Part shown: piece after piece, positions 1 to 64,000 of the stretch
Layout of the letters: each line of letters opens with the position of its first letter
Numbering within the stretch: the first letter of the stretch is position 1
IMG/VR virus record: IMGVR_UViG_3300031555_001876
DNA: 64,000 nt
Reading direction: 5' to 3' (one strand)
Source of the DNA: a virus
Notes under the pieces: generated by a model
What the model saw: the letters and a program-made list of their open reading frames with translations, nothing else
The model's database searches: none
What the model was told of the DNA's origin: nothing
Program-made: the position numbers and the translations under genes

Positions 1-2
1 AG

Positions 3-776
3 CAAAAGGATAATACACAACATTCTATTGATGATTTAAAATTATAGGCTGAAACGGCAAGCAAGATTATTTATGATTAGGCTATGGAAACAATGTAGTT
101 ACAATTAGAATAGTCTGCTGAACGCGAAAGAGAAAAATTTGAAAAAGCGAAAGAAGAATATTTAAATGAATATCAATCAATGCTTGCTCTTGGAGTAGAA
201 GAGTACAATACCGCTATCGCAAATTTATAGTATGAAAAAATTCGACTTGAGGCCTCTATTGCTGATTCACGAAGTGTTGCAGATGCCGCAATTGCCGCAA
301 ACAAACGAGCCTATGAAATCCAATAGTAGAATGATTTTTACAAACTCAATCTCACTGAAAATGATTTAAATGAGATTAAAAAGTTAAAAGATATTATTCC
401 TTATTTGCGTGACCCAGAGGCTTTAAATAAAGTCATTTGGAAAGTTTATTATGAGAAGCCATATACTGATTTAATTGGTAGAGTAATTGGTACTGGCGTT
501 AAAACCGGTATTTATAAAATTACTAATACTATTAATCAAATGTGTTATGTTGGTTAGGCGGCTAATATATCCGATAGATGGAAACAACATATAAAAAGAG
601 GTATGGGTGCAGAAACTCCTACAAAAAATAAACTTTATCCTGCTATGTTAAAGGATGGAGTTGAAAACTTTACTTTTGAATTAATCGAGGAATGTGACCG
701 TTCCTTATTAAATGATAGAGAAGATTACTGGCAAGAATATTTTAAAGCGAAAGAGTTTGGGTATAGTATAAAATGA
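3..776 (+). CDS. GIY-YIG homing endonuclease-like protein, 5' partial (N-terminal coiled coil, C-terminal GIY-YIG); 8 in-frame TAG codons read as sense
   Basis: Frame 3 stays open from the window edge to TGA 774-776 only if TAG is sense. Motifs GIYKITN..YVG(TAG)AANISDRWKQH..ENFTFELIE are present. One TAG sits exactly at the conserved Gln of YIGQ. The stop overlaps the next ATG (ATGA). Confidence 0.55.
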
Positions 777-1054
777 TTAGAATTATTGAGAATAGAGATA
801 CAGGTAAGACTCGTAGATTAATGGAAGAGTGTGCTAAAGTAAATGGTGTATTTGTTTGTTTTAATCCTTATCGAATGATTGAAAAAGCAAAAGCATATGG
901 ACTTACTGGTTTTGATATTATTTCTTATCGTGAGTATATGAATGATATTAATGATTATACAAATTCTAAATGTTTTATTGATGAACTAGAACTATTTATT
1001 TATGAAGCAAGTAATGGAAATAATTTAAGTGGTTATACAATCAGTTTGGAGTAA
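773..1054 (+). CDS. hypothetical protein (93 aa)
   Basis: ORF with no in-frame TAG. Its start is coupled to the upstream stop by an ATGA overlap. Confidence 0.4.
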   Translation: MIRIIENRDTGKTRRLMEECAKVNGVFVCFNPYRMIEKAKAYGLTGFDIISYREYMNDINDYTNSKCFIDELELFIYEASNGNNLSGYTISLE

Positions 1055-1060
1055 TAAAAA

Positions 1061-1882
1061 ATGAAATTTGAACATATTGAAGTATTTAATTTTGAAAATG
1101 CTTTAAGAGGTATGCGTAATCCTCTAAATTCTTGGGATCGTATTGATTCTTTATTTGGCGTCGGCGCGCACGAAGAATATGCTGATGCTGTTGGAACTTG
1201 TATTTCTAAATGGTATCCCGAAGAAGAAAATCTTGATTAGGCTATTATTGACCATTTTTGGGATAATGGTATTCTTCGTTTTACTAACCCTAATGACCAT
1301 ATTGAATGGGCTTTAATCGGTCCAAAAGATATGAAGACTGCTACCGGATTGATTCATCTCGGCCCCGAGCACCGCAAGTTTATGCGTCAGATTATGGTAA
1401 CTGTTGACATCACTGCCCCACTCTACTGGTGGAAGGAATTTGACACCTACAAAATCGGCACTACTGCTAATAGCACATCTACAATGCATAAAATGTTAGC
1501 AAAGCCTATTACTTTGGATTGTTTTGAGATTGGTGATTTTACCAATTTACCTTATCCTGTTGAAATGCAGAGAGAAGAAATTAAGAGTCCTTGTGATACC
1601 GATTTTGTTCAGATGTGCTTGATTCCTTATTTGGAATATTTGCGCCAGACCGCAATTAATTGCAAAGATGCTGGCGATGAAGAAACTCAAAAGATTTATT
1701 GGAAGGAACTGATTCGTTGGCTTCCTGAATCTTGGCTGCAAACAAGAACAGTTACTATGAATTATGAAAATTTAAGAACTATGTATCATCAACGTAAAAA
1801 TCATAAATTAGTTGAATGGAATACAGATTTTATTAATTTTATTAAATCTTTGCCTTACGCAGATGAATTTATTATTAATTGA
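1061..1882 (+). CDS. ThyX/Thy1-fold protein, divergent (flavin-dependent thymidylate synthase-like); one in-frame TAG at 1238
   Basis: Segment HLGPEHRKFMRQIMVTVDITAPLYWWKEF aligns by eye to ThyX HETPFEH..HVKAPIFVARQWFRHR. The catalytic RHR..S..SxRY motif is not obvious. The N-terminal 90 aa upstream of the track ORF 1331..1882 is in frame through the TAG. Confidence 0.4.
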
Positions 1883-1907
1883 TTTTTATAAAAAAATATG
1901 ATATAAT
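1879..1907 (+). promoter_or_regulatory. sigma70-like promoter TTGATT-N17-TGATATAAT
   Basis: -35 at 1879-84; extended -10 at 1899-1907. The same architecture recurs five times on the plus strand. Confidence 0.5.
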
Positions 1908-1947
1908 ATATTTACAAAGATATGAAAGTGAGTTAATAAAAATTATT

Positions 1948-2298
1948 ATGAGTAAGAAGCAAGAATTTATTAAATTTGTCGAAATGGCAATTAATGCTTA
2001 TCCTCAAGAAATGAATGAAGAAGCACGAATTTATTGGGAAGCATTTAAGGGTAAAGAAGATATCGAAAAACCTATGTTTACCGATAATGGTAAATTAATT
2101 TTACGTTATCTGCAGGACAATCTTACCACTGAATTGTGGAAGGCAAGAGATATCGCTGAAGGATTGTTTGTCTCCTCTCGAACTGTTGGTGGCGCGATGC
2201 GCAAGTTGTGCTCTGATGGTTATGTTGAAAAAGTGGGGCAAGACCCAGTTGTTTACACTTTGACTAAAAAAGGTAAAGAAATTGTAATTGAAGATTAA
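1948..2298 (+). CDS. small winged-helix DNA-binding protein
   Basis: Sequence TVGGAMRKLCSDGYVEKVG resembles a wHTH recognition helix plus wing. ATG 1948 follows promoter 1879-1907. Confidence 0.4.
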   Translation: MSKKQEFIKFVEMAINAYPQEMNEEARIYWEAFKGKEDIEKPMFTDNGKLILRYLQDNLTTELWKARDIAEGLFVSSRTVGGAMRKLCSDGYVEKVGQDPVVYTLTKKGKEIVIED

Positions 2299-2318
2299 TT
2301 AGGAGAATAAGATTTAAA

Positions 2319-3254
2319 ATGAAAAAGAAGTTAATTAACGAATGTCATATCGAAGGCTATTTATATGAACACGCATTGGAAAATAAAGTAACTGGTGATA
2401 CCTCTAAAAATCCCGGCACTCCCTTTATTTCTGGCACCGTTAGTATTGCTACTGACAATGAAATGACTAATATTGTTTAGGTTCATTATACCTATGTAAC
2501 TGCTGTTACTTCTACTGGTAAGAATAATCCTTCTTTTACTACACTTCAGAATATTATTGATGGTACTTTGAAGTCTGCAATGAAGGATGGTAAGGAAAAT
2601 GCTTCTAAAATTCGCATTGATAGTGCTATTGGACTGAATGAATTCTTCACCAAGCGCAATGGTCCCGAAGAACTGGTTTCCGTTAAGCGCAATGAGGGCG
2701 GCTTTATCCACGTTGCTGATGCTCTGGTTGAAGATGAAAAGCAGAGAAATACTTTTAAGTGTGATATGTTGATTACTAACACTAGACGTGTAGAGGCTAA
2801 TGAAGAGCGTAACGAACCTGAAAAGATGATTGTTAAGGGTGCTATTTTTGATTTCCGCAAGTCCTTAATGCCTGTTGAGTTTACTGTTTTGAATCCTCTG
2901 GCTATGGATTATTTCGAAGGCTTGGAAGCATCCAATAGTAATCCTACCTTTACTTGCGTTTGGGGCCGTCAGATTTCTCAGACCATTTCTCGCACTATTA
3001 CTGAAGAGTCTGCTTTTGGTGAACCTTCTGTAAGAACTGTTACTAGTCAGCGCAAGGATTTCGTTATTACTGGTGCTAATAAGGAAACTTATGTGTGGGA
3101 TGATGAAGAGTTTATGACTGCAACTGAACTGCAGACTTTGATTGCGGCTCGTGAAACTTATCTGGCATCTATTAAGCAGCGTCAGGATGAATATGAAGTA
3201 TCTAAAGCCGCTGCCGCAACCGCTGCTCCTAACAAGGGTGGATTTAATTTCTAA
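2319..3254 (+). CDS. hypothetical protein, possible ssDNA-binding partner of the downstream RecA-like ATPase; one in-frame TAG at 2478
   Basis: RBS AGGAG 2301-2305 precedes ATG 2319. The track ORF 2568..3254 extends upstream in frame through the TAG. The C-terminus ends in an aromatic tail (..KGGFNF). The function is a positional guess. Confidence 0.3.
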
Positions 3255-3282
3255 TCCACCTAATAGAAAGGAGTAAAGAATT

Positions 3283-4248
3283 ATGGCTATTGATTTATTG
3301 GCTATTCAGCCTCATAAGGTTTCTCGTGATTTAAGCGGCTATATTACTTTTGTATATGGCGCTTATAAGACTGGTAAGACCACTCTAGCAACTCAAATGG
3401 GTAAATCTCTGTTGCTTGCTTTTGAGCAGGGCTATAATACATTACCCGGAGTTTATGCACAACCAATTGCAAGTTGGGCTGAAATGAAGCAAGTTTATCG
3501 TGAATTAAAAAAGCCCGAAGTAAAAGCAGCATATAATGTTGTTGTTGTTGATGGTGTTGATATTGCTGCTGACCAGTGTACAAAATATATTTGTAACCAA
3601 AATAGCATTGAATCTCTTGGTGATTTAGCATATGGTAAAGGTTGGGCTAAATTTAAGACTGAATTTAATGAAGTATTCCGTGGATTAACTCAAATGGGTT
3701 ATGCTGTATTCTTCATTGGTCACGATAAGGAAGGTAAAGATGATAATGGTAATATTACCAATATTCGTCCTTTGCTTTCCAATAGTACAAGAGAAGTTAT
3801 TGCAGGTATGGCTGATATCTATGCTTATGCAAAACAATATAATAAGGCTGAAAATTCTGTTTTAGTTTTGCGCGACCCCACAGGTTTTATTGATTGCGGT
3901 TGCCGTTTTAAGTATGTACCTGAAATTATTCCTTGTAATTATGAAGCCTTAACTGAAGCAATTCTTAATGCTATTGATAAGGAAGCCGCAGAGCACGGTA
4001 ATAAATTTGTTACATCTGAACGTATGGCTGTAATTGAAGAAAAAACTTATGATTATGATTCTTTAATGAGTGAATTCCAGACATTGGTTGAGCGGTTAAT
4101 GACTGCTAATCAATCTAATGCTATTAAGATTACTTCAGTTGTCGAGAAGTATCTTGGTAAGGGTAAAAAGGTTGGCGATACAACCCCCGAACAAGCAGAA
4201 TTTATTCATTTAATTAATACTGAAATCAAAGAAGATTTGTTAAGTTAA
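3283..4248 (+). CDS. RecA-like P-loop ATPase (Sak4-like recombination/annealing ATPase)
   Basis: Walker A GAYKTGKTT and Walker B VVVVDGVD are present. Size and context are typical of phage Sak4-family proteins. Confidence 0.5.
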   Translation: MAIDLLAIQPHKVSRDLSGYITFVYGAYKTGKTTLATQMGKSLLLAFEQGYNTLPGVYAQPIASWAEMKQVYRELKKPEVKAAYNVVVVDGVDIAADQCTKYICNQNSIESLGDLAYGKGWAKFKTEFNEVFRGLTQMGYAVFFIGHDKEGKDDNGNITNIRPLLSNSTREVIAGMADIYAYAKQYNKAENSVLVLRDPTGFIDCGCRFKYVPEIIPCNYEALTEAILNAIDKEAAEHGNKFVTSERMAVIEEKTYDYDSLMSEFQTLVERLMTANQSNAIKITSVVEKYLGKGKKVGDTTPEQAEFIHLINTEIKEDLLS

Positions 4249-4253
4249 ATTTT

Positions 4254-4294
4254 ATCAACCCAAGACCTAAAGTGCCTTGGGTTGATTTTTTTTT
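4254..4294 (+). terminator. rho-independent terminator
   Basis: Stem ATCAACCCAAG / CTTGGGTTGAT followed by T8. Confidence 0.6.
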
Positions 4295-4310
4295 AAAATT
4301 ATGATATAAT
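4282..4310 (+). promoter_or_regulatory. sigma70-like promoter TTGATT-N17-TGATATAAT
   Basis: -35 at 4282-87; -10 at 4302-10. It lies immediately after terminator 4254-4294. Confidence 0.5.
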
Positions 4311-4503
4311 ATTTATATAAAGTACATTTTGAAAGGAGTGTTCCGACATCCCACATCCAGTAAAATGTTTTTATTGTGGTATTCAATTTGATAGAGATAA
4401 ATATCCTTTTGTTTAGATAAATGCTCGTCGGTATGCTCACGCAGAATGCGCCGATGGTGAAGAGGCTAAAAAGGCTATTCAAGAGCAAAAAGATAAAGAA
4501 GCA

Positions 4504-4866
4504 ATGGAAGAATATATTAAAAAATTATTAAATATATCTGCTTTAACTCCAAAAATAAATAAGCAAATATTAACATATAAAAATGATTATAATTATTCTT
4601 ATTCTGGCATTCATAAATCTTTGACTTATTTCTATGAAATAAAAGGGAATGATGTTTCTAAAGCAAATGGTGGCATTGGTATAGTTCCATATGTATATAA
4701 ACAAGCACTCGATTATTATTATGCACTATGGGAAGCCAAGCAAAAGAATGAAACAAAAATTGAAGTAATCAATTCTTATATTCCACAAATTAAAGAGGTT
4801 GTTATAAAAAGACCTCAATTAAAACCAAAACGAAAAGAATTATTTACTTTTCTTGACGAAGAATAG
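4504..4866 (+). CDS. hypothetical protein; a possible N-terminal Zn-ribbon extension (4333-4503) lacks a canonical start codon
   Basis: ATG 4504 is the first canonical start. The same frame is open from 4333 and encodes CFYCG..16 aa..HAEC. The terminal TAG 4864-66 may be sense, in which case the gene extends to TAA 4885-87. Confidence 0.35.
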   Translation: MEEYIKKLLNISALTPKINKQILTYKNDYNYSYSGIHKSLTYFYEIKGNDVSKANGGIGIVPYVYKQALDYYYALWEAKQKNETKIEVINSYIPQIKEVVIKRPQLKPKRKELFTFLDEE

Positions 4867-4876
4867 GAAGTGAATA

Positions 4877-7800
4877 ATGAGTAGTAAATATGTTGACCCC
4901 ACTGCTATTATGCAAGTTATTGGGTGCGTTTATAATAATCCACGATTGTTAGATTATACAGATAAATATACAATAACAGATGATGATTTTCCTGATACAT
5001 TTCATAAAACAGTGTTTGGATGTATATATAAACTTTATGAATTGGGTTCAAAGAAAATTACTTTGGAAAATATATCCGACTTTTTGGATACTCGTCCTAA
5101 AAGTCAAGCAATATATAAACAACAAAAAGGCGAAGAATGGTTATTAAAAGTAAGTGAAAATGCAAATCAATTAACTTTTGATTATTATTATGGACGAATG
5201 AAAAAAATGTCTTTACTTCGTGCATATGATAATTATGGTGTTGATGTGAGCGATATTTATGACCCTGATAACATTCTTGATACTAAAAAGAAACAATTGC
5301 AAGAAGATAATCTTGATAATTCTACATTAGATGAAATTGCTAATAAAGTCGATATGAAAATTGATTCTATTAGACTTCAATATGTAGATAATGTTTTTGG
5401 TAAAGCCCAACAAGTTGGTAGCGGCATTTTTGATTTAATTGAGCAATATAAGCAGAATCCAGAAGTAGGTATTCCTCTTTATGGTCCATTGATTAATACA
5501 GTTACTCGAGGTGCTAGACTAAAGAAATTTTATTTGCGGTCGGCGGCAACCGGAGTGGGGAAAGCAATCCCTAATAACACTTTAATTCCTACTCCTGCTG
5601 GATGGAGAAAAGTTGGAGATATTAGACCCGGAGATAAATTGTTTGGGCAAGATGGAAAAGAAACTATTGTTCTTCAAATTCATCCTCAGCCGCAGGAGAA
5701 AGAAATTTGGAAAGTAACTTTTGCAGATGGAAGAATTGCGGAATGCTGTGGAGAGCATTTATGGGAATATTGTTATAAATCTCATAGGGGATATAGTTAT
5801 AGAGTTGAAGATATTCAAACTATTTATAATAGAACACTTACATTAAAAAATGGTTTAAAAAACAGTGATGGAAAAGGATATAGATTTCATATTAAACTAA
5901 ATAATCCTGTTGAATATGAAGAAAAGCAATATTATCTTCCTCCTTATGTAATGGGTGCTCTACTTGGTGATGGCAGTTTTAGATATAATAATACCAATAA
6001 ATCTCTTGAATTTTCTTCGGCAGATGAACAAATTCCTTCTTTAATTGCTATTGCTCTTGGAAGCAACTGGCAAAAAGGAAAAGTCCATACCATTTATGCT
6101 AAAAAAAGTTCAGAAAATAATTATAGTTGGACTTTTAGAGATAAAGAAAATCCTACTCATCCTTTTTGGGTAGAAGAAATGCTAAAAGATTATCCTAAAC
6201 TTTGGAATGTTAAATCTGAAGATAAGTTTATTCCTAAAGATTATCTACAAGGTTCCATATTTCAAAGACAGTGTTTATTGCAAGGACTTATGGACACAGA
6301 TGGTTCAGTTGATGAAAAAGGTAGAACTTCTTTTACAACTATTAGTCCTCAATTAAGAGATGATTTTATTGAACTTTGTAGAAGTCTTGGTTTTATCGCT
6401 ACTTATTCGACAGACTTACGAGATAAATATTCAACAGGTGAATGTTATACAATTCATATTCAAGCCCCTAAAGAAATGAAGAAACATTTCTTTAGATTAC
6501 AAAGAAAACATAATATTATTAAAAATTATTTAGCAAATAATAAGCGAGAAGAACATAAAGACCATTTAGCAATTATAGATATTGAAAAAACTACTGAATT
6601 ATCAGATATGACTTGTTTTACAGTAGATAATGATAATCATCTGTTTTTAATGAATGATTTTATTGTTACACACAATACTCGTTCAATGATAGCCGATGCT
6701 TGTTATATTGCTTGCGAAAAAATTTATGATGAAATGTTTGGATGGATTAAAACTGGTATAAGTGAACCTGTTTTATATATTGCTACCGAGCAAGATTTGG
6801 AAGAAATCCAAACAATGATGTTAGCATTTGTTTCCAATGTTAATGAAGAGCATATTGTTAATGGACAATATGAAGATGGTGAATACGATAGAGTTAAAGA
6901 AGCAGCGAAAATATTAACTAATTCTAAACTTTATCTTGAAGAATTACCAGACTTTTCTCTTCAAGATGTTGAAAATATTATTAAAAAGAATATTCGTGAC
7001 AATGATACTAAATATATATTCAACCCGAAAAGGGTGTTGGGATAATGAAACACTTTTCCACTAATCAGTGGGGTCTGCGAACTGGAAAATTTTGGAAATT
7101 CGCAGGCTAACGGGGAACCCTAAACGAGAAATCGCAAGGGAATCCCGTGGGAAATTTGGACGAAAATAGTCAATAACTTTTTGACTTCTTTCATACTAAA
7201 ATGAAAGAAGGCGATAAAATGGGTATTATTTATTGTTTTACTAATAAAATAAATAATAAAAAATATATTGGATAGACTATTAATCCTAAATAGCGATATA
7301 ATGCTCATAAAAGCAATTATCAAAATAGTAATAATTAGGAATATAATTCTTTGCTTCATAGAGCATTTAGAAAATATGGCTTTGAAAATTTTGATTATGA
7401 AATCTTATCCAAAGATATAGATGATATAGATTTATTAAATAAATTAGAAATATTTTATATCACTAAATTTAATACAAAAGCCCCAAATGGTTATAATGTT
7501 GAGAGTGGAGGAAAAAATGCTCCTAAACCTAAAACATTAGAACATAAGAAAAAAGAAATTTGGGGTTAGGCTAAATTAACAGAAGAAGAAGTTATTGAAC
7601 TGCGAAAAGCATATAAAGCCAAGAAAAGTCCAACTGAAATTTATAATAAGAAATATAAAAATAGATTACATTATAATTCTTTTTTAAATATTTGGTCTGG
7701 ACGTAGATATGGATTAATTATGCCAGAAGTTTTTGAAAAAGGACGTCATACTAAATTAACTGCTGATATAGTAAAAAAAATAAGAAAAGATAAAGAAACT

Positions 7801-8572
7801 TTAAATCTTTCTTATCAAAAATTAGCAGATAAATATGGTATTTCTAAATCAACAATTGCTGATATAATTAATTATAGAACTTGGAAAGATGTCTAAAAAC
7901 CTGTATCGACTATTCCCTAGGTCTTATGGGCGGGGAAGTAGGGCTACTATTGATACGTAGTCGCATTTTAGGAAACGAAGTGCGTTAAATGCCGAAAAGG
8001 TGTCCTATGATAAATTATCATAGTAAGAGATAGTCAGCGCCTATGGAAACATAGGAGAACGTAGCCACGACTATATACATACTAGTATAAAAATTCTAGA
8101 AGAAATTACTCGCAAGAGTGGTGGAGTTAAATTGCGTGAAGATAATATTCTATTTATGTTATCTACTCGTTTAAAAGATATCTGTAATCAATATGGCGTA
8201 TTTATTATGTCAGCAACGCAGTTAAATGGTGATTATAAAGATAGTGAAACTCCTGACCAAAACTTATTGCGTGGTGCGAAGTCTATTGCTGATAAAATCG
8301 ATTATGGTGCAATTTTATTATCAGTAGTTGATGATGATTTAGTAAAATTAGAGAGTATTCTTGCTACTGGTCAATTTACTACACCAAATATTAAAATGTC
8401 TATTTATAAAAACCGTCGAGGCAGATATAAAGGAGTTTATTTATGGTGTAAGGCAGATTTAGGAACCTGCCGCATTAAACCTATGTTTTGTACAGATTAT
8501 CGATATGAATTACAAAGTATCGATGATATAAGAGTAAGATTTGAAGAAGAGTCAGCGTTTGAAGATGTATAA
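4877..8572 (+). CDS. DnaB-like replicative helicase, split gene: exon 1 ~4877..7038 (containing intein 5564..6676), group I intron ~7039..8064, exon 2 8065..8572
   Basis: The Walker A SAATGVGK|T is interrupted by the intein. Exon 2 reads ..DYIHTSIKILEEITRKSGG..LSTRLKDICNQYGVFIMSATQLN.. and matches the DnaB H2-H4 region. The unspliced read-through ends with the junk tail NPKRVLG*. The exon junction is uncertain by about 25 nt. Confidence 0.6.
5564..6676 (+). mobile_element. intein (371 aa) with a LAGLIDADG homing endonuclease domain, inserted in the helicase P-loop
   Basis: The insertion lies between GVGK and T of the Walker A motif. Two LAGLIDADG motifs are present (YVMGALLGDGSF, LLQGLMDTDGSV). 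The C-terminus ends ..THN followed by +1 Thr. Residue 1 is Ala, not Cys/Ser, and block F reads MTCFTVDNDNHLF. Confidence 0.6.
7039..8064 (+). mobile_element. group I intron A in the helicase gene, carrying GIY-YIG HEG 7219..7896
   Basis: The 5' part contains GCTAACGGGGAA..AATCCCGTGGGA (pairing CGGGG/CCCGT). The 3' part contains the S-like element AGATAGTCAG, a P9 hairpin CCTATGGAAACATAGG and a terminal G. These elements recur in introns B and C. The 5' splice site is uncertain; candidates are 7020, 7038 and 7043. Confidence 0.55.
7219..7896 (+). CDS. GIY-YIG homing endonuclease (intron A ORF); 4 in-frame TAGs
   Basis: Sequence MGIIYCFTNKINNKKYIG(TAG)TINPK(TAG)RYNAH..YGFENFDYEIL is present. 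A TAG sits at the Gln of the YIGQT motif. The C-terminus is HTH-like. Track ORF 7351..7569 is one fragment of this gene. Confidence 0.6.
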
Positions 8573-8825
8573 AGGAAAAAGAATTTTAATTAATCCAGTT
8601 GATGATTATAAAGGAGATATTTTTGTTATGAATGTTGCTAAACTTGGCACACTTCACGAAAAGGCAGGTTATATTGAATATAAAATGCCTTACGCTCTTG
8701 CCAAAGCATATTTGAATATGCGTAAAGAAAGTGAAAAGAAACTTCATCCTTCAGTTTACTTGGCAAAAGTTGTTAATGAAGAATTTGGTATTAAAGGCGA
8801 ATGTGTTAAGGTTATTCAGTATTAA
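8566..8825 (+). CDS. hypothetical protein
   Basis: ORF overlapping the helicase 3' end; the start was taken at ATG 8566. Confidence 0.3.
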
Positions 8826-9925
8826 TGGTTGTATTTGATAAAGCGGAAATACGAGAAGCCTTATCAATAGAAAATATATATGAGTTAATCAATGAATGGG
8901 GTGGAGATCCTGAATATACATCTTTCGGGATTATCTCTACCACCATTTGTCATAACTATCCAGGAGAGGGAAGTCGTAAATTATATTACTATGAAAATAG
9001 TGATTTATTTAAATGCTATACCGCTTGTGATGAATCCTTTGATATTTTTGAATTAACAATCAAAGTTGCTAATATTCAAAAAGGATTAGAGTATGATTTA
9101 AACGATGCGGTGCGGTTTATCGCTCAAAGATTCGGTTTGGCTGGTCGTTATGAAACTGAAATGGAAGATGAACTAGACGACTGGAAATATTTGGAAAACT
9201 ATGACCGCATTCAAGATATTAGTATCGAAACGCAAGAAGTAATTCTTAAACCTTTTGATATTGATATATTAACTCGATTTAATTATAAAATAAAAATTAC
9301 TCCGTGGCTTAATGAAGATATTACGCAAGAAGTTTTAAATAAGGCTTTTATTGGTTTTTATCCAGGAGGAGACCAAATTACTATTCCGCATTTCGATATA
9401 CATAATAGGTTTATAGGATTGCGCGGCCGCACTCTTTGTGAAGAGGAAGGCAAACTTTATGGAAAATATAGACCTATTAAAGTAAATAATATCATTTACA
9501 ATCATCCTCTTGGAATGAATTTATACAATCTTAATAATTCAAAAGTAAATATTCCTAAATTAGATAAGGCTATTATATTTGAAGGCGAAAAAAGTGTCCT
9601 TAAATATCGTTCTTATTTTGGAATAGAGAATGACATTTCTGTTGCTTGTTGCGGCAGTAGTGTTACAAATTATCAAATTCAATTACTTCGAGATTGTGGT
9701 GCAAAAGAAATTGTTATTGCTTTTGATAGACAGTTTGAAGAACTTGGCGATGATGATTTTAAGAAACTTACAAAAAAATTAACTAATATTCATAGTAAAT
9801 ATAAAAACTATGTAAATATATCATTTATGTTTGATAAAGGGAAAATTACAGGATATAAAGATTCTCCAATTGATTGTGGAAAAGAAGTATTTTTAAAATT
9901 ATTTAAGGAACGAATTAGTTTATGA
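8825..9925 (+). CDS. DnaG-like DNA primase
   Basis: A CHC2-like zinc finger is present (TICHNYPGEGSRKLYYYENSDLFKCYTAC). A TOPRIM-like motif AIIFEGEKSVL is also present. Confidence 0.55.
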   Translation: MVVFDKAEIREALSIENIYELINEWGGDPEYTSFGIISTTICHNYPGEGSRKLYYYENSDLFKCYTACDESFDIFELTIKVANIQKGLEYDLNDAVRFIAQRFGLAGRYETEMEDELDDWKYLENYDRIQDISIETQEVILKPFDIDILTRFNYKIKITPWLNEDITQEVLNKAFIGFYPGGDQITIPHFDIHNRFIGLRGRTLCEEEGKLYGKYRPIKVNNIIYNHPLGMNLYNLNNSKVNIPKLDKAIIFEGEKSVLKYRSYFGIENDISVACCGSSVTNYQIQLLRDCGAKEIVIAFDRQFEELGDDDFKKLTKKLTNIHSKYKNYVNISFMFDKGKITGYKDSPIDCGKEVFLKLFKERISL

Positions 9926-10227
9926 TTGGTATAGTTTGGGGTAAAACAAAAGCAAGAGCAGATAATTAGTTATCATAGATTATAGAAAATTATCATTGGA
10001 AAGGCATTAAACCAACAAAAATTAGAGATTCTAAATATACATCTAATTCAGTAGAATTTGAGAATGGTGATGTTTGGAAAGCGGTTAGTGCCGTTGAATC
10101 TGCTCGTGGAAATAAGTGTAATATATCTTACATAGATAAAGGAATAGATATTGAAACTATTCAAACAATTATTAAACACTCAACTTGTTGTCAGCCTTTT
10201 CAGGCATTTCAATTCTTTTGGGGAGAG
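9922..10227 (+). CDS. hypothetical protein (~101 aa, 2 in-frame TAGs)
   Basis: ATG 9922 overlaps the primase stop (ATGA). The frame is open to TGA only when TAG is read as sense. Confidence 0.3.
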
Positions 10228-10279
10228 TGAATTAATTGTATATAAAAGAATATTCAAATAAAAAGATGTGGTCTAGTCG

Positions 10280-12991
10280 ATGAAATATCAATTAATCAAT
10301 AAAGTATTTCCACCTGGATTGTCTGCGGTTGAAAAGGTCTTTTACAATCGTGGAATTAAACCAGAAAATTTAGACCATTATTTAAATACAACAGATAACG
10401 ACATTCTTGACCCATAGACTATCGCAAGAATAGATAGTGGTGTTAAAATGTTGATATCACATATCTCACAAGGTGACAAAGTTCTTATTTAGGTAGATAG
10501 CGATTGTGATGGCTATACTTCTGCGGCTACACTTATTAACTACTTAAATTGTCTCTTCCCCGGCTTTGTGTAGAATAATATATCATATCGTATCCATATG
10601 GGGAAGGAACACGGCATTTTACCAGACACAATTCCAGATGGAGTAAAATTAGTAATTGCTCCTGATTCAAGTAGCAATGATTATGAACAACATAAAATCC
10701 TAAATAAGTCTGGTATTGACGTGTTAGTAATAGACCATCACGAAGCCGAGAAAATATCTGATTATGCTTGCGTTATCAACAATCAATTATGCGATTATCC
10801 TACCAAGTCATTAAGTGGCGTTGGTATGGTATATAAGTTCTGTCAAAGAATTGATTAGTGGATGGGTTGTGATTACGCAAACCTCTTTTTAGATTTAGTC
10901 GCACTCGGTATGGTGGCAGATATGATGGACTTGCGCGATTATGAGACACGGCATTTAGTTGACCGCGGCTTAAAAAATATCCGCAATCCTTATTTCAAAG
11001 AAATGGTACAACGTCAAGCATTTCCTTTGCGGAATGGTATCACTCCTTTTGGAATAGCATTTTATATTGCTCCTTTCGTTAATGCTACTGTGCGAAGTGG
11101 AACGCAAGATGAAAAGGTCATATTATTCGAGTCTATGCTTGATTATCGGGGATATGAACGAATCCCATCAACTAAACGTGGATGTAAGGGTCAAACAGAG
11201 ACTCGGGTAGAACAGGCTTGTCGTAATTGTATAAACATTAAAAACAGGCAAACCGATACAAGAGACAAAAGTCTGGATGTAATTAAACGGATAATTGAAG
11301 AACAAAAATTGCTAGATAATAAGATATTAGTCATACTATTAAAAGAACAATATGCGACTGATAAAAACCTAACTGGTTTAATTGCTAATGAATTAGCAAA
11401 TAAACTACAAAGACCCACCCTTATCTTAAATGAAAAAGAAGATACTTGGGAAGGTTCAGCAAGAGGATACGATAAATCAGAATTAAAAGATTTTAAACAG
11501 TTCTTAACCAATAGTGGCTATTTTGAATATACTGAGGGTTAGTGGAATGGCCCTAAAACCTTTTTTCCGTGTGTCGCGGAGGTCATTTTTATTAAAATGG
11601 CTAACGGGGAATTCTAAATATAATAGAGATATTATACATGAAAATCCCGTGGGAAGATTTTCGTTATATCTCCTAAATGAAAAAATAAAGGAGATTAATT
11701 ATAATGGAAAAATATATTTATAAAATAGAAAATTTAATAAATCATAAAATTTATATTGGACAAACTAATAATTATAAAAGACGTTTTATAGAACATAAAA
11801 ATAGAGGGTATAAAAAAGATACCAAAGTTTTATATTATGCTTTTGATAAATATGGAATTGAAAATTTTGATTTTTCTATTATTGAATTTGTTAAAAATTA
11901 CAATGAACGTGAGAAATATTGGATAAAATATTATGATAGTTTTGAAAATGGTTATAATATGACAGAAGGCGGAGAAGAACCTCCTGTTTTCCATGGAGAA
12001 AATCATCATTTAGCAACTCATACTCAAATAGATAATGATTATATTGTTTATTTATTAAAAGAAACCAATATTTCTATAAAAGATATTGCTAAATTAACTA
12101 ATTATAATACTTCTTCTATTAATAGAATTAATAAAGGAGAAATGTGGCATCAAGATAATTTAGAATATCCTATAAGAAAAAAAGGAACATTATTAGAAAA
12201 GCAAGAAAGAATTAAAAAGATACAATATGATTTATTAAATACTACTTTAACCCAAAAAGAAATTGGAGAAAAATATGGAGTTGGAAGAACTACTATTACC
12301 GCAATTAATAGAGGTCAAAATGGCTATAATCCAACTTTAAATTATCCATTACGAAAATAACCTGTATCGACTATCCCAAGTGAGATTGGGAGTAGGGCTA
12401 CTATTGACACGTAGTTCGAAATGGGGTTCTGCGCGCACTCGTTCATCTAGTTAGTTGAATGATGCAAGCGCAGTAAAAGATAGTCAGGCCTTATGGAAAC
12501 ATAAAGGATTACCGCACGCCAATGCATTCGGCGCAGGAATTAAAAAAGATAAAGTTGATGATTTTATCAAATATTCAAACTCTTATTTAGCAAATTTGGA
12601 CTTCTCCCCTTGTTATAATGTAGATTTGTTATTTACAGGGAATGATTTAAATAATAAAGATATTCTTGATTTAGCAAATCTAAAATCTATATGGGGCCAA
12701 GGAGTAGAGGAACCTTTGATTGCGATAGAACATTTAAATATTCACGGCGGAAATGTTCAATTAATGTCGCGAGATAAGAACCCTACTTTGAAGATAACCT
12801 TACCAAATGGTATGAGTTTAATCAAATTCAGGTCGTCCGAAGAAGAATATAAAAAATTATATTCTGAAACGGGTTGTGTAAGTATTAACATTATTGGAAA
12901 ACCAGAACAGAACGTTTGGAATGGTATTATCAGTCCGCAAATTATTATTGAGGATTACGAAATTATAAGTCAAACAAAATACTATTTCTAA
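10280..12991 (+). CDS. RecJ-like DHH-family exonuclease, split gene: exon 1 10280..11539, group I intron 11540..12514, exon 2 12515..12991; 4 in-frame TAGs in exon 1
   Basis: Motifs DSDCDGYTSAA (DxDxDG), VIDHHE (DHH) and, across the exon junction, EG|HANAFGAG (RecJ GGHxxAAG motif) are present. Exon 1 ends in U. The intron ends in G. Confidence 0.6.
11540..12514 (+). mobile_element. group I intron B in the RecJ-like gene, carrying GIY-YIG HEG 11704..12360
   Basis: The 5' splice site follows GGU 11537-39. The conserved elements GCTAACGGGGAA..AATCCCGTGGGA, AAGATAGTCAGG and P9 CCTTATGGAAACATAAAGG are present. The terminal G is at 12514. Splicing restores the RecJ motif. Confidence 0.6.
11704..12360 (+). 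CDS. GIY-YIG homing endonuclease (intron B ORF); no TAG codons
   Basis: Sequence KIYIGQTNNYKRRFIEHKN..YGIENFDFSIIE is present. Gln in the motif is encoded by CAA. The C-terminal region has HTH repeats. Confidence 0.7.
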   Translation: MEKYIYKIENLINHKIYIGQTNNYKRRFIEHKNRGYKKDTKVLYYAFDKYGIENFDFSIIEFVKNYNEREKYWIKYYDSFENGYNMTEGGEEPPVFHGENHHLATHTQIDNDYIVYLLKETNISIKDIAKLTNYNTSSINRINKGEMWHQDNLEYPIRKKGTLLEKQERIKKIQYDLLNTTLTQKEIGEKYGVGRTTITAINRGQNGYNPTLNYPLRK

Positions 12992-13042
12992 TAATTACAC
13001 AATGAGACCTAATAGTAATATTAGGAGGAAAATATAATTATT

Positions 13043-13816
13043 ATGAAAAAATTATTTTTAGTATTGTTTAGTATTATTATCTTATTGAATTGTACAGTTT
13101 TTGCATCCGCTACTACAGTTCAAATGTTAAAAACCAATGTCATTTATCTGAAAGATTTATCTACTGATGAATTAAAAAGATTAGCAGAAGAACAAAAAGA
13201 ATTAAAAGAAAAAATCCATTTAGAAGCAGAATTATTAAGAGAAAGAGGATATGATGAAAATTCACCCTCAATTAGTCTGTTAAAAGAACAATGGAAAAAC
13301 GCAAATGATAAAGAACAAATTTATTATGAAAATTGGTATAATAAATTTTTTGGAAATGACTCTGATTGGACTAAAGAAATAGAAGAATATCCAGTAGCAA
13401 CTTATGTATGGCGCTATATGAAAGGTTTAGGATATAGTGACGCGGTCGCCGCAGGTATCTTGGGTAATATGATGCTTGAATGCGGTGGCGGCACCCTTAA
13501 ATTAAAATGGGATATTTATAATGATACTAAAACATTCTATGGTGTTTGTCAATGGAGTAAAACTTATCATTCCGATGTATATGGAGTAAGTTTAGAATCG
13601 CAGATGAATTATTTGCGCGATACCATTAAAGAGCAAATTGATAAATATGGCTTTGCTTATGGAGGCAATGGTTTTGATTATGAAGACTTCTTAAAATTAG
13701 AAGACGCTGATGAAGCCGCTTTATGTTTCGCTAGAGCATATGAAAGACCTAACGAAGCCCATATTCCTGTGCGAGCATATTTTGCACAAAATGCTTACAA
13801 TTATTTTGTTAAGTAA
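13043..13816 (+). CDS. secreted protein with a lysozyme-like C-terminal domain (phage tail-lysozyme-like)
   Basis: An N-terminal signal peptide MKKLFLVLFSIIILLNCTVFASA is present. The segment AAGILGNMMLECGG resembles the catalytic region of phage tail lysozyme or lytic transglycosylase families. Confidence 0.35.
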   Translation: MKKLFLVLFSIIILLNCTVFASATTVQMLKTNVIYLKDLSTDELKRLAEEQKELKEKIHLEAELLRERGYDENSPSISLLKEQWKNANDKEQIYYENWYNKFFGNDSDWTKEIEEYPVATYVWRYMKGLGYSDAVAAGILGNMMLECGGGTLKLKWDIYNDTKTFYGVCQWSKTYHSDVYGVSLESQMNYLRDTIKEQIDKYGFAYGGNGFDYEDFLKLEDADEAALCFARAYERPNEAHIPVRAYFAQNAYNYFVK

Positions 13817-13824
13817 TTATATAT

Positions 13825-13860
13825 GGTTATAATAGGAAAATATTTTCCTATTATAACCCT
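13825..13860 (+). terminator. terminator-like perfect palindrome after the lysozyme-like gene
   Basis: GGTTATAATAGGAAAATA|TTTTCCTATTATAACC. Confidence 0.45.
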
Positions 13861-13913
13861 TATTTTCATTTATGGAGTTGATACTATGAAAAAATTTTAA
13901 AGGAGAATTTTAA

Positions 13914-14477
13914 ATGCCTTTAACATCACAACAAATTGAAAATGAAATAAAAAAGTTATAGACAAAAAATCTTGAATTAGAATAGGAGATAAATTGTTTT
14001 CGTAATAAAAATTATACTGATAATTGGAAATTAAATTAGAAAATAGAAGGGCACGAAACAATTCTTAATGAATTACGAAGTAATTTAGATCCAATTCTTT
14101 CTCAACAAATTTATGATTCATATTTTTTATCAAATTAGTTAACAGATATTGTAGAAAATAAAAATAAAATTAATGAGTTATATCAATTAGCAAATTATAA
14201 TATGAGTAAAATTGATTCATTAGAAACTTCTATTGATTCATTAAAAGAATCAATAGTTAAAATTGGTATAGATGCTGAAACAATGAGTAAAGCACTCAAA
14301 GAAGTTAGTGAAAAACTCAAAGAGATGGCTCCGGCCGGGGGCAGTCAAGAAAATCGTGTTCCCGAACCTGAAAGTGATTTAGAAATTTTTGACCAAATTG
14401 AACCAAATAAAAATGATGCTGAATTTTTAGAATGGCTCAATAATGCAAATAATTATTTTTATAGAGAAGAATGGTGA
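13914..14477 (+). CDS. coiled-coil hypothetical protein; 4 in-frame TAGs
   Basis: Track ORF 14202..14477 extends upstream in frame to ATG 13914 through TAGs. Confidence 0.35.
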
Positions 14478-14493
14478 GAGGAGGAAGTAGACC

Positions 14494-15666
14494 TTGGTCT
14501 TAACTAAAAAGCAAGAAGAAGGATTAAAGATAGCAGTAGAACGTTATCGTAATAATGAGCCATATACTTGTATAGCAGGTTATGCAGGAACAGGTAAGTC
14601 GACATTAGTTAAATTTATTATTTCCGCCTTGAACGTTTATCCAGAAGATGTATGTTATGTAGCATATACCGGTAAAGCAGCGAAAGTTCTCGCAGAAAAA
14701 GGTTGCCCTAATGCGATGACGGCGCATAGATTATTATATAAATCTATTCCAAGAGACGATGGAACTTTTTATCATAAGATTAAAAGACCATTAGATTATC
14801 CTTATAAATTAATTGTAGTCGACGAAATTTCTATGCTTCCAAAAGAAATGTGGGATTTACTTTTATCTCATAATATCTATGTTATTTGCCTTGGCGACCC
14901 ATTTCAGTTGCCTCCAATAGGAGAAGATAATGGAGTTCTTTATGATGCTCACATCTTCCTTGATGAAATTATGCGGCAGGCGCAAGAAAGTGAAATTATT
15001 CGTTTAACTATGGATATTCGTGAAGGTAAACCTTTACAATTATTTAGAGGTAACGAGGTTCAAGTAGTTAATAAAATTGATTTAGTTGATGGAATGTATA
15101 CTTGGGCTGACTAGATTATTGTAGGTAAAAATGATACTCGTAGAAATATTAACGCGTGTATGCGAAAAATGCTTTTTGGTATTGAAGATGGCGCGCCCAT
15201 TGTAGGAGATAAAGTAATCTGTTTGCGCAATGACTGGGAACACCCTAGTGAAGCAGGCGATATTGCTGTTAATGGCACTATTGGATATTTAACTAGTATT
15301 CATTATAATAAATATCATCCTTATCTTCATCCTCAATTAATTGCTGATTTTTTACCTGATACTTATAGTATTGAAGATGTAGAAAGAAGTCCTTATGATT
15401 TATTTTTTAGAAATGTAAATATGGATTATAAACTTCTTACTACTGGTGAAGAAACAGTTAATAATAAAAATTTTAAATTCTTTCCAAAGCAACATAGACC
15501 TCAAGTATATGATTATGGATATTGTATTACTTGTCATAAAGCGCAAGGTAGCGAATATGATAAAGTTTTAGTTATTGAAGAATTTTTAAAAGGTAATGAA
15601 CACGCTCGTTGGCTATATACTGCTGCTACAAGAGCAAAAGAAAAACTTGTTATTGTGAGGAAATAA
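14494..15666 (+). CDS. Dda/RecD-like SF1 DNA helicase; one in-frame TAG at 15115
   Basis: Walker A GYAGTGKST and Walker B LIVVDEISML are present. The C-terminal motifs YCITCHKAQGSEYD and AATRAKEKL are present. Track ORFs 14494..15114 and 15160..15666 share a frame and are joined by the TAG. Confidence 0.6.
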
Positions 15667-15668
15667 TT

Positions 15669-15827
15669 ATGGAAATGACTGTTAATGTAAAAGATTGTAG
15701 AAAGTTTGTAGAAGATTCTAAATTTTCTCAATTTCTTTTAAATAATACTACTGATTTTTCAGTAGCCGCTTGGGTATTATCTACTTTATTAAACGAGTTG
15801 GATAAGTATGAAGTTGATTCTAATTAA
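15669..15827 (+). CDS. small hypothetical protein (52 aa)
   Basis: ATG 15669 lies just after the helicase stop. Confidence 0.25.
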   Translation: MEMTVNVKDCRKFVEDSKFSQFLLNNTTDFSVAAWVLSTLLNELDKYEVDSN

Positions 15828-15843
15828 AAAATATGTTATAATA
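15815..15843 (+). promoter_or_regulatory. sigma70-like promoter TTGATT-N17-TGTTATAAT upstream of the polymerase gene
   Basis: -35 at 15815-20; -10 at 15835-43. Confidence 0.5.
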
Positions 15844-15876
15844 TTTATATAAAATAATTATTGAGGAAGTAATTGA

Positions 15877-18800
15877 ATGTATTTTAATTGTCATAATCAT
15901 ACAATGTATTCGAATCTTCGATTACTTGACTGTATTAATCAACCAAAAGATTTAATTGATAAAGCAATTGAATTAGGTCTTTCTGGAATTGCTATTACTG
16001 ACCACGAATGTTTGTCAGCGCATATGGAAGTAAATCAATATGCTAAAAAACTTTTAGTAACTAATCCTGATTTTACTATTGCATTAGGTAATGAAATTTA
16101 TTTAACTGATGATAGAGAATCAGGACAAAAGTATTATCACTTTATTTTAATCGCAAAAGACGCTTTAGGGCATAAAGCATTAAGAGAATTAAGTTCTATT
16201 GCTTGGTATAATTCTTATGTTGATAGACGTATGGAAAGAGTTCCAACAACAAAAGAAGAACTTGCCGAAGTTGTTCTTAAATATAAAGGACATTTAATTG
16301 CGACAACTGCTTGTATTGGCGGTGAATTAGGCACCAATATTCTTTATATGCTTGATTGTGATAGAGTTGGTGATACTATTAATAGAATGACTTATCATAA
16401 TAATATTATTGAATTTATTCAATATTGTAAAAATCTATTTGATGATGATTTCTATATTGAATGCGCTCCTTCAAGCACGGCAGACCAAATCGCAGTTAAT
16501 AAAATGCTATTAAAAATTGCCTCTGTTTTTGATGTTAAATTAGTTCCTGGAACTGACTCTCATTATTTAACTGCAAAAGAAAGACCAATTCATAAAGCAT
16601 ATCTTAATTCAAAAAATGGTGAAAGAGAAGTTGATGATTTTTATGAATTTTCTCATTTGATGGATTCTAATGAATTATATAATTTATTAAAATTATCATA
16701 TGAACAGTCTGTTATTAATGAAATCATATCTAATTCATTAGAACTTCAAAAGAAAATTACTTTTTACTCTCTTGAACGCAAACAAATTATTCCAAAAGTA
16801 GAAGTTTTAGATTATCAAAAAACCTTATCTCATTTTGGTATTAATAATAATTTGCGAGATGAATTAGATAATAGTTGGCCTACTATTAAAAGTCTTTTAT
16901 TATCCGATGATATCCAAGAACGGTATTGGATTAATGAATGTTTAAATGGATTAATTGATAAGGATTTGTGGAAATATGAGTATATTTCAAGAATAGAAAC
17001 AGAAGCAGACATTATAAAATATATTGGTTCTGGTCTAAATGATTGCCTTTTTGCTTATTTTAATACCTTTAAACATTATATTGATTTATTTTGGGAGTGC
17101 GGTAGTATTGTAGGACCAGGGCGAGGAAGTGCTACCGGTTTTTTATCAAATTATTTACTTGGTATTACGCAACTTGACCCCATCCGTTGGAATCTCCCTT
17201 GGTGGCGTTTTCTGAATCGGGAGAGATTAGAACTACCGGATATCGATATAGACCTTGCACCATCCAAGCGCCCTTCTATATTCAACGCCATTCGCGAAGA
17301 GCGTGGTGAGTTTGGTCTCATTCAAGTAGCCACCTTCGGAACAGAAGGAACAAAATCAGCAGTCTTAACTGCTTGCCGTGGTTATAGAAGTGAAGATTAT
17401 CCAGATGGTATCGACGTAGACCAAGCGCAATATATGTCCTCTTTAATTCCGCAAGAACGTGGTTTCTTATGGGATATTAAAGATGTTGTATATGGTAATC
17501 CAGAGAAAGACCGCAAACCTGTTACGACTTTTATTAGAGAAGTAAATAGATTTCCAGGTTTATTAGATATTATTATGTCTATTGCAGGTCTTGTAAATAA
17601 GCGCTCTTCTCACGCTTCTGGTGTTATTTTATATGGCGAAGACCCATATGATACAGCGGCTTTTATGAGAACTCCTAGTGGTGATTTAATTACTTGCTAT
17701 GACCTACATAAAGCAGAAGCCGCAGGAGATACTAAATATGATTTCCTAGTAACAGAAGTTTCAGATAAAATTATTAAATGTATTGAATTACTTATTGAAG
17801 ATGGAGTTATTAAACAAGACAGTTTAAGAAATACTTATAATAGTATTCTTCATCCAGAAGTATTAGATACAACTGATAAAAAGATTTGGGAACATCTTGC
17901 CGCAGGTGATGTTCTTGATGTATTCCAGTTTAGTGGTGGTGTCGGTTTAGCAATTGCTAAAAAACTAAAACCGCAAGACCCTCTAGAAATGACTGCGGCG
18001 AATGCTATGATGAGACTGATGAGTGAAAAAGGCGTTGAATCACAGCAAGATAGATATGCTAGAATTCAACGAGAAGGTATTCATATTTTTGATTGGGAAA
18101 TGAAACAAAAAGGTTTACCAGAAAATATGATTGCTAAATTACATAAACATTGTGATAAGTATTTTGGTTGTTGTCCTATCCAAGAGCAGATGATGGAAAT
18201 ACTTATGGATGTTGCTGGATTTACTCTTGGAGAAGCAAACTCTGCTCGAAAGATTGTTGCTAAAAAGCAAATGGATAAAATTCCACAATTAAAAGAACAG
18301 GTATTTAGTAGATTTGATAATCATAATATTGCTGATTATTTTTGGAAATTAGCAGTAGCACCGCAATTAGGGTAAATGGCTTGCCCTTACACACCTAACC
18401 TGTTATCGCAGGGGTAAATTAATAACCCTTTTTGGGGCTAAACTTATTAATTTGCTAACGGGGAAAGTTAAGTATTAATGAAAGAATCATTAATATATAC
18501 CAATCCCGTGATAAATGTCTTAATGGTCCTTTAATACATCTTAAAGGAGAAATGAAATGGTATTTTATATTTATAAATATACTAATTTAATTAATAATAA
18601 AAAATATGTTGGTTAGACTAATAATTTTCAAAGAAGAGTCAACGAACATAAAAGTTGTTCTTTTAATCCCAATAGTGTAAATTATGATGATAAAATTCAT
18701 CAAGCAATTCGTAAATATGGATATAGCAACTTTAAAATTGAAATTCTTGAAATTATAACAGAGGCTAAAACATATGATTTAGTGAATGAACGTGAAAGTT

Positions 18801-20876
18801 ATTGGATTAAAGAAGAGCAAAGTTTATTGACTCAATGGGGATATAATGTTTTAGAAGGTGGAAATAATAGTTGGAGGTCTTTTTTAACACAAGAAGATGT
18901 TGAAAAGATAAAAATGATGATTAAAGATGAAATACCTTATTCAAAAATACAAGAATATTATCCCATATCTAAAACTTTTATTTCAGGCATCAATTCTGGA
19001 AAATATTTTTATAATGAAAAAGAAATATATCCTTTATGCAGATATCGAATTTCTAATGATATCTATGATGCTTTAATTGAAGATTTAATAAAACCTGAAC
19101 TGACTTTTAAAGAACTAGCACAACGATATAATTTAGGAGAATCAACTATTAAAAAATTTAATTATGGCACATTACAAAAAGGATATTATAAAGGTGAATA
19201 TCCTATTAGAAAAATAACTCCACAAAAATATAAAAGACAATTGATAAAAGAATATTTATTAAACACTAATCTCCTATATAAAGATATTGTAAAATTAACT
19301 GGAACGTCTGATGAAACAGTGCGCAGAGTTAATATAGGTGCAATTGATAAAGATGAAAATTTAAAATATCCATTAAGATAAATATTGTAGAGACTATTCT
19401 GGGTGAGACCGGAAGTAGGATTACTATTGATACGTAGTTCGAAATGGTGTGCTATAATTTGTATATTATAGTAAAAGATAGTCCAGTCCTCATAGAAATA
19501 TGAGAATAACTGATGCATTTAGTTTGAATCATTCTCTTCCTTATTCATTTGTTGGTATTCAAACTATTTATTTAGCATATAAATTTAATCCTATTTATTG
19601 GAATACTGCTTGCTTAATTGTTAATAGTGGCGCTACTGATGAAGAAGCAGGCGGTCAAACTGATTATGGTAAAATAGCAAAAGCAATTGGAGATATTAGA
19701 AGTGCGGGTATTAAAGTCAGTCTTGCTAATATTAACCGATCTAAATTTGGTTTCGCTCCTGACGTAGATAAGAATCAAATACTTTTCGGTCTCAAAGGAT
19801 TGCTAAATGTTGGCGATGAAATTGTCCAAAAGACAATTGAAAATAGACCTTATTTTTCTGTAAAAGACTATGTAAATAAAGTTAAACCAGGTAAACAAGC
19901 AATGATTTCCCTTATTAAGGGAGGGGCTTTTGATGAATTAGAACCTGATAGAAAATTTACAATGGCTTGGTATATCTGGGATAATTGTGATAAAAAGAAA
20001 AGAATTACTCTTCAAAATATGCCAGGATTAATCAAATATGATTTAATTCCAAAAGACACAGAAGATAGAATTACTGCTTATCGAGTATATGAATTTAATC
20101 GTTATTTGAAAGCAACTTGTAAATTCACTCCTACTGATTATAAAGTAGATGAACGTGCTTATAACTTTTTGATAAAAATTTCTTGTGATGATATGATTCA
20201 CGGAGATATGTTATTAGGAGTTAAACAATGGGATAAAATTTATCAATCTTATATGGATATCTTCCGTGCGTGGATTAATGAAAATAAAAACCAAATTCTT
20301 AATGATTTAAATAGTAAAATCTTTAAAGAAGATTGGGATAAATATGCGTCCGGCAATATCTCTTCTTGGGAAATGGAAGCATTATGTTTCTATTATCACG
20401 AACACGAATTATCTAATGTAAATAGATGGAAGTATGGATTCGCTGATTTCTTTAAACTTCCAGTAGAACCAGTAATTGCTTCTACGTTTGAGCGCGGAGG
20501 TAAAGATATTAATATTCTTAAATTAGATAAAATTTATGGAACTTGTATTGCGAAGAATAAAAATAAATCGACAGTTACTTTACTAACTCCTACTGGCGTT
20601 GTCGAAGTAAAGTTTAGAAAAGAATATTTTAGTTTGTTTGATAAAAGAATTAGTGAACGTGGAGAAGATGGCGCAAAACATATTGTTGAAAAATCTTGGT
20701 TTGACCGAGGTAGTATGATTGTTGTTATGGGATTCCGTTCTGGTGATAATTTTATTACAAAGAAATATGCGAAAGATTCTGGTCATCAATTATATAAAAT
20801 TGATAAAGTAGAAGAAAATGGCGATTTAATTTTGCGCTCTACAAGATATCAAGGAGAGGAAGAAGAAGATGGCTAA
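15877..20876 (+). CDS. DNA polymerase III alpha-like replicative polymerase (DnaE/PolC family, N-terminal PHP domain), split gene: exon 1 15877..18373, group I intron 18374..19512, exon 2 19513..20876
   Basis: A PHP motif (HNHTMYSNL..ITDHE) is present. Splicing joins ..APQLG-Y-AFSLNHSLPYSFVGIQTIYLAYKF.., which matches the conserved DnaE YAFNKSH..Y.LKAHYP segment. Exon 1 ends in U at 18373. The intron's terminal G is at 19512. Confidence 0.65.
18374..19512 (+). mobile_element. group I intron C in the polymerase gene, carrying GIY-YIG HEG 18557..19381
   Basis: The same conserved core as A and B is present (GCTAACGGGGAA..AATCCCGTG; AAGATAGTCCAG; P9 TCATAGAAATATGA). The exon phase is restored on removal. 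Confidence 0.65.
18557..19381 (+). CDS. GIY-YIG homing endonuclease (intron C ORF); one in-frame TAG
   Basis: Sequence MVFYIYKYTNLINNKKYVG(TAG)TNNFQRRVNEHKS is present. The gene is continuous with track ORF 18782..19381. Confidence 0.65.
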
Positions 20877-20988
20877 AACATTAACCTGTCCTTTCTGCGG
20901 CCGGTCCTTTTCGTGGGTCGGCCCAATAAGGTATTGGGATGAATATATCTGTGAATGTGGCGCTAACTTATGGTTAAAAATTATTTAG
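20869..20988 (+). CDS. small zinc-ribbon protein (CPFCG..CECG)
   Basis: ATG 20869 overlaps the polymerase stop. The gene may extend to TAA 21013-15 if TAG 20986 is sense. Confidence 0.3.
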   Translation: MAKTLTCPFCGRSFSWVGPIRYWDEYICECGANLWLKII

Positions 20989-21001
20989 CGCTTGGAGGTT
21001 A

Positions 21002-21586
21002 ATGATGAAGTATAAATTAGTTGCCTTAATTGGCAAAGCAGGCTCTGGCAAGGATACTATTATGAAAGAAATTTTAAAATAGTTTGACCCTTATTTTCAC
21101 GAGATTGTGAGTTGTACTACTCGTGCTCCACGAGACTATGAAGTTGAAGGAGTTAATTATCATTTTTTTACACTTGAAGATTTTACTAAAAAGGTTATTA
21201 ATGGTGAAATGCTTGAATCAACTGAATTCAATGGTTGGTTTTATGGCACTAGTCTTGATGCTTTAAGTGAAAATGATATTAATATCGGTGTATTTAATCC
21301 TGCCGGAATTCGTTCTATTATGAAAAATCCGGATATAGATATGCGAGTATTTTATATTACTGCTAGTGATAAAACTCGATTATTAAGATAGTTAAATCGA
21401 GAAGATTTTCCAAATGTAAAAGAAATTATTAGGCGTTATTAGACAGATGAATAGGACTTTTTAACTGTTGATGATGAATTTGACCCGTAGCATATTGGTA
21501 ATGATAATAGTAATGCGCCTTGGCTTGTGGCTAGTAGAGTTACTAAACATTGCGCCGACTGGTTAATTGAGGTCAACAAAGATTAA
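21002..21586 (+). CDS. guanylate kinase-like nucleoside monophosphate kinase; 5 in-frame TAGs
   Basis: A P-loop GKAGSGKDT and motif TTRAPRDYEVEGVNYHF are present. Track ORF 21107..21391 is one fragment of this gene. Confidence 0.5.
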
Positions 21587-21601
21587 TGAATAATATTCAA
21601 A

Positions 21602-21649
21602 ACACAAAATATAGTGTGGCACTACTTATTGCCATACTATATTTGTGAT
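21602..21649 (+). promoter_or_regulatory. two NrdR-box-like palindromes upstream of nrdD
   Basis: ACACAAAATATAGTGT lies at 21602-17 and ATACTATATTTGTGAT at 21634-49, spaced 32 bp start to start. They resemble the NrdR operator consensus acaCwAtATaTwGtgt in tandem arrangement. Confidence 0.35.
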
Positions 21650-21665
21650 GGAGGATACTAAATAT

Positions 21666-23921
21666 ATGGTTTATATAATTAAACGCAATGGAGCAGTTGT
21701 TCCATTTGACAAAGATAGAATAGTTATTGCAATTAATAAGGCATTTATTGATGTAGACGGCACACTATATGAAACTGATACCGCACACGATATTGCTGAT
21801 GAAATTTATGAGAAAGCCGCTTTAAGTGACATTAACTATACGGTTGAAGAAATTCAAGATTTAGTAGAAGATTACTTAATGCGTAGTGAACGAAAAGACG
21901 TAGCCAAATCTTATATACGATATAGATATAAAAAAGAAGTTGCAAGAGATTACACCGATGATTTTATTACAGCGATTGGTGAAAAAATTAAAGGTGAAAA
22001 AATTGAAAACCAAAACGCAAATGTTGATGAACACTCTTTTGGTGGAAGATATGGTGAAGCGGCTGATTTATTAATGAAGAAATATGCTCTCGATTTTTGC
22101 GTAAGTAAAATGGCAAGAGATAATCATAATAACAATGAAGTTTATATTCACGACTTATCTGCTTATGCTGTTGGTATGCATAACTGTTTAAGTATTCCTT
22201 TTGATAAATTATTGGCAGAAGGATTTAATACTCGTCAAACTGATGTGCGTCCCGCAAATTCTGTAAATACTGCTTTCCAATTAGTAGCAGTTATTTTCCA
22301 ATTACAATCTTTACAGCAATTTGGTGGTGTATCTGCTACTCATTTAGATTGGACTATGGTTCCATATGTAAGAAAAAGTTTTTGGAAACATTTTTATGAT
22401 GCTTTTAAATATCATTTTGATGTTCCACATCAATATACAGGTGGACTTGCTTATAATGATTATTTAAAAAAAGTTGAAGAATGGATTATAACTCAAAAAA
22501 ATCAAAATTCTCCAATTGAAAATGGTAATGTTAAAGAATATAGTTCTTTATATAATCAAGCAATGAAAATGACCGAAAAAGAAACTGTTCAAGCAGTTGA
22601 AGGTATGTATCATAATTTAAATACTCTTCAATCCAGAAGCGGTAATCAATTACCTTTTACTTCTATTAATTATGGTACTTGTACTAGTCTAGAAGGAAGA
22701 ATGGTAATTAAAGCCTTGTTAGAAGGTTCTATTAAGGGTGTGGGCAAATTACATAAAACTTCTATTTTCCCTTGCGGCATTTTCCAATGTATGAAGGGCG
22801 TTAATAGAAAGCCAGGAGACCCAAATTATGACTTATTCAAATTAGCATTGCGTTCAACTGCCCAACGACTTTACCCTAATTACGCAAACGTAGATTGGTC
22901 AGGAAACGCAGGATATGATATCAATGACCCCACTACATACTTTAGCACAATGGGTTGCCGCACTGCGAACGGTTGGGATGTCAATGGACTAGGTCAGCAA
23001 AAAGATGGGCGCGGTAATATCTGCCCTGTCACTATCATCCTTCCTACGATTGCAATGGAATCTCGAAAGATATATGAATCAGGAACAAGTGGAAGCGCTT
23101 CATTAGAAGATGCATTTTTCTACTTATTAAATAAAAAAATTCACGAAGCAAAAGATATGTTAATTGAACGCTTTGAATGGATTTGTTCTCAAAATCCTGC
23201 TTCTGCTAAATTTATGTACGAAAATGGTTTAATGGCAGGTTACGATGGTAAAGATATTCGCAGCGCTCTCAAACACGGAACTTTGGTAATAGGTCAATTA
23301 GGTCTTGCAGAATGCTTACAATTATTAATTGGTACTGACCACACTTCACTTGAAGGAATGGAATTAGCAAAAAAGATTGAAAACTTTTTTAAAATTCATT
23401 GTGCTGAATTTAAAGAGAAATATAAATTAAATTTCGGTGTTTATTATACTCCTGCCGAGAATCTTTGCTATACTGCTTTAAAGAAATTCCGTGAAAAACA
23501 TGGAATTATTCCAAATGTAAGTGATAGAGAATTTTTTACTAATTCTATGCACGTTCCTGTATGGAAAGAAATGAGTCCTTTTGAAAAAATTGATATTGAA
23601 TCCCAACTTACTGGCTATTCTAGTGCTGGTTGTATCACTTACGTTGAACTTGATAGCGGTGTTAAAAATAATTTAGAAGCGCTTGAAACCTTAGTTAATT
23701 ATGCTATGGATAAAGATATCCCATATTTTGCGATAAACGTTCCCAATGACACTTGTTTGTCTTGTGGATATACTGATGAATTTAATGATGCCTGCCCTGA
23801 ATGCGGCAGTCAGGAAATTCAACAATTACGTCGTGTTACTGGCTATTTAACGGGTAATTATAAAACAGCATTTAATAAAGGTAAGCAAGCAGAAGTTGAA
23901 GAAAGAGTTAAACATAAATAA
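21666..23921 (+). CDS. nrdD: anaerobic ribonucleoside-triphosphate reductase (class III RNR)
   Basis: An N-terminal ATP-cone (MVYIIKRNGAVVPFDKDRIVIAINKA) is present. The C-terminus has a Zn-ribbon CLSCG..CPECG and the glycyl-radical motif RRVTGYLTG. There is no in-frame TAG. RBS GGAGG precedes 21666; the track start 21645 is the alternative. Confidence 0.75.
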   Translation: MVYIIKRNGAVVPFDKDRIVIAINKAFIDVDGTLYETDTAHDIADEIYEKAALSDINYTVEEIQDLVEDYLMRSERKDVAKSYIRYRYKKEVARDYTDDFITAIGEKIKGEKIENQNANVDEHSFGGRYGEAADLLMKKYALDFCVSKMARDNHNNNEVYIHDLSAYAVGMHNCLSIPFDKLLAEGFNTRQTDVRPANSVNTAFQLVAVIFQLQSLQQFGGVSATHLDWTMVPYVRKSFWKHFYDAFKYHFDVPHQYTGGLAYNDYLKKVEEWIITQKNQNSPIENGNVKEYSSLYNQAMKMTEKETVQAVEGMYHNLNTLQSRSGNQLPFTSINYGTCTSLEGRMVIKALLEGSIKGVGKLHKTSIFPCGIFQCMKGVNRKPGDPNYDLFKLALRSTAQRLYPNYANVDWSGNAGYDINDPTTYFSTMGCRTANGWDVNGLGQQKDGRGNICPVTIILPTIAMESRKIYESGTSGSASLEDAFFYLLNKKIHEAKDMLIERFEWICSQNPASAKFMYENGLMAGYDGKDIRSALKHGTLVIGQLGLAECLQLLIGTDHTSLEGMELAKKIENFFKIHCAEFKEKYKLNFGVYYTPAENLCYTALKKFREKHGIIPNVSDREFFTNSMHVPVWKEMSPFEKIDIESQLTGYSSAGCITYVELDSGVKNNLEALETLVNYAMDKDIPYFAINVPNDTCLSCGYTDEFNDACPECGSQEIQQLRRVTGYLTGNYKTAFNKGKQAEVEERVKHK

Positions 23922-23950
23922 GGTTGTCCAAATTTGGACAACCTTTATAA
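23919..23950 (+). terminator. rho-independent terminator after nrdD
   Basis: Stem AGGTTGTCC / GGACAACCT followed by TTTAT. Confidence 0.5.
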
Positions 23951-23995
23951 AGCCTCTTTAAAAAATATTTATATATAATAGAAGAGGTGTGTAAA

Positions 23996-24932
23996 ATGGC
24001 TTTAATATATAAAATTACAAATAAAATTAATAATCAATCATATATTGGAAAAACGATTCAACCTTTAAAGGTAAGATATCAAGAACATCATCAAGACTGT
24101 GCTAAATATTTAAAAAATCAAAAAACTTCTATTCCATTATATAATGCAGTTAATATTTATGGCTGGGATAATTTCACAATAGAAATTATTGAAGATAATA
24201 TCCCTAATAAGTTAATTAATGAAAAAGAATAGTATTATATAAAATATTTTGATACTTATAATAATGGTTATAATGCTACTCTAGGTGGAGATGGTGGAAG
24301 AACTTGTTCAAAATTAAATGAAAGTACAGTCCAATTAATTATTCAAATATTATTAGATGAAAATAATTTAAATTCATTAGAACAAATTGCAAAATAGTTT
24401 AATATTAGTACTACAATTATATCTTCTATAAATCAAGGGAAAGCCTGGTATAATGAAACATTAAATTATCCATTAAGAAAATATAATGTAACAGGATTAA
24501 GCATTAATAAATAGACATATAATAAAATTATTAATGATATAAAGAATACAAATTTATCTTTAAATAGTATTTCTAAAAAATATAACTTAACAGAAAATTA
24601 GATATGTGCAATAAATAATGGATACGAATGTTATAATGGAAAACATCCATATTATACTCCTATTTACGAAGGGCCTTTTCCAATTAGAAGTACAAATAAA
24701 AAAATTGATATAACTAATAATATTCAAAATATATTATATGATATTATTTTTACAAAAGAATCTATGTCTAAAATTGGAGCAAAATATAATCTGCAAGGAA
24801 ATACTTTAACATACATAGCCAATGGGAAAAGAAGAAAAGAACTAACTAAAGATTTTATAACTCCATTACGACATAATATAGAAATAAATAAAAAAATTTA
24901 TAAAAAAATATATTCAATTAAAGAAGGTGATT
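23996..24932 (+). CDS. free-standing GIY-YIG homing endonuclease between nrdD and nrdG; 4 in-frame TAGs
   Basis: Sequence MALIYKITNKINNQSYIGKT..YGWDNFTIEII is present, with C-terminal HTH-like repeats. The gene has its own promoter-like TATATAAT and an RBS. Confidence 0.55.
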
Positions 24933-24934
24933 AA

Positions 24935-25434
24935 ATGCGATACTCTCGAATAATATATAATGATTTTACTGCTGCACCAGGAGTAAGTTTAACTTTTTTT
25001 GTTCAAGGGTGTCCTTGACACCAATTAGATGTAAAGGTTGCCATAATCCAGAACTCCAAGATTTCGGAGGAGGCAAGGATGTTGATGGTATTGTAATAAA
25101 TGATATTATTCAAGGTATTTCAGCCAATGGTATTTAGCGCAATCTTTGTATTATGGGTGGCGAACCTCTTTGTGATGAAAACAAGTTTTTAACTTATATG
25201 ATAATTGAAAATGTTAAAAAGGTATATCCAGATGTGAAAGTTTATATTTGGACTGGCTATGTTTTAGAAAACTTAGTTAAAAGTAATGATGATAGAATTA
25301 AAAGAATCTTAGATTTGACTGATACTATTATTGATGGTCCTTATATAGAAGAAGAGCGAGATATTACTCTCCATATGCGCGGCAGTAAAAATCAAAGAAT
25401 AATCAATTTAATTGACTTACGAAATAAATTATGA
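24935..25434 (+). CDS. nrdG: anaerobic RNR activating enzyme (radical SAM), reading frame interrupted at 25016-25020
   Basis: The N-terminus ..GVSLTFFVQGCP is followed by TGA. The +1 frame continues IRCKGCHNPELQDF..GGEPL..IWTGY..GSKNQ, matching NrdG throughout. An intact CxxxCxxC is obtained only by skipping 5 nt between CCU and CCA. Confidence 0.55.
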
Positions 25435-25440
25435 TATAAT
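25412..25440 (+). promoter_or_regulatory. sigma70-like promoter TTGACT-N17-TGATATAAT
   Basis: -35 at 25412-17; -10 at 25432-40. Confidence 0.45.
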
Positions 25441-25590
25441 TTATGTAGAAGGTGATTAAATCTGGATACAACAAATTTTAGAATAACATCTACGCATCCA
25501 AGTTGCTATGAAGATTTTATTCCATAGGTTGGTGAAATTGTTTATGTACAAGAGACTGAATCAATATGGATATATGTTGAAGGTTAGTGG

Positions 25591-25992
25591 ATGCCATTGT
25601 GTGATAATATAAAGGTAGATAATGATATGAATTTATATGAAATGAATCAAAATATGGTTAAGCAACTTCCTGTATTAGATATTACAGAAAAAGAACTTAA
25701 CTTAATTAATCAATTACATAATATTCATGGGAATCAATATTATATGCTTCTATGTAATGATATGAAGTATTATACTATTCTTAAAGTATCTTCTGCTTGG
25801 GCTATTATGCCTACTATGTGTGAAACTCTTGGTTTAACTGTTGTTGATTGTTTAAAAAGTGTCGGTGATATTAAATCTATTGATTTAGTTCCTGATAATT
25901 CCGCAATTGAGATTTGGCTAGAAAACACAGAAGGTATATATTGTATGTATTTATTCCCATATGATGAAGGAGTTGTTGAATTCCGTGGCTAA
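25591..25992 (+). CDS. hypothetical protein; possible N-terminal extension from a CTG at 25462
   Basis: The frame is open from 25456. Promoter 25412-25440 and RBS AGGTGA precede CTG 25462. Confidence 0.3.
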   Translation: MPLCDNIKVDNDMNLYEMNQNMVKQLPVLDITEKELNLINQLHNIHGNQYYMLLCNDMKYYTILKVSSAWAIMPTMCETLGLTVVDCLKSVGDIKSIDLVPDNSAIEIWLENTEGIYCMYLFPYDEGVVEFRG

Positions 25993-26269
25993 TAGATATA
26001 TTGTAAGTAATTTATCAATGTTTAATTATCATAATAAAATTTATATTTATAATGATAATGGCGAAAGTGAAGAAATTGGCGAATGTAATTTAAATGACGC
26101 CGCAGAGCAAATTGCTTATCATTGTTTAAATAATGATATTGAATTTGTTCAAATTTATGGCAATGGTTTGTATTTAAGACCAATAGCAAAAAGTATAGTG
26201 CGCGAAGTAGATAAACAAAAATTGAATTATTCTAATAAAAATTTAAAGGTAAAGGTAACTATCGGATGA
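25961..26269 (+). CDS. hypothetical protein
   Basis: ORF only; the true start may be at ATG 26019. Confidence 0.25.
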   Translation: MMKELLNSVANRYIVSNLSMFNYHNKIYIYNDNGESEEIGECNLNDAAEQIAYHCLNNDIEFVQIYGNGLYLRPIAKSIVREVDKQKLNYSNKNLKVKVTIG

Positions 26270-26511
26270 AATATTTAGTAAGTTCTGTTGATACATATAG
26301 AGTAAATACTGTTGAAGAAGTTGAACAATTTCACGAAGAATTAAAAAATGATGCTCATTTTACACTTGCATCTTTTGGTTATAAGCATAAGGAAATAAAG
26401 CAGAAGGGTGAAGTTATTGATGAGTATGAACTTGTTACTGTAAAAAAACTTTTTAATAATGAAAAAGAACCTGATAGCGATATTAAGATTACTTATGGGA
26501 TGGACTTTTAA
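26266..26511 (+). CDS. hypothetical protein (81 aa)
   Basis: ORF with start/stop coupling to its neighbours. Confidence 0.3.
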   Translation: MKYLVSSVDTYRVNTVEEVEQFHEELKNDAHFTLASFGYKHKEIKQKGEVIDEYELVTVKKLFNNEKEPDSDIKITYGMDF

Positions 26512-27083
26512 TGAATAAATTTGAAGTAGTAAGTAGATTTAAAGATAGTAAAATTAATTTAATTCCTACTCGTAAAACTAATGGTAGTGCAGGTTATGAT
26601 TTTTATGTTGCAGAAGATATTATTATTCCTCCTTACTTCGTTCAATTAGATAAAATGGAAGAATATGGTGGCCTCATTACTATGAATTTAGAAGAAGTTG
26701 CTAATAAAACAAAAGAATTAAAAGCAAGACCTACTCTTGTTTCTTCTGGAGTAAAATGTTAGTTAGATGAAGGTTTGTATCTTGAACTTTCTACCCGCAG
26801 TTCTACTCCTTTAAAGTATTGGTTAATTCTTGCCAATAGTGTAGGAATTATTGATAGTGATTATTATAATAATGAAGATAATGAGGGCGAAATCTTTTTC
26901 CAATTAATTAATTTAAGTCCTTGGTATATTAATCTTAAAGCAGGAGACTGTATTGGCCAAGGTATTATTAAACAGTATGATTTAACCGATAATGATTTTA
27001 CTGATAAAATCCGTAAAGGCGGTTTTGGGTCTACTGATATTTTTGATGCCTTCTTTACTCGGCGTCAAGATGATGGAAAATGA
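26511..27083 (+). CDS. dut: dUTP diphosphatase; one in-frame TAG at 26760
   Basis: Motifs AGYDF, GIIDSDY and RKGGFGSTD are present. Track ORFs 26511..26762 and 26775..27083 are joined by the TAG. Confidence 0.75.
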
Positions 27084-27566
27084 GAATACTTGCATTTGAT
27101 TAGTCCTCACGTGTAACTGGATATGCTGTTTTTGATAATGACAGATTAATCGCTTATGATAAATTCACTTGCGTTAGTGATGATATTGGTGAGCGACTCG
27201 TTCAAATTAGAAAAATGCTTTTGGGTTTAATTGCTATTTATGACCCAGATGCAGTCGCTTTTGAAGATATTTAGTTACAAAATAATATTATTAATAATGT
27301 AGAAACTTTTAAAGTTTTAGCAGAAGTTTTTGGTATATTTTATGAGACTTTAAAAGAAATTGGAATAGATTATCATATAGTTCCATCTGTTACTTGGAAA
27401 AGTAAATTAGGAATTAAAGGTGCGAAGCGTGCTGACTAGAAGCGTGCGGCCGCAGCCTACGTCGCGCAAACATATGGAGTAAAAGCCACGCAAGATGAAT
27501 GTGATGCTATTTGCATTGGTGCTTATGTAAGCAATATACCTGAAGACTATGATTGGTCAGAATAAA
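27080..27566 (+). CDS. RuvC-like Holliday junction resolvase; 3 in-frame TAGs
   Basis: MRILAFD(TAG)SSRVTGYAV matches RuvC IIGIDPGSRVTGYGV. AVAFEDI(TAG) matches the AIEQ catalytic Glu region. Confidence 0.65.
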
Positions 27567-27622
27567 TAATTCTCATACCTCTAAATTTTAAAGTATTTAG
27601 AAATTGGAGGGAGGGAAAACCA

Positions 27623-28078
27623 ATGCTAACATTTTTCGCAACCTATGGAACTGAAGTTATTCTTGCGGTTGTAATTTTAATTGCTACTGGCATTTGCAAA
27701 TATTTCTATAATAAAGCAAAAGAAATTTAGAAACTTTATGATGGAGAAGAGAAAAAAGCAATTGACAAAGCAATTGATAAAAAACTCGAACCAATAGTTG
27801 AAGAGTTAGATGAATTACGCATGGCCCTTCAAAAGAATAAGGATTTAGAAGAATCTCATTTAAGGATAATTCTTTCTTCTTATCGTTACCGCTTAATGTC
27901 TTTATGTAAGCAGTATATAAAACAGGGCTATATTACTCCAGAACAATATGACCAATTAACTGAATTTTATAAAGTTTATCACGATTTAGGTGGTAATGGT
28001 CAAGCAAAAGAATTCTACGATAAAGCGTTAAGTCTTCCTTGTCACGGAGACGCTACAGTGGAAGTATATCACGAATAA
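27623..28078 (+). CDS. membrane-anchored coiled-coil protein; one in-frame TAG
   Basis: The N-terminal TM segment is followed by a charged helix. The track ORF 27821..28078 extends upstream in frame through a TAG (~27728). Confidence 0.35.
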
Positions 28079-28125
28079 AAAAAATAGGGAAAGTGAATTA
28101 ATTCACTTTCCCTATTTTTTATTTT
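28078..28125. terminator. bidirectional terminator between the plus early block and the leftward minus block
   Basis: A-run, then stem TAGGGAAAGTGAATT / AATTCACTTTCCCTA, then T-run. Confidence 0.6.
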
Positions 28126-28438
28126 AACAACCTTTTATATCACAAAAAGTTTGATTAGTAATATCAATAATTTCTTGACCGTAAGTTGCAATTAAATCTG
28201 CTACTATTTCTTCGAAATATATATCCATAAGAATACCATAACTAAACATTGCCGCGTGTACTAATTCGTGACATAAAACTTTTTTAAACATTTCTCTATC
28301 TAATGATTCATAAATATAAATAGTTTTATCAATATCATCACAACATCCAATAGTAACAGAACCATCACTTCGAATTAACGTTGGATGATTGGTAGAAACC
28401 AGGATAATTTGCCAATATTCACCATTAATAACAAACAT
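28124..28438 (-). CDS. small zinc metallopeptidase (ImmA/IrrE-like HExxH)
   Basis: Motif VLCHELVHAAMF is present. Confidence 0.4.
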   Translation of the reverse strand: MFVINGEYWQIILVSTNHPTLIRSDGSVTIGCCDDIDKTIYIYESLDREMFKKVLCHELVHAAMFSYGILMDIYFEEIVADLIATYGQEIIDITNQTFCDIKGC

Positions 28439-29025
28439 TATTTAACCTAACCGATTTTAGATGCTAAAGCCGAAACTCGTTTTTCAAGATATTGTCTTTC
28501 TTCTGGTGAAGCATCTTCAATCATTTCTACCATATCCTGTGTTAATTCTTGCATATATTTTTCTAATTCTTTAATTTGAGATGCTTTATCTCGATGCATC
28601 TCTTTTGATTCCATATAAGTTTTTCTTGTCTAATGACTGCGGCCTTCGCGTGGGTCACGCATCATCATATCATATTCAGTATAAGAACGATTACTGCCGC
28701 CATTTGAAGAACTACTACGACCACTTTGTCCAGAAGAAGAAGAGGATGAAGAGGAAGGAGTATAATACATTCTACCCTTTTCTCTGTCCATATCTCTTTC
28801 ATTATACATTGGTTGAGTATAGTAATGATACTCCTTTTCTTTCTCTTTTCCTTTTTCTTTCATCGCTTCAGTAATAGTGCAATAATACATTGCTTCTTCT
28901 AAATCTTTCAACATATCAATTGCTTCTCCAAGTTCTTTAGCATCAACATCTTTTAAATTACCCATTTGACTTTGAACGCAAGCCATTAAGGACTATTTCA
29001 TCATTTCATATTGACTCATACACAT
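28438..29025 (-). CDS. Ser-rich hypothetical protein with C-terminal coiled coil; 2 in-frame TAGs
   Basis: RBS GGAGGA precedes ATG 29025. The gene extends track ORF 28630..28986 in both directions. TAA 28438-40 overlaps the next ATG. Confidence 0.4.
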
Positions 29026-29039
29026 ATTAATCCTCCTTT

Positions 29040-29462
29040 TTATGCCACACGTTCAACAATCAAATTGGCATTCTGAACATTGATTGGTTGAGTACTTACA
29101 TTTCTTACACTAACGCTCATACAGCAATTGCGCGGAACATCAATAAATATAGCGCTAAATACATTAAAAAATTCTTCAACGGCTGCAGGAGTAACTATCA
29201 TAGTAGTTGTTCCAATTGCCTCTCCTTCAATAGCAATTGCTAAAGAGATTGCTTCAACGGTACCACCAGTAGGAATTGAAATATTGCCGCCGAAACTCAC
29301 TTTAAAGCGAGCCCGACTTTGGCAATTAGTAATTCCTCTTAAAGTAATAAGACCACTACCATCACGATGGACTATGGAGCAATTCCCGCAAGTTACAGTA
29401 TCAGTAAATTGAACATTCTGATTCACAGGGACAACCTGTAATACATTAGCAGTTATTTCCAT
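29040..29462 (-). CDS. hypothetical protein resembling spore-coat/exosporium small proteins
   Basis: 140 aa with Cys pairs (CGNC, NCC). The similarity call is from memory of Firmicute spore-surface proteins and is weak. Confidence 0.3.
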   Translation of the reverse strand: MEITANVLQVVPVNQNVQFTDTVTCGNCSIVHRDGSGLITLRGITNCQSRARFKVSFGGNISIPTGGTVEAISLAIAIEGEAIGTTTMIVTPAAVEEFFNVFSAIFIDVPRNCCMSVSVRNVSTQPINVQNANLIVERVA

Positions 29463-29496
29463 TTATTTTCCCTCCAATATAGTGTTTTATTACTTA

Positions 29497-30273
29497 TTAA
29501 CCAAAATAGTTACTTCCTTCGCAGCATCCGCTACTTCTAAAACCATAACCATAAGGACTATAGCAGCAGTTAGGATTTGGTACAAAGTACGCAGGAATTG
29601 GGCAAGGATCACTTAATTTACTTACCAAATAGGCGTTCTGGGCTTGCTGGGAAGCAGCAAATTTTAGTGACTGATTCTCGGCCTGTAAAGCAGAAATTCT
29701 ATCTTGTGTTAAGAAATCTAAAATAGAACGAACACCTGCATTCTGATTATCAATAATATCACGAGTAGAATCGCTAATAACGTGGCGAGTATCACAAGAC
29801 TGAGTTGCTAAATTATAATTGGTATCAGAGAAGCCACGTTCAATGGCTCTTTGAGTTCCACAGCAACAGTCGCTTATTTGATGAGATAAACTATTCATTG
29901 CCTGCGCTTCTTGGTAGCCTAAAGTACAAATAGCATTATCAATTCCGTGGAAACCACTCATTAAAGCATTATTTAATGCATAAGTACTATCTGCTAAACC
30001 ATAAGTCTGCTGGTCTAATTTAGAAATTAAAGTCTGCTGGTCAACAGCAGCACGCACATCTTCTTGAGTGGCAGGGAGTCCATAACGCATTCCACCACCA
30101 CCACCAAAACCACTACCGCCGAAGCCCCATCCGCCGGCAAATAAGAATAATAAAATTATCCACCAACCATTGTCGCCAAATAATCCATCACCATTTCTAC
30201 TGGAGCCACTGGTGACAGCGGCAATGTCGGCTAAACTATACATACTATTTCCAAACATTTTCATTTCCTCCAA
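29497..30273 (-). CDS. Gly/Cys-rich membrane protein
   Basis: A TM segment is followed by a GGWGFGGSGFGGGGG tract. The C-terminus PNPNCCYSPYGYGFRSSGCCEGSNYFG is Cys-rich. Confidence 0.35.
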   Translation of the reverse strand: MEEMKMFGNSMYSLADIAAVTSGSSRNGDGLFGDNGWWIILLFLFAGGWGFGGSGFGGGGGMRYGLPATQEDVRAAVDQQTLISKLDQQTYGLADSTYALNNALMSGFHGIDNAICTLGYQEAQAMNSLSHQISDCCCGTQRAIERGFSDTNYNLATQSCDTRHVISDSTRDIIDNQNAGVRSILDFLTQDRISALQAENQSLKFAASQQAQNAYLVSKLSDPCPIPAYFVPNPNCCYSPYGYGFRSSGCCEGSNYFG

Positions 30274-30285
30274 TTAATTTAAAAA

Positions 30286-30531
30286 TTATTTAAAACCATA
30301 TTGGGCTTTAAATTTTGCAAATTCTGTATCGAAATCTAATCCTCTTTGAGCAACTAAATTTCGAGCAATTTTTTCAATCTCACTCGTTTGTCCAGTCCGT
30401 GCGAGATTTAGGAGATTTTCTCCCATTGGGGTTCCTTTCATTTGATTTTCTAATACACTCATTACTAACTGTTGTGGATTATATCCTTGCTTAATCATCC
30501 CAATCAACTAATTGGGGTCTACGTAGAACAT
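30286..30531 (-). CDS. hypothetical protein; one in-frame TAG
   Basis: RBS AAAGGAGG precedes ATG 30531. The gene extends track ORF 30286..30507. Confidence 0.35.
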
Positions 30532-30591
30532 TGGAAGATACCTCCTTTAAAATTAAAATTTAAAAACTGGTTGCGATTGCTGTGCCGCAGG

Positions 30592-30944
30592 CTATGACAT
30601 TTCTAATAATTTACCCTCATATGTTTTTATTAATTGATTAATTACTTCTTCAAATTCTTCACGGGTAACATAAGAAGAGTCATTAGACTGGTCAGCAGGT
30701 TTAATTTGGCTTAATTCGTATAAATTTATACAAACCGTGCCATCCATATTTATAGATTTAGTATAAATTTTTTTATTTGCTACATCTGGAAAATAAAACA
30801 CTGAACCATCAAAATCAATAGGAGAGGCTTTCACTTCTTCAATAGAAGAAACAGGCCTAACCTATGATATTACTTGAGGATTTATGTTCCAGTTTGTATA
30901 TGGCTACTATCTATAATTAGGAATAAATTGCTATTGCTGATAGG
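30592..30944 (-). CDS. hypothetical protein; 4 in-frame TAGs
   Basis: RBS AAAGGAGG precedes ATG 30944. The gene extends track ORF 30592..30834. Confidence 0.35.
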
Positions 30945-31035
30945 GGTAATTCATAAATAGGCGCCTCCTTTACATTTTCATTTTCCTTACCTCTTCATTA
31001 CTATATAATTTTTAAGTCAAATAAATAAATAAAAG

Positions 31036-31138
31036 AAACTCACACATTTTTTGATAAATTTTTCGTTGCTGCGTTTTTAATTAAATTTTTCAAACTCACA
31101 ATTTTAATTGAAAAAATTTTTCTCACAATTTTAGTTGA
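31036..31138. promoter_or_regulatory. three imperfect direct repeats AAACTCACA(A/C)ATTTT(A/T)(A/G)TTGA, candidate LytTR-regulator binding sites
   Basis: Copies lie at 31036-31056, 31091-31111 and 31121-31138. Repeats 2 and 3 are 27 bp apart, and repeat 3 abuts the -35. They sit in the divergent intergenic region between leftward operon 30944<- and the LytTR gene. Confidence 0.45.
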
Positions 31139-31164
31139 TTTTTTCACAAAAATATGTTATAATA
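31135..31164 (+). promoter_or_regulatory. promoter of the LytTR regulator gene (TTGATT-N18-TGTTATAAT)
   Basis: -35 at 31135-40 overlaps direct repeat 3. The extended -10 is at 31156-64. Confidence 0.45.
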
Positions 31165-31199
31165 TAATAAAATAATAAATAAATAAAAAGGAGAAATCA

Positions 31200-31904
31200 A
31201 TGTTATCGATTGCTATTTACAGTGACAATTTAAATGACGCACGACTTCTTCAATCAAAAATTTAGGATTTTCTTGTAGAGAATAAAATTTTAGCAAAAAC
31301 TAAAGTATTTGATACAATGGAAAAATTTATTACAGTACCTGATACTTTCGATATTTATTTTATGGATATGGACTCAAAAGATGATGTATTAAGCATTGGA
31401 AGCCAAATGATAGATATTGACCAACAAAGTTATTTTGTATATTGGAGCAGTGATAAAGCATCTGCATATGATGTAACAAAAATTCGTGCAAATTACTTCT
31501 TATTAAAACCCATAGAACCTGGAGACTTGGAAGGTATTATGAATAGTATCAAGAAAAGAATTAAAAAAGATACTGTTATAATAAAAACTCCAGAAGGAGA
31601 TAGAAGAGTATACACCAATGATTTAAATTATGTTAATATTGTAAAAAGGTGTACGTGTTATCATTTAGTAGACGGTGCAGTATTTGATGGATAGACACTG
31701 CGCGGCGCATTTGAAAAAGAAATATATCCATTACAAGAACATCCTAAATTAGCATTTATTCCACCAAGTTTATTAGTTAATATGACAAATATTAAAATAT
31801 TAAACAAAGAAAGTGCAACTTTTGACAATGATGATGTTATATATTTGCCAAAGAAAGCATATGATATCATAAAAAACAAATGGTTTTTATATAACCAAAT
31901 ATAA
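31200..31904 (+). CDS. LytTR-family transcriptional regulator (receiver-like N-domain plus LytTR DNA-binding domain); 2 in-frame TAGs
   Basis: The C-terminal segment VYTNDLNYVNIVKRCTCYHLVDGAVFDG(TAG)TLRGAFEKEIYPL..FIPPSLLVNMTNIKIL fits the LytTR domain. It is preceded by promoter 31135-31164 and three direct repeats. Confidence 0.6.
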
Positions 31905-31955
31905 AAAAAATAAGGCTCGTATCAATTAAGATACGAGCCTTATTTTTTATTTTTT
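31904..31955. terminator. bidirectional terminator between the LytTR gene and the end of the late operon
   Basis: A8, then stem AAGGCTCGTATC / GATACGAGCCTT, then T-rich. Confidence 0.6.
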
Positions 31956-32336
31956 ATTAAGATTTACACTTGCTTCAATTTTTTTACTTATATAAGTATC
32001 TAAATCTCCAACTACTGTTGCTAAATATTCTTTAGCATCATCTGTTAGAATTAACATAACCGCGTCGGCTGACTTTTTAAAAGCCTCTTTTTGCGCTTCA
32101 ATAGTAAATTCGCCTTTACTTTTTAAACTTTCAACATAAGTTTGATTTGTAGCAATAACGCAATCAGTAATTGTCTTTTCTAATAATGTCATATACTTAT
32201 CATATTGAGCATTATTAGTTTTTTCTTTTACTTCTTTCATATGAGTATTTAACCATTTAATAAAATAAGTAGTTAAAACTCCTAACAGAGGTATAATACA
32301 TACTTCAAAAATTTGAGCAATTAATCCAATTTCCAT
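31947..32336 (-). CDS. small membrane protein, holin-like (last gene of the late operon)
   Basis: 129 aa with one N-terminal TM helix. A strong RBS AGGAGGAATAATAT is present. The gene ends at TAA just before a bidirectional terminator. The holin call is positional. Confidence 0.3.
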   Translation of the reverse strand: MEIGLIAQIFEVCIIPLLGVLTTYFIKWLNTHMKEVKEKTNNAQYDKYMTLLEKTITDCVIATNQTYVESLKSKGEFTIEAQKEAFKKSADAVMLILTDDAKEYLATVVGDLDTYISKKIEASVNLNKK

Positions 32337-32352
32337 ATATTATTCCTCCTTA

Positions 32353-35300
32353 TTAATAATAACTTTCAGTATCCCATACAGGGATTATTTTATTTAAATA
32401 ACTTGCAGTATAAGTAATTTCTTTAGCATATATATCATCTTCAACAATAGAGTCACTTAATACGGCTTCACCAGTTAATAACATTAATGACCAATTGTTA
32501 TTAACATATTGACCCCACCAGGTTTCTTCAGCAACTAGTTTAGTAGCATCTTCCTTATCGATGTGATATATATTCATAGTATATACTTCACCATTTTGGC
32601 TATTAGGTACTCCATTCGCAATATCATATTGAGAAATAATATCATTTAATTCATCTATCTTACTAATATAATAAACAGACGAATTATTTTCATCTTTCTC
32701 TAATGAGCCTACTTCAACATTGTCTTTACGAATAAATTGTAAAGTCTTTACACTTTGAGGGGTGCCAACAGGACCTAAAATAGAACCTTGCTTTATCCAT
32801 TTTCCATTTATATACATAAATACCCAGCCACGGCAAGGGTCATCTACTCGAGTTACAGTATGAATATAAATATCATTTTCACTTAAATCTCTATCTTCTA
32901 AAATATTAGGCTAATAAGAGTTTGTGTCTGCGTTCCAAGATAAATCTTTATCTTTAAGGTCTGAAGCAGTAAAAATATGAATTGCTTTTGGTAAATAGAA
33001 ACTAAATAATTGAACATCTTGATTTCTAATTGATTCCTCTATTTGAATCTCTTCTCTATTATTTATTTCTATTTTTTCACTTCTAAAGTAAGGAATATTT
33101 GGAATATGAAAAATAAATTTTTCTCGATATCCATTATCTTTTTCTCCTATTAATAAATTAGTTGATAATTCAACTTTTGAACGTGTATATTTCTAAATAT
33201 TATCTACTGAATCTTTATAAAGTTCAAAAGCAGATTTTTCTTGAATTTCAACTTCTGGAGAAGGTGCTGTTATAATTCCTATATATCTTACACTTAATAA
33301 ATTTTCTTTTTTACTCTTAAATTGATATAATCTACCTGAAGGCTTATTAATATACATATCTCCAGGTAATACGTCCTATTCTAATAAAGCAAAATGATAT
33401 CTTAAATTAGATAATAAATAAGTATATTTTTGAATATATTTTATTATATCATAAGAATAAATAAGATATTCTCTTTCAACACTTTCTTCTAATAAATTAT
33501 CTTCATTATGCAATTTAATATAAATCCATCTTAAATCAATAACTGAATCATAAGAATTATATAAATTTAATAAAGTAGATAAATTTGAATTCCACATATA
33601 ACCTTTATAATACTAATAACAATATTCATACTATTTATCAGTATTTAAAGTATTAAAATATTCTTTACTATAAAAATTATTTTTATTCCAACAATCATTT
33701 AAGAGATTTAAATCATTAATTGTATTAGGTCTATAATTAGAGATAAAATTTTCTAATGGTTCTTTCATTTGATATAATTCTGAATAAATTGCATCACAAT
33801 AGTCTTCTAATTTATCTTTATATTCATATTTTAAAGTATTTTTATTAAAACCATATAAGCCCCAAGGAATTTTATTTTCTAAATCATCTACTTCAGAAGT
33901 ATTACTTAAAATATTAAGCAAACTTTTATCTTTGTAATAATAATTTTTGATAGAAGGATAATTATCAATATTATTATTTATATAATCAGTAAATAATCTT
34001 ACACTAAATATTTTATCAGTATCATCTACTGTCATAATTTCAACAGAACCATTACCACCATCAAAATATAAAATAGTTCCTTTAACTTCGTTAATAGGAC
34101 ATAATTTTGCATATACTCTAATAAAATTATCTAATATTTCGACTCTAAAGAAATCTTCTTCATAAGGATTGCTCATTGTAAGAATTGCAGAGTGAGAAGT
34201 TGTTATTCCTTCTACTGGAATGTCAACATAGAACTAATAACTTTCAGTAGCATAATTAGGATTAACTTCCCAATTTCCAAGAGTATCAATACTATATTTT
34301 CCCGCTGGTTCTATCCCTTCGCCAATCTATACTGCAATCATTCCATCACGAGTATTAACTGTTTCATCTTGATTTAAATCAGCATACATTAATTCGACTT
34401 CATCTTCTATGCCAACTAAAGATTCTGTTATAATTCTTCCATCTTCAGAATCAATCTTTCCATCACCGTTAACATCACCACGCATACGACCGGCCGGAAT
34501 GGTAATTTCCTAATTCTCACTATTATTACTTATATCCGCCGCGCTTAATGCGCCGCGCAGTAAACTAGTTAAATCAACTATTTTATTAATATCTTCACTA
34601 CTACAACTATAAATAATATCATCAAAAGACCAAGGATGTTCTGCAGTATAACTAAATGGAAATTCATTTAAATCGCCTTGCCCAAATAAAGGACCAGAGA
34701 AATACTTTACTTCTCTTGGTAACTAAAAATCTAAAATAGGTTTAGTTAAAGTTGCTTCAACTAATTTACCATCAATTTCTCTAACTTCACCACTTACTAA
34801 CAAATCAACATCTGGGTCTCTAGTAGGCCCTAGAACTGTATTATAAATATTTTCAATTCTCTATGCTCTTTGCTAATAAAATTTAATCTGTGGTTTATCA
34901 GGGTTAGTTAAATCATAGGTCACATAAGGATCTCCATCTTCAATATCAATAGTCTAATGGAAAACTTGAATTCTTGGAGTTTGACCTGTAACACAAGCAA
35001 TTAAACGATAACCAAAGCCAAAATTCTCTTCAGAATAAATATCAGAAGTTTCTTTTAAACTTTCACCAGGTATCTATCTAAATCTAATAATAGTACCATC
35101 AGGATTAATCCAGTTACCATCTTTATCACAAGGAACATTTTGATTTAAACTTGGAGAATAAATAGAGTATGTTCCATCTCCATTAGGATTTACTTCTCCA
35201 ACATCTTCAAAATTAATAAAAACATAAACATTTTCTTCCGAATTGGGAAAGTCAGGAGATACTTCTTTACTATCTTCTACATAAATCTTCTACCAAATAG

Positions 35301-35568
35301 AGTTAGTATAAGATTTACCACAATTCATTAAGTCAATATTTAAATTCTATTCATAAGTAGAAGGCTCAACAATTGTTTCACCATTTTCATTTTTATATAT
35401 TTTATTTAATTCAGCAATATCGCCATAACTAATAAAAACATAATCGCCAACATTAATAGGAGAATACCAACGAGCCTATAAGTCTTTTAATAAATCTTCA
35501 GAGCGATTCGAGAAGATTTGAGAAATTCTAAAATCTTGACCTTTCTATCCACCATAAAAACTATACAT
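32353..35568 (-). CDS. large tail fiber/receptor-binding-like protein (1071 aa) with an internal dockerin-like double Ca-binding repeat; ~17 in-frame TAGs
   Basis: The minus frame is continuous from ATG 35568 (RBS GAGGGGGGAAG) to TAA 32353 with TAG as sense. It joins track ORFs 32353..32817, 33376..33597 and 33631..34176. Motifs GDVNGDGKIDSEDGRII..ADLNQDETVNTRDGMI are encoded around plus 34330-34500. Confidence 0.5.
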
Positions 35569-36272
35569 TAGATACTTCCCCCCTCAAATGTTGTAAACAT
35601 AAAATCTATAATAACATTTTTCAAATCCTGTAAATAATCATTTTCAACATAAACACCCGCTAAACCTTTTATATATCTTGCTCTTGCGGCATTATACTCT
35701 GTTAAATATTTGTTATGGATTACTTCATATTGTTCCCAAAATTTTTCATTTGTTATTGTAGAATTTGGTGCCTCTTGTTCTAATTTTAACTATCTATAAG
35801 CCTTATCAAAATCAGTTTTTGCTTTTTCCATTTGACGAACTCCATCACTAACATAGTTATTAGTTTGATAAACATCAATAGTATACATTTTAGGACGTGC
35901 AAAAACCAATCTTTCCACTTTTATATCATCATCCAATTCATAAATACCAGTACGACCAACAATAATCTCTTGCCCAGAATATTTAACAACTTTACCCTCT
36001 TCATCAACATCAATCTATCCATCTATATAAAATTTTGTTCCAGGAGGGGCTTGAATACCTAATTTATAAATACTCTAACTAAAATTTTTAAATACATTTT
36101 CAGTATAAATATTAATTTTTTTTTCTTCATAATCTTTAGATAAAGATGAAATTATATAGTTATTATTATTAGGATTTGAGGCTTCATTAGAGGGTTTAAT
36201 GTCTTTAGTACTGGAAATTAATCCACCGGTTCCGCCATAATCTTCTAAATTATATATAATTTGGCCTATCAT
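35568..36272 (-). CDS. hypothetical virion protein (234 aa); 3 in-frame TAGs
   Basis: RBS GGAGGT precedes ATG 36272. The TAA stop 35568-70 overlaps the next ATG (TAATG). Confidence 0.4.
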
Positions 36273-36288
36273 ATATATATTAACCTCC

Positions 36289-39200
36289 TTATACTCTTAC
36301 CATTGCTTGATTAGTAGTAATAGACATATTACCATTATATCCCAATGGTAATGTATATTGAGTAATAATGTAATCTCCATATATATTACTCTTACTATCA
36401 CTAACATAAATAATATTATTTGGTTCTAAATAATATTTTGGTACACAATTTATATTAACAGAAATATTATAATATAAATTACTATATAACATTTCTCGAA
36501 TTAAATCAAAAGCCGTAGTTCCAGTAGAACTTGAAGCAAAGTATTTCATTTGAGAAGGCTTAATAGCACAATACTATTGTCCTAAAATTTGATACTCTTC
36601 TATCTACTGTAAAACTTCAGCAGTACCTGTATTTTCAATAAAGACAATATCAGGTACTTCTAATTTATACAACATTTTAATATTTTCTTTAGTAATCGCT
36701 TTAGTGCGGCGACCTATCTAATTTACTGAATAAGTATTTATTAACTAAATACTATCAATAAAATCTAACCAAAATGTTAATAAACCTGGGTCCCTATATA
36801 TCGCAGGATTCCAACCTTCCCAATTATCATCGATATAATCTACCCATTCTTTTTTCCATTCTTCATTTAAAGTATCAAAATTCTAACGCCAAAACGCTAA
36901 CAGTTCTTCATCATAATAGCCCGTTTCACCTGCACTCGATTGATTCAATAAGGCTTGACGATATAATTCTTCTCGCCACTCTTCGCAAGGATTACCAATT
37001 AAATCATAATAAAAATTATTTTCATAATCAAAATCATTTTTTAATTCAGGGCTATAAGTAATAACTTCTTGTAAATAGTTCGCGGCCGGCGCACTTGATA
37101 AATCAACTTTATAATTATAATAATAATCAGCCACTTCTAATAGTAACTAATTTACAAAATCATCTAATCCTGCAACTAAATAATAATCATAAATTAATTT
37201 ACCATCTTCGACACTAACAATAGAAAACTATGTTTTTTCTTCCTCTTCTTTTTCTTCTTCTTTTGGTTGTTCATCATCGTACTTATTATCAGTATCCCGG
37301 TCTGGATCTATAGTTTCAGTCCAAGGCAATAAATTATTATAATCTTCATTATTGGCTAAATCAACTATAACTCCTATATCATTAACTAAAGCAGTAGAAT
37401 TTTGAGAATAATAAGATGTTAAATTTTTTATCATTTTTTCTCTATTTTCTTTAGAGAACAATATTTTTCCTTCTGAATCAGTAACATCTTCAAAATTATA
37501 AATAAATTTAATATCAATCTTATCTCCGTTGCCTTGACGAATATCTTGAGGATTTGCGTCATTCATATATAAACCTGATGAATTATTTATTTTTGTAATT
37601 ACTGATAAATTATTATATTCATCTACAAAATCATTAGATACAAAAATTCTGATATTATGAGTTGTTTTAAAAAGTGAAGAAATACTTTCTAAATCTTCAA
37701 TACTCATTTTAGAATCTTTTAAAGTATAGACACTTATCCATTCTTCTTTTTCATCATAATATCCTAACTCTTTTTCTTTTAATTGTAATAAAATATAATA
37801 TTTTTCAATTACTTCTTCCTCTTCTTCCTCTGCTAAAGTTTCTATACTAGAATCAACCTCTTCAGTCCAATCAAGAATATTATCTCCTTCAGAATCAGTA
37901 TCTTCTTTTGGAGCATTATATATTCCTATTAAAAAAGATTGCTTTGATATAGTATCTGTATACATATCTAAATACTCGATATATTCAATAGCCTATTCTT
38001 TTATTGAAGCCTTATAATATCTAATCTCATTGCCCCAATAGACTCTTAAATATAGAATAAAAGAACTTTCATATGAAGAATAATTTACATAATTTTTTAT
38101 TAAATAATCTGTGATATTGTCTATTATCTATTCTTCTTTTGTATTTGTTGAATCAAAATATAACTCAATAGGTTCTGGTTTAGGCACATTTATATAATCT
38201 TTATAAGTTGGCTCAAATAAATAATATAAATGTTCTTTTTTACCATTTTTATAATTTAATACTTCCCACATATATTGATTAGCCAAATCAATATAAGGTT
38301 TTTCATCTATTGCAACGTGATACTTTAAATTTTTTGTAACACCATTTGCATCTGTGCGACTTCCCCAAACAACAAAATCATTTTTAATATTATCATATCG
38401 AGGACTATTGTAATAAGATAAACTATCTTTAGCATTGTCTAATGTTTTATAATATTTAGTATCAGAAAAGGCTTTAATATAAAAATTATCATTTAATTCC
38501 ATAACAGGAGTATAATAACTATTTAAATAATTTTTCTTTTCTTGAAAAACAAAATGCCCATCTAAATCATAAAAATATTCATAATTTCCAATAGTCTAAA
38601 TGATTTTATCTAAAACTGCGGTGACTGGCTCACCTGCAGAAAATACTAACTCTCCTGGATAAGTAAAATCAGTTTCCATATAACCAATATCTTGTCCATA
38701 GATAAATTTATGCGCTAAAAAATTTTCATTATCTGGTGCTTTTTCACTAATCATAAAACTGCTATAATCATCAGTAAACCAAATAGGATAAGTACCCATA
38801 TATTTCATACTTTGTTTAGCAACTAATTCTACATCATTAATGATAATATTTTGTTCAATCTCTTTACCATAATGACGTACTAATTCTTTTATAATAGTAA
38901 AAATTGGAATTTTTTCAATTTTTATATCGCCAAATTCATCTTCTATTTGCGCTTCGTGGAAAGTTACTGTAGCGGGTAAGGTGCCGCCGCAAGTACCATC
39001 AAGCATACACATTTTATCTTTGCCTTTTATGCTAATAGTAGCAGAAGTTGCAGTTGTTGAACTTGTTGCCTCTGTAATAACATATACTCCAATAGGAAAC
39101 CAAATTATATCTCCGTAGTAAGCATATGTCTTAAAAGGATTTTTTATACCAATTTCAACTTTAATTTTTTTATTAGCAGAAATGATATTATCAATATTAC

Positions 39201-39423
39201 TAATATCATTTTCATTTTCAGGAGCAACTAAAGTGAGTGCAAGAGTGCGGCGGACCGCAGATGCACCATTTACAGTTACAGTGCCTGCGGTCGCTATTCC
39301 TTGTATCTATCTAATAGGTTCTTCTTTAAAATTTAAAACCTATAATCTAATAAAATGTTCTTTAATGCGCATTTCGTCTAATGTTCTTAAAAATTCTATA
39401 TCATTTAAATATTCTCTTGACAT
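36289..39423 (-). CDS. large tail/baseplate structural protein (1044 aa); ~14 in-frame TAGs
   Basis: The frame is continuous from ATG 39423 (RBS GGAGGT) to TAA 36289. It joins track ORFs 36289..36549, 36883..37134, 37228..37965, 38128..38502 and 38596..39012. An acidic repeat region EEEEEEV..EEEKEEEEKT is present. Confidence 0.45.
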
Positions 39424-39438
39424 TGAATTTTACCTCCA

Positions 39439-42400
39439 TTAACCTTGCCATATTCCTTTAATTTCCAAGGATGCAATGGCTCTATAATTTACTATACCGT
39501 AAGATGGCTTAGCAAAACGCAACTAATCAATATTTCTATTAATTGTTTTTAATACAAATTTATTAGTTGGTCCAATTCGAGTTCTTGTACAATCTCCGGT
39601 CATTATAACTTCACCATCAACATATTTATCACGCGCATTAAAAATAACTTCAACATTTTCATCTGCTTCAATTTCAATGGCTTCTAAACCATCAAAATGA
39701 TAAATAACATAATGTCCTTCATTATCCATCCATACATCAGTTGAACTATCTTGTTCTATTGTAGATAATGGATAATAGGTCTTTAAAATTTTATTAGCCT
39801 CTTCAACCTATTCTTCATAAGACATTAATAATAAATTTTCTTCTTTTAAGAAATTATCAATTGTTTCCTCTAATTTATTACGAGTCATTTTCAATGTTAT
39901 GCCATACATATCAAAAATTCTCTAACGAGTTTTTTCTTTTATAATATCCATAATATCTAATGACTAATATAAACGATAATTATATTTTTCAGAAACAGTT
40001 AAAATTTCAGGATTTCTTTCTACTTCGTGGTTATCTAAAATTTTCTAATTAGTAGTAAATAATCCACCAACCTAACCCCAATTAGCCAATTCCTATTTTT
40101 CAATAGTAACTTTTGGTAAGAAATCAACTTCCTCTATTTCTGCTACATAATTAATTAATACAGGACGAGTATATTTTAAATATAAACTATCAATATCAAC
40201 ATTATCTAACTAATAAACTCTTCCTGGGAACATAGTAATTTCTTTGCCATTTAATATCATAGTTATAATATTTGATTGACTTAACTCATACTATTTTAAC
40301 ATTAGTTCATATTTAGCAATCTATAACTATTTCTTTAGTTTATTAATTTTAGTATCATAAGTAATAGATTTTAAATTTTGTATTTCCTATTCAATATTAT
40401 ATTTAGGATATAACTCAACCCAAATCTATGATACTTTATTTAATTGATATTTCTTTTCATCACTTATTTCAATCTCTTCCTATTGGCGTATCCATTCAAT
40501 AATATTATCCTATTCAGAGTCCCAATAGGGATTTAATTTTTGAGAAAAATGTAAATCTTTTGATTTTAAATAAATAAAATTAACTATTTCAGAAGGTAAT
40601 TTTTCATAAGTGATATATTCATTTTTTACCTTATCAAAAAATCTCCAAGGCGCAAGCCCTTTATCCAACATTTCCATATATAAATCTTCTGGAATAGACA
40701 TAGAATTTATATATTTACCATCGAATGCGCCGCGCACCTATCCGGGCACTATACGATATGCAGACTCAAATTGACCTATTTCATTAACTACATTATGAGA
40801 AATTGCGTCTAATGGATTAATATTATACAATTTCATATTAGCAACAGTATTTTCTGCCACTTCATAAACAGTTGAATTAAAATCAGCAATTAGACGTCCT
40901 AACTATTGATTAGGTACCAATGATACATTAACAAAAGTAACTATCATATTGCCTTCAGTAGGAGATTTATATAGTTTATATCCACCATCATTTAAGAATG
41001 CTTCAACATATTCTCGATAAATACGTTCCATAAAAACATTATTATTTGTATGGTTAAAATCAAAAATAGAATTATCATATCCACTAGAAGATATTTGAAT
41101 AATATCTTCAAGTCTTAAATGTCTATCGTAAGATAAACAAAACTTTTCTGCGGGAATTACTATATTATTACCATAAATATATCCGCCCAAATAAACCTAT
41201 TCCTTTGATTCAGGGTCAAAATCATATCCGACTGATTTTCTAAAGAAAGTATTTTCATCACTATGTAAAGTAATTTTTGCTCCTAATGAAAATTCTCCAT
41301 AATTTGCTAACCCATTTCTCAAGATAATAGGATATTTAGAATTTAAACTATCTTGCTTTTGGAATAAACGAGTATGTTTAAATTGCTATATTTTTACATC
41401 TAAATCTAATTTTACTTGTACACCATTGCAATAAACATAACAATGCTAGAAATTAGATTGATGCGCTGGAGATAAACCTAAATCACTTAATTCATATTTG
41501 GGCGCCGAGCGCAATCCAGACACACCTTGTCTTTGAATAGCATATTTATATTTAACGCCACTTTCAACAGTATAATCTTCATATAATAAAGTCAACTTTT
41601 CATTATAAGCATCTTCATTAAACCATTCAAAGCGCGCAATATCTTCCCAAATTGTATAATTTGTTTTTTCGCTTGCACGGCTAATAAAATATACGCCATC
41701 GAGATTTTGCAAAACTGTAGTCAATTCCCAATCATAATATCCTGTTAAATCATCAAATTTTTGATATTCTCTTTGAGTAGGATTATTTTTAATATATAAA
41801 CGAAGACATCCATTATCGTCAACAAAAGTATCATTATCTAATGATTTTGCCCAATTTTGGCGTTCTTCTAAAGATAAAATTATATATTTTTCTTTTTCTT
41901 TATATACAATATCAGTATCTTTAACTTTTAATCCAGTTTCTTCTTCAAAGACTTCTTTACTTTCAAAATCTCCATCATCTCCAAAACTGATAAAAGTAGC
42001 ATCTATGGATAATCCAGCCAATCTCTAATAAGTTCTAAACACCGACCTAGTAGGAGCATAAAACTTATCAGCGTAGAAACCAGAATTAGTATTATCTTTT
42101 ACAATAAAACTTAAATATTCTAAACTTTTTAAATAAACCTCTGTAATAGTAAAAATATAAGGTTTAGAAGAACACTGATAACCATTTTTAGTTATTATAT
42201 CAAAAACTAAAGTATAATATTCATCACCCATATACTATAAAGGCTAATTGAATACTTGTTTAACTAAAGCAGTATAAGTTTCATTACCGCTTCCATTAAA
42301 CTACATCCATTCAGTAGATAAATAACTATTATATTCTTCACCGACTTCTTTTCCTTCATATAATCTAAAACGATATTTATCTAAAGGTTCTTCGGCTACA

Positions 42401-42987
42401 TTGGAATAGCCACCCTAAAATTCAGGAAAACGAGTTGATTCAACATTTTCGCTATGATTTAATATTATACTTGAAGATGCGATATTTGTTGATAAATTAT
42501 TTAAAATATCAACTCGAGGCTCTGATATGGATTTAGTGATTATAACATTAGACCATTCAGAATATCCACTTACTGAAGTTTGGGACTTTTTCCATTTAAA
42601 GAAGGATACTCTATCTGTATAATCAAGTTCATTATATCCAAAACGAATTTGAATCTTATAGAACATATTATCAGCCCAACCTACTTTATCGGCTATTTTA
42701 ATATCACTTCTATTAACTGTTAAAGAATAAACACCATAATTATCGACCGTTATATTGCTGTTAGTATTAGCAATGTAAATAATTCCATCATAATATCTAT
42801 CTGTATCAACTACTGACTTATTATTACTTTGCTGTACAATGCGCACTGCCATATGTTTAACATTATCAAAATTAACCGTTAAAGGCAATGTAAAAGAAAT
42901 TCTTAACCCTGCCGCCATTGATAAAAACGCAGGAATAGAACTTTCTACTATTGGGGGATAAATCGTATTTATATTTACAGTAGCCAT
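39439..42987 (-). CDS. large tail structural protein (1182 aa, tail-associated/Tal-like position); ~25 in-frame TAGs
   Basis: The frame is continuous from ATG 42987 (RBS AAGGAGG) to TAA 39439. It joins nine track ORF fragments between 39523 and 42987. Confidence 0.45.
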
Positions 42988-43099
42988 ATTTTACCTCCTT
43001 TATCTCATATTATCTATTTAAATTTAAAAAATAACTTTCTATAATGTGCGATATTTGCCCAAAAAGAAAAAGGATAAGGGTATATTTATACCCTTATCC

Positions 43100-46057
43100 T
43101 TACGTTAAAATACTTTTTAAAAATTCAGTAAAAGCATCGCTTGCGCTAAATTGCTATTTACCATTTTCGTCATAACTCATATTTATTGCGCCATTGCCTA
43201 ATGAAAAACTACCATCTGATTTAATTGTATTAGTAGGAGTTCCGTCTACATCAAATCCAAATAAACCACTAATAGCACTCATAATTTCAGTACCAAATAG
43301 CATACCATTTGAAAATACTTCATTGGCTCCATTAATAGAGCCAGCGCCAATAACTGAATTTATTAATTTAGTTTTTTCAATATTTTTATCATCGATAATA
43401 GTAATTACTCCGCCATTATATCCATCAATATTTTTATTCATATCAGTAGCCAATAGCATAGTAACTGGTTGAATAAGATATGATTCAGAAACACTTGATA
43501 TTTTTATCTTTATCGCGCCCATTGGAATCATAGTTTCTCCACTTTCATCTATGGGGAAATTAGCACCTTTATAAATTTGTGCTGGATAGATATAATAATC
43601 TATTGAACCATTTGAATGATTTAAATAAGAAATAAAAATATTATCATTTAATGATTGCGGTTTTGCTAAACTTACCTATTCTACTCCTTTATAAATTACT
43701 GAAATATATTCAGAACTATAAGAAGGAGTATCTCCATTTGCAGTATAAGTGACTAAATTAGGAATTTTAATTGCGGTTAAATCATCAATATTTATATCAC
43801 CATATGCAATTAATATAGGTTGATAGTAATTAATGATATGACTTGATTCTTCTTTATCACCATTCATAACTTTAATAGTGGTAACAAAACGAACAAAATA
43901 TTGTCCTTGGTCATTCAATTCATCATTACCAGTTACCTCAAACAATGAATCATTTTTATTACTTGATCCAATAGAAGTAGTTTTTACATTAATGGACTAA
44001 ACAACATAAGAAATTTTATAATATCTATTATCATCTATTTTAGTATTATTATAAATAGTTTTACCATCAACAAAAATCTTTGGATGTAAATAAACTTTAC
44101 CCCAAGTTTTTTTCTTATAAGTCAAAGGAATTGATTTTCCATATTCCTATCCTTTATCATCACTATAATTAACAATCATAGTATATGTTAAACCATTCGC
44201 GCCTTGACTGCCCTCTTTAATAAAATTAATTGTTTTATTAAAATAGTAAGTGCTACCTGTTGAAGTTTCAATTTTTAACTATAAAGTATTTAAATTTCTA
44301 TTGCTATAAAATTTAGGACTTATAGTAAAATGAACTGCATTGGTCGCCGCATTAACTCGTATATTACGCATCATTGAATCTTCTGGAGACTGTTTAGCCT
44401 CAAAAATGCGGGCGCCGCTTGGCCCAAACCAAGTAACACCGGTAACTACTGTTGAAGCGTTAGTATTTATAATAGGAGTAATAACCATTTCTTTATCATA
44501 ATCTGTATATGTAATATCTCCATTTACATCATATAAAAAAGTATCAATACCATTATAAAATACTCGAATATCAGTATCAATTAAAGTATTCTTTAATTCA
44601 TAATCATATGGAATAACAGTATTATCATCTAATTTTATAGCAGCCTAAAAAGACACTTCAGGATAATATAAAAATTCAGATACATTAATCTAGTTTGCGC
44701 CACTCGCATATTGATAATAACTACCATCGGGCAAGCGCACATACCAATCTGCAGTTTCTATTTTATCCTATGCATCAATTAATTCTAAAAAAGTTCCAGT
44801 AGCATCAGATACTTTATTAATAGCAAAACGAGAATTAAAATATTTAACTACTCTAACTTCATTTGAAAAAGTCATTGTATTATTATAAATTATTACTAAC
44901 TTAACTCGCATTTGCTAATATACATCGGAGCCACGCAAAGTTAATATATTATAATTTACTTTACTATCAATAATTTCTTCCCATCCACCACCGGCGTATT
45001 GATTATATAATTCGTGACCTGGGACAACTACTGGATTTTGTTTAAACCAATAGCATTGACAATTAGAAGGACTTAAAACATCTTTAAGAGCGTAATAAAA
45101 TTTGCCTTCTAAAGTAATTGTATCAGTATCTTGCGCGAGCGACAAACCCTGAACCGCTTGAATGCCGCAATAATATAAAGAATCAGTATTATCTATATTA
45201 TCAACAAAAGATATTTTAATATTCTTTACAAAAATATTAGGTTCAGTTTTATTTTCATAAATAATATTTCCTTCATTATCTTTTAAGTTGTCATATTCGG
45301 TATATCTTTCTTGGAATAAGGTAATCTTTTTTACCGCAGTTAATTTTATATTCTCCACTTTATAAATTGCATATTGTGGAGAAAAAACTAAATACTAATG
45401 TAAACTACCAACAAAATTAGCGATTTCTAATTTGCGCGTATATGTAATATTTTCATTTTCTTTATCGGTATAAAATTCTACTTTTAAACCATAGTTGCCG
45501 CTTGTGGGGTCGCCCTTAAAATCGGTTTTAAAATCTGCTGAAATTTTAATAGTTGGATATGCTAAAAAAGTACTAACAAAAGTAGCATCTTCTTTATTAG
45601 TTAAATTTTCATAAATAACTGATTCATAATATTTATCTTCTTCACCTGCGCCCGCAAGTACTGAATATGTTTTATCTGTATCCTAAAAACCATATCCCAT
45701 TTCAATTACATTAGAAGCCATAAAATCATATTCTTCTTCTGTAATGGTCGCCGCACTTGCTTTACCTTCTATTAATTTCTTCGCACTAAAATCCCCACCT
45801 GGAATTTTTACATATACATTAACACCCTCATTATATACATAATTTAAATTGGTAGGAGCATAAGCCTTAAATTTACCTTGCTGATATGAAACATAATATT
45901 CACCAGTTTCGGCATTATTTAAACTAACTACTTCTGCGATAATTGTTTTATCAAAATTTAATTCACTATCACGAGCCTATGCAATTAAGTCTATTGTTTT
46001 TATTAACTCATCACTAATATATTTAGGCTTCTTTACTTTAGCCAAATAATTATCCAT
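43100..46057 (-). CDS. large distal-tail (Dit-like position) structural protein (985 aa); ~13 in-frame TAGs
   Basis: The frame is continuous from ATG 46057 (RBS AAAGGAG) to TAA 43100. It lies immediately downstream of the tape measure gene. Confidence 0.4.
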
Positions 46058-46067
46058 ATTTACTCCT

Positions 46068-46097
46068 TTCTCTCCCTAAAATAGGGGATAATATTAT
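46068..46097. repeat. perfect 15-bp inverted repeat between the TMP stop and the next gene's RBS
   Basis: AAAATAGGGGATAAT|ATTATCCCCTATTTT. Confidence 0.5.
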
Positions 46098-46105
46098 CCC
46101 CTATT

Positions 46106-49100
46106 TTAGATTTTACTTAAATTAAGATATTGAGAAGCGTTATTAGAAAGATTAGACAATGCTTCTTGAATTTCATATTGGTCAACAACATTCGGGAATT
46201 CAGCATTAATATGAACATTTTGTTCAATTGCTTTTTCATCGAATATTGGTAATTTAGTGCTACCTAACATACTTCTTAATTGATAGTCGGTATTAGCAGT
46301 CATCATAGAAATTTGATTATCAATAGAACGAGATACTTTTACTGCGTCTAATATATTAGCAGTATCTTGTTTATTTAATACAAGTTCTTTTTCGTCTAAT
46401 AAAGCCAAACGACCTTCAGAACCCCAAGAACCAGTGTATCCACCTGTATCAAATTTTTTAAGTTTATCAAGTTTGTCTGCAATAACTTCATCATTATAAG
46501 AGCCACCATCAGCAATATGTTTAACAACTTCATTTGCAGTAGGATTTCCTTGAGACGCCTGAATTAAAACATTTTCTAAATCTTTATTGCTAATATATCC
46601 ACTCTTTTCAGGATCTCTTTCTGCTCTATCTGCCATTAACTATTTATAATCATCAGACTATAAATAATTAATATCATTATACAATGCTTCAGTAACATCA
46701 CGGCTAATATCTCCACTGCTTTTTTTAGCGCCACCGCTGCCAGAAGTAATAGTATTATTAATATAAGCCTCATTTTTAGCAAGTTCTTCATCAGTACGTT
46801 TACTGTATTTAGCCTGCCATTCTTCAACCATTCCAATAGCCTAGGAGACATAAGACATTAATACATCGACCAATTCAGATATTTCATCACATAATTGTTG
46901 TACATAAGTTTCTAAAGAACCTAATGTGCCTTCAGTATCTGCGCCAAAGGTTTCCCAACTAGTTCCTGCAACATTCATTGCCTATTCAACGACACCTTGC
47001 CAATCTTTATAATTAACCATTAATTCAGAAATAGTTAAATTAGAATTTTCCAAGAAATGATTATAAGCATCTTCATAATCATAAATATCAGTCATTTGAC
47101 CATAAAGAGTATCGTGGAAAAGAATACCACTTTCTTCTACACCTTTGTTCAATTCATCTAATAAATAGCGTTGACGTTCAGTGTAATATTCTTGTAATGC
47201 GATTAATTGGTCTTGATAGTCAGCCGCATTTTTATCTAAATCCATTAAAGCATCTTTATACTCAATTTGATTTTCAATCAATTGTTGAGATACATCATCG
47301 ATATAATCTTTAGCCAATTGGTCTAATTCAAATAAAGCATCTTCATATTTCTATGTAGCATCTTCAATAGATTCTTCATCAGCGTCATATGCATAAGTCC
47401 AATTACCTGCGGCGTCGCGCACCAAGCGCATAGAGGTCTTACTATTTTGCGCTTCCATTAAAGCAATTTCAGCCAATTGTAAATCATATCTCTTTTGGAG
47501 AATATCTAAATCAAATTGACTCATATCTACGCCTGCTTTTTGCAGTTCGTAAATCTATTGCTGAATATCTCTTAATTTAGACTTTGCTAATAAATCATTT
47601 TCATCTTGGATAGCAGAATTTAATTGACGATTTAATTTATTTAATTCATAAAGTTTTGTAGCATCGTCTAAATATTCATCTTGAATAGTTTTAGCCTATT
47701 CATAATTTTGCTGGAATAATTCTAATGTAGAGAATGGACTTAAAGCGTCACTCATTGTATTGACTGCTAATTCCATTCGCATTTCAAATAATTCAGCCGC
47801 AGCATTTAAAGTTTCTTCCCAAGAGCCAAGAAATTCTTCAGAAGCACTTTCTAATTCGTGCTTTAATTCTTCAACTTGGTTTTCCCAGAATTTAACAGAT
47901 GTCTCGTCGTTGTCCGCCGCTCGGTTAGCCAAGGCCTCTTGCGCTTGTTTAGTGGCGGCCGCAAGCCCATCCATTTGCTGCTTTAAGATACCCATTTTAT
48001 TAACCATAGTTTCGACTCTCATAGTACCAATGCGGACTTTTAAAGTCTAATCAAGCATTGTTCTACCTGACAAGTCGATTATGTTATTAAAATGGTCTAA
48101 CATAGATACATATTTATCTAGCCTATCAGTTTGAATATCAATTTCTTCAAGTGCTAATTCAAGAACATTCTAAACTAATTCTTCCATCTCTTTACGAAGT
48201 TCTAGAATATCTTTATTAACATCAATTAAATCACTTTGATATTCTAATATCTATTCATCAAACATTTGCTCATATCCCGGGTATTGCGCTTTCGCCGCAT
48301 TTAATTCATCAATGCCTTGGCGCAATGTAGCACCCTTTTCAAACAACTAAAGCATTTCTTGCTCTTGATACTGGAAACCTTCAAGCATTGCTTCAATTGT
48401 TTGTTTATTTCCGTGAGCCTGTAATAATAATTTTTCTTGATAATAATTTAATCTTTCAATCTGATAATCAATCTGTTTTACACGCCAATCAATTCTATTG
48501 GTAATATCTTCTAACGCTTTTTCAGCCTATTCACGTTCCTTATCAGCAATTGAAGCAACATTATCATCAATTTTAGATTGTAATTCAGTAGCCTAATCTA
48601 AATCAAAACTTATATCTCTTAACCAAGCCTCTGCTTTATCTTCACTGCCGGTTTCCTGCAGAATTTCTTGGTATTTATCTTCCATTTGTGCATATAAATC
48701 ACTTAAGTTAGCAATTTCACCATCATCAGTTAACTTAATTTCAAATTCTGGATGTTTAGCATTAAATTCTTTAACTTTTTCCTTTAGAAGTTTCTTCCAA
48801 GTTTTAATTTGGTCTTCGAGGATTTTTTGCTCTTCTTCAAGAAGTTCAATTTCTTCTTTGATGTATTTACTTGCGTCTTCTGGATTTAGGCCTTCACGTT
48901 GAGCCTCCAAGCGTTTGCGTTTACTTTCGCTTGTTGACATGCGCTTATCTTGAAGTTCATCATAAGCAGAACCTGAGGAACCTCCTCCACCGCCACCTGA
49001 ACCTTGATATGGGTTGGTTACTGGAGTACTATTTCCTGGACCAGTAAGTATTTCCATATTAGATTTAGCATCACCAGGAATAAGTCCACTAAAGCCTAAA

Positions 49101-52100
49101 TCTGCTAATTGATTTTCAGCCTATATTAATAGTTTTTCTGCCTAAAGAGGTCTTGAACTTGATAAAGCCAATCCTTGTTGCATTAAACTTAAAGCACTAA
49201 TTAATTGCTAAAATCCCTCAGGGGACAATTTAGTTTCACCTATTGCTGCTAACCAAGTTGCAACTTTTTCAGCCTCAATATTTGATGTTAATAAGCCATT
49301 TAATAATTCATTAAAATCGCCTTTACCATTTACATATAAATTTACGGCTTCTGTATTTTGAACTTCACTAATAATTTCCTAAAATTCTTCAAGGTTACCT
49401 TCAAAGCCTACTTTTAATCGAATTTCATTCTAAATATCTTCAAATAAATCTTCAGTACTAATTTCACCTTTACTCCAAGCATTTAGAATATGGTCACGAT
49501 TTTTTATATATTCTTCACTAACTTTAACACCAAAAGCATTTTCTAATTGCTATTGTATATCGCGAATTGCATTATTATATTCGTCACCTTTTAAATCATC
49601 TAAAGATTCAGTTAATTTTCCAATGGCCTATGCTGCTTTATTAACTTCAATTTCTTTAATCTATTTAGAAAACTCTTCGGCCGCGGCAGCACACGCTTCA
49701 GTATTACCCTTATTATCATTAAGAGCCTTATTATATTTCTAAAATGCCGTCGCATATTCTTCACTATCAGCACCTAATTTATACAAAGCATTTCTTGAAG
49801 TTTCATCGGAAAAATCAAAATCTTTATCAGATGTTAAATCATTAATATTATTATAATTATATAATCTTTGCTCTTTATCTTTAGCAATAACTGCATTTAA
49901 ATCAGCATTATGAGCATCTTTTAATTGCGTTAAATAATTAGCGGCTTCTGTTTCATTTAATTCTTCAAGATTAACATTTTTATCTATATCTAAAAACTGT
50001 TTTAAAGCATCACTGTCAGAACTTTGATCTATAGCAAAATTTAAAAGCGCTTTTGCAGAAGTTTTACCAAGTTCTCCAGTATCAAAATAGTCTTGTACTA
50101 CAATACTATTAATACCTTCTGTAAGTTCTTGTCCATATCTAGCCTTTTCTACAATTTCTTCTGAAACTTCTTCTGGAGATTTTTTATTCTACACCATAAA
50201 TTCTTCAGAATTAATCCAAAAACCTTCAATAGCATCTCCAAGTTGCTCAACTTGTTCTTTAGAGATTATATCGCCAACTTTAACGTCGCCTAATAGTTTA
50301 TATAGCGTTTCAAGACGTGAAATAAAATTATTGAGTTTATCAATAGGTAATTCACCGGCCACTTTAGCCATTTGGTTAACAAAAGTACTAATATCAATAC
50401 TATCAAGAGTAATACCTAAAGCAAGCAATTCATTTTTAAATCTATTAACTGCATCGGGTGATTCCCAATCAAAATTATTAATTAGATTAATAAAATCATC
50501 TTGCTAATCTTGGTCAATACTTCCCCACATTTCAGATAAAGTATTTTCTAATTGTCGCTTTCCATCTTCTCCCAAAGATAAATAAGCCTATCTTAATGCA
50601 CCGGATAACCCTTTTGCAGCATAAAGTGAAACATTATCAAAAGTCTTTGATAAACCAAGGTCAGTAATAGCATTTGCTGTTTCCTCGGCTTTACCTAATA
50701 TAAAACTTGTTAATGTGCCTTCTTCTATTTGGAAATAATTTTCTAATTCTTTTTGCTATTTCGTTGTTAATTTTCCTATATCTGTTTTTAATTTATCTCT
50801 TACTAACTAATCCTATGATACATTTTCAAAATTTTTATTTTTAATAAAAGAAATAAGTCCTTCGCTTGCCGAATCTAAAATATTATTAGCAATATTGTTT
50901 GCGGTTCCCGCATTTTCTATAGCACGAGACGCAGCAACACTATCAATAATACTTTTCGTATCATAAACTTCTTCTTTATATTTACCATCTGCTTGTTTAA
51001 CTTGGATAACAAAAGTTCCATCACTACGGACTATATTGCCTTGATTTAACCAATTACCTTCACCAAAGAATTCATTTAAAATCTTTTCAGTTTCTGTACC
51101 TTCTTGTATGTTTGCATCACTGCCACTATATTTATTTAACTAGTCTTCAATAAATTTCTTATTGGTTTCAATCTCTTTATTGACAATGGCATTGGTTAAT
51201 TGAACTTCACCATCTCTATCAGCAAATTTTTCATCTAAATTTCTAATAGCATTTTCTTGTTCTAAAGTTAATAATTCATTATTTCTTTCTAATGTTTTAT
51301 TATTATCTATTATTGCTTGTTGATTATTTTGAATTGCTTCAACAATTTTATCAATATTAAAGTATTGTGTAAAATTATAACCTTTTCCAAATAAACTTTC
51401 AAGTTCACCTGAAGTTAATGAATCAAGTTTATCATAATTATTTAATAAGGTTTCTCGCAAGTGTTCAAACGCAGAATTATAATTTTCATCATAATATTCC
51501 GCATATTCTGGAATAACCTAATTTATTATATTCGAAATATTATTATCTTTATTTAAATTATATCTATCCTAATTAGTTCTCTAATCGGCTTCTAAAACTC
51601 CATAAGTTTTACCGATAACACCTTTATTTATTTCAAACTAATGTTCTTTTCTGCTTTCTGGGTCAATATAAATTTCGCCAGTATCATAAACTTCATATTC
51701 TAATTCAGGAACTAATTTTAATAATTTTAAAGCCTCTTCATTTGCTGCACTTAAAGCATTTTTCCATTCTTCAGTACCTTTTGTACAACTTTCTAAAGCC
51801 TTTTGAGCATTATCATAAGAATTAAAAGCACTATTTAATTCATTTGCTTTCTATTTAGTTTCTTCTAATTTAGTTCTTAAAGCCTCGGCAGATTCTTCAG
51901 AACTCTTTAATATTCCTTCTAAAGAATTCTTTTTAGCATTTTCAATTGCTTTAATTAAAAGAGCAATTGCGGCTGCTATAGCACCAATAATAATAATCCA
52001 TTTTGCAACAGGTAATAATGCTTTTTTTAATGCAGCATTAAATAACTCTACATTAGTTGCTGCACCTGCATAACTCTCTCCTAAAAGTTTATTTGTAACT

Positions 52101-54742
52101 ACTTGTCTTATAGTTTGACCTTCAGTTGCTTTAAGTCCAAAAACAGATGCTAATAAAGTAGGAATAAATCCTCCTTCAATAGATTTAGATATTGCTGAAA
52201 TTCCAGTAGAAAGAGCAGAGAATCCATTAATAATAGAAGGTAAAGACATACTAACAGATAACATTACACTACTAAATTTTTCACCAAAACTTAAATCTTC
52301 ATTGTTTAAAACCTAAATTGCACTGTGTAATCCTATAAAACCTGCGGTTAAAGATGTTACGCCTTCTATAGTAGAAGATAATCCTTCTGAAAATATTTCA
52401 GTTGTATCTTTTTCATTAAAATTACCATTAAGATTTTCATTTATGTCTTGGATGACTTTACCGTGCTCTTCATCTTTTTTCTTTTTTTCTGCATCTAAAT
52501 CAGTACCTTCTTGCAGATTTCTTGCTAAATTGCGAGCCTCTTCTCGACCTTCAGTTAATCCATTAATATAATCATCTAATGCGTGAGACTGTTCTTTAAA
52601 TCCGCCAGTTGTATTTTCTAATTCTTCATCTAATTTTCTATTTGCTTCTGCTATTGCATCTACATCGCCTTTGGCTTCACGAACTTTTCTTTTATAATTT
52701 TCAATTATTTTTATCTACTCATCAGTTGCACCATACTCTTGAAGTTTTGCTTTACCTAAGCCTTTAAAATCCTTGCTCATTACGCGTTTTCGTAATTCAT
52801 CTTTTTTTGGATTATTACTATTTAAATCTTGCTAATATAAACTATTAATTTGTTCGATATAATCTTGATGACCTGACTAAATTAATCTATCTTCTATTGC
52901 TACTCTATCATTTTTATTATTAGATATATTCTAACTAATTGCTACACGCTATTCAGATAAATTATTAGCAACTCCCATTTTTTCTTTAATTAAATTTAAA
53001 GAAAATTCATCTATTTCATTATTATTTACCTTATTTGCTAATTCGTTTGTCCACGCTGATTGATTCTGTAAATTAGCAAAAGCAATATCATTAGTTCGGC
53101 CAAAATCTGCATTTAACAAAGCCTCATTTGCTTCATCTTGCATACGTCTAGCCGTTCCTTTTACTCCATCTGTAATAATAGGTAAATTATTTATTGAACG
53201 ACTAATTTCTTTAGTTAAATTCGGGCCTAATCCCCTTAATAATGCCGAACCTACGACTGCTAAAACTCCTGGTAAACCTCCAAGAGAGTCAATTAATTTT
53301 TCAATTATTCCTAAAGTTCCTTCTAAACCATTATTAATACCTATAAAGAAATCTTCATCAATTAAACTATCATAAATGCCTTCTGCGGCCGCGCGCACAC
53401 GCTTACTTGAGGCTTCCCAACTTTCAGCGTAAACTTCCGCCTGTCTTTCTAATTCTCCAGTAGAAGAATAAGCAGTATTTAAATTTTCTTGGAATGTACT
53501 CCAATTATCCATTAATGCGATTAATTGAGCATATTGACGTACGCCTGCTACAGTTTGCGCGGTTGCGATTTGAGTATCTTTACTTAAAGTTCCCCATTTA
53601 GCACCTAATTCATTTAAAATAACATCCATTTGCTTTACTTCGCCATTGGCATCTTTAATACTGATACCAATCTTATCTAAAGCCTATGAATATTTATTTA
53701 AAGTAGTGCCATCATCCATAGTTTCTCCCAGATTCAAACCTTGAACACGAGAGAATAATGTTTTTAAAGCGTTACCAACTACATCTGCGTTTTGACGAGT
53801 TTCGGCAGTGATAGTAGCAAGAGCAGTAGTTGCATATTCATAACTTAAACCTACAGTTTCTGCTACTGCTGCGAATTTCTCTAATCCAGTTGCAATTTCA
53901 TCAGTACTAGAAGCGGTTGCCGCACCTAACGCAGTCATAACATCAGCATAGTATTCTAATGATTTACTGCCATTATCAAAGTTATTCCAAATAGCAGTCA
54001 GATAGTCAGATACTTCTTTTACAGATTCGCCAGTAACATTTGATACTTTTGTTGTAATATTAGTTCTTGCTTTTACTTCTGAATCACTTAAACCCTATTG
54101 ATAGTAAATTAATGATGCATCAGTATAAGCAGTGGTAGTTACGCTTAATGCCTTTGCTGCTTTATTGGCTTCTTTAGCAAATTTAGCCATCTATTCAGCA
54201 TTCTATCCACTAACAATTCTAATATTATTTAATGATTTATTTAAATCTTGAGCATATCCATATGAAGTCTATAAAGCACCCATAAAGCCATGCATCATAC
54301 TTGAAGAAAATTGCCACTTAATTGTATTTTTCATAGTAGTGGCAAAATCCTATAGCATTTTATTACTCTTTTTTAAAGGTAATTCTGCCGTCGAAATTGA
54401 CTGTGCTAATTTTAAAAAAGTTTTCTAGCCTTCAATACCTAGACTGGAAAGTTCTCTTGAATAATCACTTAAACTTTTTCCTGATTTGGATAAAGACTAT
54501 GAAAATTTAGAAATATCTAATTTGCCAGTATTTACATTTGTCGCACTTTTTATAGCCGCTTTTAAAGAGGTTACTGTATTTAAAGCATCTTTAAAATCTG
54601 CGTTGATTTGCTATCCAGCACTATTTGTTGCTGGTTGTTTTAAAAGTGAATCAAGACTATGCTATAAATTTTCTAATTGCGCTTTAGCCTACTTTACGTC
54701 CGCAGTCATTACTAACTACGCACTATAAACCCTATCAGCCAT
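46106..54742 (-). CDS. tail tape measure protein, ~2878 aa; ~52 in-frame TAGs
   Basis: A single minus frame has no TAA/TGA from ATG 54742 to TAA 46106. It joins 11 track ORFs (53684..53938 down to 46106..46636). The N-terminal TMP core is ..VVGNALKTLFSRVQGLNLGE... Coiled-coil and TM segments are present. Confidence 0.55.
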
Positions 54743-54780
54743 ATAGATATTACTCCTTTCACTCTTTTATTTTTATATAT

Positions 54781-54824
54781 AAAACGAAAAAGGGTTATGA
54801 GAATATAATTCCCATAACCCTTTA
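54781..54824 (-). terminator. stem-loop plus U-tract on the minus strand just upstream of the TMP start codon (possible attenuator)
   Basis: Stem GGGTTATG / CATAACCC with a 12-nt loop, followed on the minus strand by TTTTTCGTTTT. Confidence 0.35.
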
Positions 54825-54863
54825 TTATATTCCTATTAAAATTTAAAATATAATTTAGTAGTC

Positions 54864-55388
54864 TTATCCTAATTTGCTTAATACGTCTTTTAATAATGTA
54901 AGATTTTCAGGATTAGAAATATTCTTTTGTAATTCATCAATATCAAAATTTAAATTATCATAATCAGTAGTCATAGCCTCTAAAATGCCGCGCACACTAT
55001 TTTGCTATGCATAAATCTTATTAAGAATATCAATAATCCAAGTTTGTAAAGCGTTATACTCTCTCTCGCATATTGCAAGAATTTGTCCTAATAAAGTAGA
55101 AGACACTAAAGCATCATATAATTTATAAGAATTTTCTTTCTGTTTATCAGTAAAAGAAATATTAGTATAATTATAAACCATTTCTAATCCTAAATTTACT
55201 AAAACTTGAGGAATATTAAAATGCTTACTATCTGCTTCTAAAGTAGCACTTACTACTTTATTCATAATAGAAATCTTCTCTTGGATAGGTAAATATTTTC
55301 TTACTTCAATATTTTGCTCATTCCATTCAATAATTTCTATACTTTCATCTATTTTTAATCCTAATTTACTATAAGAAATTTTTGCCAA
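54864..55388 (-). CDS. tail assembly chaperone-like protein (positional); one in-frame TAG
   Basis: ~175 aa acidic protein directly upstream of the TMP. The start is ambiguous (TTG 55397 or 55388 after RBS AAAAGGAG). Confidence 0.3.
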
Positions 55389-55440
55389 ATTAAACAACTC
55401 CTTTTACTCTATTATACAAAAAATTTTTATGTATGTCAAA

Positions 55441-56508
55441 TTATTTATCCATTTTATCTAAAGCTTTTATAGATATTCTTGTTCTATGAGTCTTAAAAGG
55501 CTATGACAAAGAACTAAATATTCCAGTATTTTCACCATTAATATAATCATCTAAAATGGATTGTGTACTAAATACTTTTATACTTCCATTTAAAGTTGAA
55601 TCGTTAACTATTAAGAAATCTACCATCTCTTTATTACTATTACTATCTAACAAACCCAATCCAACTAATTCATAAGTTGAATAAATATGTCCTAAATGTT
55701 TCAAAATTAAACTTTTATGTTCATTATGAAAATCATAACAATTTTTCATTCTATAATACTAATCATATATTCTTTTATAGCTATAATTTGTAACAGCTCC
55801 AACCACACTAGCATACATTCTAAAAGAATTTGTACGACCTAGTTTTGATGCCTCAAAATGTTTTGAATTTTTTAAAGAAAATCTAAATGCTTTTAATATA
55901 GAAAAAGCTCTCAAAGCTTTCGCACTAGCTTTATAATCAATATTTATATGAATATTAAAATTTGAACCAGCGAAATCGGTTTTTCCATATCTTTCAACTA
56001 AAGCTTGCCTTGTTAATGTGTTATAATTATTCTAATCTTCTTTTACTATATTTTGAATTTCCTTTTGATAATCAGTAATTCTTTTTTTAGTCCCATTTTT
56101 ATTTATATTAATAACAGCATTTGTTTTACCTAATCCACCTAAATTAAAGCTCCCCTATAAATCTTTTAACTATAATCCTTGGTCAAAAAACTATTCAGCA
56201 ATATTTTTATCTAAAATGCTAGCAATACTTAACATTAAAGCCTCAAATTCATTTTCTAATTTATCGCCAGCAATGTTAGCGCTACTTCCTTCATATAAAA
56301 ATAACTACTATCCACCCAATAAACTATTAACCCTTTCAGCTAAAAGTCTCATAATAGGGTCATTAGACTAATTAGCATATCTCAACTCATTTAAAAAATC
56401 TTCTAAAAACTAGGCAATATCACTTAAACCATTATTTCTAGAGTATTTTGTAGCTAAAGATGGATGAACTATATTTTCTAAAAAAAAATCTGTACTTATA
56501 GTAGCCAT
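55441..56508 (-). CDS. hypothetical tail-module protein (355 aa); ~10 in-frame TAGs
   Basis: ATG 56508 has RBS AAGGAG. The frame is continuous to TAA 55441 through TAGs. It includes track ORF 55501..55749. Confidence 0.35.
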
Positions 56509-56533
56509 ATTTTTTCTCCTTTCTCTCAAAAGT

Positions 56534-56575
56534 AAAAAAAAGGAGAGGAAATTAAATTTCCTCTCCTTTTTTTTA
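56534..56575. terminator. strong bidirectional terminator downstream of the major tail protein
   Basis: A9, then stem AGGAGAGGAAATT / AATTTCCTCTCCT, then T8. Confidence 0.55.
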
Positions 56576-56728
56576 TTCTTTTACAGGGGCATTTGCCTCT
56601 ATTGCGACTTTTTTCTCTTCCTGCTTTTTAACAGGAAGTTTTTTTTCTTCAACCTTTTTCTGACGTTTTTCTACTTCTTTCTTTACAATAGTAGAAGCAG
56701 ACTTTCGAGGGGTTGCATGAATAATCAT
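56573..56728 (-). CDS. small Lys-rich protein (51 aa) following the major tail protein
   Basis: Sequence MIIHATPRKSASTIVKKEVEKRQKKVEEKKLPVKKQEEKKVAIEANAPVKE. Its stop lies inside the terminator. Confidence 0.25.
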   Translation of the reverse strand: MIIHATPRKSASTIVKKEVEKRQKKVEEKKLPVKKQEEKKVAIEANAPVKE

Positions 56729-56736
56729 ATTATTGA

Positions 56737-57852
56737 TTAGCCAACGAAACTATTTTCGTGTAAGGGTTCATGGAAGGTCTGTGTACGAACCATATCAGTA
56801 GACAGAACATCTTCGATGACCTGGATAGCAGCCATAACTTTCTTGGTGCTATCGAAACGAGTATAGCCGGGGAAAGCGTCAAGAGTAAAGGTGAAGGTTG
56901 AGGGGTCACCACTGGAAGCCATAGAGAAGGTGAAGTTAGACTGTACCTTGCAGTTAGGAATGATAAATTCAGCAGGCAGGTCAACACCGTCTTGGTTACG
57001 GAACAGAGTGGAGGCTTCTAAATAGAAGTTGCCGCCGAAGGATTCAGCAGTAATTTCAATCTGCTTTACGTTGGAAGCCTTTTCAGTATAATAGTCAACC
57101 AAGAAAGTAGAAACACCCTGAACGAACATATTGCTCATTAAATATTCATCATTAATTTCAGTGAGATTATGAATCTTATAATCTTTATCATCCTGATTAA
57201 CATAATTATATTGAGATTCTTCAGAAGCATCTTTCTTCATAGGACTCTTTGGCTGAATAGTAATAGCATACTTTTCAGGTAATTTAGTTTCAGAAGCATC
57301 TTTAACATTTGCCCACTTGCTACCATCCCAATAAACTTCAACAGGGTCAGCAACTACAGGTAAATAAGGTTCAGAAACAACTTCACCATTTCTCATAGCC
57401 ATAACATAAACGTAAGACTCTTGTTTTAAATATGCTCCACCAATCTTGGGTCCCATATAAGGCTTCTGACTTAAATAAATAGTAACGCCAGCAGTCTTAT
57501 CTTCAGGGTTATAAGCAAAATCAGTAGTAGTTTCAGTAACGTGCTGCTTAATGGTGTTAGAAGAGTCGGCTTCAATCAGACCTGCGCCGGCCAGAATCAT
57601 CAGACCTTCAGGAGAAATCAGAGCATCTTCCATAGTGAAAGTTAAGGTCTTTTCGCCGTCCCAGGAAACTAAACGAGCATTGCCGCGTCCGCCCTGTGCA
57701 TAAACAGTGGTAGAAGCGCCTTCTAAAGTAGAAGTCTTTAAAGTATCGAAATACATAACGGGTTCATCTTTATAAAAGATTTTATGGCCAATTTTCATAG
57801 GAGCCTTGGCTTTTAATACGACGTCGCATATTTCGCGAATACCATATTTCAT
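56737..57852 (-). CDS. major tail (tube) protein; no TAG codons
   Basis: 371 aa. It has a strong RBS AAGGAGGAAAAATACTT, a GC-richer TAG-free coding sequence, and lies upstream of the chaperone/TMP region. The assignment is positional. Confidence 0.45.
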   Translation of the reverse strand: MKYGIREICDVVLKAKAPMKIGHKIFYKDEPVMYFDTLKTSTLEGASTTVYAQGGRGNARLVSWDGEKTLTFTMEDALISPEGLMILAGAGLIEADSSNTIKQHVTETTTDFAYNPEDKTAGVTIYLSQKPYMGPKIGGAYLKQESYVYVMAMRNGEVVSEPYLPVVADPVEVYWDGSKWANVKDASETKLPEKYAITIQPKSPMKKDASEESQYNYVNQDDKDYKIHNLTEINDEYLMSNMFVQGVSTFLVDYYTEKASNVKQIEITAESFGGNFYLEASTLFRNQDGVDLPAEFIIPNCKVQSNFTFSMASSGDPSTFTFTLDAFPGYTRFDSTKKVMAAIQVIEDVLSTDMVRTQTFHEPLHENSFVG

Positions 57853-57876
57853 AAGTATTTTTCCTCCTTAAATTGT

Positions 57877-58572
57877 TTAATGAATATTCTTCATCCAATT
57901 TTCAACTTTTTTGTCGCTTTTAGCGCCAGCAAGTTTTCCTCGGATATCAATATCCCAATTTATATATAACGAATATCTCTCAATTAAGTCATATAACTAA
58001 TACATTGTCAGATTAATACAATCTTCTAGTGACATTGAATTAAGCCCTACAGTAAGAGTGGAAAGATATTGGCTAAATATACTAACATTGGCAGAATCAT
58101 TTAATTCAGCCACACGTTTGCGCCCGCGCATAAGTTTTTCAGCAATCTCTTTTGCTTTCTTATTCGCAGGATTAAAAGTATCTTCTTTTCGTTTTTCGCT
58201 ATCAAAACAAAATACTTTTTCTAAAACTCCCTATAATATTTCAAAATTATCCTCGTCTATCATAGCACCTTCTGGCTAAACTATTAAAGAACGAGGAGTA
58301 AAAACTACTTTACTATTTGGGAATAATAAGGTCAATACTTGCTAAACAGCCGCTTTTTTATCAGCAGTCTATTCATCTTTCATAACCATCATAAATATCT
58401 AAAAATTATTCGTATCTTCCGGTATAGAATTGTCCATTAAAATACTTTTATTTATACATAAACATTGCGCGCCAGTTAAAAAATCTTGTTCACCAATTAA
58501 AGCAATTTCTTTCATTTTTGGCTAATGCACAACCAACTATAATTCGGGAATGGGTAAATCAGTCCCGCACAT
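57877..58572 (-). CDS. hypothetical tail protein (~231 aa); ~7 in-frame TAGs
   Basis: The frame is open between TGA 58609 and TAA 57877. Start candidates are ATG 58572 and 58596. Confidence 0.3.
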
Positions 58573-59176
58573 TAAACCTAATCTATAATCAATCATAAAT
58601 AGGCATTTTCATAAAATTTTCAAGAAACTGCTATTCATCCATTGGATTGGGCATAAATTTTTTATCTTCGCCACCGTGTACAACTCTATATCTTAAACAC
58701 ATACCTGCATATTCATCGTTTTCAATTAATTTAGAATCTAATGATAAAAATTCCATTTCACCCATATTAGTTAAATGCTTTTTATCAAGCATACTATCAA
58801 GTTCAGCCGCAATTCTAAAAGGTCTTAATTTAAAGTCTTTTAACATCCATTGGTCAACGTGACATATAATATCAAATTCAATTATATTATCTCTAAACTC
58901 TGGATTATAAGTTGTCTAAAAACCATCAAAATTAATTAATAAATAATTTTCTACTAATTTATCTACTTTAATTTTTGGAACAAATTTAATATTATTTTCA
59001 ATTAAACTTTGCATTTGTTCTTCATTTAAATCTTTACGATTTAATGCATCTGGCGTGTTATAATATAATAATTTTTGTAAACTACGATTTTCAAAAATTC
59101 TATCCATAATCAAAGCCGCGTCTTTTTCAACTGATAAAAAACTTGATTGTGGATTTTTTACATTTACAATATTCAT
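58559..59176 (-). CDS. hypothetical head-tail joining-region protein (205 aa); 3 in-frame TAGs
   Basis: RBS AAAAGGAG precedes ATG 59176. The gene joins track ORFs 58631..58846 and 58916..59176 and ends at TGA 58559. Confidence 0.4.
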
Positions 59177-59197
59177 ACACCTTTTACTCCTTTTAAA

Positions 59198-60139
59198 TTA
59201 AAACAATGACTCAACTACAATAGTTTTCTTTATATCACCATAATATAAATCAAATTGTCCAGAATAAGAAGAACTCCATTTAATAATTATTTCTTTTCCT
59301 TTTGGAGCAGCCTAAATCGGCAATTTCTTATCCCAAGTCCAAGAGGAATCATTATTTCCTTGATAAGTATAAGTATGAGTTGTTTTAGGTTTTATAAAAG
59401 TATCTCCATCAATTAATTCAGTAATATTTGGGTCGTTCTATTCAGGAATTAAAGCACCCACTAAACCCTTTTCAATATCATCTTCGTGGTCATTTGAATA
59501 ATATTCAACGGCATTTACTTCTATAATTCCAGGAGTACTATATCTATCAACAGCCTCAATACGCCAACACACATCATCACCCTTTAAATAAAATTTAGTA
59601 TAACGCTAGAAGAATTTTTTATTTTCTTCATTATAAGGTACTAAAAAATTTAAAGAATAATTAGGATTGTCTATACTTATTTCGTGCTTTTGAATATAAT
59701 CTATTTTTGTTTCTACAGGACCTCTTAATGCCGCCATTGTGTTATGTAAACCATTATCGTCTTCCCAATTAATTTCATAACTACAACGTCTAATTTGTCC
59801 TCTAAAATAAGCCAATTCAGTCATATCTTGTAAATAAATTAACCAATAAGAATTAGTTCCAATCCATTCAAAAACATCACCGACTTGATAATTATATTCA
59901 TAACCTATAGAAATAATTTTATCATCATAGTCTTGTTTTAATTTATTAGGGTTAATTAAAGCCTTATATTGTAATTCATCGTTTAGTTTTTTTACATAAG
60001 CACCCTAATAAGAATAGTTAACTGCGCGGCTCAATGTTTTGCGCTTATCAATAATCATTCGCTCTTGCTATAAAGATGTAAAAACATCAGGATTTTGATA
60101 TTTATTTAACATCTCTGATTTAACTATTCTTTGTTTCAT
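59198..60139 (-). CDS. hypothetical virion protein (313 aa); 5 in-frame TAGs
   Basis: ATG 60139 overlaps the upstream TAA (TAATG). The frame is continuous to TAA 59198. It includes track ORF 59606..59824. Confidence 0.4.
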
Positions 60140-60453
60140 TAAATCTAAACTGTTAGCCAAGGTTTTAACCCCCTTAACAGGGTAATAGATTCAAAAACGG
60201 TTTTTCGATAAAAATCAAAATCCGTTTCAATATTTTTTAAACCTTCTAATTTACTTAATAAAATTAAAAAGTTTTCATCAATATTAAATATATGATAAAG
60301 ACCGGTAATTTCACAAATCACAGTATCTAACTGCAACTCCCAAGATTCTTCTTTTTCTCGCATTGGGATCAATTTCCATATTTGATTAGTTAGTCTATTT
60401 ATATTTGTCTGAAAATTTTCATCTTCAACAACAAAACCATATTTAGTCATCAA
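60139..60453 (-). CDS. hypothetical protein (104 aa); one in-frame TAG
   Basis: Track ORF 60145..60453 extends through TAG to TAA 60139. Confidence 0.35.
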
Positions 60454-61039
60454 GGGCGCTAACCTCCCTCAATACAGACCAGTTAGATTCTATATAACCA
60501 TCAGCAGTATATCTGCGACGTTTATATAAACGCTACATATGAAATCCCATTCTGCGAATTTCCGTTTTTAATGATAAAAGTTTTGCTAAATGATTTGCTT
60601 GGGAAGTCATTTTAAAATCACTTCCAGAGTATTTCATTCTTGTAACTTCTATCGAAGCAATCTAGCGATTTATCCAAGCCTCTTCCATAAGTAAGGCCAA
60701 GATATTCATTTCTTCATCATTTAAATCAGCATTAAAATAAGAAGTATTCTACGGAGAGAATACTTCTTCAAAGGCTTCATCTATATCTCCACCATCTAGA
60801 ATTCCATCAGGTGTTAAATCTTTTATTGCGCCGCCATCTATAGCGTCTCTGATTGCGTTAGGCGCATCCAATCCGCTTAACACATAATCTAATCTTTTAC
60901 GAGGAAATTCAAAGCCTGGAATTGCATCAATTAATAATTGACGCATATCTTGTAAAGTATCTTGAGGAGTTAATTCTAAATACATATCATCGGTAATTTT
61001 ACCTAGAAATCTTTCATATATATAAAAGAAAGATGTCAT
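60425..61039 (-). CDS. hypothetical head-tail connector-region protein (204 aa); 3 in-frame TAGs
   Basis: RBS AAGGAGG precedes ATG 61039. The frame is continuous to TGA 60425. Confidence 0.4.
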
Positions 61040-61059
61040 ATGTATAAAGCCTCCTTAAA

Positions 61060-61629
61060 TTATTCAGCCTTACTTACTACATTATATTTAGTAGTGGTTC
61101 TGCGGCGAGTAGGAGCCTCTTCAGTCTTAACACGACGTTCGAAAGCCGCAGGTTCGATTTGTCCAGCCTTACTTTCAGCCTTTTCTGCTTCTAAATTCTT
61201 TAAAGCAGTATCAACGTCAAATCCAGTCTTTTCTTTTAAAGCATTGCGCTTATCATAATCCATCAAAGGGACTGAAACCGCAAATTGCTTTAATAAATCA
61301 ATTACTCCAATAGGAGCAAAATCTAAACAATCTAAAAATGCATCTAAAGAGCCATTTTTAATCAAATTAACAATATCTGCTTCGCTCATATAGTATTCAT
61401 TTTCAGGTTGAATGTTTAATTCTTGGATTGCAGCATTTTCAGTAATTTGTAAAAAATTACGCATTAAAGTAGTACCGCCTTGTTGATAACTTAATTTTAA
61501 AAGTTCAACACAAGGAATTCTTTTAGTTTCACCAGGCTGAAATTCTCTACGAATACCATCTTCTCTGATATTATAAACAACCATACTGGAACTTCTATTC
61601 TTTACATTGACAATTCTATTTTCATTCAT
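61060..61629 (-). CDS. hypothetical virion protein (189 aa); no TAG
   Basis: ORF immediately downstream of the capsid gene. Confidence 0.35.
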   Translation of the reverse strand: MNENRIVNVKNRSSSMVVYNIREDGIRREFQPGETKRIPCVELLKLSYQQGGTTLMRNFLQITENAAIQELNIQPENEYYMSEADIVNLIKNGSLDAFLDCLDFAPIGVIDLLKQFAVSVPLMDYDKRNALKEKTGFDVDTALKNLEAEKAESKAGQIEPAAFERRVKTEEAPTRRRTTTKYNVVSKAE

Positions 61630-61714
61630 TTCAATAATCTCCTTTTACTCAAAAACAATAAGGGGATGGGGAAATCCCCATCCCCAAATAAAATATATAT
61701 TTAGTTAATTAAAA

Positions 61715-62854
61715 TTAGCCTTGAACGTCTCCGCCATCAACATCATCTTGAGAACCAGTGATGTTACCTGCGTAGTCACGAACATAACCAGTTACACCGT
61801 CTAAATGCCAGGTGACCATATCACCCAGTAATTCGGTGTCACAGTAGCAGCAAATGTTGTTAGCCAGCATTGCTAAAACGCCAACCTTCTTGTAAACGTG
61901 GATTTCACGAGACCAGTCATAGTTGTTATCGCGTTCAGCAACTAAAGTGCCGCCTTCAAAAGCGATCTTAACAGGCTTGCTGTCAGCGCAGGAAGGAATA
62001 ATCCAGCAATAACCGGGATCAATAACCTTGCGGCTATTGGTTCCATCTTCGAAGCCCTGCTCTAAAATAACAACCTTATGGCCCTTATAAGAAGCCAGAC
62101 GACCAGTTCTCCACAATTCATCCTTCATTGCTTCAGTATAACGCCAAGCATCTTTGGGAATCATACGGACAGCAAATTCATAAGTACAATAAATAGTAGG
62201 AGTACCATAAGCGCCAGCAATCATCAGTAACTTGTCGAAAGCAGCCTCATCGAAACCATTAGTAGCAACACGGTTTGCAGGAGGTAACTGATTAATAGAA
62301 GCCTTCAGAGCAGCAGCAACTTCTTTATAAATCAGTTCATCCATACCTTCCATAACAATGCGAGTGACAACAGAGAAGTCAACACGACCATCAAGGAATT
62401 CTTCGAAGCCGATTTGAGCGGCGCCGCCAATAGCACTAGTAGGTACCATAAAGGATTCTTCGCCAGCACTTAACTTAAATACTTCATAAACACCTGCTAA
62501 ACCAATGCGAGTAACGAACTGCTTTGCACGATGGTTGGAGCCGAGTTTTCTGCGGAAGACAGCACGGTCACCCTGTGCGAAAGTCTTAACTTCAGCAAAC
62601 TGGGCATACTGTTCTTCAACTTTCTTAGGAAGAACTTCATTTAAAGTTTCTTCAATAATAGAGAAAATCAGGTTCTTATTTTCACGATATAATGCATAAG
62701 TACCTGCTAATTCATTAAATTCCTGACGTAAAGTCTCATTTAAAGCCTCGTAAGACAGAGACTGTCCATCAAAACTGTAAGCAACAGGAGCAGAAGGGTC
62801 AGCCTTTGCGACCTGTTTGGCAAGAGCAACTAAATTATTTCTATCTAAAGCCAT
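61715..62854 (-). CDS. putative major capsid protein (379 aa); no TAG codons, GC-richer
   Basis: The call rests on size and position downstream of the scaffold-like gene, TAG-free codon usage and higher GC. No diagnostic motif was recognised. Confidence 0.35.
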   Translation of the reverse strand: MALDRNNLVALAKQVAKADPSAPVAYSFDGQSLSYEALNETLRQEFNELAGTYALYRENKNLIFSIIEETLNEVLPKKVEEQYAQFAEVKTFAQGDRAVFRRKLGSNHRAKQFVTRIGLAGVYEVFKLSAGEESFMVPTSAIGGAAQIGFEEFLDGRVDFSVVTRIVMEGMDELIYKEVAAALKASINQLPPANRVATNGFDEAAFDKLLMIAGAYGTPTIYCTYEFAVRMIPKDAWRYTEAMKDELWRTGRLASYKGHKVVILEQGFEDGTNSRKVIDPGYCWIIPSCADSKPVKIAFEGGTLVAERDNNYDWSREIHVYKKVGVLAMLANNICCYCDTELLGDMVTWHLDGVTGYVRDYAGNITGSQDDVDGGDVQG

Positions 62855-62872
62855 TTTTCTTCTCTCCTTTCA

Positions 62873-63670
62873 TTAAGCGATACGCATTAATTTAACACCG
62901 CGCTGATGGTCGGGCATAGTATAAACTTTAACAACCTGCCACTGGATAGAGCCATCGCCGGACTTGCTTAAAATACCATCAGCAGCACGAGGACTTAAAA
63001 CGTCACCGACTACTAATTCTTTTTCCATAACCATATTAGTGGTAAATAAATCACCAGGCATAGTCTTTAATACACGAGGAACCATAACAGTGCCTTCGGG
63101 CATTCTCTTTTCTCTATAAGGTCCTTCAATATGGAAAGGATCTTCATTATAATGTAATTCATAAGGATCGGTAGCAGCAGGAGCAGTAACCTTATCGAAA
63201 GGATAAACCTTACCATTTAATTCAATAGAACTATTGCCTTCTGCGTCGACGCCATTATAATATCTGGTCTGACGGTCCCAAGCAGTATCTAAATCAGCAG
63301 TGGGATTGCCATCCTTATCAACACCATAGCCAAATGGACTATAGATACGAGCGTTGTAATTGTGCTTTAACATAGCAAATTCGCAATCCATCTGCATTGG
63401 GTCACGATATAACTTAATTTCATTAAAGACCATCATCCACTCGCCTGCGCCAGTGAAGTTAACAACACCATTAGCATAGTCATACTTAACGAACTGACCT
63501 TGCTCTAAAATCTGAATATCTTTATTAGCAGGTAACTGTGCATAAACCTGACCATTGCGCTGTGCACTTAAATGGTTGGGTTCTACCTGACCGAAACCAT
63601 AATCAACATATCCGCCAGCGGCTTTAGAAGCCTGGGAGACGAAATGCTGACCAATGAAATCTTTTAGCAT
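62873..63670 (-). CDS. capsid-associated protein (265 aa; decoration protein or alternative capsid protein candidate); no TAG
   Basis: TAG-free ORF lying between the scaffold-like and 379-aa genes. Confidence 0.3.
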   Translation of the reverse strand: MLKDFIGQHFVSQASKAAGGYVDYGFGQVEPNHLSAQRNGQVYAQLPANKDIQILEQGQFVKYDYANGVVNFTGAGEWMMVFNEIKLYRDPMQMDCEFAMLKHNYNARIYSPFGYGVDKDGNPTADLDTAWDRQTRYYNGVDAEGNSSIELNGKVYPFDKVTAPAATDPYELHYNEDPFHIEGPYREKRMPEGTVMVPRVLKTMPGDLFTTNMVMEKELVVGDVLSPRAADGILSKSGDGSIQWQVVKVYTMPDHQRGVKLMRIA

Positions 63671-63689
63671 TTTATATGTCCTCCTTAAA

Positions 63690-64000
63690 TTAATTTAAAG
63701 TTTTCGCAACTGACATTGCTCTCTTAACCCAAGCAGGAGTAGAACTATCATCAGTATCAGTTAGATTAAAAGTAGTAGGTTTATTATCTTTCTTATCTTC
63801 ATCAAGATTGAAATTAACCTTGTTGCGAACACAAATAATAGAAAGTTTTGCTTCAATATCATCTAAAGAATAAGTATCAATATTATCAATAACTTCTTTC
63901 TTATCTTCATCAGAAAGCATATAGAAGTTTTCAATCATTGCTTCTTTTTCTTTCTTCTCAATTTTAGCCTTAAAATCTTTTAAAGAAGAAATTTCAGTTT
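63690..64000 (-). CDS. scaffold-like acidic coiled-coil protein, 5' partial (continues beyond the window end)
   Basis: The frame remains open upstream of ATG 63938 to the window edge (..TEISSLKDFKAKIEKKEKEAMIEN..). The C-terminal region is acidic, as is typical of scaffold proteins. Confidence 0.35.
   Translation of the reverse strand, partial: TEISSLKDFKAKIEKKEKEAMIENFYMLSDEDKKEVIDNIDTYSLDDIEAKLSIICVRNKVNFNLDEDKKDNKPTTFNLTDTDDSSTPAWVKRAMSVAKTLN

What the first reader, a model, noticed from the sequence alone, without database searches (positions are those of the whole stretch)
31036..31904. Phage-encoded LytTR-family regulator flanked by three direct repeats in a divergent intergenic region between structural operons
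ORF 31200..31904 has a receiver-like N-terminus and a C-terminal domain matching the LytTR fold pattern (..VYTNDLNYVNIVKRCTCYHLVDG..FIPPSLLVNMTNIKIL). Upstream are three ~19-bp direct repeats AAACTCACAATTTTARTTGA. Two are spaced 27 bp apart and one abuts the -35 of its own promoter, an arrangement typical of AgrA/ComE-type sites. The gene sits alone on the plus strand between leftward operon 30944<- and the end of the late operon, bracketed by a terminator. This suggests a phage-borne quorum/peptide-responsive or autoregulatory switch controlling late or accessory genes.
Basis: partly seen in the sequence, partly recalled or inferred. Interest (0 to 1): 0.7.

Follow-up and report, generated by a model that had tools for sequence, protein, structure and literature searches.

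The report
Phage LytTR regulator with phased repeats
A gut phage that reads the TAG stop codon as glutamine carries its own two-domain (receiver plus LytTR) transcription factor next to a conserved, evenly spaced row of probable binding sites between two back-to-back promoters, which most likely forms a local switch for a small accessory operon rather than a proven quorum-sensing device.

Summary
ORF 31200-31904 has two in-frame TAG codons. It is open only because the whole window reads TAG as Gln: both TAGs fall on near-invariant Gln columns. Pfam and NCBIfam give no hit, but an AlphaFold model (pLDDT 90) matches full-length ComE and the AgrA LytTR domain. A family profile also reaches proteins carrying Pfam Response_reg plus LytTR. 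So this is a divergent receiver-LytTR protein, found almost only on phage or metagenomic contigs.

The repeats are real and more extensive than reported: four strong CTCACAAnTTTT copies and one degenerate copy. A matrix built only from 13 related loci places its four best hits in the 64 kb exactly here. In relatives the copies sit at fixed offsets 27-29 nt apart, in 4-6 units. They run from a near-consensus promoter of the regulator gene to a leftward promoter with no conserved -35.

Most likely the protein binds this array, activates the leftward six-gene operon and autoregulates. No kinase or peptide gene was found, and the receiver's Mg-binding acidic pair is degenerate. The spacing is not AgrA/ComE-like. 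DNA binding was not tested. I rate it a new variant of a known kind, of moderate interest.

The parts
31200..31904 (+). Gene for a 234-aa receiver-LytTR regulator, read with TAG = Gln (in-frame TAG at 31263-31265 and 31692-31694; stop codon TAA)
   Evidence: sequence and translation. (TAGs fall on near-invariant Gln22 and Gln165). (109 full-length homologues). (fold).
31200..31565 (+). Receiver (CheY-like) domain, residues about 1-122. Candidate phospho-acceptor D56, with S83 and K103-P104; the acidic pair is reduced to S8-D9.
   Evidence: profile against PDB sequences: LytR-type receiver 6m8o, 1.3e-8. (44 of 48 homologues match Response_reg at E<=1). (five strand-helix units). (residue counts).
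31572..31895 (+). LytTR-fold DNA-binding domain, residues about 125-232. Carries the family-specific invariant motif KRCxCYH and has PPS where related LytTR regulators are variable.
   Evidence: AgrA LytTR domains 4g4k, 4xqj and 3bs1, TM 0.78-0.82, rmsd 2.2-2.5. (profile reaches proteins with Pfam LytTR above threshold). (invariant residues).
31135..31163 (+). Rightward promoter PR of the regulator gene: -35 TTGATT (31135-31140), 17-nt spacer, extended -10 TGtTATAAT (31155-31163)
   Evidence: Conserved in 13 of 14 loci by the search pattern, with a variant in the 14th, L007. Same promoter class as four + strand promoters in the replication module.
31189..31193 (+). Ribosome-binding site AGGAG, 6 nt before the ATG
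   Evidence: Sequence.
31037..31054 (+). Repeat copy 1 (distal), AACTCACACATTTTTTGA. Offset -93/-95 from the PR -35. Its core lies 31 nt from the -10 of the leftward promoter.
   Evidence: score 15.3. (phasing). (fixed 31-nt distance in at least 11 loci).
31066..31083 (+). Repeat copy 2, degenerate in this phage (TTGCTGCGTTTTTAATTA), at offset -66
   Evidence: the same offset carries a good copy (for example CCTACACATTTTTT) in L002, L004, L012 and L021.
31093..31110 (+). Repeat copy 3, AACTCACAATTTTAATTG, at offset -39
   Evidence: score 15.8.
31120..31137 (+). Repeat copy 4, TTCTCACAATTTTAGTTG, at offset -12. Its 3' end overlaps the -35 hexamer.
   Evidence: score 14.8.
31141..31158 (+). Repeat copy 5, TTTTCACAAAAATATGTT, inside the PR spacer at offset +9, 21 nt from copy 4
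   Evidence: score 14.8. One search shows the A-rich part belongs to the promoter class, while the TCAC is specific to this promoter.
30996..31008 (-). Leftward promoter PL: conserved extended -10 box TTATATAGTAATG (TATAGT = 31005-31000). No conserved -35.
28124..30954 (-). Leftward six-gene operon, the probable target. Products are 133 aa, 81 aa, 255 aa (membrane-spanning, Gly- and Cys-rich), 140 aa (BclA/ExsF-like jelly roll), 195 aa (Ser-rich) and 104 aa (HExxH metallopeptidase-like).
   Evidence: Synteny with the regulator gene is conserved in all loci with flanks, including the 29%-identical relative L008.
31905..31948 (.). Bidirectional intrinsic terminator shared by the regulator gene and the convergent holin gene
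   Evidence: (-27.1 kcal/mol, z = -9.95). (only a sub-threshold Thr_leader match, reflecting the hairpin plus T-run).
31947..32336 (-). Holin gene, last gene of the leftward late operon, convergent with the regulator gene
   Evidence: PHROG 13712, holin, E 1.5e-29.

Best explanation
The gene encodes a phage-specific, divergent two-domain transcription factor: a CheY-like receiver followed by a LytTR DNA-binding domain. It is translated only because this phage decodes TAG as glutamine.

I infer that the protein binds, probably cooperatively as a multimer, to the phased array of CTCACAAnTTTT repeats that fills the 245-bp divergent intergenic region.

The distal copy sits at about -44 to -59 of the leftward promoter PL. 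PL has a conserved -10 but no conserved -35, so the regulator is probably its activator. It would switch on a conserved six-gene accessory operon that includes a BclA/ExsF-like jelly-roll protein, a Cys-rich membrane protein and a small metallopeptidase-like protein.

The proximal copies overlap the -35 and the spacer of the regulator's own strong promoter PR. That promoter needs no activator, so these copies more likely mediate negative autoregulation.

The input signal is unknown. The receiver keeps the phospho-acceptor Asp but has lost the conserved acidic pair, and no kinase is encoded nearby. I therefore favour a phosphorylation-independent (atypical) receiver whose activity is set mainly by its own synthesis.

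What is shown and what is inferred:
- Shown: the recoding, the fold and homology, the conserved array and its phasing, both promoters, the synteny.
- Inferred: that this protein binds the array, the direction of regulation, and the lack of phosphorylation.
For: Recoding.

Fold and homology:
- The AlphaFold model has pLDDT 90.4 and pTM 0.79.
- The best solved-structure match is full-length ComE (E 3e-12). AgrA LytTR domains align with TM about 0.8.
- The family profile finds 12,908 relatives. Sampled distant ones carry Pfam Response_reg plus LytTR above threshold.

The array:
- A matrix built from the 13 other loci gives its four best window-wide scores (14.8-15.8; next best 13.3) inside 31037-31158, all on the + strand.
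- In 14 loci the copies sit at offsets +9, -12, -39, -66, -93, -122 and -149 from the conserved -35.
- The array differs between phages by whole 27-29-nt units, with 4, 5 or 6 units.
- A relative whose regulator is only 29% identical keeps the same motif and array.

Leftward promoter PL: the core GTGAGTT lies exactly 31 nt from TATA(G/A)T in at least 11 loci, although the intervening sequence varies.

Co-inheritance: the regulator gene always sits between the holin gene and this operon.

Receiver residues: D56 in 46/48, K103 in 43/48, P104 in 48/48. Position 8 is Ser in 36/48, and position 9 is Asp in only 26/48. More distant relatives that carry the Pfam LytTR domain have CDD or CED at these positions.

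No kinase: none in the window's other proteins or in the flanks of relatives.
Against: - No experiment or covariation ties this protein to the repeats. The motif does not change even where the protein has diverged to 29% identity, so co-evolution cannot be used as evidence.
- The 27-nt period is unlike the roughly 21-nt spacing documented for ComE.
- Only 64 kb of a genome of about 185 kb was seen, so other targets, a kinase or a suppressor tRNA may lie elsewhere.
- The window protein itself has D9, D56, S83 and K103, so phosphorylation by a host kinase is not excluded.
- The direction of regulation (activation of PL, repression of PR) rests only on promoter quality and site position.
Confidence: 0.6

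Rival explanations
1. Signal-responsive two-component or quorum reading. The receiver is phosphorylated at D56 by a host histidine kinase, for example an Agr-type kinase of a Clostridia host, or by a kinase elsewhere in the phage genome. The phage thereby eavesdrops on a host peptide or density signal to time the accessory operon.
For: - D56, S83 and K103-P104 are retained, and the window protein also has D9.
- The closest solved relatives are phosphorylation-dependent quorum regulators, ComE and AgrA.
- A divergent promoter region filled with LytTR-type sites recalls agr P2/P3 (PMC4227749).
- Phages carrying agr components are on record (PMC11945551).
Against: - No kinase, AgrB/D-like gene or peptide ORF lies in the window or in the 10-kb flanks of five relatives.
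- The acidic pair needed for Mg-dependent phosphotransfer is Ser plus a variable residue in the family: only 26/48 have Asp at position 9 and 7/48 at position 8. More distant relatives keep DD or ED.
- PR has an optimal 17-nt spacer and an extended -10, unlike AgrA-dependent promoters.
Confidence: 0.2
2. The repeat array is not the regulator's operator. It could serve another protein or a structural role (binding sites of a host or other phage factor, phased A/T-tract architecture of the divergent promoters, or iteron-like elements). The regulator would then act on targets in the unseen part of the genome or on host genes.
For: - Binding was not tested.
- The motif is unchanged between regulators that are only 29% identical. 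That fits recognition by a more conserved factor as well as it fits conserved DNA-contact residues.
- The 27-nt phasing is atypical for LytTR proteins.
- The A-rich spacer part of copy 5 is shared with other promoters of the same class.
Against: - The array is found only next to this gene in the 64 kb, and it is co-inherited with the gene in every locus examined.
- Autoregulatory sites beside the regulator gene are the rule for LytTR regulators.
- The most conserved residues of the C-terminal domain are basic or polar (R135, R136, N143, N146, K149, R150, R168, K173, N194, K199), as expected for a conserved DNA-contact surface.
Confidence: 0.17
3. The gene is a decaying pseudogene, interrupted by two stop codons, or an annotation artefact.
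For: Two in-frame TAGs in the standard code. No Pfam or NCBIfam hit.
Against: - Both TAGs lie on near-invariant Gln positions.
- TAG-as-sense restores very long ORFs throughout the window.
- There are 109 full-length homologues with conserved synteny, promoter and ribosome-binding site.
- TAG positions differ between homologues, and three of 16 have none.
- The structure model is confident.
Confidence: 0.02

Closest known systems
ComE of Streptococcus pneumoniae (receiver-LytTR response regulator; PDB 4cbv)
   Same: Same two-domain architecture and length (about 240 aa). It is the best full-length structural match (E 3e-12). It binds direct repeats upstream of promoters, including that of its own operon.
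   Different: - About 15% sequence identity.
- ComE has a complete phospho-acceptor pocket and a cognate kinase (ComD) and peptide gene (comC) in the same operon.
- Its sites are two 9-bp repeats separated by a 12-mer (PMC4005675).
- Here there are 4-6 copies with a 27-29-nt period, no kinase or peptide gene nearby, and a degenerate acidic pair.
AgrA of Staphylococcus aureus and the agr P2/P3 divergent promoter region
   Same: - LytTR fold (TM about 0.8 to 4g4k, 4xqj and 3bs1).
- A divergent intergenic region carrying regulator sites for two back-to-back promoters, one of which drives the regulator's own transcript.
- AgrA also has functionally important Cys residues in its LytTR domain (PMC4227749).
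   Different: - AgrA-dependent promoters have suboptimal 18- or 20-nt spacers and need activation. PR here is near-consensus with an extended -10.
- AgrA uses two pairs of repeats, not a continuous phased array.
- AgrA is chromosomal and belongs to a four-gene quorum circuit.
Phage-encoded LytTR and response-regulator proteins already in databases: 'Response regulator [Siphoviridae sp. ctiV651]' A0A8S5S4H7; LytTR-only proteins of Pseudomonas phage PMBT3 and Brevibacillus phage Davies
   Same: Phage-borne. The first is a full-length receiver-LytTR protein and a structural match at E 6e-16. A review notes LytTR proteins in Pseudomonas phages as possible AgrA analogues (PMC11945551).
   Different: None of these has, to my knowledge, a described operator or function. 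This family is not recognised by the Pfam LytTR model. It belongs to TAG-recoded phages with contigs of about 150-190 kb and comes with a defined, conserved candidate operator array.
TAG-to-Gln recoded gut phages (genetic code 15), in particular the Phassvirus group
   Same: - In-frame TAG at conserved Gln positions.
- TAG-poor core replication genes and TAG-rich structural genes, the pattern reported in bioRxiv 10.1101/2021.08.26.457843.
- The major-capsid-like protein is 50.6% identical to that of phage Phass-1 (PMC10607447).
- A tape-measure-sized ORF of 2878 aa.
   Different: - Relatives of this window have contigs of about 180-190 kb, against 136 kb for Phass-1.
- tblastn found no homologue of the regulator in Phass-1 at E<=1e-5.
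- No suppressor tRNA lies in this 64-kb window.

Membership tests
LytTR DNA-binding domain (Pfam PF04397) | Match to the Pfam LytTR profile at or above the gathering score | tested here: not met
   No Pfam family at E<=1 for the window protein. None of 48 homologues matches LytTR at E<=1.
LytTR DNA-binding domain (Pfam PF04397) | All-beta LytTR fold superposable on AgrA, ComE and 3d6w | tested here: met
   Model pLDDT 90.4. 4g4k_B TM 0.80, rmsd 2.5; 4xqj_D TM 0.82; 3bs1 TM 0.78; 3d6w TM 0.68; full-length ComE E 3e-12.
LytTR DNA-binding domain (Pfam PF04397) | Sequence homology traceable to bona fide members | tested here: met
   The family profile finds full-length relatives at E 1e-27 to 1e-50. 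Of ten sampled, five (P0163, P0177, P0190, P0240, P0259) score above the LytTR gathering threshold, four more score just below it, and one shows Response_reg only. Alignment.
LytTR DNA-binding domain (Pfam PF04397) | Binds paired 9-bp direct repeats separated by about 12-13 bp | tested here: inconclusive
   Direct repeats with a conserved core of about 9-14 nt are present beside the gene, but with a 27-29-nt period. Only copies 4 and 5 are 21 nt apart. Binding itself cannot be tested with these tools.
Response-regulator receiver domain (Pfam PF00072) | Profile match and (beta-alpha)5 fold | tested here: met
   The window protein alone gives no Pfam hit. However, 44 of 48 homologues match at E<=1 (best 6.9e-9), and the family profile hits receiver structures (6m8o 1.3e-8). 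The model has five strand-helix units and TM 0.75-0.85 to receiver domains.
Response-regulator receiver domain (Pfam PF00072) | Phospho-acceptor Asp at the end of strand 3, plus conserved Ser/Thr and Lys | tested here: met
   D56 in 46/48; S83 in 34/48 (Gly in 12); K103 in 43/48; P104 in 48/48. D56 aligns with the acceptor Asp of the LytR-type receiver 6m8o.
Response-regulator receiver domain (Pfam PF00072) | Acidic pair after strand 1 that binds Mg2+ for phosphotransfer | tested here: not met
   Position 8 is Ser 36/48 and Asp 7/48. Position 9 is Asp 26/48 and Asn 11/48, with other residues in the rest. More distant relatives that carry the Pfam LytTR domain have CDD or CED here. The window protein has S8-D9.
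Two-component or Agr/Com-type quorum circuit | Cognate histidine kinase and signal-peptide or processing genes encoded with the regulator | tested here: not met
   No HisKA, HATPase_c or Agr-type family among 41 other window proteins at E<=1e-5, nor among the precomputed Pfam hits of genes within 10 kb in five relatives. No credible small ORF in the intergenic region. The rest of the roughly 185-kb genome and the host could not be examined.
Two-component or Agr/Com-type quorum circuit | Activator-dependent autoregulated promoter (poor -35 or suboptimal spacer) | tested here: not met
   PR is TTGATT-17 nt-TGtTATAAT, conserved in all loci. It belongs to the same class as four promoters in the replication module. 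The divergent PL does lack a conserved -35.
TAG-to-Gln recoded phage (genetic code 15) | In-frame TAG at positions that are Gln in homologues, with genome-wide ORF restoration when TAG is read as sense | tested here: met
TAG-to-Gln recoded phage (genetic code 15) | Phage-encoded suppressor tRNA (anticodon CUA) | tested here: not met
   ARAGORN finds no tRNA in the 64-kb window. The remainder of the genome is not available. Some recoded phages lack such tRNAs (PMC10607447).

The most novel reading that the evidence does not exclude
The regulator could be a checkpoint that couples the phage's switch of genetic code to transcription.

Its mRNA comes from an early-class, host-type promoter. Full-length protein can appear only once TAG is decoded as Gln, because codon 22 would otherwise end translation after 21 residues.

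The finished protein would then polymerise on a 27-nt phased operator that spans both promoters. It would turn on a conserved operon of exosporium-like proteins (BclA/ExsF fold, Cys-rich) and shut off its own promoter.

On this reading a degenerate, kinase-less receiver-LytTR protein acts as a translational-state sensor rather than a phosphorelay endpoint.
Probability: 0.1. Interest if true: 0.8.

Novelty: new variant of a known kind. Interest (0 to 1): 0.45.

Why it matters
Regulatory circuits of large, uncultivated, stop-codon-recoded gut phages are essentially unknown. Here a regulator gene, its probable operator and its probable target operon can all be read from sequence, and they are conserved across many metagenomic relatives. 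That gives a concrete, testable entry point: gel shift or footprint on a 130-bp fragment, and two reporter fusions.

The case also shows that the Pfam and NCBIfam models searched here miss a whole phage-specific branch of receiver-LytTR proteins. Standard-code gene calling would additionally break this gene into fragments.

If the 27-nt phased, variable-copy array is bound by the protein, it would extend the known DNA-recognition geometry of LytTR domains beyond the paired 9+12+9 boxes. The likely target operon (BclA/ExsF-like fold, Cys-rich membrane protein) is itself an uncharacterised and extremely conserved module of these phages.

Tried and rejected
1. Direct Pfam and NCBIfam scans of the protein found nothing. 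PHROGs gave only an unknown-function family, phrog_8810.
2. The family profile against PDB sequences found only receiver domains, no LytTR chain. Sequence-only evidence for the C-terminal domain needed the 1.84-billion-protein profile search plus Pfam scans of intermediates.
I used the 99%-identical P0001 instead.
4. The exact 17-mer, allowing 3 mismatches, was searched in the window. It matched only the two known copies and was not enriched. A matrix from other loci was needed.
5. Looking for other targets: no further matrix hits above background in 64 kb.
6. The leftward -10 box is not a recurrent late-promoter motif: 14 matches against 10.6 expected.
7. DNA and protein searches of GenBank phages for the locus gave only weak fragments.
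8. A scan of bacterial genomes found one distant relative (27% identity) in a metagenome-assembled genome, with unrelated neighbours. This gives no host clue and no sign of recent capture from a host.
9. Rfam on 28-33 kb gave only a sub-threshold Thr_leader match to the terminator hairpin.
10. A conserved TAG position as a dedicated translational gate was rejected. TAG positions vary, and 3 of 16 homologues have none.
11. The pseudogene reading was rejected (see rivals).
12. Sequence searches of the 140-aa and 255-aa operon proteins against PDB found nothing. Only the fold search identified the 140-aa protein.
Full report
**1. What is in the sequence**

The stretch 31200-31904 on the + strand starts with ATG, preceded by AGGAG, and ends with TAA. 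It contains two in-frame TAG codons, at codon 22 (31263-31265) and codon 165 (31692-31694). A standard-code ORF list therefore shows only fragments.

The window as a whole resolves this. With TAG read as a sense codon, ORFs of at least 100 aa grow from 44.6 to 71.3 kb in total, and ORFs of 2887, 1184, 1077, 1047 and 998 aa appear. Reading TGA as sense does nothing comparable.

The resulting map has four blocks:
- a + strand replication module (1-28 kb);
- a leftward block of six small genes (28124-30954);
- the lone + strand gene;
- a long leftward structural and lysis module (31947-64000).

TAG makes up 0% of Gln codons in the core replication enzymes and 14% across the + strand module. It makes up 19% in the six-gene block, 25% (2 of 8) in the gene of interest and 33% in the late module. 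This is the pattern described for TAG-to-Gln recoded phages (bioRxiv 10.1101/2021.08.26.457843). No tRNA lies in the window.

The major-capsid-like protein is 50.6% identical to that of phage Phass-1. Phass-1 is a TAG-recoded gut siphovirus with a predicted Clostridia host (PMC10607447).

**2. The protein**

With Gln at the two TAGs, the 234-aa product has no Pfam or NCBIfam match at E<=1. Its only family hit is a PHROG of unknown function. It does have 109 full-length homologues of 234-242 aa. All are metagenomic, and several lie on contigs of 150-190 kb.

In an alignment of 48 of them, both TAG positions fall on Gln columns conserved in at least 90% of sequences. In the 76%-identical homologue L001, codon 165 is an ordinary Gln codon while codon 22 is again TAG. 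Across 16 loci the number and position of TAGs vary from 0 to 5, and three loci have none. TAG use here is therefore ordinary recoding, not a conserved gate.

N-terminal half. At family level it is a receiver domain. 44 of 48 members match Response_reg at E<=1, and the profile hits receiver structures.

C-terminal half. This needed structure. An AlphaFold model of the 99%-identical P0001 has pLDDT 90.4 and pTM 0.79. It shows five strand-helix units followed by an all-beta domain.
- Foldseek against solved structures ranks full-length ComE first (E 3e-12).
- It aligns the C-terminal domain with AgrA LytTR structures at TM about 0.8 and rmsd 2.2-2.5.
- Independently, the family profile finds 12,908 relatives among 1.84 billion representatives.
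- Ten sampled distant hits include five with Pfam LytTR above the gathering score, most also with Response_reg.

One scan of about 186,000 bacterial and archaeal genomes found a single relative, at 27% identity and with unrelated neighbours. The family looks phage-restricted.

**3. State of the receiver**

- The acceptor-equivalent Asp56 is present in 46/48.
- Lys103-Pro104 is present in 43/48 and 48/48.
- Ser83 is present in 34/48.
- The acidic pair after strand 1 is Ser (36/48) followed by a variable residue (Asp in only 26/48).

More distant relatives that do match the Pfam LytTR model have CDD or CED at the acidic-pair positions.

No histidine kinase or agr-type protein is detectable among 41 other window proteins. 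None appears among genes within 10 kb in five relatives. I therefore favour an atypical, probably phosphorylation-independent receiver. The window protein retains D9, D56, S83 and K103, so phosphorylation by a host kinase is not excluded.

**4. The repeats**

The two near-identical 17-mers, 27 nt apart, are real. On their own they would be modest evidence. The comparative data make them strong.

I anchored the upstream regions of 14 loci on their shared promoter, TTGATT-17 nt-TGnTATAAT. A motif CTCACAAnTTTT recurs at fixed offsets from the -35: +9, -12, -39, -66, -93, -122 and -149. This is a phased array with a 27-29-nt period. Its distal end lies at -93, -122 or -149 in different phages, so whole units have been gained or lost.

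A weight matrix built only from the 13 other loci was scanned over both strands of the 64-kb window. Its four highest scores (14.8-15.8) fall at 31037, 31093, 31120 and 31141. The next best is 13.3, and the total number of hits above threshold equals the shuffle expectation. The motif is thus specific to this intergenic region within the window.

The copy at offset -66 is degenerate in this phage. A relative whose regulator is only 29% identical (L008) keeps the motif, a similar array (-97, -70, -41, -20) and the whole gene cassette.

**5. The two promoters**

PR (31135-31163) is a near-consensus host-type promoter with an extended -10. It belongs to the same class as four promoters in the replication module, at 1879, 4282, 15814 and 25412. 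The TCAC in its spacer is peculiar to it. Copy 4 supplies the TTGA of its -35, and copy 5 lies in its spacer, 21 nt downstream of copy 4.

On the other strand, the leader of the leftward operon shows a conserved box TTATATAGTAATG (30996-31008) followed by a conserved purine-rich stretch. There is no conserved -35. The core of the distal repeat lies exactly 31 nt upstream of TATA(G/A)T in at least 11 loci, although the sequence in between varies. That places the distal site at about -44 to -59 of PL, a typical activator position at a promoter lacking a -35. The -10 box is not a recurring late-promoter motif in the window.

The gene ends at a strong bidirectional terminator (-27.1 kcal/mol, z = -9.95). 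It shares this terminator with the convergent holin gene (PHROG 13712, E 1.5e-29).

**6. The probable target**

The leftward operon is co-inherited with the regulator in every locus with flanks. Its products have no annotated function, with two exceptions.
- The last product is a small HExxH metallopeptidase-like protein.
- The 140-aa product has at least 8,000 homologues at about 80% identity. Its model (pLDDT 79.9) has the BclA C-terminal / ExsFA / BxpB / C1q-TNF jelly-roll fold, TM about 0.7.

A neighbouring 255-aa protein has a membrane segment, Gly-rich stretches and CC/CCC clusters.

**7. Mechanism**

Shown:
- a recoded gene for a divergent receiver-LytTR protein;
- a conserved phased array confined to its divergent promoter region;
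- a strong promoter overlapped by the proximal copies;
- a -35-less promoter at a fixed distance from the distal copy;
- conserved synteny.

Inferred:
- the protein binds the array, probably cooperatively;
- it activates PL and represses or limits PR;
- it acts without phosphorylation.

Because the mRNA needs TAG suppression, the full-length protein should appear only once the cell decodes TAG. This may place the operon in the middle or late programme. However, TAG-free homologues show that such gating is not an obligatory design feature.

**8. Comparison and novelty**

The nearest characterised systems are ComE and AgrA. They share the architecture and fold, and in the case of agr the logic of a divergent, regulator-occupied intergenic region.

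The differences are:
- site geometry: a 27-29-nt multi-copy array here, against two 9-bp boxes with a 12-mer linker (PMC4005675);
- an optimal promoter here rather than a suboptimal one (PMC4227749);
- a degenerate acidic pocket;
- no kinase or peptide genes;
- residence in a recoded phage.

Phage-borne LytTR and receiver-LytTR proteins already exist in databases and are mentioned in a review (PMC11945551). The kind is therefore known. This is a new, well-delimited variant with a readable operator.

I score interest at 0.45. A specialist would find the phased array, the recoding context and the exosporium-like target operon noteworthy. The core claim, a phage LytTR regulator that autoregulates, is unsurprising and remains unproven experimentally.

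Noticed in passing
window 1-64000: The whole window uses TAG as a sense codon (Gln). Core replication enzymes and three capsid-region genes (56737-57852, 61715-62854, 62873-63670) have no TAG. Large tail and structural genes carry up to 52. No tRNA gene lies in the window.
   Followed up: yes
window 84-776, 4877-7045, 7201-7896, 11704-12360, 18557-19381, 23996-24934: The replication module is riddled with selfish elements. Several GIY-YIG homing-endonuclease ORFs are present. One splits the DNA polymerase III alpha gene into 15877-18375 and 19500-20876. The 722-aa helicase-like gene has a LAGLIDADG/Hom_end insert (intein-like). The endonuclease ORFs are TAG-rich, while their host genes have no TAG.
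   Followed up: partly
window 29040-29462 (-): This 140-aa protein of unknown function has at least 8,000 homologues at about 80% identity, far more conserved than the adjacent regulator. Its predicted fold is that of the Bacillus exosporium proteins BclA (C-terminal domain) and ExsFA/BxpB (C1q/TNF jelly roll).
   Followed up: partly
window 29497-30264 (-) and 28438-29025 (-): The neighbouring products are a 255-aa protein with a membrane segment, Gly-rich runs and CC/CCC clusters, and a 195-aa Ser-rich low-complexity protein. Together with the BclA/ExsF-like protein, this looks like a set of spore-surface-like or self-assembling proteins. Function unknown.
   Followed up: no
window 31647-31664 (residues 150-155 of the regulator): The family has the invariant motif R-C-x-C-Y-H (C153, Y154 and H155 in 48/48; C151 in 45/48). 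The model places it on one beta-strand of the LytTR domain, and it is not fully conserved in the more distant relatives aligned. It may be a redox or metal site. AgrA has a redox-active Cys pair in its LytTR domain (PMC4227749).
   Followed up: no
window 30968-30999 (-), leader of the leftward operon: Directly downstream of the leftward -10 box there is a purine-rich element (AATGAAGAGGTAAGGAAAA; consensus GGAAGGGTAAGAGA). It is conserved across loci whose flanking leader sequence varies. Its role is unknown.
   Followed up: no
window 1879, 4282, 15814, 25412 (+): Four promoters in the replication module share the form TTGAYT-17 nt-TGnTATAAT with an A-rich spacer end. This is the same class as the regulator's promoter and is likely the phage's early or middle promoter type, read by the host polymerase.
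   Followed up: partly
protein P0109 (metagenomic, 173 aa): A homologue in which the first roughly 75 residues of the regulator are fused to a thioredoxin-like domain (precomputed PF00085 and PF13098). It may be a recombinant or a truncated variant.
   Followed up: no
window 13043-13816 (+): A 257-aa protein with an N-terminal signal or membrane segment and a Phage_lysozyme2 domain lies in the early-strand module, far from the holin gene at 31947-32336. No endolysin gene was seen beside the holin gene.
   Followed up: no
L008 (IMGVR_UViG_3300045988_122222) 2905-3621: This distant TAG-recoded relative has a regulator that is only 29% identical and keeps more of the receiver acidic pocket (CDND, against SD in the window protein). 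The holin gene, regulator gene and six-gene operon cassette is otherwise the same, and the neighbouring proteins are 37-65% identical. The regulator therefore evolves faster than its neighbours.
   Followed up: partly

What the first reader, a model, noticed from the sequence alone, without database searches (positions are those of the whole stretch)
34330..34500. Dockerin-like double Ca-binding repeat inside a 1071-aa tail fiber-like protein
The reconstructed gene 32353..35568 encodes ..RMRGDVNGDGKIDSEDGRIITESLVGIEDEVELMYADLNQDETVNTRDGMIAVQ.. This is two 12-residue D-x-N-x-D-G-x-x-x-x-x-D loops separated by ~20 residues, the signature of type I dockerin modules of cellulosomal Clostridia and Ruminococci. 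A dockerin on a receptor-binding protein would let the virion dock onto host cohesin or scaffoldin proteins on the cell surface. It also points to a cellulolytic, cohesin-bearing anaerobic Firmicute as host.
Basis: partly seen in the sequence, partly recalled or inferred. Interest (0 to 1): 0.65.

Follow-up and report, generated by a model that had tools for sequence, protein, structure and literature searches.

The report
Dockerin cassette in phage tail protein
A gut phage that reads the TAG stop codon as glutamine carries a genuine calcium-binding dockerin, the module bacteria use to assemble cellulosomes, in its last tail protein; it belongs to a ~170-residue cassette found only in phage tail-fibre proteins, which suggests an undescribed way for phages to attach to Gram-positive hosts.

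Summary
Window 32353..35568 (minus strand) is one 1071-codon gene with 17 in-frame TAG codons that align with conserved Gln in homologues. Residues 364-410 match Pfam Dockerin_1 at 32 bits (cutoff 22.9). The predicted structure matches solved type I dockerins, and the loop pair is unique in the window.

The dockerin is not free-standing. It is the first half of a ~173-residue cassette (aa 349-521, window 34006..34524) in which it is packed against a small beta-sandwich. The cassette is a clean insertion that is absent from all 101 orthologous tail proteins retrieved, including those of syntenic sister phages. I found 124 other proteins with the full cassette, in 1-5 copies. Their other domains with a known role are all phage tail or receptor-binding domains, never enzymes or cohesins. 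Carriers include prophages in Clostridia MAGs and 23 IMG/VR contigs.

The calcium ligands are almost invariant, while the helix faces that contact cohesin in known complexes are highly variable.

My best reading is a mobile, calcium-dependent host-adhesion module on phage tails. Docking onto host cohesins is plausible (about 0.3) but untested. A cellulolytic host is not supported by anything I could test. I rate it a new variant of a known kind.

The parts
32353..35568 (-). Carrier gene: 1071-codon distal tail protein, putative receptor-binding protein by position. 17 in-frame TAG (=Gln) codons, TAA terminator.
   Evidence: It is the last gene of the tail module, after the tape measure and three large tail proteins and before a 129-aa membrane protein. 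The same gene order is seen in sister phages L005/L006.
34525..35568 (-). N-terminal region, aa 1-348. Conserved in orthologues (42-62% identity); probable virion-attachment part.
   Evidence: Local blastp against P0001-P0101; MAFFT alignment. No Pfam, PHROG or PDB match.
34006..34524 (-). Inserted dockerin plus beta-sandwich cassette, aa 349-521.
   Evidence: Absent from all 101 orthologues. Homologous at 27-46% identity to cassette copies in 124 other proteins. GC 32.4% and GC3 15.6% match the N-terminal flank, and 3 of its 4 Gln codons are TAG.
34483..34509 (-). Cassette leader EITIPAGRM (aa 354-362): the first beta-strand plus the nearly invariant G-R-M motif that precedes the dockerin.
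   Evidence: In 61 non-redundant copies P is 59/61, G 60/61, R 60/61 and M 57/61. Modelled as strand 3-9 in the homologue model.
34339..34479 (-). Dockerin_1 (PF00404) match, aa 364-410.
   Evidence: 32 bits on the whole protein, 36.9 bits on the excerpt, cutoff 22.9. The AF2 model of aa 354-413 has pLDDT 81, and 32 of its 33 PDB fold matches are dockerins. All 11 PDB sequence matches are dockerin-bearing chains.
34441..34476 (-). Calcium-binding loop 1, DVNGDGKIDSED (aa 365-376).
   Evidence: Loop positions 1, 3, 5, 9, 12 are D, N, D, D, D. Across the family, position 1 is D 61/61, position 3 D/N 61/61, position 5 D 60/61, position 6 G 61/61, position 12 D 60/61.
34345..34380 (-). Calcium-binding loop 2, DLNQDETVNTRD (aa 397-408).
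   Evidence: Loop positions 1, 3, 5, 9, 12 are D, N, D, N, D. Position 6 is E where the family usually has G (44/61). Position 1 is D 56/61 and position 12 is D 60/61.
34006..34326 (-). Beta-sandwich half of the cassette, aa 415-521, containing the conserved GNW-NPNY-TE-QFY-DI and R-YAKLCP motifs.
34510..34512 (-). In-frame TAG, codon 353, just upstream of the cassette leader.
   Evidence: sequence read.
34327..34329 (-). In-frame TAG, codon 414, at the end of dockerin helix 3.
   Evidence: Homologues have R or Q at this position.
34234..34236 (-). In-frame TAG, codon 445. It aligns with the Gln of the conserved QFY(T/V)DI motif.
   Evidence: Gln in 19 of 19 aligned residues, one further row gapped. 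Standard-code carriers use CAA or CAG here.
32356..34005 (-). C-terminal region, aa 522-1071. More divergent among orthologues (22-36% identity); probable distal, host-specific part.
   Evidence: No Pfam or PHROG match.
31947..32336 (-). Downstream 129-aa membrane protein (holin-like by position). It marks the end of the tail module.
   Evidence: Conserved at 79% in L005/L006 and 49-53% in L014-L026.
46106..54742 (-). 2878-aa tape measure protein with 52 in-frame TAG codons. It anchors the reading of this block as a tail module.
   Evidence: PF10145 PhageMin_Tail at 91 bits; TAG count.

Best explanation
The gene encodes the most distal tail protein of a large, TAG-to-Gln-recoded siphovirus that infects an anaerobic Firmicute. 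At the junction between its conserved N-terminal part and its variable C-terminal part, this protein has acquired a ~173-residue mobile cassette.

The cassette starts with one beta-strand, leaves it for a complete two-loop, three-helix type I dockerin that binds two calcium ions, and then returns to finish a small beta-sandwich. The two halves form one rigid unit. The cassette is a tail-fibre-specific module that moves between phages and between different carrier proteins.

I think it most likely works as a calcium-dependent accessory adhesin displayed on the tail. It would give the virion an extra or alternative hold on the host's surface, with the variable helix 1 and helix 3 faces of the dockerin setting specificity.

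Shown here: the frame and the recoding, the dockerin identity and fold, the insertion, the restriction to phage tail proteins, and the pattern of selection.

Inferred: display on the virion, adhesion, and calcium dependence.

Ligand unresolved. My estimates are about 0.3 for a cohesin-type module of a cell-anchored host protein, about 0.3 for a cell-wall glycan bound through the beta-sandwich, and the rest for something else.
For: - **Frame and code:**
- **Dockerin identity:** Pfam 32 and 36.9 bits against a cutoff of 22.9. All 11 PDB sequence matches are dockerin-bearing chains.
- **Clean insertion:** absent from 101 orthologues.
- **Three locus states in one phage family:** cassette inside the 1071-aa protein (window), cassette at the N-terminus of a separate ~475-aa protein (L014-L025, L031, L032), and no cassette (L005/L006).
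- **Census:** 256 representative clusters at E<=1e-30 (full-cassette and dockerin-only proteins together) and 124 retrieved proteins with a full cassette in 1-5 copies; 23 IMG/VR contigs.
- **Prophage contexts:** the cassette gene sits next to Phage_fiber_2, baseplate and endolysin genes.
- **Co-occurring domains:** in 106 carriers, every co-occurring domain with a known role is a tail or receptor-binding domain (Collagen, Mtd_N, BppU_N, BppL_N, Peptidase_G2, Phage_tail_C, PTR), and the named PHROG matches are mostly tail fibre.
- **Selection pattern:** calcium ligands are nearly invariant, while canonical cohesin-contact positions 10, 11, 14, 17, 18 carry 3.0-3.8 bits of entropy.
- **Beta-sandwich:** its best matches are a lectin and phage tail-tip domains.
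- **Avidity:** tandem multiplicity suggests avidity binding.
- **Long residence:** the cassette's composition matches the gene and its Gln codons are largely TAG.
- **Reproducibility:** the junction is identical in six assemblies.
Confidence: 0.6

Rival explanations
1. One reading: the tail dockerin docks onto cohesin modules of a cell-anchored scaffoldin on a cohesin-bearing, cellulolytic Firmicute, and that scaffoldin is the phage receptor.
For: The fold is that of cohesin-binding dockerins; all top structural matches come from solved cohesin-dockerin complexes. Calcium ligands are under strong purifying selection, and the positions that set cohesin specificity in known systems are the variable ones, as expected for host-specific recognition. 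Carriers are prophages of Clostridia. Up to five tandem copies would suit a multi-cohesin scaffoldin. From established knowledge, cohesin-dockerin pairs bind at nanomolar or tighter affinity and are mechanically stable, which would suit adsorption.
Against: No cohesin partner was identified, and none is encoded in the window. The host is unknown. There is no repeat 1 / repeat 2 symmetry at recognition positions. The query's residues at positions 10/11 and 17/18 are SE/TE in repeat 1 and TR/VQ in repeat 2, unlike the ST/KR pairs I recall for C. thermocellum. Dockerins also occur in bacteria that do not make cellulosomes (PMC6487960, citing Peer et al. 2009). The cassette is never linked to GH or CBM domains. 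The MAGs carrying cassette prophages are classified only to family level, in families not known mainly for cellulolysis. The cellulolytic-host part is the weakest step.
Confidence: 0.3
2. The beta-sandwich is the working part: a lectin-like module that binds a cell-wall glycan. The dockerin is only a calcium-stabilised structural subdomain, or a calcium sensor, with no ligand of its own.
Against: The lectin similarity is weak and no sugar-binding residues were identified. The conserved motif could simply be the fold's core. If the dockerin were only a scaffold, its helix surfaces need not be among the most variable columns, though neutral drift would also explain that. I never saw the beta-sandwich without its dockerin, but the search could not have detected that reliably.
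Confidence: 0.25
3. The dockerin binds a phage-encoded partner and serves virion assembly or decoration: a viral cohesin-dockerin-like plug-and-socket that attaches extra fibres.
For: Some carriers are short proteins that are little more than the cassette, at 170-320 aa, and could be add-on subunits. Cohesin-dockerin is a natural assembly device.
Against: There is no Pfam cohesin in any predicted protein of the window, nor in the four prophage or phage contexts examined. The window and the cassette-less sister phages have the same gene set around the locus, so no partner gene co-varies with the cassette. No cohesin domain occurs in 106 carriers.
Confidence: 0.05
4. Artefact: a chance EF-hand-like loop pair, a wrong reading frame in a TAG-dense region, or a chimeric assembly.
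For: The region is TAG-dense, and loop 2 deviates from the consensus at position 6 (E for G).
Against: The HMM score is above the curated cutoff, while EF-hand models are far below theirs. TAG codons align with conserved Gln. Shuffles produced no motif pairs. The fold prediction matches dockerins. The junction is identical in six assemblies. Cassette homologues exist in standard-code genomes.
Confidence: 0.01

Closest known systems
Type I dockerin modules of cellulosomal enzymes (for example C. thermocellum Xyn10B dockerin, PDB 1OHZ/2CCL; Pfam PF00404)
   Different: It is internal, not C-terminal. There is no signal peptide, enzyme or CBM. It is fused rigidly into a beta-sandwich. It sits on a phage tail protein. 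It shows no repeat symmetry at recognition positions. The cassette has its own invariant G-R-M leader. No cohesin partner is known.
X-module-dockerin dyads (type II CipA XDoc; R. flavefaciens CttA XDoc, PDB 4IU2/4IU3)
   Different: The topology differs. Here the dockerin is an excursion between strand 1 and the remaining strands of the sandwich, not a module that follows an X module. There is no sequence similarity to X modules, and the context is a phage.
Non-cellulosomal cohesin-dockerin pairs (C. perfringens NagH/NagJ, PDB 2OZN)
   Different: Those dockerins sit on secreted glycoside hydrolases or toxins and have known cohesin partners. No partner is known here.
Accessory adhesion modules on phage virions (Ig-like domains such as T4 Hoc, BACON domains in crAss-like phages, CBM insertions in Dit/Tal/BppA proteins of lactococcal and lactobacillus phages); comparison made from my own knowledge
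   Same: Small, mobile, non-essential modules. They are inserted into or appended to structural proteins, are often multiplied, differ between close relatives, and are thought to increase host or habitat encounter.
   Different: None of those uses a dockerin fold. The cassette has no PHROG family and no match in 50,697 deposited phage genomes.
Dockerin domains on a putative ANME-archaeal virus contig (PMC13452462)
   Same: The only report I found of dockerin domains on a viral contig. It also proposes a role in cell-surface adhesion.
   Different: That case has an archaeal host, dockerins next to a secreted NosD-like protein and an S-layer gene, no tail-fibre cassette, and no beta-sandwich fusion described.
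phAss-1 / 'Phassvirus' group of TAG-recoded human-gut siphoviruses (PMC10607447) and Enterococcus Schiekvirus-type phages
   Same: The capsid protein is 51% identical to phAss-1 and 40% to the Enterococcus phages. TAG is read as Gln in structural genes. Clostridia hosts are predicted, and the tail-fibre locus is variable.
   Different: No DNA or tail-protein similarity. That paper mentions no dockerin (0 occurrences). No suppressor tRNA lies within this 64-kb window.

Membership tests
Type I dockerin (Pfam PF00404 Dockerin_1) | HMM score above the curated gathering cutoff | tested here: met
   32.0 bits on the whole protein and 36.9 bits on the excerpt, against 22.9. 103 of 106 cassette carriers also match.
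Type I dockerin (Pfam PF00404 Dockerin_1) | Two duplicated segments of about 22 residues, each a 12-residue calcium loop plus helix, separated by a short linker | tested here: met
   Loops at aa 365-376 and 397-408. The repeats start 32 residues apart, leaving a linker of about 10 residues. The model has helices after each loop and a short middle helix.
Type I dockerin (Pfam PF00404 Dockerin_1) | Calcium-coordinating Asp/Asn at loop positions 1, 3, 5, 9, 12 | tested here: met
   D, N, D, D, D in loop 1 and D, N, D, N, D in loop 2. These positions are nearly invariant across 61 non-redundant copies. Actual calcium binding was not measured.
Type I dockerin (Pfam PF00404 Dockerin_1) | Three-helix dockerin fold | tested here: met
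Type I dockerin (Pfam PF00404 Dockerin_1) | Binds a cognate cohesin | not testable with these tools
   This needs the host's identity and a binding assay. No cohesin is encoded in the window.
Type I dockerin (Pfam PF00404 Dockerin_1) | Internal two-fold symmetry of recognition residues (dual binding mode). This is typical of the family, not obligatory. | tested here: not met
   Positions 10, 11, 17 and 21 are the same in both repeats no more often than chance, for example 4 observed against 3.6 expected at position 10.
Cellulosome or amylosome component | Secreted (signal peptide) enzyme or scaffoldin bearing a C-terminal dockerin | tested here: not met
   The dockerin is internal, in a phage structural protein with no catalytic or CBM domain. 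None of the 106 carriers has a GH or CBM domain.
Cellulosome or amylosome component | A cohesin-bearing scaffoldin in the same genome or in the host | tested here: inconclusive
   Absent from the 64-kb window and from four other loci. The host genome is unknown.
Phage tail fibre / receptor-binding protein | Encoded at the distal end of the tail module, downstream of the tape measure and baseplate genes and upstream of the lysis genes | tested here: met
   Gene order is tape measure (PF10145), 985 aa, 1182 aa, 1044 aa (phrog_1887 tail protein), 234 aa, this gene, then the 129-aa membrane protein. The order is conserved in L005/L006.
Phage tail fibre / receptor-binding protein | Conserved N-terminal anchor with a divergent C-terminal part | tested here: met
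   N-terminus 42-62% identical and C-terminus 22-36% identical to the same orthologues.
Phage tail fibre / receptor-binding protein | Homology to a characterised tail fibre or receptor-binding protein family | tested here: not met
   The flanks have no Pfam, PHROG or PDB match. Only the cassette's other carriers have such domains.
Phage tail fibre / receptor-binding protein | Present in the virion and binds the host | not testable with these tools
   Needs virion proteomics, cryo-EM and adsorption assays.
H-type lectin or tail-tip beta-sandwich (for the second half of the cassette) | Six-stranded beta-sandwich with significant structural similarity and sugar-binding residues | tested here: inconclusive

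The most novel reading that the evidence does not exclude
A lineage of dockerins has been captured and specialised by phages of gut Clostridia. It is displayed on tail fibres, often in tandem, and lets virions plug into cohesin modules of cell-anchored scaffoldins (cellulosome, amylosome or other cohesin-bearing surface systems). The host's own protein-assembly sockets would then be the phage receptor, and the variable dockerin helices would track cohesin specificity from host to host.
Probability: 0.3. Interest if true: 0.85.

Novelty: new variant of a known kind. Interest (0 to 1): 0.62.

Why it matters
Receptors and receptor-binding modules are almost unknown for phages of strictly anaerobic gut Clostridia. 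This analysis defines a recognisable, widespread module: 124 retrieved proteins carry the full cassette, out of 256 matching representative clusters that also include dockerin-only proteins. It is restricted to tail proteins, has a confident structural model and has an obvious candidate class of ligand.

If the dockerin binds cohesins, phages would be exploiting the scaffoldin systems that organise fibre and starch degradation. Phage predation would then be linked directly to the key polysaccharide degraders of gut and rumen, and host range could be predicted from cohesin-dockerin specificity rules. It would also add natural, orthogonal dockerin variants to the protein-assembly toolbox.

Even if the ligand is a glycan, the cassette is a useful annotation marker for tail fibres in dark-matter phage genomes. 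The TAG codon at an invariant Gln is also a clean internal control for code-15 recoding.

Tried and rejected
- **DNA similarity to deposited phages:** blastn of the gene found only a 61-bp chance-level match to a crAss-like phage. tblastn of the cassette and of the N-terminal region against 50,697 phage records found nothing.
- **PHROGs:** no family for the carrier or for the cassette.
- **tRNA scan:** no suppressor tRNA in the window, so the recoding had to be supported by alignment.
- **Structure prediction of the TAG-to-Gln sequence:** I modelled a 46%-identical homologous cassette and, separately, the TAG-free aa 354-413 of the query.
- **Cohesin in the phage:** Pfam scans of all predicted proteins found none.
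- **Host identity:** the species-representative genome scan gave only four loci because the search pattern was narrow. The sample ids carrying this phage are not mentioned in any searchable paper. Peer et al. 2009 is not held.
- **Dual-binding symmetry:** absent.
- **EF-hand reading:** rejected, because EF-hand models score 8-15 bits against cutoffs of 25-30.
- **Chimeric assembly:** rejected.
Full report
**1.

The minus strand of window 32353..35568 is a single 1071-codon frame. Its 17 internal stops are all TAG, and it ends in TAA. The whole late block 32353..63694 is TAG-rich, with 52 TAG codons in the 2878-aa tape measure alone. Reading TAG as sense turns the fragmented standard-code ORFs into a continuous structural module.

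Reading TAG as glutamine is not an assumption here. In alignments to 34 homologues, the 17 TAG codons face Gln in 125 of 299 cells, against 115 of 398 at genuine CAA/CAG codons. Four TAG positions face Gln in all 19 aligned homologues. One of them is codon 445, inside the cassette's conserved QFY(T/V)DI motif, where standard-code carriers use CAA or CAG.

Its loops are DVNGDGKIDSED (aa 365-376, window 34441..34476) and DLNQDETVNTRD (aa 397-408, window 34345..34380). The motif occurs nowhere else in any frame of the window, and shuffles produced no pairs.

**2. It is a dockerin**

- **HMM:** Pfam Dockerin_1 scores 32.0 bits on the whole protein (aa 364-410) and 36.9 bits on an excerpt, against a curated cutoff of 22.9. 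EF-hand models score 8-15 bits against cutoffs of 25-30.
- **Sequence:** all 11 PDB sequence matches are dockerin-bearing chains.
- **Fold of the query:** the TAG-free stretch aa 354-413 folds with pLDDT 81 into loop-helix, short helix, loop-helix. Thirty-two of its 33 PDB fold matches are dockerins, and the 29 with probability >=0.66 have query-normalised TM 0.65-0.76.

**3.

The 101 best homologues of the protein (835-1337 aa, no Pfam domain) align to aa 1-~350 and ~520-1071 and skip the region between. A second set of proteins, all with PF00404, aligns only to aa ~342-554, sometimes in two or three tandem copies. A multiple alignment with the seven closest orthologues shows one clean gap covering query aa ~349-521.

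The cassette therefore occupies window 34006..34524. It consists of:
- a leader strand with a nearly invariant P-x-G-R-M-x-G-D;
- the dockerin;
- a six-strand beta-domain with conserved GNW-NPNY-TE-QFY-DI and R-YAKLCP motifs.

In the model, the first strand belongs to the beta-sandwich and the dockerin is an excursion from it. The high pTM indicates one rigid body.

**4. The insertion is old and real**

[quoted passage not shown] Three of its four Gln codons are TAG. The standard-code ORF that spans the cassette/C-terminus junction, together with the 52-aa dockerin fragment upstream of it, is found with the exact same sequence on at least 10 contigs. The six places shown come from six JGI assemblies and are 99.9-100% identical to the window.

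**5. The phage and the carrier gene**

The late block reads as follows:
- capsid genes; the capsid protein is 51% identical to the TAG-recoded human-gut phage phAss-1, 40% to Enterococcus Schiekvirus-type siphoviruses and about 27% to large Bacillus siphoviruses;
- virion and tail genes;
- a 2878-aa tape measure (PF10145);
- three tail proteins of about 1000 aa each, one matching phrog_1887 'tail protein';
- a 234-aa gene;
- the dockerin gene;
- a 129-aa membrane protein.

The replication module includes an anaerobic ribonucleotide reductase (NrdD, 474 bits) and its activase. The phAss-1 paper predicts Clostridia (Eubacteriales) hosts for that group (PMC10607447). So the host is very probably an anaerobic Firmicute, but I could not identify it.

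The carrier's own flanks have no Pfam, PHROG or PDB relative. Its 'tail fibre / receptor-binding' label therefore rests on two things: its position, and its pattern of a conserved N-terminus (42-62% identity) with a divergent C-terminus (22-36%).

**6. The cassette is a mobile, phage-tail-specific module**

- **Sister phages without it:** contigs L005 and L006 are TAG-recoded and collinear with the window across 11 genes at 45-79% identity, yet their orthologue lacks the cassette.
- **A more distant clade with it in another protein:** L014-L025, L031 and L032 belong to the same family, with five downstream genes syntenic at 44-67% identity. They carry the cassette at the same locus but at the N-terminus of a separate ~440-480-aa protein. 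L026 carries it inside a 1421-aa protein.
- **Outside the family:** it occurs in a myovirus-type prophage of a sporulating Firmicute. There two adjacent genes hold three and two copies, placed between a Phage_fiber_2 gene and an M15 endolysin. It also occurs in a prophage of an Acutalibacteraceae MAG, in a Lachnospiraceae MAG and in a 120-kb phage-like contig.
- **Census:** an exhaustive profile search of 1.84 billion representatives gave 256 clusters at E<=1e-30, a list that mixes full-cassette and dockerin-only proteins. Among all proteins retrieved, 124 hold at least one full cassette: 109 with one copy, 11 with two, 3 with three and 1 with five. The cassette is internal, N-terminal, C-terminal or stand-alone.
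- **Co-occurring domains:** in 106 carriers, every co-occurring Pfam domain with a known role is a tail or receptor-binding element: Collagen, Mtd_N, PTR, BppU_N, BppL_N, Peptidase_G2, Phage_tail_C and Phage_fiber_rpt. The named PHROG families are overwhelmingly tail fibre or minor tail. No glycoside hydrolase, CBM or cohesin appears.
- **Absent from reference resources:** the cassette has no PHROG family and no match in 50,697 deposited phage genomes.

**7. Selection pattern**

Across 61 non-redundant copies the calcium ligands are essentially fixed. In loop 1, position 1 is D 61/61, position 3 D/N 61/61, position 5 D 60/61, position 6 G 61/61 and position 12 D 60/61. In loop 2, position 1 is D 56/61 and position 12 is D 60/61.

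The helix positions that contact cohesin in solved complexes (10, 11, 14, 17, 18 of each repeat) are among the most variable columns, at 3.0-3.8 bits. That fits a calcium-dependent fold whose exposed helices either diversify with the ligand or are unconstrained.

The two repeats of a copy are only 30% identical. They share recognition residues no more often than chance, so the dual binding mode of C. thermocellum-type dockerins is not indicated.

**8. How it most likely works**

- **Shown:** a genuine dockerin, in a rigid two-domain cassette, inserted into the distal tail protein, spread among phage tail proteins only, often multiplied, with calcium sites under purifying selection.
- **Inferred:** the cassette is displayed on the tail and acts as a calcium-dependent accessory adhesin that adds to or changes host-surface binding (confidence about 0.6). 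This parallels the accessory carbohydrate-binding and Ig-like modules of other phages.
- **Open:** the ligand. Binding to a cohesin is the only function known for this fold, which makes host cohesins the leading candidate for the dockerin half (about 0.3). But no cohesin was found in the phage, and dockerins also occur in bacteria that do not make cellulosomes (PMC6487960). A glycan ligand bound by the lectin-like beta-sandwich, with the dockerin as a structural or calcium-sensing subdomain, is about equally likely (about 0.25-0.3). A phage-encoded partner is unlikely, because cassette-bearing and cassette-less relatives have the same neighbouring genes.

**9. What is known, and novelty**

The full-text searches found no report of dockerins in tail proteins of bacterial viruses. 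The nearest item is a 2026 report of dockerin domains beside a NosD-like gene on a putative ANME-archaeal virus contig (PMC13452462). A rumen survey lists 0.3% of metagenomic dockerins as 'derived from viruses' without comment (PMC6487960).

The fold and the general idea of accessory adhesion modules on virions are both known. A dockerin-containing, tail-fibre-specific cassette is not. I therefore rate it a new variant of a known kind.

**10.

The observation and the dockerin call are correct. The step to 'docks onto host cohesin' is a reasonable but untested hypothesis. The step to 'cellulolytic host' is not supported by anything I could test.

Noticed in passing
window 4874..8572, 10262..12991, 15877..20876 (+ strand): Three replication genes appear to be interrupted by homing-endonuclease ORFs. 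(1) A DnaB-like helicase with an internal LAGLIDADG/Hom_end (intein-like) segment is followed by a GIY-YIG ORF (7177..7896) and then a separate DnaB C-terminal piece (8027..8572). (2) A RecJ DHH part (10262..11617), a GIY-YIG ORF (11689..12360) and a RecJ_OB part (12341..12991). (3) The PHP/NTPase/finger part of DNA polymerase III alpha (15877..18375), a GIY-YIG ORF (18545..19381) and its HHH_6 C-terminal part (19458..20876). The window has at least five GIY-YIG ORFs. These could be group I introns or split genes.
   Followed up: partly
window 1..64000: TAG is read as Gln throughout the structural genes (52 in-frame TAGs in the tape measure, 25 in gene 39439..42987), yet ARAGORN finds no tRNA at all in this 64-kb window. 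The suppressor tRNA is either elsewhere in the genome or absent, as in some phAss-like genomes (PMC10607447). Several late genes, including the capsid gene 61715..62854, have no TAG at all.
   Followed up: partly
L014-L025, L031, L032 (IMG/VR contigs of 42-138 kb, plus the 7.8-kb L018), cassette gene at about 7923..9360 in each locus: A second clade of TAG-recoded phages in the same family carries the cassette at the N-terminus of a separate ~440-480-aa protein with 1-5 in-frame TAGs. The C-terminal ~285 aa of that protein has no Pfam match. Standard-code gene calls truncate these proteins at the cassette.
   Followed up: partly
L001 9941..13979 (JGI 3300006217, contig Ga0081461_1000013): A myovirus-type prophage in a sporulating Firmicute has five cassette copies in two adjacent genes (three plus two), between a Phage_fiber_2 gene and an M15 peptidase endolysin. 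P0159 (943 aa) has five copies in a single protein.
   Followed up: partly
proteins P0165, P0169-P0174, P0177, P0179 and others: The nearest non-cassette relatives of this dockerin are large proteins with 5-38 tandem dockerin-like repeats and nothing else that the cassette profile recognises. Several have signal-peptide or transmembrane-like N-termini and low-GC-type amino-acid composition. I do not know what these poly-dockerin proteins are or which organisms encode them.
   Followed up: no
window 13019..13816 (+): A Phage_lysozyme2 (PF18013, 59 bits) protein with a signal-peptide-like N-terminus (MKKLFLVLFSIIILLNCTVFASA) lies in the early/replication region, far from the tail and holin-like genes.
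   Followed up: no
window 28438..30954 (- strand): Four small genes just beyond the tail module are among the best conserved across the phage family, at 44-74% identity in L005 and L014-L025, but have no Pfam family above its cutoff. One is a 255-aa Gly-rich and Cys-rich membrane protein (29497..30264), one a 140-aa protein (29040..29462) and one a Ser-rich 195-aa protein (28438..29025).
   Followed up: no
window 31200..31904 (+): A 234-aa gene on the opposite strand sits between the holin-like gene and the small conserved genes. It is conserved at 58% in L005/L006 and has no Pfam hit at E<=0.01. It is the only plus-strand gene inside the minus-strand late block.
   Followed up: no

What the first reader, a model, noticed from the sequence alone, without database searches (positions are those of the whole stretch)
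46106..54742. Exceptionally long tape measure protein (~2878 aa) reconstructed across 52 TAG codons
One minus frame has no TAA/TGA for 8.6 kb and starts with the recognisable TMP core (..VVGNALKTLFSRVQGLNLGE..). It continues through coiled-coil and TM segments seen in track fragments 52949..53629, 51851..52264 and 47696..48022. At ~0.15 nm per residue this predicts a ~430 nm tail. Translational attenuation at leaky TAG suppression may be used to limit TMP dosage, since the TAG-free major tail protein is adjacent. A stem-loop with a U-tract sits immediately upstream of the TMP start (54781-54824).
Basis: partly seen in the sequence, partly recalled or inferred. Interest (0 to 1): 0.55.

Follow-up and report, generated by a model that had tools for sequence, protein, structure and literature searches.

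The report
Long tape measure gene, TAG-recoded phage
This is one real 2,878-residue tail tape measure gene of an SPbeta-like gut phage that reads the stop codon TAG as glutamine; both its length and its 52 TAG codons are normal for its group, so it is a clean but ordinary example of a known phenomenon.

Summary
On the minus strand, 46106-54742 is one frame of 2,879 codons with 52 TAG, no TGA and a single terminal TAA. It encodes a tape measure protein (TMP): Pfam PF10145 matches at E 1e-25, and gene order matches SPbeta and Enterococcus 140-kb siphophages. Its N-terminus, a middle segment and its C-terminus all match one standard-code 2,673-aa TMP, so it is one gene.

TAG is read as Gln. Residues in TAG columns of a 26-sequence TMP alignment are 3.45-fold enriched for Q, and 15 of 17 conserved-Q columns contain TAG.

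The length is not exceptional. Complete TMPs in 25 relatives are 2,757-3,306 aa, and one exceeds 3,835.

The TAG density is not TMP-specific. TAG makes up 0.30 of Gln-type codons in the TMP and 0.31 across the late module. Relatives carry 0 to 115 TAGs in the same gene.

The TAG-free tube gene is part of a clade-wide pattern: the most abundant virion proteins avoid TAG and prefer CAG.

The upstream hairpin is real and conserved. It closes a conserved cassette of a consensus promoter and a small gene.

No suppressor tRNA was found. Verdict: a new member of a known kind (code-15 phages), low interest.

The parts
46106..54742 (-). Tape measure protein CDS: 2,878 aa plus TAA stop, with 52 in-frame TAG codons read as Gln
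   Evidence: Frame and stop counts. PF10145 at residues 192-400, 91.3 bits against a cut-off of 33.2. PHROG TMP families 4211 and 34405. Three collinear BLASTP matches to the 2,673-aa Enterococcus phage VRE9_2 TMP. Hydrophobic segments at 483-505 and 904-936.
54753..54759 (-). Shine-Dalgarno sequence AAAGGAG, 10 nt before the TMP ATG
   Evidence: Sequence read.
54779..54823 (-). Intrinsic-terminator-like hairpin (16-bp stem, 3-nt loop) with a T-tract, between the 174-aa gene and the TMP gene
   Evidence: A hairpin plus T-tract sits at the same position, with a different sequence, in 18 of 24 unique relatives under strict criteria. Random windows give 2.4%. The SPbeta record annotates a stem_loop between yomJ and yomI.
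54864..55388 (-). 174-aa gene (TTG start) of the phrog_30570 type; function unknown, with a tail-assembly-chaperone-like position
   Evidence: PHROG hit. The start was extended to the TTG at 55388, after AAAGGAG, which gives the 174-aa length seen in relatives.
55411..55439 (-). Perfect sigma-70/sigma-A consensus promoter, TTGACA-17-TATAAT
   Evidence: It is the only 12/12 site in the late region. An 11-12/12 site lies about 700 nt (658-887) before the TMP start in 23 of 27 unique relatives, and 1,166 nt before it in one more.
56532..56576 (.). Palindromic (bidirectional) terminator-like hairpin downstream of the tube gene
56737..57852 (-). Tail tube protein (YomU_Tube, phrog_2729), TAG-free and CAG-preferring
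43100..46057 (-). First tail gene after the TMP (985 aa, 12 TAG); no family match

Best explanation
The interval is one intact gene for the tail tape measure protein of an SPbeta-like siphovirus from ruminant-gut metagenomes. Its late genes are written in genetic code 15, where TAG means glutamine.

The 52 TAGs are ordinary Gln codons. They occur at the frequency typical of low- and medium-copy late genes in this genome. They are not a device specific to the TMP.

Inferred from the published model for recoded phages: TAG-containing late genes become translatable only once TAG decoding is switched on during infection. The first block in the TMP is at codon 9, so the whole tail and assembly module is gated together.

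The most abundant virion proteins (capsid, tube and two head-associated proteins) avoid TAG and prefer CAG across the clade. This suggests TAG is decoded well enough for proteins thousands of residues long, but is disfavoured where output must be maximal.

Inferred from the anatomy: TMP dosage relative to the tube protein is more plausibly set at the transcript level. A terminator follows the tube gene. A conserved consensus promoter, 174-aa gene and terminator cassette sits directly before the TMP gene, and late transcription has to read through it.

The protein would set a tail of roughly 400-430 nm. This is an extrapolation and was not measured.
For: One gene and a TMP:
- Frame statistics.
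- PF10145 and TMP PHROGs.
- BLASTP to the single 2,673-aa CDS of Enterococcus phage VRE9_2 at residues 148-526 (E 2e-37), 2295-2539 (2e-13) and 2739-2873 (2e-19).
- The standard-code relative L014 has an uninterrupted 2,968-aa ORF that ends in the same C-terminal motif.
- The neighbouring genes in the late module match those around the VRE9_2 TMP: YonB capsid, YomW, YomV, YomU tube, phrog_30570, TMP.

TAG = Gln:
- Q is enriched 3.45-fold in TAG columns.
- 15 of 17 conserved-Q columns contain TAG.
- Column of codon 216 is Q16/TAG9; column of codon 2464 is TAG14/Q10.
- CAA+CAG+TAG per TMP stays between 173 and 215 whether TAG is 1 or 115.

Not TMP-specific:
- TAG share is 52/173 = 0.30 in the TMP and 0.309 for the module.
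- Relatives carry 0, 11 and 33-115 TAGs in homologous TMPs of 2,757-3,306 aa.

Avoidance in abundant proteins:
- 0 TAG in 56 Gln-type codons of four CAG-preferring late genes of the window (tube, capsid, 62873-63670 and 29497-30264, the last of unknown function), P about 1e-9.
- Clade totals are CAA 107 / CAG 228 / TAG 8 for the tube and 86 / 320 / 6 for the capsid.

Transcript architecture.

Literature:
- phAss-1 group, with a TMP broken by TAG and tRNA-Sup-CTA genes (PMC10607447).
- Late-gene recoding model and the mixed-code Agate clade (bioRxiv 10.1101/2021.08.26.457843).
- SPbeta tail of 320 nm (PMC8270828), with yomI at 6,858 nt = 2,285 aa.
Against: - No tRNA of any kind was found in the 64-kb window. 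None was found in more than 150 loci of relatives that reach about 20 kb beyond one end of the window and about 28 kb beyond the other. The decoder of TAG is therefore not shown.
- There is no proteomic or expression data.
- About 2,200 residues between the N-terminal domain and the C-terminus match no family and no solved structure.
- Helical content was not computed, so the tail-length estimate rests on an assumption.
- Promoter and terminator function is inferred only from consensus matches and positional conservation.
Confidence: 0.9

Rival explanations
1. TAG suppression is leaky, and the 52 TAGs were selected to throttle TMP output relative to the TAG-free tube protein.
For: - The tube, capsid and two head proteins are TAG-free here and nearly so in 35 relatives, while neighbouring genes carry 5-12 TAGs. 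This implies TAG has a cost.
- My own arithmetic: a per-codon read-through of 0.90 over 52 codons gives about 1/240. That is close to my rough estimate of the tube-to-TMP ratio for a 400-nm tail (about 600 tube subunits to 3-6 TMP chains).
Against: - The TMP's TAG share (0.30) equals the module mean (0.31).
- Homologous TMPs of the same length class carry 0 (L014), 11 (L036) or up to 115 (L042) TAGs, although the stoichiometric need should be the same.
- With 115 TAGs, read-through must be about 0.96-0.99 per codon for any useful yield.
- Throttling in this way would waste hundreds of long truncated chains for each full one.
- Conserved terminators offer a cheaper route.
Confidence: 0.08
2. 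There are two or more genes, or a decayed gene. Some TAGs are true stops, and 46106-46636 is a separate protein.
For: With the standard code, an ATG-initiated 176-aa ORF is called at 46106-46636.
Against: - That ORF is homologous to the last 140 residues of a single standard-code TMP.
- Zero TAA/TGA in 2,878 codons at 30.7% GC is not compatible with decay.
- 25 relatives keep the frame open end to end.
- TAGs sit at conserved Gln positions.
Confidence: 0.01
3. TAG is read as an amino acid other than Gln.
For: - No decoder tRNA was found.
- L159, an unlinked 10-kb contig from a sample that carries this phage, has an 87-nt tRNA(CTA). From my own knowledge that length fits a long variable arm, but this was not checked.
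Against: - Q is by far the most enriched residue in TAG columns. The next, K and E, are at only 1.4-fold.
- Several columns contain only Q and TAG.
- L159 shares only a homing-endonuclease-like ORF with the window and has 46.6% GC.
Confidence: 0.03

Closest known systems
SPbeta YomI and the TMPs of about 140-kb Enterococcus siphophages (VRE9_2, EF1, H1)
   Same: - PF10145 N-terminal core.
- Conserved C-terminal domain (GGYTG...LxxKExVLN region).
- Gene order tube, small genes, TMP, tail genes.
- Length class: 2,285 aa (YomI) and 2,673 aa (VRE9_2).
- In SPbeta, a stem-loop just before the TMP gene.

   Different: - Those genes use the standard code.
- Only about 31-35% identity, limited to three segments.
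- YomI is annotated in some records as a transglycosylase, whereas no enzymatic domain is detectable here.
phAss-1 / 'Caudoviricetes code 15 clade' (PMC10607447)
   Same: A gut phage of about 136 kb whose TMP and other virion genes are interrupted by TAG read as Gln. From the wording of the paper, its capsid gene appears not to be recoded.
   Different: - Only 33% identity over the TMP N-terminal domain.
- phAss-1 carries a large tRNA array that includes tRNA(CTA); the paper reports 36 tRNA genes, three of them tRNA-Sup-CTA. No tRNA was found here or in the relatives scanned.
Recoded gut phage clades of Borges et al. (Agate and others; bioRxiv 10.1101/2021.08.26.457843)
   Same: - Large phages from animal guts, predicted by those authors to infect Firmicutes.
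- Recoded stop codons concentrated in structural and lysis genes, with core replication genes unrecoded.
- Standard-code, TAG-recoded and TGA-recoded genomes as close relatives. The same is seen here: L014, most loci, and L020.
   Different: Membership was not tested because no terminase phylogeny was made. The clade-wide TAG avoidance and CAG preference in the capsid and tube genes did not turn up in the term searches I ran on that paper; I did not read it in full.
Thermus phage P23-45 / P74-26 TMP (5,002 aa, 800-nm tail; bioRxiv 10.1101/2022.12.01.518664)
   Same: A very long TMP that sets a very long siphovirus tail.
   Different: It is much longer, carries a fused RNA polymerase domain, uses the standard code, and has no detectable homology.

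Membership tests
Tail tape measure protein (PF10145-type) | PF10145 domain above Pfam's gathering score | tested here: met
   91.3 bits against a cut-off of 33.2, residues 192-400, spanning two TAG codons. Ten PHROG families annotated as TMP also hit residues 15-505.
Tail tape measure protein (PF10145-type) | Position between the tube or chaperone genes and the distal tail genes | tested here: met
   The neighbouring genes YomV-like, YomU tube, phrog_30570 gene, TMP and large tail proteins match those around the VRE9_2 TMP. SPbeta places its TMP the same way, between the tube gene and the tail genes.
Tail tape measure protein (PF10145-type) | One polypeptide running from the N-terminal core to the conserved C-terminal domain | tested here: met
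   Three collinear matches to one 2,673-aa CDS. The standard-code relative L014 is uninterrupted.
Tail tape measure protein (PF10145-type) | Extended helical protein with hydrophobic segments | tested here: inconclusive
   Hydrophobic segments at 483-505 and 904-936, and only weak coiled-coil-type Pfam hits. Secondary structure was not predicted.
Tail tape measure protein (PF10145-type) | Protein length sets tail length | not testable with these tools
   This needs electron microscopy. The extrapolation gives 403-432 nm, using 0.14 nm per aa (SPbeta: 320 nm for 2,285 aa) to 0.15 nm per aa (PMC8270828).
Genetic code 15 phage (TAG = Gln) | Conserved essential genes are open only if TAG is a sense codon | tested here: met
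   The TMP and 15 other late genes.
Genetic code 15 phage (TAG = Gln) | TAG aligns with Gln in homologs | tested here: met
   3.45-fold enrichment of Q. 15 of 17 conserved-Q columns contain TAG.
Genetic code 15 phage (TAG = Gln) | Phage-encoded suppressor tRNA(CUA) | tested here: inconclusive
   None in the window or in the flanks of relatives. However, only 64 kb of a genome probably at least 185 kb long was available, and the literature reports that some recoded phages lack such a tRNA.
Genetic code 15 phage (TAG = Gln) | Peptide evidence for Gln at TAG | not testable with these tools
   This needs metaproteomics, as in PMC9523058.
SPbeta-like structural module | YonB capsid, YomU tube, YomV and YomW Pfam families | tested here: met
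   Precomputed Pfam hits on the identical proteins. The early genes carry YorH (weak hit) and YorF marks.
SPbeta-like structural module | YonO-type late RNA polymerase | not tested
   None of the large TAG-free window proteins scanned against Pfam is one: the 832-aa ORF is DNA polymerase III alpha. The rest of the genome was not seen.
Agate clade (Borges et al.) | Placement in the terminase phylogeny | not tested
   The terminase gene lies outside the window.
Intrinsic terminator | G+C-containing stem followed by a T-tract, downstream of a gene | tested here: met
   Positional conservation in 18 of 24 relatives against 2.4% of random windows. Termination activity itself cannot be tested here.

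The most novel reading that the evidence does not exclude
In this SPbeta-like ruminant-gut clade the number of TAG codons may act as a graded expression dial. The most abundant virion proteins are kept TAG-free and CAG-rich, and low-copy proteins carry many TAGs. The decoder may be something other than a conventional phage tRNA, since none was found across roughly 110 kb of equivalent genome. Under this reading the TMP, which has the most TAGs, would be the most strongly damped gene.
Probability: 0.12. Interest if true: 0.5.

Novelty: new member of a known kind. Interest (0 to 1): 0.2.

Why it matters
The main value is for annotation. With the standard code this gene is shredded into fragments of at most 226 aa. 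The full-length protein is absent from a collection of 15 billion proteins, while its fragments are present. It is a clear case for calling phage genes with code 15.

The family also offers a natural experiment. Homologous TMPs of about 3,000 aa carry 0 to 115 TAGs, or 26 TGAs, alongside capsid and tube genes that are nearly always TAG-free (0-2 TAGs in the relatives). That could be used to measure how efficient reassigned-stop decoding must be.

Tried and rejected
- **Extending the window to find a suppressor tRNA.** Exact-pattern scans of the viral and metagenome collections found nothing. Look-ups of window proteins returned only short contigs. I then walked through relatives using five protein queries and tRNA scans. 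No tRNA was found.
- **Generic pattern for an anticodon loop plus T-arm of tRNA(CTA).** L159, from a sample carrying this phage, has a tRNA(CTA), but it could not be linked to this phage.
- **Rfam.** No hit at gathering thresholds.
- **Solved structures.** No relative for the whole TMP or for its C-terminus.
- **Pfam on six overlapping TMP segments.** Only sub-threshold coiled-coil noise and no enzymatic domain.
- **Internal repeats.** None by self-BLAST or Tandem Repeats Finder.
- **The motif ATAGGAATA next to the hairpin.** It is not over-represented in the window.
- **Homology of the 174-aa gene to SPbeta YomJ or YomK.** None.
- **Megablast of 24 kb of the window against 50,697 phage records.** No match.
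Full report
**1. The observation**

The window has 30.7% G+C. On the minus strand, 46106-54742 is a frame of 2,879 codons with 52 TAG, no TGA and one TAA, the terminal stop. The other two frames of that strand contain 148 and 426 TAA/TGA over the same span. The ORF starts at the ATG at 54742, 10 nt after AAAGGAG. An in-frame TAA lies 8 codons upstream. With the standard code the region falls into pieces of at most 226 aa.

**2. Genomic context**

- When TAG is treated as a sense codon, the window resolves into a plus-strand replication module (1-28 kb) and a minus-strand virion and lysis module (28-64 kb). The replication module includes a DnaB with a LAGLIDADG intein, a split DNA polymerase III alpha, NrdD and an AAA_24 protein.
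- Sixteen of the 23 late ORFs I tabulated carry in-frame TAGs, and all end in TAA or TGA.
- Identical proteins on public contigs carry precomputed Pfam marks: YonB (capsid, 61715-62854), YomW, YomV and YomU_Tube (56737-57852). Early genes carry YorF and a weak YorH mark. This is therefore an SPbeta-like siphovirus.
- Relatives turn up in MAGs from roe deer, yak and sheep guts and from rumen, with mutually inconsistent taxonomic labels. They look like phage contigs that were binned by mistake, so the host is unresolved.

**3. What the ORF is**

- PF10145 (phage minor tail / TMP core) matches residues 192-400 at E 1e-25. PHROG TMP families 4211 and 34405, whose profiles are 2,625 and 2,675 positions long, match residues 16-502.
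- tblastn against annotated phages finds the TMPs of about 140-kb Enterococcus siphophages and SPbeta YomI.
- The 2,673-aa VRE9_2 TMP is a single standard-code CDS. It matches residues 148-526, 2295-2539 and 2739-2873 of this protein in collinear order.
- The standard-code 'ORF' 46106-46636 is therefore the TMP's own conserved C-terminal domain.
- The genes around the TMP are shared with VRE9_2: phrog_4051/YomV, phrog_2729/tube, phrog_30570 and the TMP.
- The roughly 2,200 residues in between match no family and no solved structure. They contain no internal repeats. They include hydrophobic segments at 483-505 and 904-936 and a Gly-rich linker near residue 1920.

**4. Relatives**

A scan of IMG/VR with the N-terminal 509 residues returned 36 loci.

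- Complete TMP ORFs in 25 distinct relatives are 2,757-3,306 aa, counting only sequences over 2,000 aa. One (L008) is still open after 3,835 codons.
- 2,878 aa is thus in the lower half of the clade's range. It is far below the 5,002 aa of Thermus phage P23-45 (bioRxiv 10.1101/2022.12.01.518664).
- L014 is a standard-code relative, with 2,968 aa and no in-frame stop. L036 has 11 TAGs. The others have 33-115.
- L020 has no TAG but 26 in-frame TGAs, which align with invariant Trp columns.
- One TMP family therefore spans the standard code, TAG=Gln and TGA=Trp. This is the behaviour Borges et al. described for their Agate clade (bioRxiv 10.1101/2021.08.26.457843).

**5. The meaning of TAG**

- In a MAFFT alignment of 26 distinct TMPs, residues in TAG-containing columns are enriched 3.45-fold for Q. 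The next residues, K and E, are enriched about 1.4-fold.
- 15 of the 17 conserved-Q columns contain at least one TAG.
- Some columns contain only Q and TAG. The column of window codon 216 is Q16/TAG9, and that of codon 2464 is TAG14/Q10.
- The sum CAA+CAG+TAG per TMP stays at 173-215 whether TAG is 1 or 115.
- TAG = Gln is well supported by sequence. There is no peptide evidence.

**6. Is TAG a TMP-specific throttle?**

| Measure | Value |
|---|---|
| TAG share of Gln-type codons, late module | 0.309 |
| TAG share of Gln-type codons, TMP | 52/173 = 0.30 |
| TAG count in homologous TMPs of similar length | 0 to 115 (up to 53% of Gln-type codons) |

- The TMP has many TAGs because it is long.
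- With 115 TAGs, decoding must be nearly as efficient as for a sense codon, or almost no full-length protein would be made.
- This argues against selection of TAG number to set TMP dose.

- In the window, the tube, the capsid, the 265-aa protein (62873-63670) and the 255-aa protein (29497-30264) have 0 TAG in 56 Gln-type codons (P about 1e-9). They prefer CAG over CAA, unlike all other late genes. The 189-aa gene next to the capsid gene (61060-61629) is also TAG-free but uses mostly CAA.
- Across 35 loci of relatives, tube and capsid homologs total CAA 107 / CAG 228 / TAG 8 and CAA 86 / CAG 320 / TAG 6. The small YomV-like gene next door carries 5-12 TAGs in the TAG-recoded relatives.
- My inference is that TAG is usable but disfavoured where output must be maximal, or where translation must not depend on the code switch.

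**7. The upstream hairpin**

- The stem-loop is a 16-bp hairpin at 54823-54789 followed by a T-tract.
- An equivalent hairpin plus T-tract, with an unrelated sequence, lies within 130 nt of the TMP start in 18 of 24 unique relatives by strict criteria. Two more show it by folding. Random windows give 2.4%.
- About 700 nt before the TMP start there is a perfect TTGACA-17-TATAAT promoter at 55439-55411. It is the only 12/12 site in the late region.
- An 11-12/12 site lies 658-887 nt before the TMP start in 23 of 27 unique relatives, and 1,166 nt before it in one more. The set includes the standard-code L014.
- The promoter sits just before the Shine-Dalgarno sequence and TTG start (55388) of the phrog_30570-type gene. 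That gene is therefore 174 aa, as in relatives, not 133 aa.
- The hairpin thus closes a conserved cassette of promoter, small gene and terminator placed directly before the TMP gene.
- SPbeta also has an annotated stem-loop between yomJ and yomI.
- A second, palindromic terminator follows the tube gene at 56532-56576.
- In SPbeta, the late operon is transcribed as one unit by the phage polymerase YonO (PMC5467207, PMC8270828). Whether this phage has such an enzyme is unknown.
- My inference is that transcript-level insulation or attenuation explains lower TMP output better than stop-codon leakage does.

**8. Tail length**

SPbeta has a 320-nm tail (PMC8270828) and a 2,285-aa YomI, which gives 0.14 nm per residue. 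At 0.14-0.15 nm per residue, 2,878 aa predicts about 400-430 nm. This is plausible but untested.

**9. The missing decoder**

- ARAGORN and Rfam find no tRNA in the window.
- No tRNA was found in more than 150 loci of relatives. Together these reach about 20 kb beyond the window start and about 28 kb beyond its end.
- The same tool finds 33 tRNAs, including tRNA(CTA), in phAss-1.
- The source genome is probably at least 185 kb, so the decoder may lie in the part not seen. This remains open.

**10. Verdict**

This is a genuine single TMP gene in a TAG=Gln phage of the SPbeta lineage. Its length and TAG content are normal for its clade. The phenomenon is documented in phAss-1 (PMC10607447), in Borges et al., and by proteomic validation of code 15 (PMC9523058). 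I classify it as a new member of a known kind, with low interest. Three points are modestly interesting: the clade-wide TAG avoidance in the major virion proteins, the conserved promoter-gene-terminator cassette before the TMP, and the suppressor tRNA that was not located.

Noticed in passing
L020 9977-18139 (IMGVR_UViG_3300021255_000152): This homologous TMP has 26 in-frame TGA and no TAG. The TGAs align with invariant Trp columns, so this relative reads TGA as Trp. L014 (IMGVR_UViG_3300032038_000397) uses the standard code. One TMP family therefore contains three genetic codes.
   Followed up: partly
window 55411-55439 (-) and 54864-55388 (-): A perfect sigma-70-type consensus promoter lies directly before a 174-aa gene of unknown function (phrog_30570) with a TTG start. 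A strong terminator follows the gene. The promoter recurs in 24 of 27 relatives and the terminator in 18 of 24, and the gene has homologs in all 36 loci. The cassette looks like an independently expressed unit embedded in the late operon.
   Followed up: partly
window 56737-57852, 61715-62854, 62873-63670, 29497-30264 (-): These TAG-free late genes use CAG rather than CAA for Gln and have higher G+C than their neighbours. The pattern holds for tube and capsid homologs across 35 loci of relatives.
   Followed up: yes
window 7201-7896, 11704-12360, 18557-19381, 23996-24934 (+): These are four mutually similar ORFs, probably homing endonucleases, scattered among the replication genes. One sits between the two parts of a split DNA polymerase III alpha (15877-18375 and 19500-20876). 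The DnaB-like helicase (4877-7045) carries a LAGLIDADG intein-type insert.
   Followed up: no
window 1-64000 and more than 150 loci of relatives: No tRNA gene was found anywhere, although the phage reads TAG as Gln. The related phAss-1 carries a large tRNA array that includes tRNA(CTA).
   Followed up: partly
window 31947-32336 (-): This holin-like gene (phrog_13712) has no TAG. Published work reports that lysis genes are the most strongly recoded. Only 4 Gln codons are present, so this is not significant.
   Followed up: no
window 55441-56508 (-): This 355-aa gene between the tube gene and the promoter cassette has the highest TAG share in the window (10 of 15 Gln-type codons). It has homologs in only 5 of the 36 loci, so it appears to be a variable insert.
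   Followed up: no
L159 422-508 (IMGVR_UViG_3300029705_003602): This is a 10-kb contig from a sample that also carries this phage. It holds a 15-tRNA array that begins with an unusually long (87-nt) tRNA with a CTA anticodon. The same anticodon arm occurs in 46 other viral contigs, none of which belongs to the TMP clade.
   Followed up: partly
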